Below are positions 1 to 64,000 of a stretch of 64,000 nucleotides of DNA, piece by piece. The notes under the pieces are model-generated. The model had not been told where the DNA came from. It saw only the letters and a program-made list of their open reading frames with translations, and ran no database searches. Positions within the stretch are counted from its first letter, which is position 1; each line of letters begins with the position of its first letter. This stretch comes from Eledone cirrhosa (lineage: Eukaryota). The stretch spans positions 260,524,001-260,588,000 of the forward strand of contig OZ024740.1 of NCBI GenBank assembly GCA_964016885.1. The letters are read 5' to 3'. The position numbers and the translations under genes were made by a program.

Positions 1-1412
1 GTCTGGCATCTGTACGTAAAGTTCATAGGGCAGACCATCCAAACCAGGCGATTTGCCCCTTGTGCAGCCAGTCATTGCCTCCCTTACTTCAGCGGCTGTT
101 ATCGGCTTTTCGCAACACTTCGCCTCAGTGGCCGAGAGCCGCGGCAGTCCGTCGAGGTAGACACTAAAGTCCATCCTTCGACCCGGCCCACCGCTGCCCC
201 GAACAGCTGAGCGAAGTGTCGCTGAAAAGCTTCATGCATTTGCCCGGGATCGAGTAACATGCGCCTGTCGTGGTCCACCAAAGACCGGATCGTGGCTTTA
301 TTGCCACGACGCGCCTCCGCCACTCGGGCCCATTGAACGGTTTTCGTCCCCTCGTGTCTGAGAGCACGCATCCTAGCTCTGACAACGCAGCCTTCGTGCT
401 TTGCATTGAAGAATTGGTCAAGGGCCAATTTCGCCGCAAGCACGTCGGTCGCAATGCCTTTGCTAAGCGCCTCGTCTAATTTTCTAACTAATTCTCCCTC
501 TGCTCTATTTTTCTCTCTTGCTAAAGCCTTACTAAACCTAATCGATTCTATTCTAATCGCTCAGAGCAAACCACCACTTGTTGTTGACGATGGCCCCCGT
601 CAACGCCCGCTAAACTAGTTCGCTAATCCGGTCTCTGTAGGCCTTGCGCGCTGGTAAGGACGCGTTTAGCTTCCAGTAGCCGGGTCCTCGTCTCTGAAGC
701 ATATCTAAGTCAAGCACACAGATCACGAATTTGTGGTCCGTGTAGCTGACTATCTTGAATTGTGGACAGCCTATGCTAGACCTATCTATTTCCCTACAAA
801 ATACTCTATCTAGATATGATCTGGATGACCCTATGCGATTTGTCCAAGTCTACATTGGCGCATTCGGGAAATCCAATCGGTACCTGTCAGACAGTTCAAA
901 ACGCCTGAGCAGGTTGGTGAGGCTCTTGCACCCTCCACCCCTATCCGCTAATCCCACACAGTCCCAGCGTGCATCTAAGATTCGTTCCAGTCGCCCACTA
1001 ACACTAAAGAGCGGGACGTTCCAAGAAAGGTCTCCAGACGCCGGAAGAAATCAGGCCGCCCTGCTCCTGTCGAGGCATAGACGGCCACTAGCCTGAAAGC
1101 TTGCCCGTTTCCGCTGGTCACATCCAGCACCACCAACTTACCCTCTGGGTCCAGGAAGATGGCCCGTATGGCGAGATCCAAACCTCTCCGAAAAAGCATA
1201 GCAACTCCTCCCCCCGATCCAGGACGGCTGGGAGATGCGTACACATCGTAGCCGCCGAAAATCGGTGCGAATGCCCGTGCTTCGGAGATTCTGGTCTCGC
1301 TGATGGCCACTACATCTATGTTTAGTGACCTGAGGTCGTTGAGCAGGTGACCCTGCTTCTATGACGACCCCAAGCCACGCGCATTTATGCTGCCTATTCT
1401 GAGTGAGGTCAT
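1..1412 (-). pseudogene. Tx1-type ORF2, APE endonuclease and linker, with stops and frameshifts
   Basis: ORFs 975-1310 (AISETRI...GGGVAMLF...LVLVGDWN) and 99-443 (KHEGCVVRARMR); in-frame TAG near 1360. Confidence 0.85.
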
Positions 1413-3380
1413 GTTTAAAATAGAGTGGAAAAGATGGGAAAGACCACTTACCGTACTTTTCGTAGAGGAGGGATGGTTTTTCCATCCCTTTTCACTTGAT
1501 CGTCTGGTGAAGGGACCGTTGAATCGTCCCTTCGGCTGGTCATCGGCTCTTCTATGAGTATGTCCGAATATACTCTTCGGTCGATAGTTCCTCCTAGGTC
1601 TCTGAAATCACCAACTGCGTTGGGGAATTTCGTTTTAATGTTTGTGTATTGTTTCTGTGCTATTTTTAGGAGTCTTATGTTAGTTGGCGTTTGATTGGTG
1701 CTGGTATTATGTAGTCGTGTTGTGAAATATCTGTGTGTTCAATCATGTAAGTCATTAGTTTCTTGTTGTGTGTATTTATTGCCGTGCATTTGTTTTTCTG
1801 GGGGTGGGGTGTGGTTCTGCTATTTTCTTGTCGTTTTTGCTGGGTGTGTGTGTTTTGTTGTAGTGTTTGCGATGTTGGTGCTTGTGGTGGTGGTGTTAAG
1901 GTGTTGTTGTTGTTGGCGGTGGGGTTGTCGCCGGTGGTGATGGTGGTGCTAGTGTGGGTGGTGATGGTGTTGGTGGTGTTGCTGCTGTGAGTCTCTTTGC
2001 AGTAGACTTTACCCTTTTTTCATTTCTTTCCTCCCTTTTCAAAGGCGACGATGCGCTGCTTCTGCGTTTGTGCCTTCTTACGACCTTTTGCCATCCCTCT
2101 CCCACCTCACACTCCATGTCTGATTCTGTGAGGTCGGGGAGGGGTACCAGCTCCACTCTTTCACTTGTTGTTGTTGGTGATGTTTGCACTGGAGTCTCTG
2201 TTGCAGCTGCATTTGGTATTGCTGTTGTTGTTGTTGTTAATACTTCCACTGCTGCTGCTGTTTTTGATTTCCGTGGCGTGGGTATGGGTGCCACGGACCT
2301 ATCGTTCCTGGTTGCCGCTTGTCCTGTTGCTGGTAGCCGTGGAGCCGGTTTAGGAAGGAGGGGGGGTTTTCTCCTTTCTCAGGGTCTCCTCGTTGCAGAA
2401 GGCCCTGAGGTGAGTCTTCGATCCACACGAAAGCATTTCGGGCGTTTTCCCTCAACACTTATGGGCAGTTGAGTGCCGTTATCGAAGTCTATCACATCCT
2501 GGATAGCTTCGATGCACTCCTGGTTGGTTTGGATTAACATCTCAATGGAGGTGTCGACCCAATCTTCTCTTACTTTTTTCTGTACAGTTGTTTTGTCCTC
2601 GATTCCGACGAGGACAGACGCGGCCATCCCGGGGGGGGGGGCGTGGGTCAGTTTGACCCTCACAATTTTTTGCCCGCAGTAGGAGGGCACCAACACCATT
2701 TCCTCGCTCCTTAGGGTCACTACGGATTGAGCCTTTGCCTCCTGGGGTGTGGCAAAAAGTACGTCTACGGTGGCATATTTCTTGCCTCGGGTCATGTGTG
2801 TTTTCCGCTGCCACACAGACCCCAATGCTTTTTGTATTTGAGCCTCTGTGGCTCTTTCCACCCTACGGGATTTTGTACTTACTGTACGGTACGTGACCGT
2901 ACAGTGCTGTTGGGTTTCGAAAAATTTTTCCGCTGCCTTGCAGATTGCTCGGTGTCCAGTTTTTGTCACAATCTTTTTCGCTTCCTCTAATTCCTCATTT
3001 GTTATGAGGATTGTTTCGAAATTGGTTTTTCTTTGCTGCTGTTGTTGTTGTTGTTGTCGTCAGAGCTGCTGTTACTTTTGTTTTTGCTGCAGGTACTACG
3101 ACTACTGCCGCCGCCGCTGTTGCTGTGGTTGCTGTTGTTGTTGCTGCTGCTAATGCTGTTGTTGTTTATGCTGCTGCTGATGCTGTTGCGGCTGCTACTG
3201 TTGTTTTCATTGTCACTGTTGCTGTTGTTATTACGGCTGCTACTGCTATTATTCCTGACGTCAGACGAATGAAATGGGTTTTCGTATTTCCCGCACACCT
3301 GTTTCGTCGTCGTTGTCGTCGTGGAGAAATCTTGCACGCTTTGCACGAGACTTTTCTTTTCTGTCGTCGCTTGCGAAAGA

Positions 3381-3452
3381 GAAGGGAGGGAGAGAGACAC
3401 ATTTAAAGAAGGGAGGGAGAGAGACACATTTAAAGAAGGGAGGGAGAGAGAC
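3381..3452. repeat. 27-bp tandem repeat (about 2.7 copies) within Tx1 ORF1, encoding SLSLPSLNV
   Basis: gaagggagggagagagacacatttaaa repeated. Confidence 0.9.
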
Positions 3453-3754
3453 AATCTTCTCTCTGCTGTAGTGACGATTGAGGAAGAAGAAGACGGAATG
3501 AGTGGGAGTGACCTATGAAAATTCTTTTTCGTAGCCATGTTGTTTTTTTTGTTTAAAATAAATATTGGGCACAAAACCCCAATAAGTAGTTATTTAACCC
3601 CGAAGGGCCAAATAACGGGCAGAAAGACCCCTCTCACGAGGAGGGGGGTGTTTTTGTCTACAAGTTGGTAAAAGTTTTAAACAATTTACAATTGTTATAG
3701 CGTTCAGAATTTACAATACCTTACAGAGCCGAGCCTCCGTCAACCATAGCATTC

Positions 3755-3821
<67 letters not shown>
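3755..3821. repeat. (AAT)n microsatellite between a Tx1 5' end and an R4/Dong 5' end
   Basis: Pure aat run. Confidence 0.98.
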
Positions 3822-3823
<2 letters not shown>

Positions 3824-6800
3824 CAACAAAAAGAAAACCCCGTGACCCAGAAATACCGGGATGGCGGCCGGCGGGGAATAGCCGTGTCTCTAGGGGAGAA
3901 CGACCCCTCTAGTCTTGGTTGACACTCGTTCTAGAAGTGGTAACACGAAATGATTACCCCTTGGCGGATAAGGATAAAACGCGACAAAATAAAGTAAATG
4001 TCTAATGATAAAATCTCATACCGGATCGGCCGTCACCCGGGTAAAAAAGGGCCGCGTCCCTCAGAGAGGAACCAGACTGGGGTCGAAAAATCAGCTAATG
4101 GTTCAAACCTTCCCATCACTTCGGAGCTGGAGACCTCCCATAACCGGAATACTCCTACTGTTGGCCCTCCATGCTCACCACCAAGAAATCCAAAGAAAAA
4201 GAGAGAAAAATGGTCAAGGGAAGATAATAAAGAAGTCCTTGAGGCTTTCTACACTGCCATGTACTACCCATCAAATACATCGAACACAGAACAGACATAT
4301 ATCAACTGGAAAAAGAAACATCCCGAAAACAGAGGCTATATTGACAGTAACAAACTAGCCAATATACGAAGAAATATTGTAAGAAAAAAGTTACTAACTG
4401 ATATAGAAATTGATCAGATCAAGCTATTAGCACAAAGTCAGCGAAGGGAAAATGAAACATGTGTCAGTGAAAACGAGGTAAACTGTAACACTTCGAACCC
4501 CAGGGTTGGGGCGGAATCACTGGCAACAGAACAAATTAAAGAAAGGATCGAAAAAGAGGAGGGAGTGCATGCTCAGGATGAAACTCCAAATGAAAATAAT
4601 GAGATCGTAAATGATAAAGAAATGAATGAGAATGAACTTGCCAACTTGAAGGATGAAATTATGATCGAATGGATGAAAATGAAAGAATCTGACATGGGGC
4701 AACGAGACACCCTCCCTAAGATCCAGAACTCCAAACAGAACCAAAAGATAATACACAAGACTAACATAATTCTCAAAAACATTATCATCACAAACAAACT
4801 AAACATTACTGATTTAAATCATCTCTATTATGCATCGGCTAAAGTCACCACTCACTTATGTGGAGTGAAGATGAAAAAACAAAGGAATTCCCACAAGAAA
4901 TCTACTTGGCAAGAGAACATCAATCGCCAAATAAACCTTCTCCGATCTGACATAGAAATTTTAACAAACTATAAAGTAGGTGAACATGTTAAACAAACTA
5001 AACTTAGAAAATTGAAAAAAAAGTACAGTATAAAATCAACATGTGACATAGACATGCTGATAGAAATAATCAAGCAAAAAGTGTCGGCCAAAGCTGCTCG
5101 TATAAGGCACTTTGAAAAACGATCTAGATTCTATAAGGACAATAATATGTTCAAAAACAACCAAAGAAACTTCTACAGAAAAATTGGTAAGTCAACAATA
5201 ACTGCTAAATCAATACCACCCAAGGAGGAAGTGCAAGAATTCTGGGAAAAGATCTGGGCCGAAGAAAAAGTTCATAACATACATGCCCCATGGATAGACA
5301 GACAAATGAAAGATACAGCTCACCTTGAGGAACAAACATGGGAAAATATAACAGTTGAACAGTTGCGCTTGGCTCTAAGAAAAACCAGCAAATGGAAATC
5401 CCCAGGAAAAGACAAAATACAAAACTTTTGGATAAATGCCTTCACAGAGTCTCATGAGCTGTTAGCCCAACTTTACAATGAAATAGTTAAGGAGCCAGAA
5501 AAGATACCATCATGGCTAGTTAACGGCATTACATTCCTGCTTCCGAAGAATGATGAGACAAACAATCCCAAAAATTACAGACCGATAACTTGCTTGACCA
5601 CAATGTATAAAATTTTAACATCAGTCCTAACTGAATACACATATGACCACCTGATAACAAATGACCTATTTCCCATTGAGCAGAAAGGCTGTAAGGATCA
5701 GCTAACAAAATGATACTGGAAGATTGTCATAATAGACACAAAAATCTATCGATTGCTTGGATAGATTATAAAAAAAGCATTCGATAGTTTGCCACACAGT
5801 TGGATTGAAAAATGTTTAGAGATTTTCAAAATATCCCCCGTTGTCAGGAGGTTTTTGTCATTCAGTATGAAGACATGGAAAACGACACTCCTTTTGAATA
5901 GTGAAACAAAATCACTGGAAGCTGGAGAAGTTAATATTAATTGTGGAATTTTTCAGGGTGACTCTTTATCACCGCTTTTATTCTGCATCGCACTTATACC
6001 ATTAAGTAAAATGCTCAATGAAACAAAACATGGATATAAAGTCTATGACAAAACCATTAATCACCTGTTCTACATGGATGACCTGAAACTATTTGCAAAA
6101 AATGATGAACAATTGCAAAGGCTATTATCCACTGTGAAGCAGTTCAGTGATGACATTAAAATGGAGTTTGGACTAGATAAATGCGCCAAAGCAACGTTCA
6201 CCAGAGGAAAGCTGCTGAAGAGTTCAGACATTAATCTTGATCGGGGGAACGTGATAAGAGAACTTGATCAAGAAAAAACTTACAAATATCTAGGTGTTTG
6301 TGAAGGAGACGGAATCAAGCACTCCACAATGAGGGAAAGGATAAGGAAGGAATGTTACCGCAGAGTAAGAGCAATCTTAAGAACGGAATTGAATGCAAGG
6401 AATAGGATCGATGCCATAAACACGCTTGCCATACCAGTAGTAACCTACAGTTACAATGTCATCAACTGGTCAAGCACAGAGATCCGTAGGCTCGATACAA
6501 AAATTCGAAAATTCTTAACCATGCGCAGAATGCATCACCCTAAGGCAGATATAGATAGAATATATCTCCCTAGGAAAGAAGGAGGACGTGGGTTAATCGA
6601 GTTAGACATTGCGTTGAAAACTGCAACAATTGGATTATCTACATATCTAAGGGAATCACATGATTGGATGATCAAACTCGTTTTGATACACGAAAGCATC
6701 AAAAGATCATATTCCATTACAAAAGATGCACAAAGATACAGTAATGGACTACAAAGTTCAGAAGTCCCATTTACTGCTGAAATGGAAAACACAGAAAAAG

Positions 6801-7765
6801 CAAAGCAAGTAAAAGTAATTGCAAAGAAAGAACTGCTACAGAAACTGGCTAAGAAATGGCAAGAAAAGCCTCTGTATGGAAAATACCCAGAGCGAGCTAA
6901 CAATCCTGATGTTGACAAAACTTTAACCCATCAGTGGTTGGCATCCTCTGGACTGAAATCGGAGACTGAAGGACTGATTATATCAGCACAAGATCAGTGT
7001 CTGCCAACAAAAAATTACCAAGCCAACATAATAAAAAATGGATGCAGCCCATTATGCCGTGTATGCAAAAAACAACCAGCGACCATTGACCATATAATTT
7101 CAATGTGCAGTCCTATAGCTCCAACCGAATACCTAAACAGGCATGACAGAGCTGCACAATACATACATTGGATAATGTGTAAGCATTTTGACCTGCCCCA
7201 TCAAAAGAATTGGTGGGAGCATCAACCACCTTCCATATTTGAAAAAGATCACATGTCAATCTTGTGGAACTTTAGCATCCAAACAGACCGAAAAATAGAT
7301 GCAAATAGACCTGATATAATATTGAAGGACTTTAAAAAGAGGGTATGCCTGCTAATTGATATGTCTGTTCCAATAGACAAGAATGTATCTATAAAAACAT
7401 TTGAAAAATTGAGCAAGTATAAGGACCTGGAGATAGAAATTGGAAAAATGTGGAAATTGAGAACTAAAACAATACCAGTGGTTGTAGGCGCTCTGGGAAT
7501 GATACCTAAGGGGGCTAATGATTACTTATCGCAAATCCCAGGAAACCCGCGTATAGGAGAAATACAAAAGATAGTACTAATGGGAACTGCCCATATACTA
7601 AGGCAGATTCTCTCAATATAAGTACATCACAAGTCTAAACACTAAAGATGCATGTGTGAGTATGTATGTTCTTCCTTGAACATGGCGGACCTTGTTGTCT
7701 CTTGAGGTCACTGGTTGTGACTTGGTGATAACTCGTATGAACATAAAGCAAGATAAATGCAACTG
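3822..7765 (+). mobile_element. R4/Dong-clade non-LTR retrotransposon with restriction-like endonuclease, near full length, inside (TAA)n
   Basis: Single long ORF with RT, CCHC knuckle and PD-(D/E)xK nuclease; flanked by (AAT)n at 3755-3821 and 7766-7792. Confidence 0.92.
3998..7621 (+). pseudogene. RT plus RLE polyprotein, broken by small indels at about 5690-5776
   Basis: KSPGKDKI, NYRPITCL, GIFQGDSLSPLLF, YMDDLK, YKYLG, CRVCKKQPATIDHIISMC, RHD, RPDIILKD...IDMS...KYKDL; ORFs 3998-5713 and 5789-7621. Confidence 0.92.
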
Positions 7766-8178
7766 TAATAATAATAATAATAATAATAATAAAAGGGAAG
7801 AAAACGCACATGGTGGATATATATCGTTATGGAATCGCTCCCGTAAGTTTTTGATTTTTACTTATTTAAAACAACTGCGATAGAATAATTCTTATTACAA
7901 ATGAAATATAAGATTACAGTTTTACGCTCAGCAAGCCACAGCGCATCACTTTACGGCATAGGGCCCCAATATTTAATATTTAATTTTGGATCAGAAATGT
8001 TATAGTCGAAAAAGAGAAAAATGGCAAAATGGCTAAGTGGACAGACAGGCAAATAGTTTCACCACCAACACCACTACCGCCACCATCACCACTACCACGC
8101 CAAAAACTCTAGTCAAGTTACCTCAACTTCTATTTTTACTTCAACTTCAACACCATCACTACAGTACTACGATCACAT

Positions 8179-8325
8179 CACCACCACCACTGACTCATTA
8201 TCGCTACCGCCGCTATTCTCTCCCACTACCTCCTGCTAAGTACTACTAGCACAGCACCACCACCACCACCACCACTGCCTCATTATCGCTACCGCCGCTA
8301 TTCTCTCCCACTACCTCCTGCTAAG
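8179..8325. repeat. Direct duplication of about 62 bp in CAC-rich sequence
   Basis: caccaccactg(a/c)ctcattatcgctaccgccgctattctctcccactacctcctgctaag occurs twice. Confidence 0.85.
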
Positions 8326-8625
8326 ACATGCATCGTAGTGTCCCCACTAAAAGAGGAAGGCATCAAAAGATATAAATAGACTGATTTGATGACCCGGTCA
8401 AAAAATCAAAAAACCAAAAATCAAAATCAAAAGAGCACAGCAACAACGAAAAACGTAAAGAAAAGAAAAGAAAAATGAAAAGAAAAACAAACAGACAGAC
8501 AGAGAAGGAAAAAAAAACTAAGTCAGACATTCAAACATTACATTACAATGAAACTTATGCTTAGTCTTTTTTTTTTGGGGGGGGGGGGGGTTACCTATTT
8601 GTTTGTTTGTTTATTTATGTTCGTC

Positions 8626-11174
8626 TACAGCGTGATAGTGCCACACTAAAATCACCGGGGCTGATGAAATCACCTGTGGTTATGTAACCATACATTCACC
8701 ATTCCTCGATAAGAGTGTTTAAATGTCGAACCTAAACAGTTCGAATAACGGTGAAGTGGAGACTGGAATGTCATGTGACAGACTCTCACCCAGCAGGTGA
8801 TCTCTGGCTCAGCAGCAGGGACCTGGCTGTCAACCAAATACTGCTGGTGTCGGAGGAAGAAGAAGAAGGAAAGGGACCAGAACCAACTGAACGAAAGAAT
8901 TGAATAGAACTGTTATGCAATGTTACCTGAAGAGTAACCCCAAGGAGAAAGGCTATAGGAAACGGATGCATAACATCTGGAACAAGATTTGTCTATTTAA
9001 ATTAGATGATCAAAAATTGGCCGGGCAGGCTCGGGTAATAAGAACTAATGGCTGGATAAGCGAGCTGGAACTGGAGGAACTGAGCAGGGAGATTAGGTTG
9101 GAAATGGAGAGTGGAGTATGCCAGGCAAACGAGCCAGTGGGAAATGAAGGTGAAGAGGTTGAGAGAACGGAGGAACCATCCGAAGCAGACAATGATCTGA
9201 ATGCTGAAATAAATAATACCTGGAACAAAGATACGGCCATTGAGGAGATGAATGCTGACGGGCTAGGACAAGATTTGGTTGATATCCTAAACTTAGTAGT
9301 AGATGAACTGAACAATGATAGTGGGAAACCTATGAACCTAAGATTTGTAGACAGGAAAACGTTAAAAGAAACAACAGCTAAGGTAAACAAAGTCATCCCA
9401 TACCTTGAGGCGAGGAGCCTTCACCAGTGCAACAATATCCTCAAAGCAACAGCAAATGCGGTGAGGAAATTACTTGACATAAAAGCGAGAGGAAACAACA
9501 AACAAGAAAAATCAGAACCTTGGTGGAAGAAACGACTGAATGATCAAATCAGGGAAATGAGAAACGACATTGGAAAGCTTGAGTCCCTACTGAATGGGAC
9601 ACTAAAAAACATAGACACTAAAAATAGACTGGAAATATAGTACAAAACTAGGAGGAAAAAGCTAAATATTATCATAGAGGAACTGAAGCAACGCATTGTA
9701 ACAAAGAGTTCAAAAATTAGGCGATACGAGAGCAGAGTCTGTCAGTATAGACACAACCGCATGTTTGACAACAACCAGAAGATGTTGTTTGGACAGCTTG
9801 AAGGGAAAGAAAGAAGGCAACGACTTGATCCCTGAGGCGGAACAAACTAAGACATTCTGGAGAGGAATATGGGAGCAGGATCAACAAACTGATTTGAGTA
9901 TCACAGAACAAAAAAATGAAGGAATTGATAAGATCTGAATACATTCGGAGAGTAAGGAGCGTATTAAAGTCACATCTGAACAGTAGCAATGCCATAAGTG
10001 CAGTAAATTCCCGAGCTGTGTCTATTATTAGGTACAGTGCGGGAATTCTGAGATGGAATGTTGCTGAACAAAAAGAAATGGATAGGTAGACTAGGAAGCT
10101 ATTGACTATCTACAACATGTTCCACAAGAGGAGTGATGTCGATAGACTCTACTTAAGGAGATCTGAAGGTGGAAGAGGTCTTATCAGCATAGATGACTGT
10201 ATTCAGATGGAGAAAAACAACGTACACAAATACGTGACTGATAGTAGGGAGCCAATGCTCAGAATTGTACTGAAGGAGAGGACAATAGACCAGGGGATGT
10301 CCAAGGAGGAAATAACAACAAGGAGAAATAGCAACCTTCATGAAAAATACCTTCATAGTACCTTCTTTGAGAAAACTGAATTCAGAGATCCACAGACATG
10401 GAACTGGTTGAAAAGAGGAGACCTTAAAAAGGCTACAGAGGGAATGCTAATGGCTGCGCAAGAGCAAGCCCTCAAAACGAAGTGGCTGAAATACCATATT
10501 TACAAGGAGGAGGCTAGCCCACTGTGTAGGATCTGTGGAGAGAGAGAGAGGAGACTGTGGCTCACATTGTATCCGAGTGTAAACACCTAGCCCACTCACT
10601 ATAAAGGCTGGAGACATGATGTGATGGGCAGGGTGATCCACTGGCACCTATGCAAAGTAAACAATTTACCACATTCTGAGAAGGTGTATGAGCATAAGCC
10701 AGAGTCGGTGATAGGAAACGATCAGGTGAAGGTGCTGTGGGATTTTAGGATACAGACGGACAAGAAACTGGAACACAATAGACCTGACCTGGTGGTTTTG
10801 GACAAGGAAAAAAGATCATGCCTGATTGTGGATGTGGCCTGCCCATTCGACACGAGAGTGCAAGAAAAGGAGAGGGAGAAAATTAACCGATACCAACACT
10901 TAAAGTGGGAGGCAAAAAGGATTTGGAACTGCCATGAAGTCAAAGTGGTCTCGATTGTCATAGGCGCACTAGGTACTATCTCAAAGACTTTCCAAGGATG
11001 GTTAAAGAAGAATAGTCCAGCCCCGCTTTTTGGAACACTTCAAAAGGCATGCTTGCTGGCAACAGCAGGAACCCTCCGATACATCCTGAATATCTGAGGC
11101 TGCAGGTAGTGGCTTGATATTCATTTCAACAAACTTTCCAGTTAAATAACATCAATAACTGAGACTCAAAGAAC
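8626..11174 (+). mobile_element. Second R4/Dong-type element, RT domain internally deleted near 9890
   Basis: N-terminal ORF 8900-9640 (GYRKRMHNIW, PWWKKRL) joins the post-RT region (DVDRLYL..GGRGL, AAQEQAL, CRICGE, RHD, RPDLVVLD..VDVACP); ends at (AAT)n 11175-11200; 5' limit approximate. Confidence 0.85.
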
Positions 11175-11200
11175 AATAATAATAATAATAATAATAATAA

Positions 11201-13112
11201 TTTCTTTATTGGCCACAAGGGCTGACATCAAGAAAAACATTACAGACGGCACAGGACGGTACGATGTGGGTTTTGTGCGTGTAAAGATTTTTATTATTTA
11301 TATAGAAAAGAAGAAAAAAAAGGCAGAAACATATATATATATATAAACAATAAAAATGAAAATTGAAGCAATGAAAAATTCCCCAATAGGGGGAAAACTC
11401 CGAGGGTTACTCGTGGCGAAGACCACACAAAAGACCACGGCCACCCTGACCACCAGGGCAAGTGCCCTCTCTCAATTTTTTTCTCCATTTCTCAAACTAC
11501 AGACGTATATTCAGAGCGGTCCCGTTCACTCGAACCATTCTCGCTACATTCACCCACCTTTCAACAAACTTGCTAGAAGGCAGCACTTGCCTCTCCACCC
11601 TGATTTTCCTATTCAAGTGAAACTTCAAAAAGTTAATTAGGGATTCGCGGAAGAGGAAAGTATCTGTCTTTAACCCTTTCAAACTTGTCCACCACACAAT
11701 CTCTTTCGCCATGGCCACCAGGCAGATGAAAACCGCCTGCCCTTCCTCCTCGAAGGAAGACGGCGAGACCATCTGCATAATGGACTCAGTCGATAACCGG
11801 ATCAGTCCTACACGCGACAGCAACTGTTTGACATAGCTCCACAAGTCAGCAATGCTTGGGCACTGAACGAGTGCGTGCACGACGGTTTCGTCGCCCTGCG
11901 CGCATCTCGGACAGGCTCGGCTGACGGCACTTCCGTGCCTGTAGAGCTTATCTCGAACCGGCAAATATCCCCGGTAGCACTGCCAGGCCAGGGATTTTTG
12001 GAAGTTATCCATTGGCCCTGGGCTGAAAGTTCTCCGGAAGAGAGCAAACAGCTGATCTTCTTCGACGCCCAGGATCTCTCCGAGAACGTCGTCGCTCTTC
12101 CCCTCCACTAGTCCTCTATAGAACGCCGAGGTGGATGTTCCACCGATACTGGTACCCAGCTGGCAGAGGGCAGTGAGCGCCTGGAGACATTCCAGTTTCC
12201 AAGCGCTATACATCGGTCTTTTCCCGACCCAGGACTGCAGCTCCGTCAAGGAGACGAGCTGTGGGAAAACGTGCCTGGCGAACGGTGACCACACCTGTTC
12301 ACCGTCAAGGAAGCACCAGAGATGTCGCAGCCTCAGCGCATGTTTGCGCATCATCAGCCATGGCATGCCCAGTCCTCCACGCAACGGGTGTTGACAGCAG
12401 ATGGCTCGTCTGACCAGGGGAGCGCGTCCCTTCCACAAAAATCGGAAGAGGAGGCGCTCCATTTTGGTGAGAGTTGGACCGATGCAAGGTGAGGCGGTAG
12501 CAGATGACGGATGCGATGTACGCATTCGCCACCTCCGCCTGGCATTTCAGTGACAGCTTCCTCTCGGCCCATTTCTGGGTGAGGGAGGCCACCTTGCTCG
12601 ACACCTCGTTCCAGTTTTTCTCCATCTGGAGGTCCGGTTCGAACCAGACCCCGAGCAATTTAACCGGTCCGTCCGTCCAACGCCCCACGACGCTGTCGGA
12701 CGGCATGGACTTGCCTCTCCAGGTGCCGAGCTTCAGGCCTACCGACTTTTCCTGGTTTATCTTTGCTCCTGTCACCGCTTCGTATTCCTTGAGAGCGGTG
12801 CCGAGCATCTGGACGTGTCTGGTGCTCGACACCACCACGGTGACGCAATCGGCGTAAGCCGACTCGGATTTCCCGCATCCTAGTTCGCGTGGGACGCCCC
12901 TCATCGCCCCCAGTTTGTGCAGTAACGGCTCGAGAGCCAATACGTAGAAGAGGGACGAGAAGGGACAACCCTGGCGGACCGAGCCCATGATGCTGAACGG
13001 CTGCGACAGGTGACCATTCACCCTCACAACTGAGCAGATGTCGCTGTACATCGCAGCGATCCAACCCCTGAAAATGGGCTCGAAACGGGCTTCCTCTAGG
13101 ACCGCCGCCAGG
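11201..13112 (-). mobile_element. Tx1-type element, 5'-truncated (RT 3' half, zinc finger, 3' UTR type A)
   Basis: GSVRQGCPFSSLFY, AYADC, GGLGMP, CPRCAQGDETVVHALVQC; 3' end ccaataaagaaa runs into (TTA)n. Confidence 0.9.
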
Positions 13113-13930
13113 GCTTTCTTTATTAACCACAAGGTTTTACACAAAGTAGACATTAAGGACAGTACAGGACAATACAGGACGGTACAAATGGGCATTTATG
13201 CATGTAACTCTCCCCCCCCCCCCCCCAAAAAAAAAAAAACAGAGGATGTAATAAAAAGAACAATGAAAAATTCCCCAATAGGGGGGAGACTTCTGAGGGC
13301 CATCTTCAGACGCGTCCACCATACTATCTCTTTCGCCATGGCCACCAGACAGATAAAAACTGCCTGCCCTTCCCGGCTAAAGGAAGAGGGCGGGGCAATC
13401 CTCACGATGGACTCAGCTGATGGCCGGATCCGTTCTACACGCGTCAGCAGGTGTTCGACATAAACCCACATGTCAGCAATGCTGACGAGTGCATGCAGGA
13501 CGGTTTCGTCGCCCAGCGTGCATCTCGGACATGCCCGGCTGACGGCACTTCCATGCCTGTAGAGTATATCCCGAACTGGCAAAGCTCCTCGGTAGCACTG
13601 CCAGGCTAGGAATTTCTGGAAATTGTCCATAGGCCCCGGCCCGAAAGTCCTTCCGAAGAGATTGGCTAGTTGATTTTCGTTGACGCCTAGAGTTTCCCCA
13701 AGCACGTCGTCGCTCTTCCCCTCCACTAATCCTCTATAGAACGCCAAGGTGGAGTTTCCACCGATCACATTGCCCGATTGGTCGAGGACCGTGAGCGCCT
13801 GAAGACATTCCAGTGTCCAATCGCTCCCTCTCTGTCTTCGCTTGACCCAGGACTGCAGCTCCGTCAAGGAGACGAGCTGGGGAAAGACGCGTCTAGCAAA
13901 CGGCGACCACACCTGATCACCGTCGAGGAA
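13113..13930 (-). mobile_element. Tx1-type 3' fragment, 3' UTR type B
   Basis: Homologous to 11690-12310 (CPRCTLGDETVLHAL); 5' side abuts (AAT)n at 13931. Confidence 0.88.
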
Positions 13931-13954
13931 AATAATAATAATAATAATAATGAT

Positions 13955-14438
13955 GATTTCTTTATTGGCCACTAGGGCTGATATCAAGAAAAACATTATA
14001 GACGGCACAGGACGGTACAGGACGGTACGATGTGGATTTTGTGCGTGTAAAGATTTTTATTATTTATATAAGAAACGAAAAAGAAGAAAAAGTCATAGAA
14101 ACACATATATATATAAACAATAAAAATGAAAATTCAAACAATGAAAAATTCCCCAATAGGGGGGAAACCTCCGAGGGTTACTCGTGGCGAAAACCACACG
14201 AAAGATCACAGCCACCCTGACCACCAGGGCAAGCGCCCTCTCTCAATTTTTCCATTTCTCAAACTACAAGCGTATATTCAGAGCGGTCCCGTTCACTTGG
14301 ACTATTCTCGCTACATTCACCCACCTTTCAACAAACTTGCTAGAAGACAGCACTTGCCTCTCCACCCTTATTTTCCTCTTCAAGTGAAACTTGAAAAAGT
14401 TAATTAGGGATTCGCTGAAGAGGAAAGTGTCTGTCTTA
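13955..14438 (-). mobile_element. Tx1-type 3' fragment, 3' UTR type A
   Basis: Close copy of 11201-11670; (AAT)n on both sides. Confidence 0.88.
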
Positions 14439-14451
14439 TAATAATAATAAT

Positions 14452-14765
14452 GCTTTCTTTATTAACCACAAGGGTTTACACAAAGTAGACATTGAGGACA
14501 GTACAGGACGGTACAAATGGGCATTTATGCGTGTAAAAAAATAAAAACAGAGGATGTAACAAAAAAAGAACAATGAAAAATTCCACAATAGGGGGAGACT
14601 TCCGAGGGCCATCGTGGAGAAAGCCCATTAAAAAAAGCCACGGTGACCCTGACCACCAGAGCAAGTGCCCTCTCACAGTTTTACACCTTCAATTTACAGG
14701 CATATACTCAGAGTAGGCCCATTCACTCGGGTCATTCTTGCCTCTCTCACCCATCTTTCAACAAA
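14452..14765 (-). mobile_element. Tx1-type 3' fragment, 3' UTR type B
   Basis: Copy of the 13113 3' UTR plus ORF end FVERWVREARMTRVNGPTLSICL. Confidence 0.85.
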
Positions 14766-17600
14766 ATGCTGGGAATAAAGTTCAAGGTCAACTATACCAT
14801 CGTATTGGATCTTTGTTACCAACTGAAGGCAAATATACTCAGTTTTTACAGCTATATTTTCTGACAAATTACAAAGAGCAGGCTTTGCAACGGCCATTTA
14901 ACCTTCCAAATTTGAAAGAAGAGTTAATCTGCAAGATAAGTAACATGTACGTATGGCAGATTGAGTGGCAAAAATGAGGTTTGCCACATGCCCACATTTT
15001 GATTTGGTTACATGAAAAACTTCCTCCAAATGATATTGATTTATTTATCTCAGGTGAACTGCTTGATCCACAGAAAGATCCTTTGCATGCATGAAATTGT
15101 CAAGTCCCAGATGATTCATGGGCCCTGTGGTTCAATTAATTCATCCTCCCCATGCATGAAGGATAAGTGTACCAAGAACTATCCACGTCCCTCTGTACAA
15201 GAAATCCAAACTGGAGAATGTGGCTACGCCCTTTTACAGGAGAAGAAAACCTGGGCATAGTAGATTCCCTTAAAAAAAAAAAAAAAAAATGGGAAATGGG
15301 CAAGAATCCGTCATTGACCTCTTCTTACAAAAACTTTCAAAGGACATATCAATGTTGAATTCTGCAACTCTGTTAAGTCTATTAAGTATGTTTGCAAATA
15401 TATAAACAAAGGTTTAGATACTGCAACATACACTCTTATGCAGAATGGCAGTCAACAGATAAATAAAAATGACGAAGTTGCACAGTATGAGAGAGAAAGA
15501 TACATCAGTAGCAATGAGCCTTTTGCCGCATCTTTAATTTTCTCATTCACGAGAGGCTCCAAGCCATCATTCATCTGAGTGCCCAACAAGCACTTTCTCC
15601 AAAAGAAACTACACTTACTGCCTTTTTTAAGTTGTGTCAAGAAGATGAAGATGCAAGAAAACTCCTTTACCTAGAATTAGCCATGGAGAAGCAATAAATG
15701 GCACAAAAGGAAACGTAGGGCTGACGCTCTTGCAAGAGTTTACAGTGTCCACCCAAGCCAAGCAGAATGCTACTACTTGTAGCTCCTTTTGCATGAAGTA
15801 CGTGGTCCCAAATCCTTCCAAGATTTGAGGAGGGTAAATGGTCATGTGTGTGAAACTTATAGGGACGCATGCTATCAAAAAGGTTTGTTAGAAAATGATG
15901 ATCACTGGGACATTGCAGTGTCAGATTCTCCAAGGAAACTCCATAATCTTTTATGCTGAACATGTGTCAACTTGGCAATCTCCTACAGCTTTGGATGAAA
16001 CATCGTGAGGACTTAAAGTATGCAGTTCAACAAGCAAACTCAGATATCAATATTCAGTTCTCTGAAATAACCTTTAATCAAGCACTGATTGAAATTGAGG
16101 ATCAAGTTTTGGCCATGAGAGGCAAAAATTTGCAAGAATCTGGTTCTGGACTACCAAAAACAAACCGTCAAATTAGTTATTTAACTTTAAAGAGACATAG
16201 CAAGAGAGACAAATTATGACATCACAGAGTTGGCTGCATTTGTGAATGAACATGAACCTAAACTTCTTCCAGAACAACGCTGTGCTTATGATAAAATTAT
16301 TTTGTCAGTCAGAGAAAAAAGTGGAGGAATTTTCCTTCTTGATGTTGCTGGTGGCACAGGTAAAACATTTGTAACAACATTGCTTCTCTCCAAGGCGAAA
16401 AAAAAAAAAAAAAAATTGCAGTTGCTATAGCATTGTCTGGCATTGCTGCCACCATTCTCCCAGCAGGACAAACAGCTCATTCTCCTTTTAAATTACTGCT
16501 AAACCTGGTCACAAATTGCAGTCCAAATTGTAACATAAGCAAAAGTTCAGGTTCAGCAGAAATATTGCACCAATGCCACCTAATCATTTGGGATGAATGC
16601 ACCATGTCACATAGAGGTGCAATGGAAGCTCTTGATAAGACCTTACAAGACATAAGAGGCAACAATAAATCTATGGGAAGAGTTACATTAGTTTTATCAG
16701 GAGACTTCAGACAGATATTACCAGTCATTCCGAGAGGAACAAGAACTGATGAAATAAAAGCATACATTAAGTCTTCGCACCTATGGAATAAAGTACAGAA
16801 ATTCTCCTTCAATGCTAACATGCGAGCTTTATTACATGGGGCCCAATGTGCAGAACAGTTTTCAACCCGACTCCTCCAATTAGGAAATGGGAAACTACCA
16901 TTTGATGGAAATGTAAATTTGGCTCATATTACTATCATAGTGAATTCCCCAGCTGAATTGAAGACCAGGGTATTTCCAGACTTAAGTAATAATTATAATT
17001 CACATTAGTGGTTGTGTGAAAGGGCAATTCCTGCTCCAAAAAATGAGGCAGTAGCAAGGATTAACCATGAATTAATGAATAGGATTCCAACAGTCATTAA
17101 GGAGTACAAATCAGTTAATTCAGTTTTTGATGAAAATCAAGCTGTCCACTACCCAACAGAGTTCCTTGATTCTCTTGAGCCACCTGGAACTCCACCACAT
17201 AAACTTTTTCTGAAGGTAGCAGTCCCAAAAATGCTTCTAAGAAATTTAGATCCCCCTAAATTATGCAATGGAACAAGGTTGATTATGAAGACATTATCAC
17301 CTAATGTGATATAAGCTTCCATCATCGCTGGATGTGCCTTTGTGGAAGATGTTTTCATTCTAAGAATGCCAGTCAAACCAACAGACATGCCATTTGAGTT
17401 CAAACGAATACAATTCCCAGTGTGACTTTGCATCGCAATGTCTATTAATGATGCTCAAGGTCAAACTTTGAAATCTACTGGCCTGCACTTAATTGAGTCT
17501 TGCTTTTCACATGGTCAACTTTATGTATGTGTGCGTGTGTGTGCAGAGGGAGGGATAATAGGAAGTACACACAACAATAGCTATTATATGAAAACATTGA
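14766..17600 (+). mobile_element. Helitron Rep/PIF1-helicase remnant, heavily degraded
   Basis: IGSLLP..QFLQLYF, IEWQK*GLPHAHIL, MIHGPCG, INVEFCNSVKSIKYVCKYINKG, GGTGKTF, IWDECTM, GDFRQILPV, LRNLDPPKLCNGTRL, AQGQTL, FSHGQLYV. Confidence 0.93.
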
Positions 17601-17619
17601 GTTAAGTAGGAACTTAATA

Positions 17620-18905
17620 TATGAGGGGGCTTCAAAAAGTTTGTGGAAAAAGTACATAGCTAAAAATCATACGCAGAGATTTTGATCTCAATGCACCTGT
17701 ACGTTCTCGTAGTAACATGCCATAACATGTTCTAATATGAACCCTTAAATGCATGTTGCAACACGGCACCGCCATTCGTAAGTCAGCTCCCGCTCGAGCA
17801 ACATGACCGCCATCAAAATTGAGGCCAGGACACGCATCAAATTCATGGTGAAGTTAGGATGGAAGAGCAGACAAATCATTGACGTTCTGGAACAAGTTTA
17901 TGGGGACAATGCCCCACAAAAATCAACAACATACAAATGGATAAGTCGTTTTAGAAGTGGAAGAGATGAGGTTGAAGATGATCCCCGCAGTGGCAGGCCA
18001 TCCACGTCAGTCTGTGTGGAAAACATCGATGCTGTTTGCGACCTAATAAAAAAGGATAGGCGAATAACTGTTGAATCAGTAGCCAGTACACTCAACATCT
18101 CTGTGGGTTCTGCACACGCAATTCTGGTGGAGAGTTTGGGGCTGAGCAAGCTTTCCGTTCAATGGGTCCCAAGATTGTTGCATCCAGATCAGCAGCAAAC
18201 AAAGGCAGATATTTCGATGGAAAGTTTGAACAAGTGGGATGAAGACCCTGAAGCTTTGCTGCAGAGAATTGTTACAGGGATGAAACGTGGCTCTACCAGT
18301 ACGATCCTGAGGACAAAACTCAATCAAAGCAGTGGCTGCCCAGGGGTCGAAGTGGGCCAGTCAAGGAAAAATCGGAACGTATATGAGTGAATATTATGGC
18401 CACTGTCTTCAGGGATACCGAGGGGATTTTGCTGGTTGACTTCCTCGAGAACAAGAGAACAATTACAGCTGGATATTATGAAGACGTTTTGAGAAAACTG
18501 GTCAAGAAAATTACGGAAAACGCCTGGTGAAGCTGCATCGGCGCGTCGTCTTGCGCCACGACAATGCGCACGCTCACACCACTTGGCAGACACAAGCTGT
18601 TACGCGAATTTCAATGGGAAATAATCCGATACCCACCTTACAGTCCCGATTTAGCCCCATCCGATTTCTTTTAGTTTCCAAACCTGAAAACAATCATTGA
18701 AAGGTACCCATTTTCTATCAGTTGAACATGTAAAAAAAGCTGCTTTGACATGGCTTAAATCGCATGACCTTCAGTTTTACACAGATGGACTTAAAGGCTG
18801 GTATCAATGCTTGTATAAGTGTATTGACCTAGATGGAGCATATGTTGAAAAATAAACTTAAACCATTTTATCCAACTGTCCTTTTTCCACCCTTTGAAGC
18901 CCCCG
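17620..18905 (+). mobile_element. Tc1/mariner (DD34D) DNA transposon, full length, degraded
   Basis: Left TIR ta-tgagggggcttcaaaaagtttgtggaaaaag; right TIR remnant ctttttccaccctttgaagcccccg; about 1.29 kb. Confidence 0.92.
17803..18855 (+). pseudogene. Mariner transposase, frameshifted
   Basis: DDPRSGRP, WVPRLL, IVTG(D)ETW, HDNA, YPPYSPDLAPSDF. Confidence 0.92.
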
Positions 18906-19435
18906 ACAAAGATAATTTATTAAAATAACACTTATAATGAAGAGGAACAAATGAAAACCTGCTGTTACACACAGAGCCAGTGCTACCAGTAAAGCCAACT
19001 AGGCGATCCCCAGGGCCTCCAGAGCTCACAGAGGCACATTGCTGAACCTTAAAAGATCACAGTTTTATACAAGTCTGTATTGTGGTTAGAATGTCTCAGG
19101 AAAGAATCGCTTGACAGATTTTACGGGTAAAACCAGCCAGCAGGAAACCAGGGGCACACCCTGAGCATGATGGTTGAATAACATCCATGAGATCTGCTGG
19201 TCTAACTTGGGTATCCAGCCAAATTAATTGGAGACGGTTGCTTATGATAGGACCCGCTGGAAAGAGTGTTTGGGGAAACTGCCCCTACGACCCTCCCAGG
19301 AATAAGTGGAATAAGAAGAAGAATGTTCTATGATCAATAAATAAATTTCTAAAGTTCTTTGCTGAATAGTAGAATTGTGGAAACATTCAAACCTGTGAAG
19401 AAAGTCATGTGATGTTATAACTTGTACCAGGATTT

Positions 19436-19795
19436 GGTGTGAGTGAACTGTGTAATGGAAAATACAAGTTTAGTAAGTTCCTTAGTGTGGTCAGAGCAAA
19501 AAAGCAACAAAACTAGGTTTGTCAGCTTACCAAACTGTAAGTTGAAATTATTTTATTTGGGAGAATGGAGGTACATAATTTGAAGAAGCGAGGTGCATAT
19601 TGTAGGGTTAGCTTAGGGAGTTCAAAACCAAAGTACACATTCTAGAGCTAGCCTAGGGTGCTAAATACCCACGTGCACATTGTAAAGATAGCCTAAGCTG
19701 CTAAATACCCAGGCACGCATTGTAGAGCTAGCCAAGAAGTCTAAATACCCAGGTACACATTTTAGAGCTAGCCTAGGGTTCTAAATAACCAGGCA
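19436..19795. repeat. Left arm of a diverged inverted repeat containing an approximately 40-bp minisatellite
   Basis: ctaaatacccaggtacacatt.tagagctagcctagggt units; aaaactaggtttgtcagctta matches the reverse complement near 21740. Confidence 0.8.
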
Positions 19796-20059
19796 CCAAG
19801 TCTGCAGAGAGTCACATATAATAGAGACCTACTCTTCTTGTTACAAATAGTACATTGCCCTTGAGAAATTTAACAAAAACAATGCCATTGTAAAAAGCTG
19901 GTTTAGAAGACATGGCGTTTAATTAGGAGTATGGGGCCCTATTAACTTAAACCTTCTAGAACCTGATTTAGGGGGAATGGGGCTTAATTAGGAGCATGGG
20001 CTCCTATTGGTTTAAATCGTTCATGACCGTATTTCTAATGGAATACTCTGTATTTGAAT

Positions 20060-21310
20060 TAGAGAACGGGACACAGGTGGCGGATAGCGATACGGCCACC
20101 ATATATGATGGCTAGTTGCGATATAAGCGGGCAACTGCCGGACGAATAAGCAATCCTGGACCAACAACGGTAAACTACTAGGGGAGATGGAGCAATGGAT
20201 GACACCTGTGGGTCCCAAGGAAACTCCCACAACCCAGTGACGTAGCTACGACGAGGCGAGTAAAGGTCGCCTTTAAAAAAAGCCTAGTCTTCGCAGGTTT
20301 GACAAGGTGATTGGTGCGAATAAGACTACCAAAACTGAAACTACAATATGATGAGAAAAACAAAGAAGAACTATACCGCATTGTCCTTCGCACGGGTTAA
20401 CAATGGATGCGTTCAGGCCTTAGATAGAGGAGCCTATTTGAAACATATATTGCAATCTCCATTTCATGCCGAAAAAACTGGCGATGGACCTGCGATCTGT
20501 CCTGGGAGCCGTGTGACGGACGCACAAAGGTTGTGCATCACGAGACCCTAAAGGGAGTCCGGAAGGAAGTAAACATTGACAGTTGGAAGTTTAAACATAA
20601 CTCTTACAGGCAAGGAGCAGGAACTAGTGGAGAAGGCTAGATGCCACGGGCTAGATATAGTTGAGGTTTCCTCAACAAAGTTCCATGGCTCTGATACTGT
20701 AGATTTGGATGGAGGATGGAAACTCCACTTTTCAGGTGTGGCGCCAGCAATTACTGAACAGGCGGGTGTGGGGATATCCACAAGCCCCCGACTGTCAGAA
20801 TGTGTTATGAACTTGAGCCCATTACGAGGGAGGATTTACCTCTTGAAGCTTAGTCTGAAAGATATGTATCTGTGAGTGATGCAAGTTTATGCACCAAACA
20901 AGGAGTCCGAAAACAGCAGCGTTAAATGTAGTTAAGAGTCATATATCTTGATGTGAGATTTCAATGCACATGTTGACAGTGACCACCTGGCATGGAAATG
21001 AGTGGCTGGAAGGAATGAAGACCCCGATCAAAATACGAATGGAGAGGCCTTACTAGACTTCTGTTCTAGAAATTGACTCTTTATTATGAACACCTTCTAC
21101 CAGCACAGAGAGTAGGAAGTAAGTTCAGTGAGGAATTTAAGGTACAGGTAAGTGTGCATCTGGGTTCAATTCTTAGCTCACTCCTGTTTATTATAGTCCT
21201 CCAGGAATTTAAGACTGGTTGTCCATAGGAAATTCTGTATGCTAATGATATGGTTCACATAGCTGAATCCTTGGAAGAGCTAGAGAATAAATTCCGGCTG
21301 TGGAAATAGA
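20060..21310 (+). mobile_element. RTE-clade LINE fragments (5' UTR, APE, piece of RT)
   Basis: RTE-like 5' UTR block gtggcggatag...gaataagcaatcctggac; ORF 20576 GSLNI..LDIVEVSSTK..AGVGI; RT-like GSILSSLLF..ILYANDM near 21160-21260. Confidence 0.75.
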
Positions 21311-21321
21311 GTAAGCATTTT

Positions 21322-21830
21322 GTACCTGGTTATTTTGGTGTTCTAGGCTAGCCCTGCAATGTGTACCTGGGGATTTAGCACCCTACAATGTGTGCCTGGC
21401 TATTTACCACTCTAAGCTAGCCCTGCAATATGTACCTAGGTGTTTAGCACAGTAGGCTGGCCCTATAATATGTACCTGGGTATTTAGCACAGTAGGCTGG
21501 CCCTATAATATGTACCTAGGTATTTAGCACAGTAGGCTGGCCCTATAATATGTACCTGGGTATTTAGCACTCTAGGCTAGCTCTACAATGTGTATCTGGG
21601 TATTTAGCACTCCAGGTTAACATTATAATATGTACCTGGGTATTTAGCTCCCTTGACTGGCCCGACAATGTGTACCTGTATTACCCTAGGCTGGGTGCTC
21701 CATTCTCCAAAATAAAATCCTTTCCCCTTACAGAATAATAAGCTGACAAAACCTAGTTTTTTACACTAAGACCAAACTAAGAAAATTACTAAGCCTACAT
21801 TTTCCAAACACACTCCACACTCACCCACAC
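21322..21830. repeat. Right arm of the inverted repeat, about nine 40-bp minisatellite units
   Basis: tgtacctgggtatttagcac.gtaggctggccctataata units. Confidence 0.85.
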
Positions 21831-22061
21831 CACGGCAGGATTTGAACTCGAAATACAAACGACCAGAACTACTACTGCGACTACTGTTGCTGTTGTTGCT
21901 GCTGATGATACTATAAAAAGAAGGCAGAATGAAATTTATGAAGGTCAAGGAAAACATGCAGATTCTAGCGTCTTATATTCTAATGAAGAAATTATCAAAT
22001 TAAATACTTTTATTATGCTCTCCGTTGTTTTTTGACGGGTACTGTACCAGTAATAAAGATA

Positions 22062-22238
22062 ATAATAATTGTTTCTACTTTAAGGACAATGCCAGTAATT
22101 TGAAAAGGAGGGAAAGTTGATTAAATTGACACCAATGCATTACTGGTGCTTTATTTATCAACCGCATAAGGATGAAAGGCAAAGCTAACCTCGGTGGGAT
22201 TTTAATTCAGAACTTAAAGGGCCGTAACTCTATGCCAC
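22062..22238 (-). mobile_element. tRNA-derived SINE (family also at 28745 and 55760)
   Basis: Shared block gaggtt(a)gctttgcctttcatcctta...gataaataaagcaccagt. Confidence 0.75.
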
Positions 22239-22270
<32 letters not shown>

Positions 22271-22271
<1 letters not shown>

Positions 22272-25138
22272 TGTTTCATTTATTGGTCACAAGGGCCGGT
22301 ATATAGAGGACAATATAGAGTTTTACACAAAAATCGAGTAAATATATAGGAAAACAATAACAATTGCCTGCCCTTCCTGGCCAAAAGAAGGCGGTGGGTT
22401 GATCTTCACTATGGACACGGCCGGATGCGTTCTACACGCGACAGTAGCAGTTCGACATAACTCCACATGTCAGTAATGCACGGACACTGGACGAGTGCGC
22501 GAAGAACTCTTTCGTAGCTCTGCGCGCATCTCGGGCAGGTCCATCTGACAGCACTTCCGTGCCCTTCAGTAGCACTGCCAAGCGAGGGATTCCTGGAAGT
22601 TATGCATCATCCCTGGCTCGAAGGCCCTCCGGAACAGACTGACCAGAGCCTCTCCGACTGCGTCGTCGCACTTTCCCACCACTAATCCTCTATAGAACTC
22701 GAGAGTGGAAGTTCCACAGACCGTATTTCCCGCCTGGTAGAGGGAAGTGAGTGCCTGGCAACATTCCAGATGCTAGTCACCCAGTCTCGGTCTCTTGTTG
22801 ACCCAGGACTGCAGCTCAGTCAAAGTGAGCTGTGGAAAGGCCCGTCTGACAAACGGTAACCACAATTGTTCACTGTTTAGGCACAATATCAAGAGATGCC
22901 GCAGCCTCAGCGCATGTTTGCGCACCGTTAGCCACGGTTTGCACAGCTCTCCACGTAGAGGGTGCTGGCAGCAGATAAACTACCACACCAACGGAACCTG
23001 TTCCCTCCACAAGAGGTTGAAGAGGAGCCGTTCCAAGATGGCGGGGCACGAACGGGGGCAAGGCAAGACGGTCAGGTATTAGTAGATGACGGTAGCGATG
23101 TACGCGTAGTCACCTCCGCCCGACCTTTCAGGGACACTTTCCTCGCGGCCCATTACTGAGTGAGAATGGCTACTCTGATCGTGACGTCGTCTCAGCTCTT
23201 ATCCACCTGAAGTTCTGGTCCGAAGCAACCCCGAGCAACTTTACCGGACCGTCCGTCCGTTTGTGTGACTGTGGTGGTGATGGTTTTGTTGGTGCTATTT
23301 TGGGTGTCTGTGTTTCTTGTGGGTGCGGTGTCTGTGATTTCAGATGTCTGTGTGACTTTTGTTCTTGTGTCTGCTTTGGTTGTTTGCATTTGGGGTATTG
23401 TGGTGATGGTGTTGATGGCGAGGTGTCTATATTGAGTGGGTGGTGTCTATATTTTCTGTTGTGGGTGTTTTCGTGCTTTGGGAGTGTTTTTCTTTGCGTC
23501 TTCTTTTTTGTGGTTTGAGTTTTCCCACATCTTCACTACTGGAAGACGAGAGGTCTGTGGCTGGAAGTGTGTCTGTGTCTGTGTCTGCGTATGTGCTTGT
23601 GCTTTTGCCCATGTGTATATTTTTGAGGGGGAGAGGGATTGGAAGAGTTTCCTCGTTTCCTCCTTGGGTGGACAAAGTTGGTGGTGGCGTTTCCGCCGGT
23701 GTTGGTAGTGGTCCTCGCCCCAGTGTCAGCTACAGTGGACATTCTCGACCCCTTGCATTTTTCAGTAGTTGAGGGCAGAAGGCTCGCAAATGCGTTGTTT
23801 ACTCGCAGACGAAACAATGCAGCCTTTTGCTCTCGGTTATTATATGTAATACCGTCCCGTTCTGGAGACGGATGTGGTCTGGGGGATTTTTATTACGTCT
23901 TCAGGCCTGATCTGGAGAGATATCTCCAGATCAACTCCGGATCAATCCTTCTTGGCAGTTCTCGTAACCTCGTTCGGGTCGGTATCTGTCCCCTCCACAA
24001 TCACGCATCCCAGGAGCTACCACATGTCTAGTCCTGGGGAAATGACGGGAATGCGTACTCGAACTGTTCTTTTTCCCATGTGGCGGGGGTCATCGCGTGT
24101 TTCAAAGCAAGGGCTTCTAATTTAACCAGCACCGAAATGGTGCTGTATTTTCTACCCCTCGCTATGTATTCGTTTTCATCCCCGATGCACCTCAGCACAG
24201 CTTCAATGTCTGTTTAGGCAATTATTGCCGCTTGTTTTGTCTCCGCTGAAATGCACCGTTCTTCTCTCCATCACTTCAATGGCTTCTGCCAGGACAGTTA
24301 AGTAGGCTCATGTTTGCTCTTGTTTGATGAGCTTCCAGACCTGGGCCAACTTTTTATCTTTATTCGTTAGGTCTATGCTGAAGCATGACCTCTTTCTGGC
24401 TGCTGCTGCTGCAGCGAAAGTGTTCTTGTTGTTGGTAATGTCGTTGTTATTAGTGTTGCCGTTGTTGGTGTTGCTGTCGTTGTTCCTGTTAGTGTAGTTG
24501 CTATTGTCGCTATTGCAGTAGGTATTATTCTTGTTGCTGCTGTTGTTGTTGTTCTCGATGCAGTTGCTGTTGTTCTTGCTTTCTTGCCTTGTTTCGTTGT
24601 TACTGTTGTTGCTGTCGCTGTTCCTGTTCCTGTTGGAGGTATTGTTAATTCCGTTGCCGTTTTTCTTGTCATTTTTCTTTCGTCTATATTTTGGTTGTCT
24701 TTGTTACTGCTGTTGTTGGATTTAAAAAAAAAGTTAGTGTTCTCACTGTTGCTGTTGTTGATGTCGTTGTTCATGTTGTTTGTAGTGGTGTTGCTAAATT
24801 TTTTTTTTTTTTTTTTTTTTTTTGTATGTTGTGTTTGTAGTTATAGCATCTTTGTTCCTCCTCTCAACATTTAAGTTGTCACAAGACGGCAGGCTTAGTA
24901 TTAGAGGGGGCGGCGGGTGTGGTTCATCCATTTTTTTTTTTTTTTTTACAGCAAAAAAAACACAACGTTCAAATATTTGGACCAAAAGCCCAAATATGAA
25001 GTCTTCCCTTTACGGGGCACAAAAGGAAGTCGTGTGACCCCTTTGTCACAAAAAATACAACAATTATTCGAATGCAAACATTTGAAAAATCGCTAACTCA
25101 CGCAGCTCACAAAAGCACGCCCTCTCCGTCCGACACCC
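22271..25138 (-). mobile_element. Tx1-type element with large internal deletion (ORF1 fused to ORF2 3' end near 23240)
   Basis: 22365-23240 homologous to 11735-12690; Thr/Asn-rich ORF1 remnants at 23240-24800; both ends abut (AAT)n. Confidence 0.82.
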
Positions 25139-25359
25139 AATAATAATAACAGCAACAATTATAATACTGCAGACGCTCTCAATGGACAAACCTTATCACT
25201 ATACTATATATAAATAACCTTAATTGATGTGGGTTGGTATGTACATATGTATATGTGTGTATGCATGTATGTATGTGTGTATATTTGTATTATGTATGTA
25301 TCTATGTGTGTACATGCATGTTTGAGTGTATGTGTGAATGTATGTGTATGTATGTATGC

Positions 25360-25431
<72 letters not shown>

Positions 25432-25778
25432 ATCTGTTTGTAATCTTGTTATCACTAAGAAAATATTTACTGATAAAAAGACTCTTATAATTTTATGTGT
25501 ATATGTACTATATGTACTATATATACATGATTGAATGTGTATGTGTATTTGTATGAGTATGTATATGTATGTATGAGTGTATTTATAACTTTACGTATGT
25601 GATATACATGTATGTATGTGTATATGTATAAATTTATGTATGTGTATGTGTGTGTATTTGTGTATCTACTTATATGCGTGTATTTTTAATGGTATATTTA
25701 TCAATATGTATGTATATATATGTGTATGTATGTATGTATGTATGTATGTATGTATGTATGTATGTATGTATGTATGTA

Positions 25779-25853
<75 letters not shown>

Positions 25854-26094
25854 TCTAACTTGTATTGTGCATGTATGAATGTGTATGTGCTCACAAACAT
25901 TTACACGTGGTCGCACCAAAGCGCATTAACTGCTTTGCTTTATCTGTGATGAAATTGATAATACTATAGATTTCCCGGAGTTTGCTGGAACATGGAAAGA
26001 TCTTTAAAACAAGATTTACTGTGTATTTCATGAAAAGTTAGGGGTTGTTACACGTAACAGAAGGGATTATTTCAAAAAAGAATCATCTAATTAG

Positions 26095-26382
26095 TCGTTC
26101 AAGGTCCCCTTCGTCACGAATGAACTCGGCAAGGTGTGTTTATGGAAAACCCGCAGTCGCCCATGCATACCAGTCTCCCCTCTTCACACCACCGATGTTG
26201 TCCAGGGGAAAGGCAATGGTCGATACAGCTTGGCACCAGTGACTCATTTCTAAAGCTGAGTGAACTGGGTAACGTGAAATAAAGTGTTTTGTTCAAAAAC
26301 ACAACGAACCGCCCAGTCCTGGAATCTACTCACATCCTTGCGATGTGAGCTCAACGCTCTAATACCTAAGCCACGTGCCTTC
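26095..26382 (-). mobile_element. tRNA-headed SINE with CORE-like block
   Basis: Minus strand gaaggcacgtggcttagg...gattccaggactgg...aacactttatttcacgtt; related copy at 41841. Confidence 0.75.
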
Positions 26383-26439
26383 ACAAATTAATCAGTCCTT
26401 AGCATTAAATTAATGAGTTCTTAGCATTAAAACAAGATG

Positions 26440-27660
26440 CAAAGGATCGACGTTTGAAAGCCGGAAAGTCATTTCAGAAGTATAAGTATTTGGTAACTTC
26501 TAACGATACTAAGAGGAAGGTACAAAGAGAAATAAGGAAAATGAAGGATGGCTGTTGGCGAGTTAAGTCATCAGTGATTTTGGTAGAAGCAAATAGAAAG
26601 AACGCAAAGCTTATATACAGTTTGATTGGAGACGTATTTGGGTCTCTAATGTCTAGTGTGACACCTATGATGTCTAAAGATGGTAACATTCTTATCAGGG
26701 ATTCTGCTGGGATAATAAAGCCTTGGGAGGAACACTATAGGGATCTGTTCCACAACCCATCTGTGCTGGATGCTACTATAATCAAGAATTTACCCAAATT
26801 TGACATTGCTGAAGAATTGAATAATATTCCATCGATAGAGGAATTTGATGTTGCATTAAGCTAGTTAAATAAAGCTCCAGGTGAAGGTCCAGGTGCAGAC
26901 GGCTTACTTACGGAAGTGCTGGTGTGTTGTGGAGATAGAGTCAAGTAGTTGCTATATGACATATTTATTTCGATTTGGAATGGCCTTCCAATGCTGCAGT
27001 ATTGGACAGATGCAATTACGGCCCCGCTGCACAAATGTAGAAGCAAAAAAGATATTTGTGATGACGTTAGGAGTATTTTCGTTGTAAGGCCAATGTAACA
27101 AGGCATTTACTAGGATTCTTCTGAATAAGCTAATGCATATGCCTACGTATTACACCGGAATCCCAGAGTGGGTTTCCTGCTGGGAGGGGGATGGTTGACA
27201 TGATAGTCACAGCTCATCAAATCTGAGAGAAATATCTTGAGCAATGCGTAAACCTTTTTCGGGTATTCAATAACTTAAATAAGGCATTTGATACCATGAA
27301 TCGGGTAACTTGTCCATGGAAGTGTTGACGTGTCCAGTTTGTAGTCGGATAGTTTTGTCCAAAGTTGGGTACTGAGGACATTTAAATAGACATAGGAAAA
27401 GAAATCGACTGGAATACACAGATCTGCAGGTTACTGATGCTGCATTAATTTGCCGTGTGTGTGGTAAAGTATGCAGGTCTAAGTCAGGCATAAAGCGGCA
27501 CGTCGTTAAAATACATGTAGGTGAATATGTTGCTGTTCTCTTGGTTGCTAATGATAACAAAAGATGACATATTTGTAATATTCAATATAAATCATTTGCT
27601 GGTTTAAGAAACCACAATAAAGCTTGTCATAGTGCCAATGGAACATACTTGTCATGAGTT
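26440..27660 (+). mobile_element. RTE/BovB-like LINE remnant with C2H2-like 3' end
   Basis: IIKPWEEHYRDLF, PSIEEF, GPGADGL, CPVCSR and CRVCGKVCRSKSGIKRH. Confidence 0.7.
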
Positions 27661-27711
27661 AGAAAGTCACCAAACTCGAAATCGAGTAGACAACATCTCA
27701 CACACACACAT

Positions 27712-27749
<38 letters not shown>

Positions 27750-27982
27750 GTGAAAGCAGCGATTCTTTTCTTAAACTTTAATCTGTTCTTATAATAAATA
27801 AATATATATATATAGAAATAGGATTTAGGCTTCAGGCATAGCTTTATACAGATATGTGTAGAAATTTCGTATTTCTAAAGAAACACGGTATGTTTACAGG
27901 GTAAGCATTTAGGAAGCAGTAGCTATGCAAAAAACACCGAGGCTAACGCCCTCTGGTGGTGTCCAGCAGAAGCAGGGGCGAC

Positions 27983-28028
27983 AATTGTCGATGCATTTCA
28001 GACTTAACTGGTCTTCATCAGGACGATC
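27983..28028 (-). ncRNA. Minimal type I hammerhead ribozyme
   Basis: guc CUGAUGA agac-caguuaa-gucu GAAA ugca UC gac. Confidence 0.88.
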
Positions 28029-28744
28029 CCTCCCACGCTTGCGAGTGCTGAAAACAGTCGAGAATATATAGTTTTCTCGTCTGTATAAATGAGGTGATTA
28101 ATCTCATTTGCATATATATATTGCATATATATATTGTGGATTTAGATCGATGCAATGCTAAAGGTATAGAAACCATCACAATCATTCTGGTCTTGTACGT
28201 GCGGAACATCTCAATGATAACACATGCGAGAAAAACTTGTTACAGAGCAAACTCAGTGTAATATGTTCCCAGGAAAGCCTTACCTGGATAGAATATATCG
28301 AGCCATGAAAACAATTCGGTAATTACAAGTATTAACAATTGTGAATCAGCAAATCTGGACTCGAGTTGTGTCAACAACTCGTCCTAATGATAGCAAAAAG
28401 TTCTCGTCATGTCTTGATACAGGCAAAGACAGACTGGCTGCGCGTCCATGTTTGCCTAGACTGCTAAAGAATTTGAAGTTGTTTGGCAAGAGGATGCTAA
28501 AAATAGCAGCACCACGCTCGTCCAATGAAAGCAACTCAACCAATCAAGTCATGGTATTGGGAGTGAAATATAATGGGGGTTGAGATCACTACAAAGCTAA
28601 AGTCATAGTAGGCATCGCAATGATTCAGACTTTGTTATCTGCAGCACTTCTCAATGTTAACACGTACGAAAAGAACCTGTCATAGTGCAAACTCATTGCG
28701 ACTCCAGTACAATAAAACTAGAACTGCAAAAGCCATTTTAATAT

Positions 28745-28945
28745 TAAATAATTGTTTCTACTTTTGGCACAAGGCCAGCAATTATCTCAGAGTATTACTG
28801 GTATTTTATTTTATCGACCCCGTAAGGATGAAAGGCAAAGTTAACCTGGGCGGGATTTGAACTCAGACCATAAAGGGCCCTAACTCTTTGCTGCAAAGCA
28901 TGGCGTCCGACCTTCTACCGATACTGCCAATCCACCGCCCTCTAT
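28745..28945 (-). mobile_element. tRNA-derived SINE
   Basis: B-box gagttcaaatccc followed by aggttaactttgcctttcatccttacggggtcgataaaataaaataccagt. Confidence 0.8.
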
Positions 28946-29024
28946 TATTAAATAATGATGCTTTTACTCTACTAATGCATTGAGTTGCATCTTTAACTGA
29001 GGGCACCCTCCGATTATACTCGAG

Positions 29025-30219
<1,195 letters not shown>

Positions 30220-30336
30220 GACAAACATAGAATATTCTATTCTGTATGTTTATAATAAACATTTTGAAGACCTAATCGCTATAGGATAGAATACGTCACG
30301 TATTACAATTTGAGATTCTCGATAAAAGCAAGGGAA

Positions 30337-30379
30337 GTAACCTACGCGTTTCATTCTTATTAGAAATCTTCAGGATTAC
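30337..30379 (-). ncRNA. Minimal type I hammerhead ribozyme
   Basis: guaauc CUGAAGA u-uucu-aaua-agaa-u GAAA cgcg UA gguuac. Confidence 0.9.
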
Positions 30380-30648
30380 ATATCCAATGCTTTTATCGAG
30401 AATGACACAGCTAGAGACTTATAGAATACTTAGCTGTGTACAGGAACTGGTTTGAAAGAGCGGTTGCCGGTCTGGCAGAAATTAGAATTTGGATTTAATG
30501 CTCTGAAATAGCGATATATATGTGAAGACAAACATAGAATATTCGAAAATATTCTGTATGTTTATAATAAACATTTTGAAGACCTAATCGCTATAGGATA
30601 GAATACGTCACGTATTACAATTTGAGATTCTCGATAAAAGCAAGGGAA

Positions 30649-30691
30649 GTAACCTACGCGTTTCATTCTTATTAGAAATCTTCAGGATTAT
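30649..30691 (-). ncRNA. Minimal type I hammerhead ribozyme (tandem copy)
   Basis: Same motif 312 nt from the first. Confidence 0.9.
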
Positions 30692-30745
30692 ATATCCAAT
30701 GCTTTTATCGAGAATGACACAGCTAGAGATAAAAGCATTGGATAT

Positions 30746-30788
30746 GTAATCCTGAAGATTTCTAATAAGAATGAAACGCGTAGGTTAC
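30746..30788 (+). ncRNA. Minimal type I hammerhead ribozyme (inverted copy)
   Basis: gtaatc ctgaaga tttctaataagaat gaaa cgcg ta ggttac. Confidence 0.9.
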
Positions 30789-30945
30789 TTCCCTTGCTTT
30801 TATCGAGAATCTCAAATTGTAATACGTGACGTATTCTATCCTATAGCGATTAGGTCTTCAAAATGTTTATTATAAACATACAGAATATTTTCGAATATTC
30901 TATGTTTGTCTTCACATATATATCGCTATTTCAGAGCATTAAATC

Positions 30946-31017
<72 letters not shown>

Positions 31018-31217
31018 TAATAATAGATGTGAAGACTAAAATCGGATGCAGGCTCGATAAGGATAATATATATATCAAAATATATGAAACCATAGAGCAA
31101 ATATTTATTTTCGAAGTATTTACTTCTGCGTCTTTACTTCTGATTTTTTTTAGTTTCAGAAGATCCCGTTAGGGGTGAAAGCACGATTCTTTGCTTTAAG
31201 AAAACTTTCATATGTTA

Positions 31218-31264
<47 letters not shown>

Positions 31265-31363
31265 GCGATGAAATACCAATGATTGTTGGCAAATCACTGA
31301 TGAGGGACTCATTTTATAACATGTTATCCATGTGCAACCATGCAGTATTCTTCTCCCCATATT

Positions 31364-31454
<91 letters not shown>

Positions 31455-31817
31455 TAACATATGAAAGTATATATATATATATATATATAAAAGTTAAAAC
31501 AATGAAATAAAAAAATCAAGTCATTAGAGATATACTTCACTGCTTTACGATCATTTCTAGATGATGATAATACATTGTAGCTATACTTCGTTATTGATCT
31601 ATGTAAGGTTAGTTACAAAATATCGGATAAAGAGAATATTTACTTACATGCATTTCACCAGCTGTTTTCAAAAGCAATTGTTTTAACTTATATCATGACT
31701 ATGTTTTCCTTTTAATGTTTTATTGTTTTCCGGTATTTATCTTAACCTACATTTTCAACATATCGATTACATTGAGTTCTTCATGCAGAATAGACCCCAC
31801 AACTTACCGTGGATATC

Positions 31818-31921
<104 letters not shown>

Positions 31922-31969
31922 TGTGTGTGTGTGTGTGTGTGTGTTTATATATATGTGGGTGTGGATGTG

Positions 31970-32007
<38 letters not shown>

Positions 32008-32160
32008 GATCTCGCGTATAATCGTGGGTGCCCACAGTTACAAATGGAACTCAATACATATATATATATATATTGGAAAATGTGTGAGATCCTTGGTACA
32101 GTTAGGTATATTTGAAAAAATGGAAAAGAATGACTTCACTTTTTGTGTTAAAAAATTCAT

Positions 32161-33630
32161 GATGGGATAATATAGTTAGTAGGTGCCTCTAAAGACAAAA
32201 GAGAGATGATTACAGAGAGAGAGAGACAAAGGGGAATAATTTATGTTCAAGTTTATAGACAATTATCCATATATACAATATATATCTAAACTTATTTGGT
32301 TGACTGTTAATATTCAAAATATTTAATTTAAGTTAGTTCAGAGTAATGAATAATATTTTAGGTATTAAAAGTTAATAGATATCCGTATTAATATTATAGT
32401 ATACTATCAAGTTTAATTTCTAAAATTCAAATTTTATGAAATCAAATTTAAAGGATTTACAAACACGAGAAAGAAAATATAATGTTTTTATACCCTCACG
32501 AAGGTAAACTTTACCAAAATTATTTATAATATTGACAACAGTTTATATAATATAATTTATAAAATAATTATAGTTACAATTATTAAAGAATTTATGATTA
32601 ACAATTTGAGTGCCGAAAGGATCACAAATGCTCATTATCGAATTTTAATAGGAAGTCTTCCACTTCTTTATTACAACTTATATGGTCATTAAAAGACAAA
32701 CATTTCAAATACTCGATTTTTTGGACGAAGCTTTGTAATAGTAAAATATACTCGAACTCGTCTATATCAACTAACTGCAAACTCTGCACAAAGGAGACCC
32801 GATTGATAATTACTAATTATGAAAACTTAATTAACAAAAAAAGTGAATTATTCTCAAACTGCCTTCATGTTTGTAAATCCTTTAAATTTGATTTCATAAA
32901 ATTTGTATTTTAGTAATTAAACTTGATAGTATACTATAATATTAATACAGATACATATTAACTTTTAAAACCTAAAATATTATTCATTACTCTTAACTAA
33001 CTTAAATTAAATATTTTGAATATTAACGGTCAACCAAATAAGTTTAAATATATATTGTATATATGGATAATTGTCTATAAACTTGAACATAAATTATTCC
33101 TCTTTGTCTCTCTCACTCTCTGTAATCATCTCTCTTTTGTCTTTAGAGGCACCTACTAACTATATTATCCCATCAGCTGTTCCTCCTCTATGCTTTACTT
33201 TCTTTCCTCTTTCTTCAGTAATTAAAATTTTTTTTAACAGTTATATTGATGCCATGTATTTTTTAAGCTGTATTACACGCACCCTCTCTATTGTATGTAT
33301 TATATATTTTTCTCATGTTCTCAACATTAAGGTATATAAATATTGAGTTTTGTCATATATTACTCACTACCATGACTGAATCTTAACCATCTACTATGTC
33401 AGGGTATGTCATGCATCATCTTATTTTATCTGATGAGGACGTACTGTTGAACTTAACTCAGTACCTCTGAAATATGTATAATAAAATATACTTGATCACA
33501 AGAATATCTATTTTGTTAATATTTTGAATTAATATTAATAACTCTGGAAAACCTTTCTCTGTTGAGTGCTTCCAATCTATTGTAAAACCCATTCTTTGAT
33601 TTATTCATTAAACCTTGTTTAACTTTTAAA
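32161..33630 (+). mobile_element. 5'-truncated PLE with inverted segment
   Basis: 32161-32466 is the reverse complement of 32868-33174; degraded endonuclease C-terminus (NKKSELFSNCLH); hammerhead in the 3' region. Confidence 0.75.
33422..33488 (+). ncRNA. Type I hammerhead ribozyme in PLE 3' region
   Basis: uauuuuau CUGAUGA ggacguacug...caguaccucu GAAA uaugua UA auaaaaua. Confidence 0.85.
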
Positions 33631-33805
33631 TATATATATATATATATGTTATATATATATGTTATATATATATCTATCTCTCTCTATATATATATATAAA
33701 GATCTACATATACACAAACTAGACAAAGTCAGATATATATATGTGTTTTGGCAACCATTCACGATGTGGCTCAATGAACAATTAATAAATTAAATAATTA
33801 GACCA

Positions 33806-34370
33806 ATATACTATAAAGTATGTCCATAGAATCATTTGATAATATATATACACCATTTCCTCTCCCAATTAGCATAATTAACCATACAAAAAATCAATTA
33901 GACCAGGCTATAAGATTAAAAGGCACCTATGAAGAAACAGTAAATAAATAAACGACAGCAATCTCTTCGCGGCCAACCGCCATATAATTTTACCCAACAT
34001 TTCAACAGCACGTGGAAATCGATTAAATATACCGTCAACCATAAACAATTAGATATAAAATTACTGTTAGAATAAATGCTTATACACATACCATGATTAT
34101 ATCCTTACCCTCGGGTGTCGTTCGCATTTTGATATATCCTATTAAGGATAAAATCTCGAGATTCGAACTCATCAGGAGACAAACTCGTTAGGACAGAATA
34201 TTTTCTAAAGTCGTCCCCGATTGCTGTCGTTTATTTATCTACTGTTTCTTCATAGGTGCCTTTTAATCTTATAGCCTGGTCTAATTGATTTTTTGTATGG
34301 TTAATTATGCTAATTGGGAGAGGAAATGGTGTATATATATTATCAAATGATTCTATGGACATACTTTATA

Positions 34371-34376
<6 letters not shown>
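33806..34376. repeat. Fold-back with 158-bp arms enclosing a damaged hammerhead (34100-34181, minus, GAAA>GACA)
   Basis: 33806-33963 is the reverse complement of 34219-34376. Confidence 0.8.
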
Positions 34377-34458
<82 letters not shown>

Positions 34459-34463
<5 letters not shown>

Positions 34464-35094
34464 TATTGAAGTTTGCTTGAAGCATTGTGGAATAATAAGT
34501 AAATATCTTTAAGTCGTTTGGAAGCCTCGACAATGCAAATGAGTAAATCTCCGGGTAACAAGATCCGGTGGTGGAGAGAGAGATGTAAGTGGGTGTACGT
34601 TGAGATGCGTGGTGTGTATGAGATGTGTAGAAGAATGAAGGAAAGAGTATAAAGGATAAATTTAAAATAACAACACGAGAGAGAGTTACCTTGGGAGAGA
34701 TTTAATAGTCCCTATATATTTCGGATTCACATCCATCAACTGGGGTTTTTTCCGAGGTGGGGGAAAGGTTGTCTGTCGGACAGGTGCGAACGCGTCCTCC
34801 GCTGTTTGTTGTTTTGAATATCTGAGGTATTCGGCAGAGCGAGCGTGCGCGTGAAATGGGGTCGGTCGGGCAGAGGTCAGCGGCCGAATGAGGCAGTGGG
34901 GTGGCGCTAGCTGTCAGTCCATTCTCTGCCTGTTTGTTAAATGTTACTGTGTGTGTGTGTGCGTGTGTTGTTGTCTCGCTTGAGTGTGTGTGTGTGCGCG
35001 AGTGTTGTTGCCTTGTTCCTCTGTATTGGCAGTGTAGTATGTTCGTATGGTGGAATGCTACTGTGTGTGTGTGCGTGTGTGTGTGTAGTTGTCT

Positions 35095-35136
<42 letters not shown>

Positions 35137-37321
35137 TGTTCCTGCATCGTTTGTTAGCTTAAACCAGCCATCTCATTTCGCTTCTCTCTGATCGGTTGTT
35201 TATTTGCGGTTGCATGCGTTTAATAAAAAGCGCTTCCTTGATACGTAACGTGCCGACGTTTCTTTCAGTCGCTAGAATTGTGACAATGGGCCTTCCGTCT
35301 TTGTTTCCGCATTTGTCTATGTGTTTCCGGAAAGACGAGGCCCTGGTTTTAGTGTGTTCCTTGATCCGGATGTGCAAAGGTCGGATTGTGCTACCTATGT
35401 AGTATTGGTTGCACCTGTCACATTCTATCTTATACACGACGTATGTGCGTAGGCAACAGTTCGCATGGCGTATCGGGCAGTCTCTGAGGGAGCATGCGTC
35501 AGTAGATTTCCCGGGTTTCCTGGAGAGGCATCTTCGCAGGGAGGGGCCCGAGTGGGCCAGGTGGATGTCGACGCCCTCCCTCCGTATAGCCTTGCGGATA
35601 GCGTTGGTGGTATCCTCGCCCAGGTGTGGCATTTTAAGGAAGCACTTTCCTTGGGTGCCTCTCTGTCTCTTGCGTCTGGCGTCTCCTATTCTGTCTGTGA
35701 TCGAGGTAGGGTACCCGTTCGTCTCCAGCACCTCGAGGAACCGCTTGGTATGAGTGACACCACTCGCGGGATCGCTGCATCTGTTTTTGATATCCTCATC
35801 CTCATATCTTCCCAAGACACGGCGTACAGAATCTATGAGACGTTCAACAACACGGACGAGAACATTGACTTCAACGTTGAACACCCCAACGAAGACGGGT
35901 CACTTGCCCTCCTCGACTTCCGAATCAAAATCACGGAACAGGGAAGGATCCACTGCAACTTCTACCGAAAGGCAGCCTGCAGGGACCTGTTCGTTCACTA
36001 CAAGTCCGCCCTCCCAAACAGTGCCAAAAGAGGATACATCACGTACGAGATCGCGCGAATCAAAAACAGATGCAGCGATCCCGCGAGTGGTGTCACTCAT
36101 ACCAAGCGATTCCTCGAGGTGCTGGAGACGAACGGGTACCCTACCTCGATCACAGACAGAATAGGAGACACCAGACGCAAGAGACAGAGAGGCACCCAAG
36201 GCAAGTGCTTCCTTAAAATGCCACACCTGGGCGAGAATACCACCAACGCTATCCGCAAGGCTATACGGAGGGAGGGCCTCGACATCCACTTGGCCCACTT
36301 GGGCCTCTCTCTGCGAAGATGCCTCTCCAAGAAACCCGGGAAATCTACTGACGCATGCTCCCCCAGAGACTGCCCGATACGCCATGCGAACTGTTGCCTA
36401 CGCACATACGTCGTGTATAAGATAGAATGTGACAGGTGCAACCAATACTACATAGGTAGCACAATCCGACCTTTGCACATCCGGATCAAGGAACACACTA
36501 AAACCAGAGCCTCATCTTTCCGGAAACACATAGACAAATGCGGAAACATAGACGGAAGGCCCATTGTCACAATTCTAGCGACTGAAAGAAACGTCGGCAC
36601 GTTATGTATCAAGGAAGCGCTTTTTATCAAACGCCTGCAACCACAAATAAACAACCGATCAGAGAGAAGCGAAATGAGATGGCTGGTTTAAGCTATCAAA
36701 CGATGCAGAAACACATGCACACACACACACGCACAATCGAGACAACTACACACACACAGTAGCATTCCACCATACGAACATACTACACTGCCAATACAGA
36801 GGAACAAGGCAACAACACTCGCACACACACACACACACTCAAGTGAGACAACACACGCACACACACACACAGTAACATTTAACAAACAGGCAGAGAATGG
36901 ACTGACAGCTAGCGCCACCCCACTGCCTCATTCGGCCGCTGACCTCTGCCCGACCGACCCCATTTCACGCGCACGCGCGCTCTGCCGAATACCTCAGATA
37001 TTCAAAACAACAAACAGCGGAGGACGCGTTTCGCACCTGTCCGACTGACAACCTTTCCCCCACCTTGGAAAACCCCCCAGTTGATGGATGTGAATCCGAA
37101 ATATATAGGGACTATTAAATCTCTCCCAAGGTAACTCTCTCTCGTGTTGTTATTTTTATTTTATCTTTTATACTTTTTCCTTCATTCTTCTACACATCTC
37201 ATACACACCACGCATCTCAACGTACACCCACTTACATCTCTCTCTCCACCACCGGATCTTGTTACCCGGAGATTTACCCATTTTCATTGTCGAGGCTTCC
37301 AAACGACTTAAAGATATTTAC
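34459..37321. mobile_element. PLE with CCHH-type GIY-YIG (Nematis-like), 5'-truncated, with an approximately 1.3-kb inverted copy
   Basis: 34459-35791 is the reverse complement of 36059-37321 plus a 40-nt tail; flanked by (TA)n. Confidence 0.92.
35789..36691 (+). pseudogene. PLE RT C-terminus, thumb and GIY-YIG endonuclease (open but 5'-truncated)
   Basis: LALLDFRI, FYRKAA, HYKSALP, VVYKIECDRCNQYYIGST.R.L..R..EH, KEALFI..PQIN. Confidence 0.92.
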
Positions 37322-37412
<91 letters not shown>

Positions 37413-37470
37413 TATATATATATGTTATACATATATAACACATATATATATATATATATATGTATGTGTG

Positions 37471-37504
<34 letters not shown>

Positions 37505-37527
37505 CAAATATATATATATATATATAT

Positions 37528-40500
37528 ATATACGATATTAACAAATGGAAACTATATTTATAAAACCATATCTATTTTATTATACATATTTCAAGGATAC
37601 CATGTTAAATTATGGTATGCTTTAAACAGACAAAATACAATATATATCAGTTTTATAAATAAATATTGACATACCCTTTCAAAATGCAACCGTTACTTTT
37701 GGAAGACATCAGGGATAGTGGATTTGTTTACTTATATTAGTAAGTCGTTGTGTTACGGAGAAGGAAAAAGACGGAGAGAGAGAAAGGCGGAGAGAGAAAG
37801 GCGGAGAGAGAAAGGGAGAAATAAAGAAAGAAAAAGAAAAAAAGAAAAAAGAGAAAAACGAAAGAGAGATATCAAAACACCAGACAGAGAGAAAAAAATC
37901 GAGAGAGAGAAATATAGAGATAGAGAGAAGGGGAGAGAACGAAAACCTTAAGTCATGTCATATTAAGTTAAGTTAACAATTGAGATGAAATGAATAAATA
38001 AAATTAGAAATATTAATATTCATGAATGGAATATACATATATAATATGAGAAATTAATCATTGTTTAACTATGATTAGATATTTAGTTTAAAAATTGAGA
38101 TCAATATATTAAAAATTGGAATTTAAACATTAAGAATCTATATATTGCTAGAGAAATTACATATCATATAACACGTACACACACGCAAAAATAAACATAA
38201 ATATATATATACACACACTCAGAAAATACACATCATATCTACCCCCGTATATAATATATACATACAAAGCATAAATGATTTTTTTTATTAAACTGATTTA
38301 CCAGTCAGATTAATTGCACCATCTAAATCTGACCTTGGCAGACTTAACAAAAATATTCTAGACAGAATAATACCACAAATTAAGAATTTACCTAATTTAT
38401 CTTACTTAAAATTATGGAAAGGAGCTAGTGAGGTTATCGATTGGTTTAAAGAAATTAAATATAACTATAATAATAAGTGTATTCAGTTGGATATTGCTAA
38501 CTACTACTCATCTATCACTCCTAATCTACTGAATAAGCCACTAACTTACGCATTTAAACATACAGACATAACTAGCAATGAAATGCACATTATATTATCG
38601 GCACGGAAAACATTAATAGAATTTAATAACCAACTCTGGACTAGGGCAGATAGAAATAATAATTTCGACATAACTATGGGATCTTCAGACTCAGCTCGGG
38701 TAACGGACTTGTGGGCCTATTTATAATTAATTCTCTACATAGAAAAATACCAGGTGTAACCGGAGGTTTATATCGTGACGACATGCTTTTACTTATAGAA
38801 AATAATAGCTGTGAACTAAATAGAAAAAGAAAACAAATTATACAATTTTTTAATTACCTTAATCTAAAAGTAGAAATAGAGAATAACCATAAAATAGTCA
38901 ATTTTCTAGATGTAACACTAAATCTTAACACATGTCTTCATTATCCATTTCACAAACTAAATGAGAACTTAAATTATGTCAATTTTAACTCTAATCACCC
39001 CAGATCCGTTAAAAATACTATAGTGAACTCTGTACAAGAACGAATTTCGAGAATTTCATCTAATAAGAATATATTTGATGAAAAAGCGCATTATTACAAC
39101 GATGCGTTAGGTAGAGCTGGGTATAGAAATAAAATTAAATACATCGATAATAGTAATAATATAAAAACTAACCAAAATAATAACAATTTTAACTATGGTA
39201 AGAATTTTAACAACTATAATAGAAAACATTACAATAATTCCGAAAGCCGAAAAAGAAATAGAACTAGGAACATAGTATGGTTCGCTCCTCCTTTCTCACT
39301 AAATATTAAAACCCCTATTGCTAAACTATTCTTTAAAGCTCTTGACAAACGCTTCCCTAGAATACATAGATATTACTCAATTTTTAATAGACATACTATA
39401 AAATTAACTTACTCTTCCACCAAAAATTTAGCGCAAAATATTAATAGAATTAATAATAGAAATTTAAAACCTAACCAAAATACCAATAATAACCCAAGCA
39501 ATATTCAATCGAATAATTGTAACTGTAGAAATAAATCCAACTGTCCGTTAAATAACAACTGCTTAGCTAATTTAAATTCATTTAATTATGTCGGATCTAC
39601 CTCCACAGAGTTTAAATCCCGCTTCAATAATCATAAAAATTATTTTACAGATCCAAACAAAAAATCTTCAACGTCGCTATCTAGCTTATTATGGGACCTA
39701 AAACGAGATAATGTTGAATATTCGCTGATTTGGAATATTATTTCAAAAGCTACTCCTTTTAATTCCTCTTCAGAAAATTGCGATCTTTGTATAGAGGAAA
39801 TATTCTTTATATTAAAGACCAAAAATTCCCTGAATTTAAGGAATAATTTATTCAGTTGCTGCAGACATAGATTGAACTCAACGTTTAAATATAAATATAA
39901 ATTTAAAATGTAGTATAATTAATTAAGTAATTTGGTTAATATATGAAACCTGTCGATAAATCATTAGATTCCTTCATCTTTTTCATTTTCTTTGGTTAAG
40001 TACTCAAGTATAAATAAATTGTCTTCCTAAATATAAATTTAAATATAATAAACGATTCTAGAGAAATATATCGAGAGCTCTTGAAAGGAGAAAATATTTC
40101 CTATTTCTTATTTTTTATATTTTTTATATTTTTTATATTTTTTATATTTTATATATTTTTTATATTTTTTATATCTTTTATATTTTTTATATTTTTCATA
40201 TTTTATTTATTTTTTATTAGGTTTGCTTTTATTCTGATAGCTTCTCATAATTTTCGAAAGTTTATCCTTTCAATATCTTGAGTAAAATATACGTAAGATA
40301 AATTTCTATACTAAATCTATTAAACATATTATTTTAACTTAAAATATTCTATAATATTTTAAAATATTTTAATATTTTAATATTTTAGAATTCTTTTGTT
40401 TTTAAGTTATATTGATATAATTATATTTCCAAAATATAATCCTTTTGTATTTTATGTACTCAATTATACTATGTACTATATTGATGTATACTTATCTCTA

Positions 40501-41534
40501 TACGTGTATGTATGTATATGTGTATATTAACATACATATACATGTGTTATATGCATTTTTATGAATATATGTCTGTCTGTATATATGCATGCGTGACGCG
40601 TGTCTACCAATTGGCTGAGAATGCACACACATGTTTATATATATATATGTAAGAATTGTGTGTACATGTACATGTGTACCCATACAATTTGATTGCAGAT
40701 AGACATAATTAACAGCCATAAATGCATGACAGCTAATCTTATATATTTATATATTTATATTAAACATTTTTATTTAATAACACAAAGAATGTATAACATT
40801 AATAAAAAAAATCATTTATGCTTTGTATGTATATATTATATACGGGGGTAGATATGATGTGTATTTTCTGAGTGTGTGTATATATATATTTATGTTTATT
40901 TTTGCGTGTGTGTACGTGTTATATGATATGTAATTTCTCTAGCAATATATAGATTTCTTAATGTTTAAATTCCAATTTTTAATATATTGATCTCAATTTT
41001 TAAACTAAATATCTAATCATAGTTAAACAATGATTAATTTCTCATATTATATATGTATATTCCATTCATGAATATTAATATTTCTAATTTTATTTATTCA
41101 TTTCATCTCAATTGTTAACTTAACTTAATATGACATGACTTAAGGTTTTCGTTCTCTCCCCTTCTCTCTATCTCTATATTTCTCTCTCTCGATTTTTTTC
41201 TCTCTGTCTGGTGTTTTGATATCTCTCTTTCGTTTTTCTCTTTTTTCTTTTTTTCTTTTTCTTTCTTTATTTCTCCCTTTCTCTCTCCGCCTTTCTCTCT
41301 CTCCGTCTTTTTCCTTCTCCGTAACACAACGACTTACTAATATAAGTAAACAAATCCACTATCCCTGATGTCTTCCAAAAGTAACGGTTGCATTTTGAAA
41401 GGGTATGTCAATATTTATTTATAAAACTGGTATATATTGTATTTTGTCTGATGAAAGCATACCATAATTTAACATGGTATAATAAAATAGATATGGTTTT
41501 ATAAATATAGTTTCCATTTGTTAATATCGTATAT
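37528..41534 (+). mobile_element. PLE (Hydra-clade-like), 5'-truncated, with a 760-bp inverted pseudo-LTR
   Basis: 37528-38291 is the reverse complement of 40799-41534; RT/EN body in between. Confidence 0.9.
38292..39913 (+). pseudogene. PLE RT plus GIY-YIG ORF, frameshift near 38705
   Basis: VRLIAP, LDIANYYSSI, FDITMGS, LYRDD, NFLDV, SNHP, WFAPPFS, CNCRNKSNCPL, YVGST..FKSRF.NH, CDLC, CRH. Confidence 0.9.
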
Positions 41535-41616
41535 TTACTCGAAATACTTGTCGAGTGCTTTTTATCAGTTATAAAAATATTTGGTTGTTGTATCCCAACA
41601 ATTTAAATAGAACTTT

Positions 41617-41650
<34 letters not shown>

Positions 41651-41668
41651 ATATATGTAACATATATG

Positions 41669-41782
<114 letters not shown>

Positions 41783-41840
41783 TATATATATATATGTTAT
41801 ATATATATATGTTTTATGTATATATAATATATATATATAT

Positions 41841-41965
41841 ATGGTGGCTGAGTCGTAAGAGAATTGGATTTGCAATCGTGAGGTTGTGATTTCGATTCCT
41901 GGACCGGGTGATGCGTTATGTCCTTGGGCAAGTCACTTTATTTCACGTTGCTCCTTCTACCTGGA
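41841..41965 (+). mobile_element. tRNA-headed CORE-like SINE fragment
   Basis: tggtggctgagtcg A-box, ttcgattcc B-box, gtccttgggcaagtcacttt. Confidence 0.75.
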
Positions 41966-42079
41966 GTTGCGACCGATAGAAAGTATTACCAATTGGAAAG
42001 ACCCATGGAAACATCGTTTCCTCGGTCCGATTTGACGAAAGTCGATCGACTGATATATATATATATATATATATATATA

Positions 42080-42481
42080 GGTATTAATATTGGTGCTCTG
42101 AAATAGCGATGTATATATGAATATATGTATAGTATATTTGGCAATACACTGTATGTTTACTTGAAAACATTTAGAAAACCATTCGCTATGAGTTTTTAAG
42201 TAGTGACTATGTCACTTACTTATTCTCGGTAAATAACAACTGCGAGTGATCGACAGAGAGTCTGTTTCTCGCTTGTGGGCGTTTATCAAGACAACACTCT
42301 GCCTTTGCCGATAATTATAGGAGCTGGATTCTTATAGAACTCCAGTAATAATCAGGAGCTGATAATACAGAGCGATTGCCTGTCCAGTAAAAATTAGGTA
42401 TTAGTATTGGTGATCTAAAATAGCGATGTATACATGTATGTATGTATAGTATATTTGGCAATGTACTGTATGTTTAATTAA
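42080..42481 (-). mobile_element. 317-nt retrozyme-like unit with about 85-nt terminal direct repeat
   Basis: ggtatta.tattggtg at 42080 and 42397; homologous to 58448-58752 and 30217-30524. Confidence 0.78.
42249..42292 (-). ncRNA. Hammerhead ribozyme, U3:A8 core variant
   Basis: guc UUGAUAA a-cgc-ccacaa-gcg-a GAAA cag-acucu-cug UC gau. Confidence 0.75.
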
Positions 42482-42499
42482 TGTAGTACATAAATTATA

Positions 42500-43500
42500 T
42501 AATATTCGTTCATTGTTTATTCAAAGTAATCCAACTTATTTTACTAACTGGATTAAAAGATATAAAACGGACGCTGTCACGCACTCCTCCCTTTATTATA
42601 GTATAGATTTCTATAATTCTTCGATGGATCATATCAAAAGGCAGTTCTTAGCCAGTATGTTCTGCCTTTGTGCTCATCGAGTTTGCATCGTAATTCTCTC
42701 GTTGCCTCTTGGTGATTTTCATATTGAACCTCTGTTTGCTGCAATAGTCTTTCTTCTTGCCTTAATCTTTCTGTTTCCTGTCTCAGGTTCTGTACACTTT
42801 TAGAAAGTTGCGATCGTCTTTCTTGTCTTCACTTTTCTGTTTCCCGTCTTATATTCTGCTGAATGTCACAATGTTGGCTTGTCCCTTTATTCCCAAGTCT
42901 TTTTTCTATATTGTTCGTGAGTTTCTCTTTCGCTTGAAGATTTCAACCGTTTGGTGGACATTGTAATTCCCCCGGTAGATGAGCGGTGTTTTGGTGACAT
43001 GATGAAATTAATTTTCTTGGAAAATATTGTGAAAAAAAACAAAACAATACAAAGCTATATAAAAAAAAAAAAAAATGCAAATAGCATCCTTAGAGAATAG
43101 ATTGACATTCTTCATCTGAATTAGGTCAATAATAACATGACACTATCCTCAAAAAGCTAGATTAATATACACCGTAATTAATTTAAAATAATATCAATTT
43201 CTTCTGTGTTCTGTAAATTCAAAGACTGGTGTAAAACGACTTTATAAAAGCTAACGCAATATTGTTAAACATTCAACTGATACTTTGATCTATAGTTTAA
43301 ACCAATTCTGTGGGACGTCTCACCCCACCCCTTTCTCTCTCTCTGAATATCTAACACTTTAATTGAATCTCTCTCTCTCTCTTTAGATGTGTGTGTGGGG
43401 GCGGGGTATGTGTGTGCGTGTGTGTAGGTTTGGTGTGATTAAACCAACCGACCAACCAACCAATAAACATCTCTCTTTTATATTATATATAGATATATAG
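42500..43500 (-). mobile_element. Helitron-type 5' termini and N-terminal ORF remnant
   Basis: atctatactataataaag end at 42608 (shared with 59938); MSPKHRSSTGG...AF*YDPSKNY; tataatataaaagagagatg+(ggtt)n end near 43490 (shared with 63697). Confidence 0.55.
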
Positions 43501-43534
43501 ATAATATATATGTCATTTATGTTAGGCTGTTTAC

Positions 43535-43691
43535 CAATGGGTAGAACTGGTGGTTCGGGTTGGCAAACGATGATACAAAAAATTTACTAAAGCACTCAAC
43601 GTTATGTAAATCATCCATCGTAGATGTGGTATCCAGTGGTTGGTGCAGGAACGGAGTAAAGTATTCTTTAAAACAACAGCAGAAGGCCGGA
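43535..43691 (-). CDS. Candidate host exon (157 nt), product unknown
   Basis: ttttccag acceptor, gtaaac donor, open frame PAFCCCFKEYFTPFLHQPLD...NHQFYPL; phase matches the exon at 43980-44042. Confidence 0.45.
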
Positions 43692-43979
43692 CTGGAAAAT
43701 TTATTTTAGAATTTTAATTCCGTGAAAGCACTATGCAAATTTTGATGGCCCAGCTCTATCATCCGATTATGATGTAAGACTAGACGATTTCATCAGGTGT
43801 TGTTTGTAGAATTATATGATAGGATTATGTTGAACCCAAAGAGAGAATAGAAAATACAAAGAAATTGAAAATAGAAAGTAGAGGGCCGATTCGTTTCGAG
43901 GACCGCCTGCCAACTTATTGTTATATCGATAGCAGACCATCTCTGATTATATATAGAGAGATTTGAGCACAGTACAAAC

Positions 43980-44042
43980 CGATCTGTACTGTAAAATCTA
44001 TTCATAAGGCACCTATTGTCATCTGTCGTAATGTCCATTTTC
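43980..44042 (-). CDS. Candidate host exon (63 nt), product unknown
   Basis: Polypyrimidine tract plus ctaag acceptor, gtttgt donor, KMDITTDDNRCLMNRFYSTD(R). Confidence 0.4.
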
Positions 44043-44199
44043 CTTAGAAAAAAAGAAAAAAGATTTTAAAAGGTGTTTAAACATTGCATAACATAATTTT
44101 TAAAATTCATTTAGAATATCTTAATACAGAAAGTAATAAAGAAAATAGTAAAAAAATGTGTTCTACGAAAATTATAAAACATTTACAGAACTTTATATA

Positions 44200-44420
44200 C
44201 AATGATTTTAGCGTTGATAGATTTATAGGTTTGGCTACTTCCAGGGATCATTTCTGAGAGGTTTTGTTCATAGCATTCACTATGATGTTTTAGGGGGAGA
44301 AGTATTGCTCTTTCACACAGCCACTCCTCATTGGAATGGTGGATTTGTAAATTGGGGAACACTTACAACGCTTTCCACAACAGTACTAAATGACGAAGGT
44401 TCAAAACATCCTTCAGTATC
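44200..44420 (-). pseudogene. Helitron helicase fragment
   Basis: VFPNLQ..EEWLCERAIL..TYKSIN, homologous to 16970-17120. Confidence 0.7.
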
Positions 44421-44639
44421 AAGGGATTACATTTAAACGGTTGAGGTGTGCTTATCTGTAACTCCATGTGCCCCCTCTCTTCCCGCCTCTGTTATTCGAA
44501 CTGAAGAAATCTCCGAGCCTGGGAAAATAGGAGCCCCCCCCCCCCCCCTCTAATTCCGTTTTCGGAAAAAAAGGCGATATATAATAGAGAAAATAGAAAA
44601 ATATATTCTACGAAAGAACTTAGGTAAAAAAATGTCTTC

Positions 44640-47072
44640 ACGATCCCCATATATTTAGTAACTATAACCCTTGTAGAATAGAAATCCTTAAAAAACAACT
44701 ACTTAAATTCTTTAAGAACTATGAACTCACCATAACTATTGAGGCTAACCATAAAATTGTTAATTTCTTTGATACAACTTTAGAGCTATTACGGAACTTT
44801 AACCGTCCGTACCACAAACCAGGTGAGATCCTATCTTATATAAGCAGATTCTCAAAACATCCCCTATCTATCGTTAATTCTATTGTCAAAGGTGTCTCAC
44901 ATAGAATTTCTAAACTTTCTGCTATCGAGGAAATCTTCAACGATGTAGTGTGGTATTATAATGAAGCACTCTCTAGATCAGGGTATGTTAATAAAATCAC
45001 ATACCTCCCTGACACTAAGTCCACTCCTACCTTGATAAACAGGAACGTAATATCACAAGCTAGTAATCCTAACATTAATAAGAACATAAATAAAAATACA
45101 AATAAAAATAAAAGCACTAGTATTAATCATTTTATCAGTAATATCGTGAATAATACCCATAATCCTAGCGAGCTTAAGAAAGTACCTTATGCTAAAATTG
45201 TAAACCTTACTGAATACCCTATGTATAATAGAAATAAAGATGACAGCTTATTTTCCACACCTAGAAATAAATTTAGAATCAATTTTAATAATAATCCTAA
45301 ACCTTTAAAAACATAGCTTATAAGTAAATTTGGTAATAAAGGCAATTTCATTAATAGTACGAACCATATTATAAATATTCCCCATAATAAGTTAGATTGT
45401 ATTCCTAAGTATATGAAACAGAAAAAATTTCCTGGTACAATCCTCCGTACTCTCGCAACTTAGCCGTTAATATTCCTAAAATGTGCTTTACCATCATACA
45501 AAGAAACTTCCCACCTGACCATAAATACTATAAATTAATAAATAAAAACAATGTCAAAATTTATTTTTCTACAACTCCTAACTTAACTGACTATATTGCT
45601 TTTAGTAACCACAAAAAATGATATAAGCTTCTAATAATGATAGTATTACATTACCTCAGAACCCTTTATACACAAATTCTAACAATATTGATAATACTTA
45701 TAATACTTCTATACCAACCAAGCTAACCAGTAATAGACTAAGCAAACATAACTTTCTAAATAACAACTCCCCTGTTTTTAATATAAAATGTAATTGTAGG
45801 ATTCCAGATAATTGCCCACTGGGAGGATTATGCTTCCTTAATAACTTAGTATGCACAGTAACTACCGAAAATAGTATCAACTCAAATATTGCCACCACAG
45901 CTAATCAATTTAAGACTAGCTATAATTCCCATATATATTCTTTTAAAAATAAAGAAAAACTCTAAAATACTACCTCTAGCTAATTATACAACTGAATTAG
46001 TTGAGGCTAAAACTAACTACACAACCCATTGGGAAATTCTCACTAGATCTACCCCCTACAATAGTAATACAAACTGTAATTTATTTTTAACGGAAGCGTA
46101 TTACATCACACTGTCGACACTTGCCCAATTAATAATAGGAACGAAATAGTTATTAATTGCCCTCATCGCCTCTCATACTCGTTCTTCAATATAGTTTACA
46201 ATCCCACTTAAATTACTGCTAATCAAGTCTACATACCGCTCTCCTTTCCTAATAGCCCTTTACTCGAGCCTATAATCTCTTAACTAAGTGCTTCTATACT
46301 TATGAATCATTTATTCCTTTGTACTGATAGTATAAATTTATGATTGGGATAAGTAGCTGTGTATTTTTTATTTAAATTAATGTTAGTAACTATCCAAGTT
46401 GTTGGATATTAAATCATTTCTGTTGCGCAATTCTCTCTTATAAAATTTACATACAGTATTTTAAAATATTGTTCTACTGATAGAATCATTCATTTATTTG
46501 CCATGTACACAATATGATATTAACATCTTAACATATCTACAACTCCTTCTTCAATCTAGTTAATATGACAATATATAATTAGACATATTGATATAGTTAT
46601 TTTTTATAAGATAAAGTAACTTCAATTAATATTGAAAAGTTTGAAATTTTAGTATCATCTCATTTAGTTACTGAATTTTTTCCTAGAAATTATTTTACCT
46701 TATATTAATTGTCTGCCTTTAGCCTTTAATGTGTTTTCTTAGACCAGACCAAAATGGCGCCAGATATCACTCTTCGATGTTTATATGCAGTAAAGTCTTT
46801 ATTTTCTCGTTTAACAAGTATATTTTTTGTGAAATTGTTGATGTATACTGCTTGATGTGAGTTAATTTTGAGTGACTTTCTTATTGAATTATGTTTCTTT
46901 ATTCTGAAGACGGTGCAATAACGTATATGTTGGCAAACTTTGATTAACGGTCAAATTTCTGCCGTTTGAATTTGAATTGCTAATTTAACACATTTATACA
47001 CCAGAAACATTTGTAAATGAATAAACATTTTTAATGAGTGTTAGTTGATTCTCATTGAATTAATTTTGAATA
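44640..47072 (+). mobile_element. Degraded Hydra-like PLE
   Basis: IVNFFDTTL, RPYHKP, SKHP, YYNEALSRSGY, WYNPPYS, CNCRIPDNCPL, CPHR; 3' hammerhead. Confidence 0.82.
46898..47021 (+). ncRNA. Type I hammerhead with long stem II
   Basis: uuuauu CUGAAGA cggug...cacca GAAA cauuug UA aaugaa. Confidence 0.7.
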
Positions 47073-47159
<87 letters not shown>

Positions 47160-47339
47160 CTATATCTATATATATATATATATATACGGGATAACAAAAT
47201 ATCGTTATAGGTAGGTCCACTTAGATGTAGTCCAGTTAGAGTACTCCGAGTAGTGGATAGTATTAACGCTTGGTAAAGTTTGACTCAACAAGACGTTTCC
47301 ATAGTGATGCTGCGAGTACGCGGTGATTTCTATGTAGTT

Positions 47340-48740
47340 TATACTTGGAGTAATAATAAACCCACTTATAGCAGTTTACTAAACCGCAATGTGAAAACTG
47401 CACGGAATAACACCTCAAACTGCAATTGTCACCTACCAAATAGGTGACATTGGCGAATAGGTGCCTTGATTTGAGCCTAGTGTCCATGTGTACGGTGAAC
47501 TCGGACAACTCCACCTAGCATTACATTGGATCCACCGCGGGTACTTTTAAAAAAAGATTGTATGTGCACAGACATTCGATGAAGAACCGTGCACTGATAG
47601 GTTCTACAGCCCTCGCCAAAACAATCTGGAAACTTAAGGACAAAACCTCAACTACAATATCAACTGGTCGAGGTTGTCGGCCGCAAGGGCATATAGTACC
47701 GGTATAGCCTACTGTAGACTTTGCGACCTTGAATTACTGTATATCCTTAGGAACGATAAAAGGCTACTCATCAACAAAATAGATAGGTCAATTTTCTGCA
47801 GACATAGGATCGCTACTAAATTCACAAGATTTAAGCCACCGTGATTCGAACCAACATAACTTATCATTCAACATATGAAATCCGCATTCTCACACAGACC
47901 ACTACCGAACTATAATATTCTTTAAACAGCTTCTAGCCTCCTTAATTCTATACCACAGTAATGTCTGCAAATATCTTATCAGACCATAAATCTATCTCTT
48001 CTCTGCTGCTGTCCAAACCACCTCGGACCAAGCAATTATATCTCACATTAGCACTCATGATCTTCAACAGATGAACTTAATTATAAGTACATTATTTGAC
48101 TACTACTACAGTCCTTGAAATATCACTTTCCTCCTGTTGTTATAATGAACACCCCGTATCCGTAATAGTATTCATCATGTTCTCTTTATATACCTTGCTT
48201 TCTTTACCACTCTATTACCTTATTGCCTCTATTGTTGTTGTTATTGCTATCTTATTCATGCACGATTTATTATTGATAATGTGAAAGCTAAACCCCCATG
48301 ATTCGAACTAACAATCCCTACATCTAATATAGGCCACTTAAATAACGAATCTACAACACCACTTCACACCACATAAAAATTACCTCACAACAATGAAAAG
48401 TATCAGTTCGTTTTACATGCTAAGGTCATCATTATACTCTATTTCTTACTTAGATTGATGTCGTGATTATTTTAACTATTTACTATCTAGCTAATGTATT
48501 TGAGTATTGTTATTATTGTTCTGATTTAATACCACTACTATATATAGTAGCCATGCCTGTGTATATCCTTCATTCTCGCATGCTCTGGTGAATAGACTGG
48601 TTATAACAAAGTATTGGTGATCGATTGACGCAAAATCAGGCGGGTAGCTATCTCTAGACCTACCAGTTCAGAGAAACAATTGTCAGCAATGTGAATAAAG
48701 CCCTTATTGTATAGCAAACCATGTCACTCTTCTTTCTTGA
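47340..48740 (+). mobile_element. PLE 3' fragment (endonuclease C-terminus plus 3' region with damaged hammerhead at 48581-48688)
   Basis: CNC, YCRLCDLELLYIL..IFCRH; ugcu CUGGUGA ... GAAA caauug UC agca. Confidence 0.72.
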
Positions 48741-49100
48741 TTTATATATATATATATGGAATGTAAACGAGTTGATATATATATAAAAAAAATAGTTAAA
48801 AAGGAAAAAAGAAACAGTAGAAAATCCTGAAGGGATTTTCTCTCAGAATAATATCAAAATATTTATTTACAAAACATAGATTTCCGCATTTAATTGTACC
48901 GGTTTCAGCTTATATGCTTTTTCAACGGCGGAGGTGTATAATGCAATTAAATTGCATATTAATAAGAATAATAAGAATATGGAGAAAAAATTGTTACATA
49001 CATATATAGGGAGAAAAGTTCACATGTGAACTTTTCTCCCTATATATTTGTGTGTACAAATGTGTGTGTGTGTATATATGTATGTATATATGTATGTATA

Positions 49101-49196
<96 letters not shown>

Positions 49197-49198
<2 letters not shown>

Positions 49199-50227
49199 AA
49201 ATTGAAAAATTGAAGAATAACATGGTCGACAGTACCAACAAGGAAATTTATTTACAGTCTAACAATTGTTTCTATGATAGAGTTGTTTAAAAATTGCTAA
49301 ACACAGAAGGTAGTGTCACTCAATTTAAAATACATATTATCTCCATCATTTCGTCAGAGACCAAGAGAAAATAAGATAAATATGCGTAACGGTAAAATTA
49401 CAAATTCAAATTACAACTCTCGCCAACAAAATCTGGCAACTCAAGAATGCAAGCATTGAATACGAAATCAGTTGGACAATATTGTCAAAAGCAATGGCCT
49501 ATCAAATTGGTATGTCCCACGGCAGGCTCTGTAATATGGAACTTTTCCAAATTCTTAATTTCAGCAAAGTCCTTCTTAACAGTAGAATTGAACGAACTAT
49601 TTTTTGTCGGCACAAATCAGCAACGAAATTTGAGAACTTTAGACCTTCTTAATTCCATCTTTTCTATTCCTTATCCCTTTTATACCACTAGAATCTACTT
49701 CGATATCACATTATCAGCAGCATCGTCACCAAAGAACAACATCAAAACCTACTATATTTACATTCTCATCTTATACACCTCCATCTTTCACCATTTGTCT
49801 TTGCATTTCTCTACTTAAACCTATTTCATCTCGATCGTTTTATCTTATATAATACATCTTAAACTAGTTAATTTACTTATTAAAATAACCAATACACACA
49901 TAAATATATCCAATAGTATCATATTTTCAACTTATCATCTACCCATATCTAACAATCATCAATACCATTCACAATAACATTAATAACTTTAATATTATTC
50001 TTATTAGTCTCTTCAACACATTTATTTATTTATTGATTCTCATCTCTAGTTTTCAAATACTATACCATTTTATATAACAATATGTGTAACTTACTTATTT
50101 ACTCATCTACCTATTTATTTATTTATTTACTTTTTATTTATTTATTTATTATTTTAACCTTATTTAAAAATTTTTTTTTTTTTAATTTGTAATTTTTAAT
50201 TTTTTTACTTTTTTTAGTTTTGATTTC

Positions 50228-50262
<35 letters not shown>

Positions 50263-50997
50263 TTTTTTCTATGCTTATATCTCTATTTTCACTTGCACTC
50301 ATTCTTGCATTAACGTATATCCATCCTTCTGCTCCTCTTCCACCTTCTCTCCATCCTATTTCTGCCTATATTTATCAACAATAACTCATCCGTTCGCACA
50401 CCTTTTCTCTTCTTTCTTTCATTTGATGAACATGCTTGCGCATTTTTAGCAGTAATACCCTCCCGGTCTGCTTCCTTCTATATCTCTCTTTCTCTCTTTT
50501 CTTTTCTCTTTTTTCTTCATCTTTCTCTGCCTCTTTCTCTGTTTCTTTCTTCATCTTTCTTTTCTCTACCTTCACTATTTCTATTCACCCTCTTTTCTTT
50601 CTATCTGTAGCTCTATTAATACTACTATTTTGATGTGATAGTTTGAACTCGTAAATTTGCCGGTTACATATTTATTTGTATTTTCTTTCTCTCTATCGTC
50701 TTTCCTCCTCCCCTCCTTTCCATCTGTCTTCCTTCATCTGTTTCTCTATATCTTTATTATTAATATTAATATTGATGTGGTAATTTGAATTTGTAATTTT
50801 ACCGTTACGCATATTTATTTTATTTTCTCTTGGGCTCTGACTAAATGATGGAGATAATATGTCTTTTAAATTGAGTGACACTACCTTCTGTGTTTAGCAA
50901 TTTTTAGACAACTCTATCATAGAAACAATTGTTAGACTGTAAATAAATTTCCTTGTTGGTACTGTCGACCATGTTATTCTTCACTTTTTCAATTTTA
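49197..50997 (+). mobile_element. 5'-truncated PLE with a 220-bp inverted terminal copy
   Basis: 49197-49415 is the reverse complement of 50780-50997; TTLANKIWQLK..YEISWTILSKA..RLCNME..CRH. Confidence 0.82.
49257..49361 (-). ncRNA. Type I hammerhead with long stem II (damaged twin at 50833-50937, plus)
   Basis: gucu CUGACGA a-augauggag...cucuaucau-a GAAA caauug UU agac. Confidence 0.82.
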
Positions 50998-51171
50998 TTA
51001 CTCCAAGATATACTTACACAGGAATACAAGTGAGATCATAAACTCGTCATCCACGTAAACCTCTTGTTGAGTCTTACAACGCCGTACGCTTAAAAACTGT
51101 TCATGATAAGAAGTTTTCACAACCTCTATTCGGATTACCTTTAACAATATCTTGTATCTTATATATGTATG

Positions 51172-51206
<35 letters not shown>

Positions 51207-51251
51207 GTATATATATATATATGTATATATATATGTATATATATACGTATG

Positions 51252-51354
<103 letters not shown>

Positions 51355-52579
51355 GTATATATACATATATACATATATATATATACATATATATATAAAT
51401 GACTTAGCTTCTACCTTCAATGAGTTAGGCCTTAGGATAACAGTAGCCACCAACCTCTCTAGCCTAGATTTCTTAGACATTAATTTAGACCTTCGCAGGC
51501 ACACCCACAGACCCTTCCATAAGCTAAACGAGAAACTTAATTACATTCACAAGGACTCATGCCCCCCCCCCCCACTGTTTTTAGAAACTTCGTTAAGAAT
51601 ATCAGTACTAGAATCTCAAACCTCTCCTCTAATAAGGCTATCTTTGACAGGGCGGCACCCTACTATAACACGGCGTTGGCTAAAAGCGGCTTCTCACAAC
51701 CTATCACCTACTCACCCACTAGCAACAACGCCATTAAGAAAAGTAAGCGCATCAATAGACAAACTATCTGGTTCTCTCCTCCATTCTCACTCAACGTTAA
51801 AACCAATGTAGGAAAAAAATTTCTAGCCTTCTTAGATAGACACTTCCCCATAGGTCATAAATACCGCTGCATCTTTAACCGACACAAAGTTAAACTAGGC
51901 TACTCCTGCGCTAAGAACATGAAGGCCCACATCACCAGCAGCCCTAGGAGCAACACCCCACCAGGGTGCTCTTGCCGTAAGCCTGAAGCTTGCCCCCTTC
52001 AACAACAATGCAACACACCAGCTGTAATCTATGAAGCTGTGGTCACTTCCAACCGACCAAACGAACCACAGGAGGTCAAATCCTATGTGGGCATTGCGGA
52101 GGGCCGATTCAAGGAGCGTTTCCTGAACCACCAGTCTACCTTCAGATACCCGGACAGATGTTCATCCACGAAACTCGCGAGCCACGTATGGTCTCTCAAG
52201 GACTCAAGTATAGGGTACTCCATTCAACGGAAAGCCATCACTAAGTCCAAGCCATACACAAGGGGAAATCCGACGTGTGGCTTATGTATTGACGAGCGAA
52301 TAACTATCCTAAAGAGATTACGCAATAGTGATTGCCTAAACACGAGAAGTGAATTTTTCACACATTGTCCACACGTCATCAAACATCTATTTCATAACTA
52401 CAAGGCTCCGGACTGATTCTTTGTAATTTTATTTTCAACCAAAAAACTTTCCGGACTTTCGCAGTTATCTCCCTTACACCCCCCCGCATGCAGTCTAGTA
52501 TTGCCTGTGTGAAGTGACCGAGTTTCTGCGCATGCGCGTTCGTACGGTTTTCCTTCCTGTTCCTATAACCATACACATC

Positions 52580-52619
52580 CCGAGCTGAAGATCCGCGAAG
52601 GTGAAACAATTGTTCTCGG
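52580..52619 (+). ncRNA. Minimal type I hammerhead, upstream pseudo-LTR
   Basis: ccgag CUGAAGA u-cc-gcgaa-gg-u GAAA caauug UU cucgg. Confidence 0.85.
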
Positions 52620-52872
52620 TTTGGTGAACTAACTGTTGTGTAACCACTTCTAGCTAACTCGTCCCTTGGACTGAGTGCTCTACCACTACGTATATTACCT
52701 TCCAGTGTTCCACCACTATCTACGTCTCCAACAGCGGTCAGCAGATTCTCCTCACTACGTAGAAGTTTGGCTTTTAGCAGATTCTTCACCACGTGCGAGT
52801 TTGGCTTACTACCCTGAGAGCGCTCTATATATCCTCGTGTCCTACACAATTTTGCGTCTCATCAACGTCAGT

Positions 52873-54974
52873 ATGGATTTATACGAACTGAATTACTCCC
52901 TGAAGAACATTCCAACTCCCTTCAACCATGTTTACCAAAAGCTCCTTCTACAAAAAGCGGAAGATGTCGTCAGACGCCTAAGATGGCGAGCCCTAGCTTT
53001 CGACGGCAAAATTACAGGCACAAACAACACCTTCAACCTGAAATCGAGAGCCTACCTTCCTAAGGTAACCGAACTTGCTCCTTTCGAGACGGACCTTCTT
53101 GACTTAGTCACTAACATTTCCTTTCGCAAACACACTAACACCTTTCAAACGAAACTCAGAAACGATATTAAGAAATTTAGGTCTTCTAATAACACTTTCG
53201 TTCTTTCCGACAAAACTAATAATATTTACGAAGTCGACAACACCACTTTCCGCCACCTGACCCATAACGCTATTACTTCTAAATATAAGAAAGCTAACCC
53301 TATAGCCTACCAGGACATTAATACAGAAGCCAAAGAACTCGCCACCGACCTTAAGGTAGATAAGAAGCTACAATCTCTAGCTAAGCGGGAGGCGTTCCTC
53401 ACCCTGAAAGATCATAAGGTAGACTTTACTTCTAACCCCACATGTAGACTAATAAACCCGGCACGCACAGATAGGGGACTAGTCAGTAAGGCCATACTTA
53501 GAAACATAGTTAAGACCATTAGGATCAAGTCCAGCCTGTCCCAGTGGGCGAACAGCGACTCCGTAATTAAGTGGTTTAACTCCTTCAAATACAAAAAAGC
53601 GAAGTTCACACAGTTTGACATTGTCGATTTTTACCCGTCGATCTCAGAGACCCTGTTAAACAAAGCGTTGGACTTCGCTACCACTTATACCACCATCGAT
53701 GGTTTAGACAGGGAAATCATCGCTCACTGCCGGAAAACCCTCCTCTTCAACGACGGAGTAGCCTGGGCAAAGAAGTCTACATCTTCAACCTGTTCGACGT
53801 CTCCATGGGATCGTTTGACAGTGCTGACGTATGTGACTTGGTTGGCTTTTTTATCTTAGACATATTACGTGTTAGATTCCCGGACTTCCATACGGGAATA
53901 TACCGTGACGATGTACTAACTTTATCGAACCATAAAAGTGGTCACGACCTCGACCGGTTTAAAAAAGCTTCTACCTTCAATGAGTTAGGCCTTAGGATAA
54001 CAGTAGCCACCAACCTCTCTAGCCTAGATTTCTTAGACATTAATTTGGACCTTCGCACGCACACCCACAGACCCTTCCATAAGCTAAACGAGAAACTTAA
54101 TTACATTCACATGGATTCATGCCACCCTTCCACTGTTTTTAGAAACTTCGTTAAGAATATCAGTACTAGAATCTCAAACCTCTCCTCTAATAAGGCTATC
54201 TTTGACAGGGCGGCACCCTACTATAACACGGCGTTGGCTAACAGCGGCTTCTCACAACCTATCACCTACTCACCCACTAGCAACAACGCCATTAAGAAAA
54301 GTAAGCGCATCAATAGACAAACTATCTGGTTCTCTCCTCCATTCTCACTCAACGTTAAAACCAATGTAGGAAAAAAATTTCTAGCCCTCTTAGATAGATA
54401 CTTCCCCATAGGTCATAAATACCGCTCCATCTTTAACCGACACAAAGTTAAACTAGGATACTCCTGCGCTAAGAACATGAAGGCCCACATCACCAGCAGC
54501 CCTAGGAGCAACACCCCACCAGGGTGCTCTTGCCGTAAGCCTGAATCTTGCCCCCTTCAACAACAATGCAACACACCAGCTGTAATCTATGAAGCCGTGG
54601 TCACTTCCAACCGACCAAACGAACAACAGGAGGTCAAATCCTATGTGGGCATGGCGGAGGGCCGATTCAAGGAGCATTTCCTGTACCACCAGTCTACCTT
54701 CAGATACCCGGACAGACGTTCATCCACGAAACTCGCGAGCCACGTATGGTCCCTCAAGGACTCAAGTATAGGGTACTCCATTCAACGGAAAGCCATCACT
54801 AAGTCCAAGCCATACGCAAGGGGAAATCTGACGTGTGGCTTATGTATTGACGAACGAATAACTATCCTAAAGAGATTACACAATAGTGATTGCCTAAACA
54901 CGAGAAGTGAATTTTTCACACATTGTCCACACGTCATCAAACATCTATTTCATAACTACAAGGCTCCGGACTGA
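52873..54974 (+). pseudogene. PLE RT plus GIY-YIG ORF (about 700 aa), one frameshift near 53780
   Basis: YSLKNIP, SDKT, TLKDHK, CRLINP, FDIVDFYPSI, MGSFD, IYRDD, WFSPPFS, CSCRKPESCPL, VIY..YVG, CGLC, CPH. Confidence 0.92.
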
Positions 54975-55156
54975 TTCTTTGTAATTTTATTTTTAATTTT
55001 TTTATTTTATTTTCAACCAAAAAACTTTCCGGACTTTCGCAGTTATCTCCCTTACACCCCCCGCACGCAGTCAAGTATTGCCTGTGTAAAGTGACCGAGT
55101 TTCTGCGCATGCGCGTTCGTACGGTTGTCCTTCCTGTTCCTATAGCCATACACATC

Positions 55157-55196
55157 CCGAGCTGAAGATCCGCGAAGGTGAAACAATTGTTCTCGG
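55157..55196 (+). ncRNA. Minimal type I hammerhead, downstream pseudo-LTR
   Basis: Identical to 52580-52619. Confidence 0.85.
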
Positions 55197-55223
55197 TATG
55201 GTGAACTAACTGTTGTGTATCAC

Positions 55224-55270
<47 letters not shown>

Positions 55271-55547
55271 TACCGAAGGTTGGTTTTTCTGCTAGTATAT
55301 ATATGATATATATATATATATAATATATATACTATATATAATATATATATATATATTTAAATCGTTTTTTAATTTATTTAGAGAATTGTTTGATAACCGC
55401 TTGCTCCGCTCTTTTTATATTGTTCTGGTATCTCAAATTAGTACCATCGAACCACCAATATTATAAACACCTTGCATATTTCTACAAGTACTTAGTGCCT
55501 GTTGAGGTATTCATCCACCTTTATATATATATTTATATATATATAAT

Positions 55548-55734
55548 TGGTGTTGGATGCTTAAAGCGTCCGTGTGCGGTAGGCCGTATTAGCACTCAAT
55601 TCCCTCGTAGAACAGAGTATGATATCACAGAAAAAAGAGAATCAGTGGACATATTACAATTGTTTCTGAGAAAAATTGTAATATGTCCGATAAATTCCTT
55701 TCGTCGCAACACTGATTCTCTTTTTTCTGTGATA
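55548..55734. repeat. Short repeat with nested hairpins; second copy inverted at 59210-59397
   Basis: atatcacagaaaaaagagaatcagtg...cactgattctcttttttctgtgatat enclosing ggacatattacaattgtttc/gaaa.aattgtaatatgtcc. Confidence 0.85.
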
Positions 55735-55759
55735 TATATATATATATATCATTATCTTT

Positions 55760-55905
55760 GACGCATAGAGTTACGGCCCTTGCCATTCTGAGTTCAAATC
55801 CTGCCGAGGTTAACTTTGCCTTTCATCCTTACGGGGTCGATAAAATAAAGTACCAGTAATGCACTGGGTAATTGCTGGCCTTGTGCCTAAAAGTAGAAAC
55901 AATTA
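55760..55905 (+). mobile_element. tRNA-derived SINE
   Basis: ctgagttcaaatcctgccgaggttaactttgcctttcatccttacggggtcgataaaataaagtaccagt. Confidence 0.8.
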
Positions 55906-56886
<981 letters not shown>

Positions 56887-57323
56887 CACAAAACTTTCCT
56901 GTATTACAGCCCCACATTATACCCTAACGGATAGTACGAACTATACGCGGATATTTTACGTCTTGATGTGGTAGCTAAGTATATGTTATGTTTATACCAT
57001 TACTTATTTGTATAGGTAAGTATATATTACCTTTATGTTTTGTGAAGGTACGTATACTTCCTCGTACGTATATTTGATTGTATGTGTTTTGGCGTATATA
57101 TTATATATTCTGGTACATATGCTTTTGGTTATGTGTATAAGTGAGTTTTGCGTCTGTGTGCGTATGCGGGTTCGTACGTATGTAGAGTGTGTGTATATGT
57201 GTACTTCGTGTTTTGGTTGACGTTGTCTCCGAACATATGTGTATTTACATGTATTATGTGTGTGCGCTTGTTATATACGTATTTATTTATTTATATACGT
57301 TTATTTAATTATATGTATACACG

Positions 57324-57388
<65 letters not shown>

Positions 57389-57703
57389 ACACGCACACAC
57401 ACACACACATATATATATATATTAATATGTATATTTTTATATATAATGTTATGTGTATTTGGTGTATACATTCGTATGCGTGCGGGTACAGGCGTTGCGT
57501 GGGTTCTGTATGTGCGTGCGGGGGTTTTTTGTTTTTTTTTTGTGTATGTGCGTGTATTTGTATACCTATGGCGAGTGTTTTCGTGTATGCTTGTGTATGT
57601 ACGTATATTGATGCATGTATGTATTTATTTATTTTCGATTACTTCTGTATTTTATTTACTTTATTCTTAACTCTGAAGCCGAGAATCATTCGGTTTCCTA
57701 GTT

Positions 57704-57980
57704 AGAATTTTAGTCTACGACTTCAGTTATACCATATACGTGGTTTTGTCTTTGCGTGCTATTGTTCTCTCCGCTCCACATATGACGTATTATCTTCGTT
57801 TTTTCCGTTCATTGCCAGACAACGTCTCTATGAACCACCTAATAGAATATTAGTCTACGACTTCTTTTATACCATAAACGTGGTTTTTTCTTTGCGTGTA
57901 ATTGTTTTTCACCGCTCCAAATAATGACGTATTATATTCGTTTTTTCCCGTTCTTTGCCAGGGAACGTTTCCACGAACCA
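57704..57980. repeat. Diverged tandem duplication, about 140-bp unit x2
   Basis: agaat.ttagtctacgacttc at 57705 and 57844. Confidence 0.85.
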
Positions 57981-58058
57981 AAGTATCGTCTTCCTGTCTT
58001 CATCCGGTTGCAACGTTTTTTGAAATATTCACTTCTGCGTTCACAGATTGACTTTGTT

Positions 58059-58109
58059 AGTTTCAGAAGATCCCGTTAAGGGTGAAAGCAGCGATTATTT
58101 GCTTAAACT
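58059..58109 (+). ncRNA. Hammerhead-like motif, U4A core (CAGAAGA)
   Basis: aguuu CAGAAGA u-ccc-guuaa-ggg-u GAAA gca-gcgauuauu-ugc UU aaacu; relatives at 31152-31196, 63634-63680 (minus), 27747 and 58277. Confidence 0.6.
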
Positions 58110-58145
58110 TTAATCTATTATTTTAATAAATATATATATATATAT

Positions 58146-58267
58146 AGGAAAAGAGTCAGGACCCCGACGGCTGAGCTCCGGCCATTTCGACAGTTAGATC
58201 CGAACAATTCGGTTCTAGCTATCGAAACGGCCGGAGCTCAGCCGTCGGGGTCCTGACTCTTTTCCTA
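58146..58267. repeat. GC-rich near-perfect 120-nt hairpin
   Basis: taggaaaagagtcaggaccccgacggctgagctccggcc...ggccggagctcagccgtcggggtcctgactcttttccta. Confidence 0.92.
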
Positions 58268-58322
58268 TTACCCACTGAAATCAGCGATTCTTTGCTTAAA
58301 CTTTAATCTGTTATTTTAATAA

Positions 58323-58854
<532 letters not shown>

Positions 58855-58897
58855 TATATTTATATATATTTATATTTATTTATATATATATATTATT

Positions 58898-59000
<103 letters not shown>

Positions 59001-59179
59001 TATATATATATAGAAACACGTGTCAATAAATTCCTTTCAACTAAACTGTATCCATTCAAATCTTTCTATTTTTCTCCGGATTACTTTTGGCACTACAACT
59101 GAAACCGTCGAGCAAACTCTACGTGAGCTGATAATCTACTGTGTGTAATATTTATATTACAACACAACGGAAAATACTG

Positions 59180-59214
<35 letters not shown>

Positions 59215-59395
59215 CACAGAAAAAAGAGAATCAGTGTTGTGACGAAAGGAATTTATTGGACATATTACAATTGTTTCTCAGAAACAATTGTAATATGTCC
59301 ACTGATTCTCTTTTTTCTGTGATATCATACTCTGTTCTACGAGGGCATTGAGTGCTAATACGGCCTACCGCACACGGACGCTTTAAGCATCCAAC

Positions 59396-59487
<92 letters not shown>

Positions 59488-59518
59488 ATATATATATTAT
59501 ATATGTATCATATATATA

Positions 59519-59938
59519 CTACCAGAAAAACCACGCTTCGGGTGGTTTTCTGCTAGCCTGTGTGTAGTGTGCATATTGATATTATACGCAAGTATATATA
59601 CATGTAGATATGATACATCACATAAAATCGTAATTGACAATATACACAGAAATTGAACGAAGACTGTAATCAGTAATGTAATCCACTGACGGAAATATAT
59701 GATTGTTTATTTAAGCTATCGCTAACCGGAAGTGTTGACATTTGAAAACGTTAAAGAAGTGAATCTTAAAATAAGCGACAAAATGATTTATATTTAATCA
59801 AGAATAACGAAATTTAGTAGATAAATTATGTAATATTCATTCGTTATTTATTCAAAGTAATCCAACTTATTTTACAAACGGGATAAAAAAATATATTCTG
59901 GACGCTGTCCCGCACTCATCCCTTTATTATAGTTTAGA
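59519..59938 (-). mobile_element. Non-autonomous Helitron-like element
   Basis: 5' a|tctaaactataataaag (shared with 42608); 3' hairpin agaaaaccac..gtggtttttct plus gtag|t (ctag|t version at 55269-55296). Confidence 0.55.
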
Positions 59939-60031
59939 TATACATAAATATATATATATGAATAGGTCACTATCTTGATGCCGCTTGTTTTGTATGGTCA
60001 AATTTGGGCCTTGAAACCTTAGGTAGTGCCT

Positions 60032-60432
60032 AAAATTTGTTTTCGTTCTAACACGGTGGATTCTTAAATGTATTCATGAGTGAAAAATAATAATATTATA
60101 ATAATATCATTAATATTCGTTCCGTTTGCAAGCAAAGAGCTTCATGACACAGTGTGTTTTTTTTCTAGACAGCTTACGTCATCCTTTTGTTCCAACGGTA
60201 GCAGAGAGAGAAAAGTCTACAATTGTTTCAGAGTTATTTCCCCTTATCAAGACTGTGTATTCCCGCTGGAACTGTTGAGAATACATATTATTCTCTATTA
60301 TTCTCTACTGTATACATCGGCTGATTAGCCTTATTTGCATACTGAGCAATTTTCCGACTGGCTGTGTCAGAAATTAAAAACAAAATTTGTTTTAGCTCTA
60401 ACATGGCGGTTACATAAATATCATTATTATTC
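60032..60432 (-). mobile_element. Older 350-nt retrozyme-like unit with diverged terminal repeat
   Basis: aaaatttgtttt...ctaaca at 60032 and 60382; shares cggctga..agcct.atttgcata with 29480-29503. Confidence 0.6.
60214..60254 (-). ncRNA. Hammerhead ribozyme, U3:A8 core variant
   Basis: aguc UUGAUAA gggg-aaauaa-cucu GAAA caauug UA gacu. Confidence 0.8.
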
Positions 60433-61080
60433 ACTCAGGAATACATTATGCTAATCTGTCGATGTATGTTAGTGTAAGCATGTGCCGCTGTATGTGGGTG
60501 GGCGTCTGGGTAAAAGTGTTCGTGTGTTGTAGAGGGCGGTGTGCGAGCGGGGGCATTAGCATATGCATGTAGTATGCGCAGGTGTGTGCGTGGTGGCGTG
60601 GGTCTAGTGCCACTTAATGTTAGTTGTAGTGGGTGGAAAGGGTTCGAGTAGTTGGGTAGCGGTGGTGGTGGCTAATAGGCGCTAGAAGTGCTCAAATGCA
60701 GATACAGGGTGCGTTGTGGTATCCATGTGCTGGCGTATGTGAGTCGGTGTGTTGTTGGAGGAGTTCGTGTGTAATTGGGGTGGTTTGCGGGTGTGTAAGT
60801 GGAGGAGTGATAGATGTGATGAAGGAGTTCGCTAGGGGACAAAGGTGTGCGTTTAATCCAGGTGGGGTAAAGGACTGGAGAGAGAAAATAAGGTACAGTT
60901 TCCTCCTGAACCATGATTCCAGTAATCCAGTCACACGACGAGGTGGTCAATGGAGTGTCGGGTGGAGCAGAAATGTCGGGCGATGTGAAACGGATAGGAA
61001 CGGAGTTAAATATTAATTTTATTAAAATAACAGGGGGACGGACTGGTGATAACCCTTTGAAGTTTTATTGTTGGAAAAAA

Positions 61081-61136
61081 CACTATTAATATTTCGATGG
61101 CCTGGTTTTGTAAGATCCTGGCCACATCATCAGGTG
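61081..61136 (-). ncRNA. Type I hammerhead (degenerate relative at 43729-43799)
   Basis: cac CUGAUGA ug-uggcc...ggcca-uc GAAA uauuaa UA gug. Confidence 0.75.
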
Positions 61137-61243
61137 CAGATTGCATAAGTAGTTAATCAATAAAGGAATTACTGCAAATACAAACAGAGAATAAAAATAT
61201 TTGATTCGGAGATGGACCGCGAATTCGGTGTTATTGTTGCAGC

Positions 61244-62324
<1,081 letters not shown>

Positions 62325-62967
62325 TATTAATAATGAGTTCAAAACTCAGGCAGTCCTTTACAATGAAATAGCTCAAAGAAAGAAGTATTTCTGAGCCGTG
62401 TAATACAAGTTAATATAAATTAATATATTTGATAAACACAAATACCAACATATCCATGTTTGTATTGTAAATGACTAAGTTAGCTAGATTGAAATATACT
62501 AGTTATAATAATACAGTTTGCCTGTCTCGATTTAAAATAATAAATCAATAAAAACAAAGCATATTGGCAAATGGCCGTGGTGCTTGGACAAATTTAAATT
62601 TCAAAATCAAACCTGTTCCGTAGACAGGTTTAAACCTTAAAATCCAAATATGTTTCGAAAAATGAAAAAGTGAAAGAATACCGCATTTTGATCTCCTCAG
62701 CAAGTATTAAATATTTTGGAGTGAAACATACCAATTTTTCTAATATGAAGTTATGTTGCACATAAACGATATCGTCCAGGAGTCGGAATTTTTACTTATA
62801 TCTCTAACAAAGCACAGTCACCGTATCTGCTGTTTATTAGAATGTGTGCACTCTAAAGAGCTAGTTGCAGTTGCATTATTGCAATTTGGCAGATTCACTG
62901 AGTGGGCTAGACGTTGGCCAGGGACTGTTGACATAGTATCATCGATCTTCGTTTTAATTATATTAAT

Positions 62968-63593
<626 letters not shown>

Positions 63594-63696
63594 ATATATA
63601 TATATATATATACTTATTAAAATAACAGATTGAAGTTTAAGCAAAGAATCGCTGCTTTCACCCTTAACGTGATTTTCTGATAATATATATATATAT

Positions 63697-63840
63697 ATAT
63701 AATATAAAAGAGAGATATTTCATGGCTGGATGGTTGGTGGGTTGGTTGGTTTAATCACACAAAAATTGCACACACGTCCATAGACACACATACATCGAGA
63801 GAGAATGGCAACGAACGCTGGTTTACACACACACTGGTTT

Positions 63841-63860
<20 letters not shown>
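63697..63860 (+). mobile_element. Helitron/DINE-like 5' end with (GGTT)n
   Basis: Matches 43410-43490 on the minus strand. Confidence 0.5.
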
Positions 63861-63873
<13 letters not shown>

Positions 63874-64000
63874 ACTTGTAGAAAACTTATAATGAAACAA
63901 TTGTTTGGAAAGAGAGATACACTTTAACTTTAATTATATCTCATATAATAATACAACTGGTTTTTCCCTATTATACATTTTGTTAGCACCCCAAACACTT

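Follow-up and report, generated by a model that had tools for sequence, protein, structure and literature searches.

The inverted tandem repeat at 30217–30950 of the 64-kb window, by which we mean the whole stretch of DNA analysed here, is one insertion of a young, non-coding family with near-identical copies. By its architecture we take this 312-nt family to be a metazoan non-LTR retrozyme, ordinary for the class, and it is very likely that the family is mobilised by a PLE. We suggest that the ORF-less retrozyme is moved in trans by a PLE protein and on balance favour a unit-length circular RNA as its probable source. A sequence-only reading of the window had proposed both the class and the mobilisation by PLEs, and the two proposals are supported by the insertions of the family: all 94 pairs of classed ends consist of one short and one tailed end, and an attached ORF is present at none of 139 loci. 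The same reading had regarded the repeat as the best candidate for the hidden system. A new system it is not, since the class and the PLE hypothesis are already published (PMC7229834; 10.64898/2026.07.22.740005).

Structure of the repeat in the window

Unit positions (u) are counted on the minus strand from the first base past the predicted cut, u1 being 30654. The copy in the window consists of the following features, which were read from the sequence except for the tail, which rests on end mapping and on PMC11167929.

~30132–30216, no strand: left (TA)n target microsatellite
30217–30729, minus: short-end arm of 1.6 units (unit 238–312, one full unit, unit 1–132); its 3′ end merges into the (TA)n at u132
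30343–30654, minus: 312-nt unit bounded by two predicted cut sites, 34% GC, ORF-free
30649–30691, minus: hammerhead 1, type I, helix I cut to 5 bp, predicted cut 30655/30654
30337–30379, minus: hammerhead 2, type I, complete, predicted cut 30343/30342
30388–30403, minus: first strand of the 16-bp basal stem (unit 252–267)
30627–30642, minus: opposite strand of that stem within the full unit (unit 13–28); next copy at 30315–30330
30728–30729, no strand: head-to-head junction of both 5′-truncated arms, 2-nt microhomology
30728–30950, plus: tailed-end arm, unit 258–312 followed by unit 1–168, ending in (TA)n
30746–30788, plus: hammerhead 3, predicted cut 30782/30783
30915–30950, plus: putative PLE-type tail (unit ~133–168), the 27–35 nt separating the two fixed 3′ ends
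30949–31014, no strand: right (TA)n target microsatellite

The sequence-only reading had described three hammerheads, two of them on the minus strand 312 nt apart and the third inverted, and a sequence and structural scan recovered them all, with cores at minus 30685–30679, minus 30373–30367 and plus 30752–30758. Its other structural claims stand as well. The 16-bp stem is perfect: 30388–30403 pairs with 30315–30330 in the tandem or with 30627–30642 when it closes the monomer. There is no credible ORF, the circularised unit having a longest stop-free frame of 56 codons and a longest ATG-started frame of 34, and (TA)n flanks the copy on both sides. The 5′ ends of the two arms touch at 30728–30729 and overlap by 2 nt. 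Further details of this copy are a 5-nt deletion at unit 106–110 in its 3′-most partial unit and the retention of 10 of the 16 stem bases in the inverted plus arm.

A second inverted hammerhead repeat (29123–30141) adjoins the left (TA)n. It carries a plus-strand hammerhead at 29895–29925 with a similar helix II loop, has related tandem copies at locus L247 and shows no significant similarity to the 312-nt unit.

The hammerhead motif and the predicted RNA fold

Each of the three hammerheads shows a helix I of 6 bp (5 bp, through one substitution, in the copy cut at 30655), a 4-bp helix II that sits on a U.U pair, and a palindromic helix III made up of 2 bp and a loop. A stricter hammerhead descriptor matches the 64-kb window 5 times, and none of 100 dinucleotide-shuffled versions contains a match. 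Rfam returned no hammerhead family here among its 83 matches at E ≤ 1, all of which are under the gathering score, and the identification thus rests on the motif and the stems. Most of the 83 matches are hairpin miRNA models, which we rejected as artefacts of the inverted repeat. With its U.U at the base of helix II and its 2-bp helix III, the motif looks like a weak, dimer-type design. Such a helix III is poor in the monomer and becomes active once two neighbouring copies pair (PMC4209133). Eight of nine Xenopus retrozyme dimers failed to cleave in vitro (10.64898/2026.07.22.740005).

The unit is predicted to fold with –73.3 kcal/mol (z = –4.6; 0 of 100 shuffles equally stable) and as a circle with –71 kcal/mol. 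In the tandem alone, forcing both hammerhead folds should cost 7 kcal/mol. For a transcript that enters via the inverted arm the predicted cost of the hammerhead fold is 74 kcal/mol (–420.7 trapped vs –346.4). Read-through transcription of the window copy should thus give an RNA locked into one long hairpin, which makes this copy an unlikely source of unit RNA. According to these folds, it is more likely a source of dsRNA, unless transcription begins within an arm.

The variation among copies was compared with the predicted structure. Of 335 units, 327 have preserved the hammerhead core, whose sole common variant affects the free position N7. Two common variants of the 16-bp stem change A-U to G.U, so that pairing is kept on this strand only. 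Among the variants common to at least five insertions 1 of 11 breaks a pair, as against 77 of 177 singletons; since 25 of the 52 variants found in 2–4 insertions also break predicted pairs, the signal of selection is limited to the commonest variants. The pattern is consistent with a function of the ribozyme at the RNA level.

Family size and insertion ends

A 26-mer of the core has 1,582 exact matches genome-wide (control 0). Exact end patterns retrieve at least 334 short and at least 132 tailed ends, and the 312-nt family therefore comprises several hundred insertions. They are dispersed through a genome which also holds PLEs with intact frames. The units measure 312 or 310 nt with 34% GC, and the arms reach about 22 units; arrays of 11 to 22 units are present at L066, L093, L115, L120 and L230. 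The core matches split 625/957 by strand, yet the end patterns are balanced (69/63 and 165/169); the imbalance of the core may reflect a small number of very long arrays on one strand. A metagenome scan with a 21-mer of the core gave 0 matches.

We analysed 139 loci, namely 35 loci selected independently of their ends (all clusters among the first 100 core matches, contig C1), 5 long arrays, 60 loci found by the short-end pattern and 39 found by the tailed-end pattern. The arms are arranged head-to-head at 105 of them and 34 are single-armed. The 3′ ends fall at two sites. Short ends lie at about u132–141 (as aligned u123–149, mode 141, the true end being blurred by TA) and tailed ends at about u166–172 (as aligned u158–176, modes 166 and 168), with a tail of 27–35 nt between the two. 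Over the 139 loci a short end is paired with a tailed end in 94 cases, with an unclassed end in 4, and a tailed with an unclassed end in 7, the remainder being the single-armed loci; in 11 head-to-head loci the second end is irregular or cut off by the edge of the extracted region. Neither two short nor two tailed ends were ever combined among the 94 head-to-head loci with both ends classed (0 each), a number in which L060 and L061, which look like one duplicated locus, are both counted. The 35 loci that were picked blind to their ends comprise 26 pairs, every one of them short and tailed (26/26), and 9 single arms. The permuted ends that the sequence-only reading had expected genome-wide are thus confined to the 5′ ends, which scatter, and the 3′ ends are fixed. 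As both flanks of the insertions are (TA)n, a TSD is unreadable.

The overlaps at the arm–arm junctions are mostly 0–7 nt. At L068, L099, L113, L211 and L246 the arms meet symmetrically at unit-internal palindromes (~unit 81–102), suggesting that two cDNA ends had annealed there. Foreign DNA is found between the arms of L071 (943–1198, 256 nt, by eye like a LINE endonuclease fragment) and inside one arm of L210 (854–967, 114 nt). A junction position common to L112 and L128 sits on a 10-nt overlap, and we discounted it as a copied junction.

Mobilisation by a PLE and a candidate helper

PLE insertions are known to carry an inverted 5′-truncated copy and a tail of 30–40 nt, often at one end only, and PLEs of the Hydra and Naiad clades target (TA)n (PMC8557442). 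Work with purified PLE protein has demonstrated nicking and extension on each of the two strands, with copying that begins at two internal sites of the RNA; the tail is the stretch between these two RT start sites (PMC11167929). The inverted 5′-truncated arm and the one-sided tail are both found in the 312-nt family. Inverted arms are also present in the PLEs of this window, in keeping with the resemblance to neighbouring PLE insertions that had been claimed from the sequence.

PLEs lie in the window at 51406–55228, 37320–41758, 32160–33630 and 44624–46200. Three of them have the CxCx5C linker and are Hydra-type by motif, and hammerheads are located at 52585, 55162 and 33430 within window PLEs. 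Intact relatives of 743 codons were seen at L204 and L206. The clade labels used here go back to linker motifs in the translations, CxCx5C for Hydra and CX2-5CxxC for Neptune-like (PMC8557442), and not to a phylogeny. With Pfam, only a GIY-YIG domain was detected in one window PLE frame (E 1.6e-4, just under the cut-off), and two full PLE frames gave no relevant match. At 34359–37467 a head-to-head GIY-YIG PLE is inserted in (TA)n; its short end and its tailed end are ~40 nt apart, the tail length closest to that of the retrozyme. In its 3′ region the scan found no canonical hammerhead, but near 37075–37110 the sequence resembles a hammerhead whose core is altered.

One young PLE family of the genome has frames that stay open over 1,170–1,240 codons and copies 96–97% identical. 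Counted from the cut of its own hammerhead, it terminates at about +170 and about +230; its insertions lie in (TA)n and mostly combine one short with one tailed end (30 loci). By its CX4CX2C linker motif alone this element would be Neptune-like. At L074 (G000:C1:188837085-188843085, 818–1720) a short retrozyme arm abuts a tailed arm of the young PLE head-to-head. The PLE arm is 96.5% identical to an intact copy, and no PLE 5′ half is present on the other side. It is possible that this single case is a co-insertion which names the candidate helper, the Neptune-like PLE. The tail of the retrozyme (27–35 nt) is shorter than the ~60 nt of the candidate partner.

At L120 (G000:C2:219736859-219742859, 4440–5450) a 13-unit arm is joined to a decayed Hydra RT piece and its 3′ region. 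It is doubtful that this is a true co-insertion, for the Hydra piece is interrupted by a stop and by changes of frame and seems to break off at its own short site; the chimera points to another clade than L074 and could have been joined by a deletion. With 3.7% of the sampled loci covered by PLE ORFs, we estimate that of about 14 non-TA junctions about 0.3 would be expected to abut one head-to-head. The two directly abutting head-to-head PLE ORFs, against about 0.3 expected, are suggestive only.

The template of reverse transcription

The arms frequently extend beyond one unit. Of 227 arms, 187 run through one or more cut sites and 82 are longer than two units; 5′ ends show no excess around the cut, where 5 were seen at u307–4 and 7.5 were expected. 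A plain cut monomer is thus not the template. Divergence stands at 0.55% inside an arm, at 0.41% from arm to arm and at 1.9% from one insertion to the next, and the arms of one insertion share the haplotype in 50 of 53 cases (shuffled mean 9.8). Nine rare variants, among them the u58 change of the window copy, are fixed throughout their insertions, all units that span the position carrying them in either arm (for example 19/19 and 18/18 units). Such a rare fixed variant is present in 10 of the 51 insertions of three or more units. When polarity is set against the majority sequence, sense A>G changes account for 12 of 36 insertion-fixed variants, but for only 17 of the 231 mutations confined to a single unit (Fisher's test, p = 6e-5). 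If A>G is compared with T>C only, p is 0.024. This excess would fit A-to-I editing of one RNA which is then copied into all units, or the bias could stem from selection for G.U pairs or from RT error instead. Taken together, the read-through, the common haplotype and the sense A>G excess favour a monomer template in our view, and we lean towards a monomer circle or nicked circle. Common haplotypes would also be expected if one homogeneous master locus is active at a time.

Several further observations bear on the form of the RNA. At unit 190 (window 30465) an A/T mosaic occurs in 10 insertions, with a few other common variants being mosaic too; it is seen only in haplotypes with both letters and never in the 310-nt subfamily. 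The mosaic could reflect a mosaic master, a template switch or a modified base misread by the RT, and it counts against the circle because a single monomer does not predict mosaics. The length of the arrays was rejected as proof of a rolling circle, since the long arrays of L064, L115 and L120 contain periodic variant blocks, and long arrays appear to grow afterwards by block duplication. Reads joining 30343 to 30654, proposed earlier as a check, do not prove a circle either, as every genomic tandem has that junction. Contigs were compared for four of the six sequencing runs listed, which come from three studies. Run X4 yielded a single 342-nt contig (312 + 30), which cyclic assembly or tandem DNA would give alike. 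In run X6, whose kind is not on record and in which alleles are possible, T>C at 30430 is found in 33/287 as against 0/233,491 in run X1. T>C is also found in X6 at 30857 and 30873, both absent from X1, and its loose ends look A>G edited; we base no conclusion on this run.

The strongest competing explanation, which we nevertheless hold to be unlikely, is two-site PLE priming on an uncut linear multimer of a long homogeneous array, with the hammerhead incidental to the spread. Arrays of 11 to 22 units exist that could provide such an RNA, the hammerhead motif is weak, and for the anole PLE PAc cleavage is dispensable and unprocessed RNA is the main substrate in vitro (PMC11167929). Read-through at the cut sites is expected just as much from a multimer, and the mosaic of unit 190 fits a mosaic master. 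However, variants which differ within the long arrays are mostly private to those arrays, and the 5′ ends do not pile up at one site as they would at the start of a master. The rare variants fixed over both arms fit a bottleneck of one unit, and the hammerhead core is kept across diverged sister families.

It is considerably less probable that cleaved linear monomers were chained by template jumps of the RT between RNA molecules. Jumps would yield tandems and occasional mosaics such as those of unit 190, L059 and L111, and in the first 100 loci the 5′ ends were indeed in excess at u5–12 (11 vs 4.4); this excess did not replicate in 39 more loci (1 vs 1.8) and was dropped. Moreover, ends are not enriched at the cut itself, the unit junctions are precise (327/335 intact cores) and the haplotypes are unmixed in 50/53 insertions. 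The monomer circle stays our preferred template.

Relation to PLE coding sequences

The sequence-only reading would have been refuted by a unit that is always attached to a PLE ORF; at the 139 family loci, 0 contiguous same-strand PLE ORFs were found. In the first 100 loci, 32 have an RT or endonuclease match in their flanks, none of them both contiguous and same-strand. Same-strand matches lie within 300 nt at L062 and L105, but TA tracts intervene. An RT and GIY-YIG ORF between pLTRs, as in an autonomous EN+ PLE, is absent at these loci.

Sister families share unit 61–246 at 63–77% identity but have other hammerheads and stems. Their pattern has 8,199 matches genome-wide, and none of the first 30 runs into an ORF. 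In 7 of these 30 a hammerhead core follows downstream, in 4 cases with U3-A8, a covariation known from schistosome PLEs (PMC4209133). Two sister retrozyme families are present in the window on the minus strand, at 42094–42476 and 58443–58760, with unit 61–246 at ~64–66% and different hammerheads; the one at 42094–42476 has the U3-A8 core.

The unit was compared with one other hammerhead repeat and with the end regions of PLEs, of which five families, a small part of those in this genome, were covered; no score exceeded those of shuffles. The possibility has to be considered that the units are remnants of the pLTRs of an autonomous PLE which were amplified locally, because Xenopus retrozymes are homologous to PLE pLTRs (10.64898/2026.07.22.740005) and the ends of the 312-nt family behave exactly as PLE ends. 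Yet neither the 139 family loci nor the 30 sister matches hold a contiguous same-strand PLE ORF, module matches in 1.13 Mb sampled all belong to the family or its sister repeats, and the sequence past the tail goes back to the hammerhead and not into an ORF. This origin is therefore very improbable. A DNA-level satellite or fold-back (MITE-like) repeat with a hammerhead by chance, which the tandem and inverted structure and the later block duplications might bring to mind, is largely refuted by the end statistics (fixed 3′ ends, random 5′ truncation, asymmetric ends) and is further opposed by the want of a fixed terminal inverted repeat, the 0 motif matches in 100 shuffles, the covariation in the core and the strand-biased A>G.

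Comparison with known elements and proposed mechanism

The metazoan non-LTR retrozymes are tandem, non-coding units of 170–400 nt with a GC content below 50% and strong self-pairing, and they carry one type I hammerhead per unit (PMC7229834). The 312-nt family is the same in all these respects: its units lie within 150–450 bp and below 50% GC, have consecutive type I hammerheads, no coding capacity and a self-paired RNA, and occur as dispersed copies in a genome with PLEs. The closest motif is the axolotl HHR_Amex2, which also has the U.U at the base of helix II and a 2-bp helix III and works better as a dimer (PMC7229834). Cleavage and circles have been shown for the metazoan retrozymes in that report, whereas the 312-nt family is known from sequence alone. 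The head-to-head arms, the paired short and tailed ends and the (TA)n targeting are seen here and are unreported in the text of PMC7229834 that was consulted. Paired short and tailed head-to-head retrozyme ends were not found in the literature consulted, which includes PMC7761336 and PMC6962438 and on which supplements may bear. For the retrozymes of Xenopus the conclusion was likewise that they are PLE-derived and PLE-mobilised (10.64898/2026.07.22.740005). The evidence there is co-occurrence and pLTR homology; here it is the insertion footprint, with no pLTR homology found.

The EN+ PLEs (Poseidon PAc, PMC11167929; Neptune and Hydra, PMC8557442) share with the family the two internal RT starts, the tail of 30–40 nt at one end, the inverted 5′-truncated copy, the AT-rich or (TA)n targets and a hammerhead upstream of the starts (PMC11167929; PMC8557442). 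They differ in that they encode RT and GIY-YIG, while the retrozyme unit encodes nothing and has a period of 312 nt. Chlamys PLEs such as MRC1 are, like the family, non-autonomous passengers with multicopy head-to-tail insertions, but they are algal, have 3′-end similarity to an autonomous partner and are mostly without canonical hammerheads (PMC8557442). The LTR retrozymes of plants, which have a type III hammerhead in their LTRs, a PBS, a PPT and a 4-bp TSD, differ from the type I tandem without internal region described here.

A spread of retrozymes driven by PLEs and templated by circles has been proposed (PMC7229834). For the 312-nt family we suggest the following steps. A tandem copy would first be transcribed. 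By analogy with PMC7229834, the paired hammerheads would then divide the transcript into monomers of 312 nt, and a ligase of the host would close these into circles. A PLE RT/GIY-YIG protein, for which a dimer is predicted (PMC11167929), would nick a (TA)n tract on each strand and start one cDNA at each of two fixed internal sites 27–35 nt apart. The distance that each RT travels round the template would be about geometrically distributed with a mean of ~600 nt, and the two cDNAs would finally be joined head-to-head through microhomology. More tentatively, and with less confidence than we have in the circle as such, one could imagine that one PLE dimer holds a single self-cleaved, ligated and A-to-I-edited 312-nt circle, nicks the two strands of the (TA)n target and copies this circle repeatedly from both starts at the same time. 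The helper would be the young Neptune-like PLE with intact ORFs, and it would recognise the RNA by shape instead of sequence. If true, each insertion would be a two-armed genomic record of the rolling-circle reverse transcription of one RNA.

In summary, the genome holds hundreds of young ORF-free insertions, and the strict pairing of a short with a tailed end ties the retrozyme to the two-site priming of PLEs. This bears on how retrozymes re-enter the genome, and also on the inverted arm and the one-sided tail of the PLEs themselves. The footprint is unusually clean and makes the published model of mobilisation testable. As a small template and intact candidate enzymes are found in one genome, circle and multimer could be told apart by the published PLE assay.

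Follow-up and report, generated by a model that had tools for sequence, protein, structure and literature searches.

A type I hammerhead ribozyme motif with a U3-A8 core, probably inherited from its parent element, in a non-coding repeat of Eledone cirrhosa

Results

A Penelope/retrozyme-like repeat insertion

The window, by which we mean the whole 64,000-nucleotide stretch analysed, is AT-rich, microsatellite-rich DNA crowded with retroelement remains, with a GC fraction of 0.35 across 42001-44000. At 42 kb it holds a non-coding repeat insertion that we place in family A, together with a sibling unit at 58 kb and a third, more distant subfamily at 30 kb (Table 1). The insertion begins and ends with an 85-nt direct repeat (42078-42162 and 42395-42479; 9 of 85 positions mismatched), and no open reading frame of at least 120 amino acids lies within 42078..42479. 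Units of family A are about 315 nt long, (TA)n-adjacent and Penelope/retrozyme-like. Compared with dinucleotide shuffles, folding of whole units gave z-scores of -4.9, -4.1 and -5.2, with 0, 1 and 0 of 100 shuffles as stable.

The 1.27-unit copy at 42 kb, the tandem with its inverted copy at 30 kb and the (TA)n flanks together form a Penelope-like pLTR arrangement; in passages of PMC8557442, Penelope-like elements are said to have (TA)n targets, partial tandems and inverted copies lying next to one another. None of the five family A copies in the window adjoins the end of a Penelope-like ORF (reverse transcriptase plus GIY-YIG), which would make the unit a solo pLTR or else a retrozyme-like derivative that is non-autonomous. 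Solo pLTRs are common, according to an excerpt of PMC4209133. The unit also has the make-up of a retrozyme, being non-coding, AT-rich, within 150-450 bp (periods 317 and 312) and provided with one type I hammerhead. At least two complete tandem units occur in the 30-kb subfamily only (two); the 42-kb and 58-kb copies have one ribozyme each. A 32-letter flank pattern gave 0 matches in JGI metagenomes.

Hairpins lie upstream of the ribozyme at 42318-42362(-), 58650-58690(-) and 30410-30450(-). By eye, they look conserved over the three subfamilies, and the 30-kb copy seems to have altered yet complementary arms.

Table 1. Features of the window (positions count from its first letter)
Feature	Position	Strand	Remarks
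Non-coding repeat insertion, family A	42078..42479	-	1.27 copies of a 317-nt unit
(TA)n tract	42053..42079	.	borders the element at its 3' end
Type I hammerhead ribozyme motif, U3-A8	42246..42295	-	
Core positions 3-9, UUGAUAA	42283..42289	-	
Stem I, 5' strand	42290..42295	-	opposite strand 42251-42246; 5 of 6 pairs formed in this copy
Stem II	42269..42282	-	A.A at 10.1-11.1 (42282, 42269); 3 pairs in this copy
Core G12-A13-A14-A15.1	42265..42268	-	
Stem III	42253..42265	-	5 bp and 3-nt loop; 42258 differs from relatives
GUC triplet (42254-42252) and predicted cut	42251..42254	-	cut between 42252 (C17, hammerhead numbering) and 42251
Sibling unit, family A	58443..58752	-	between microsatellites
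Sibling hammerhead, C3-G8	58575-58620	-	core CUGAUGA within 58581-58614; 10-nt palindromic stem III
Third family A subfamily, outgroup	30230..30972	.	two units in tandem (period 312), one inverted copy
C3-G8 hammerheads of the third subfamily	30343-30373, 30655-30685, 30752-30782	-, -, +	
Second U3-A8 hammerhead (UUGAUAA), family B	60218..60250	-	
C3-G8 relative, family B	27990-28021	-	
C3-A8 single mutant, family B	29384..29414	-	first stem I pair also broken
C3-G8 hammerhead, family B	29895-29925	+	inverted twin of 29384-29414
Inverted-repeat regions	34428-37345, 37597-41480, 49197-50997, 29324-29985, 30487-30950		
Reverse-transcriptase ORF and other mobile-element remains	3998-7621, 8891-11097, 11497-14056, 16364-17008, 17782-18390	+, +, -, +, +	

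The motif at 42 kb

The minus strand at 42292-42249 is a type I hammerhead motif of the U3-A8 variant. It reads, in order, stem I (3 bp), UUGAUAA, stem II, GAAA, stem III, the GUC site and the 3' strand of stem I; three helices surround the core, and helix I forms the open end. In hammerhead numbering, U3 is 42289, A8 is 42284, G12 is 42268 and C17 is 42252. The invariant core is present (U4 G5 A6, A9, G12 A13 A14 and A15.1-U16.1), the NUH site is GUC, and positions 3 and 8 can form a Watson-Crick pair, U3-A8. The base pair at 10.1-11.1, usually G-C in the canonical consensus, is absent, its place being taken by A.A. A reading made earlier from the sequence only had set UUGAUAA in this copy against CUGAUGA in its sibling, and the minus-strand reading of both cores bears this out.

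All three stems contain a mismatch, with 5 of 6, 3 of 4 and 5 of 6 pairs formed in stems I, II and III. Because one pair is lost per stem and A.A stands at the base of stem II, the copy is probably weak or inert today. The hammerhead fold differs from the predicted minimum-energy fold (-4.5 vs -5.9 kcal/mol), as it does in the 58-kb sibling (-4.3 vs -8.8 kcal/mol). In stability the local fold at 42 kb is unexceptional (z +0.5 and -0.4); these z-scores do not single out the motif and were therefore kept out of the evidence.

Descriptor searches and Rfam

A strict descriptor that leaves positions 3 and 8 free found 8 motifs in the 64-kb window (6 C3G8 and 2 U3A8). On 40 block-wise dinucleotide shuffles, it found 0.075 motifs per shuffle, with U3A8 at 0.025 per shuffled window. 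A looser descriptor found 10 motifs, against 0.87 per shuffle over 60 shuffles. An A3-U8 match from this looser scan (62471-62496) lies within the chance expectation of 0.87 and was left out of the counts given below, and a motif at 33430 that the scan had missed was added to them. Matches at 7457, 36563 and 16789, which have long loops and lack both the family architecture and a shuffle control, were not counted.

Rfam returned 0 matches over the window at the gathering score, which 0 of 10 hammerhead cores reach. At E<=10 the 42-kb copy has no hammerhead match, only two unrelated weak ones. Its 58-kb sibling scores 18.4 bits (E 0.021) against Hammerhead_HH9 (RF02275, clan CL00010), whose gathering score is 52. 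Score and 10.1-11.1 pair were both tested, and since the first falls short and the second is absent, we did not file the 42-kb motif under a canonical Rfam family.

Differences between the 42-kb and 58-kb siblings

By blastn, the two repeats agree at 75.6% over 401 columns (E 9e-71). Identity reaches 87% (93/107) and 80% (97/122) in the flanks and 60% (47/78) in the ribozyme region. Among the 11 invariant core letters, the copies differ at positions 3 and 8 only. In stem I, four of the six pairs are altered on both sides, one is altered on one side and one is broken in the 42-kb copy; in stem II, one of five positions is altered on both sides, two are identical and two are unpaired in at least one copy. 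Simple models give a probability of 0.007-0.025 that two random core changes would land on 3 and 8 and be complementary, for a case that was picked post hoc. With the C3-G8 subfamily at 30 kb as outgroup, parsimony points to U3-A8 as the derived state.

Other hammerheads in the window

Core counts over the window are 7 C3G8, 2 U3A8, 1 C3A8 and 0 U3G8. The Fisher test on these counts is not significant (p = 0.067, or 0.107 with the 30-kb copies collapsed), so the window alone does not prove covariation. Homology inside family B, to which the second U3-A8 hammerhead belongs, is weak (blastn over 39-41 nt, E about 0.001).

At 10.1-11.1, the ten hammerheads of the window carry A.A once (the 42-kb copy), U.U five times (in two subfamilies), G.U twice and A-U twice. 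This position is unpaired in 6 of the 10, with a short stem after each. Stem III is a perfect palindrome in 8 of the 9 motifs other than the 42-kb one.

In family B, ATGCAAAT stands 88-92 nt upstream of position 3 in each of the four hammerheads; the element occurs 10 times in the window and is missing from family A. We take ATGCAAAT to resemble an octamer promoter element, and it may belong to an internal promoter. The hammerhead at 33430-33480(+) is of a third type, whose stem II is long, and it follows a Penelope-like endonuclease remnant (32602-32895) at a distance of about 535 nt; two decayed relatives (about 37575-37630(-) and 41447-41490(+)) lie in the inverted repeats that flank the ORFs at 38292-39913.

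Relatives in reads and contigs

Relatives were collected by aligning sequences on 42170-42410 at 80% likeness, a cut that favours sequences resembling the 42-kb copy. Four of seven runs were used: X1 (2091 contigs), X5 (2236 RAD-seq reads) and X6 (2046 RAD-seq reads) from organism A, which may be another species, and X4 (22 contigs) from organism B; X2, X3 and X7 were left out. The RAD-seq reads of X5 and X6 are dominated by few loci, and site-to-site linkage is absent from the alignment output.

The positions of U3 and A8 (42289 and 42284) and of the A.A pair (42282 and 42269) are not among the 40 of 92 differences listed, in which the lowest best-run share is 0.19. From this we infer that other letters make up less than about 19% in the relatives at U3 and A8, and below about a fifth at all four positions. 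A.A at 10.1-11.1 is apparently common to the 42-kb subfamily.

Three sites of the motif do differ in most relatives, namely 42293, 42278 and 42258, with shares of 0.88-0.99 in X1, X5 and X6; the X1 contigs behind them number 31, 35 and 29, respectively. At each site the majority letter turns a mismatch of the 42-kb copy into a pair, repairing all three of its private stem mismatches. The X1 majority form has a 6-bp stem I, a 4-bp stem II (fourth pair 42278-42273) and a 13-nt self-complementary stem III, and its letters put into the 42-kb stems give 6, 4 and 6 pairs. In most relatives stem III is self-complementary over 13 nt save for an unpaired base at its centre, and the 42-kb copy is one base short of this. 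Variants at 42249 and 42250 preserve pairing. A variant at 42273, from one of the dominant RAD-seq loci, breaks the fourth stem II pair, with shares of 0.70 and 0.85 in X5 and X6 that come from 2-3 starts, and with 0 X1 contigs.

At 42306, loose ends from 17 contigs and from 137 and 181 reads, with an agreement of 0.73-0.91, have the U3-A8 core behind a different stem I and so represent a second U3-A8 subfamily. A loose end at 42300 (4 contigs) is ambiguous at the core and was left out. Across family A, stem III measures 13, 10, 9 or 6 nt, and each version either is self-complementary or falls short of it by one central base (read from 42253-42265, 58582-58591, 30344-30349, a loose end at 42229 and a 4-letter gap at 42255).

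X1 depth is 180,000-330,000 on the flanks and about 470-2,200 over the ribozyme, figures that we do not take as copy number; the collapse indicates that most family members carry a different ribozyme sequence. The ribozyme region as a whole (42233-42305) is far more variable within family A than its flanks, at 60% vs 80-87% between siblings and with X1 depth roughly two orders lower.

Against the X1 majority, the 42-kb copy has 13-16 differences over 241 sites (5.4-6.6%), a divergence that matches half of that between its terminal repeats (9/85), and it is about 5-6% decayed. U3 and A8 appear common to the subfamily and the private changes of the 42-kb copy break stems, which argues for a parent that was already U3-A8 and a copy that decayed later. 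U3-A8 in this copy thus looks inherited and not a product of decay.

Other mobile-element remains

Among the Penelope-like ORFs of the window, the one at 35453-36688 is the only one with Pfam support (GIY-YIG, E 4e-4, below the cut-off). Five others match no Pfam family, and from their motifs we presume them to be Penelope-like. A partial tandem of a Penelope-like ORF lies at 51541-54974(+), with two endonuclease-side copies 95% identical in protein. Long inverted repeats of up to 677 nt, 93-100% complementary, surround Penelope-like ORFs and ribozyme units, an arrangement described for Penelope-like elements. The remains also include a reverse-transcriptase ORF (Pfam RVT_1, E 4e-20) and, going by their motifs, what we take to be further fragments of LINE type, one resembling a helicase and one resembling a mariner transposase. 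A 40-nt tandem repeat at 21341-21717 has an inverted relative about 1.6 kb off (19591-19796).

Discussion

A decayed copy of a U3-A8 parent element

We consider it likely that the 42-kb motif is a decayed type I hammerhead of a high-copy, non-coding unit of about 315 nt, of Penelope-like pLTR or non-LTR retrozyme kind, in a subfamily whose parent was U3-A8. The parent would already have carried U3-A8 instead of C3-G8. In the active fold C3 and G8 pair (PMC3884650, in part), and cleavage uses G12 as general base and, as general acid, the 2'-OH of nucleotide 8 (portions of PMC6155905). The 3-8 pair would position nucleotide 8 for this acid role, with G12 acting as the base, so that any Watson-Crick pair at 3-8 could work. 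The parent RNA would cut after GUC at 42252. It could do so as a monomer, whose stem III would have 5 bp, or as a dimer held together by the self-complementary stem III. The cleavage would yield unit-length RNA, which a Penelope-like reverse transcriptase/endonuclease may copy in trans into (TA)n sites. After insertion, the 42-kb copy would have drifted by about 5-6%, losing one pair per stem. The double change itself may have passed through a U3.G8 wobble step or been rescued by an intact partner in a dimer.

The sequence-only reading had proposed covariation instead of decay. This proposal is supported, since U3 and A8 seem to be subfamily-wide, the rest of the core is unchanged and UUGAUAA is found in two other contexts. 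Its further claim, that the element was under selection for catalysis, would apply to the parent element but not to the decayed copy at 42 kb.

Alternative explanations

A first alternative concerns the origin of the core only. U3-A8 might not have arisen through two steps within family A; instead, recombination or template switching might have brought in the 5' half of the ribozyme from a different U3-A8 family. Sequence variation is much greater in the ribozyme than in its flanks (identity of 60% vs 80-87%; X1 depth of about 470-2,200 vs as much as 330,000), and GUC stands 5' of position 3 in all three U3-A8 contexts. However, GUC also precedes position 3 in the C3-G8 copy at 27990, and the 42-kb and 58-kb copies have in common a stem III core sequence, their GUC site and stretches of stem II with its loop. 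We regard such an acquisition as improbable; it can hold together with the explanation that we prefer, as the function would be the same.

Slightly less probable still is a subfamily parent that was nearly inactive with its U3-A8 core and A.A, and that spread because an active partner core, in tandem or in mixed dimers, cut its site, or because copying did not depend on cleavage. A.A at the base of stem II seems subfamily-wide, excerpts of PMC4209133 report poor in vitro cleavage of Penelope-type hammerheads, and Naiad elements amplify without canonical hammerheads (PMC8557442, in part). Yet the relatives pair better than the 42-kb copy in all three stems and keep the remaining core intact, U.U occupies the same position in two other subfamilies of the window, and the axolotl ribozyme HHR_Amex2 cleaves despite U.U at the base of helix II, to go by a passage of PMC7229834.

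Neutral decay after insertion, with C3>U and G8>A arising by chance as common transitions in an AT-rich genome, appears very unlikely. Both changes are transitions toward A/T, the copy is about 5-6% decayed, and a C3-A8 single mutant is present in the window (29384-29414). Against it stand the probability of 0.007-0.025 for complementary changes at 3 and 8 under simple models, the recurrence of UUGAUAA in two other contexts, and the relatives, in which neither C3 nor G8 is a majority letter although they expose other private changes of the 42-kb copy. A chance resemblance to a hammerhead can be dismissed with near certainty: the lack of an Rfam match at E<=10 and the ordinary stability of the local fold (z +0.5 and -0.4) would fit it, but U3A8 motifs come at only 0.025 per shuffled window with the strict descriptor, and positional homology with four C3-G8 hammerheads of family A, its C3-G8 siblings, refutes it.

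A broader reading, which we offer tentatively and hold to be rather doubtful, is that family A might represent a natural mutational scan, in which a conserved and structured carrier of about 315 nt bears a fast-turning ribozyme cassette, C3-G8 has become U3-A8 several times independently (in the 42-kb subfamily, in the second one seen in reads and in family B), and 10.1-11.1 is freely replaced by A.A, U.U or G.U. If true, dimer complementation, in which an intact core cuts the site of a mutant partner, could explain how the single-mutant step is crossed. A genome-wide count of the family would make the spread of a compensatory double change in a ribozyme testable, and likewise the question of whether hammerheads of the dimer type can do without a 10.1-11.1 pair.

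Comparison with known systems

Within Rfam, the nearest model is Hammerhead_HH9. The 58-kb sibling covers it end to end (58560-58632), but its score lies under the 52-bit gathering threshold, and the U3-A8 copy has no hammerhead match at E<=10.

Natural U3-A8 cores are in print. In the available text of Perreault 2011 (PMC3088659), C3-G8 covaries to U3-A8 in several natural hammerheads, with activity already shown in vitro; that work is a survey across the domains of life and is not tied to this repeat. Cervera and De la Pena 2014 (PMC4209133, in part) arrived at U3-A8 by way of Cercyon, a Penelope-like element of Schistosoma mansoni, with about 1,300 hits, after their first descriptor had missed it, and they note extreme variability of the motif within a genome. 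In itself, then, the variant matters little, with natural U3-A8 cores published and about 1,300 hits in one flatworm genome. That UUGAUAA would escape CUGANGA searches, as the sequence-only reading also stated, is true by definition; Rfam has no hammerhead match here at E<=10, and the descriptor in the part of PMC4209133 consulted behaved likewise. CUGANGA strings serve in some hammerhead surveys (PMC8557442, in part). Such descriptors and Rfam undercount hammerheads in genomes of this kind, 2 of the 10 window cores being U3-A8.

The likeness to Cercyon, as far as the same portion of PMC4209133 describes it, includes U3-A8 beside C3-G8 relatives in one genome and mostly single, dispersed motifs, and, with related metazoan variants, a highly variable ribozyme with a self-complementary stem III. 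Cercyon differs in its minimal motifs, in which helix II is long (7-8 bp), the G10.1-C11.1 pair is conserved and helix III is nearly absent. In contrast, the 42-kb family has a helix II of 4 bp after A.A and a helix III of 5-6 bp, and an attached ORF was not found. It does show the features by which PMC4209133 recognises Penelope-type variants: a self-complementary helix III or loop 3 that allows dimers, and large, sequence-variable families with covarying stems. Penelope-type hammerheads cleave slowly or poorly in vitro, and likely as dimers (PMC4209133 and PMC6765202, both in part).

The metazoan non-LTR retrozymes of Cervera and de la Pena 2020 (PMC7229834, in part) are non-coding, AT-rich units of 150-450 bp with a type I hammerhead each. 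Unit size and ribozyme type agree with those found here, and HHR_Amex2 offers a parallel for the mismatch at the base of helix II; with its U.U it reaches 22% cleavage in 1 h as a monomer, and more as a dimer. Retrozymes are proposed to derive from Penelope-like pLTRs, according to an excerpt of bioRxiv 10.64898/2026.07.22.740005, in which 1 of 9 genomic retrozyme dimers tested cleaved. They are defined on tandem arrays and circular RNA, and differ in this from the short arrays seen here in DNA only (1.27 units; two plus an inverted one). For an active U3-A8 core closed by A.A we found no description, in a search too weak to call A.A undescribed, and published supplements may already list family A or the A.A variant.

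Judged by its sequence features, the 42-kb motif would belong with the metazoan hammerhead variants of Penelope/retrozyme type. The U3-A8 swap itself is of a kind already published, and the 42-kb motif is a further natural example.
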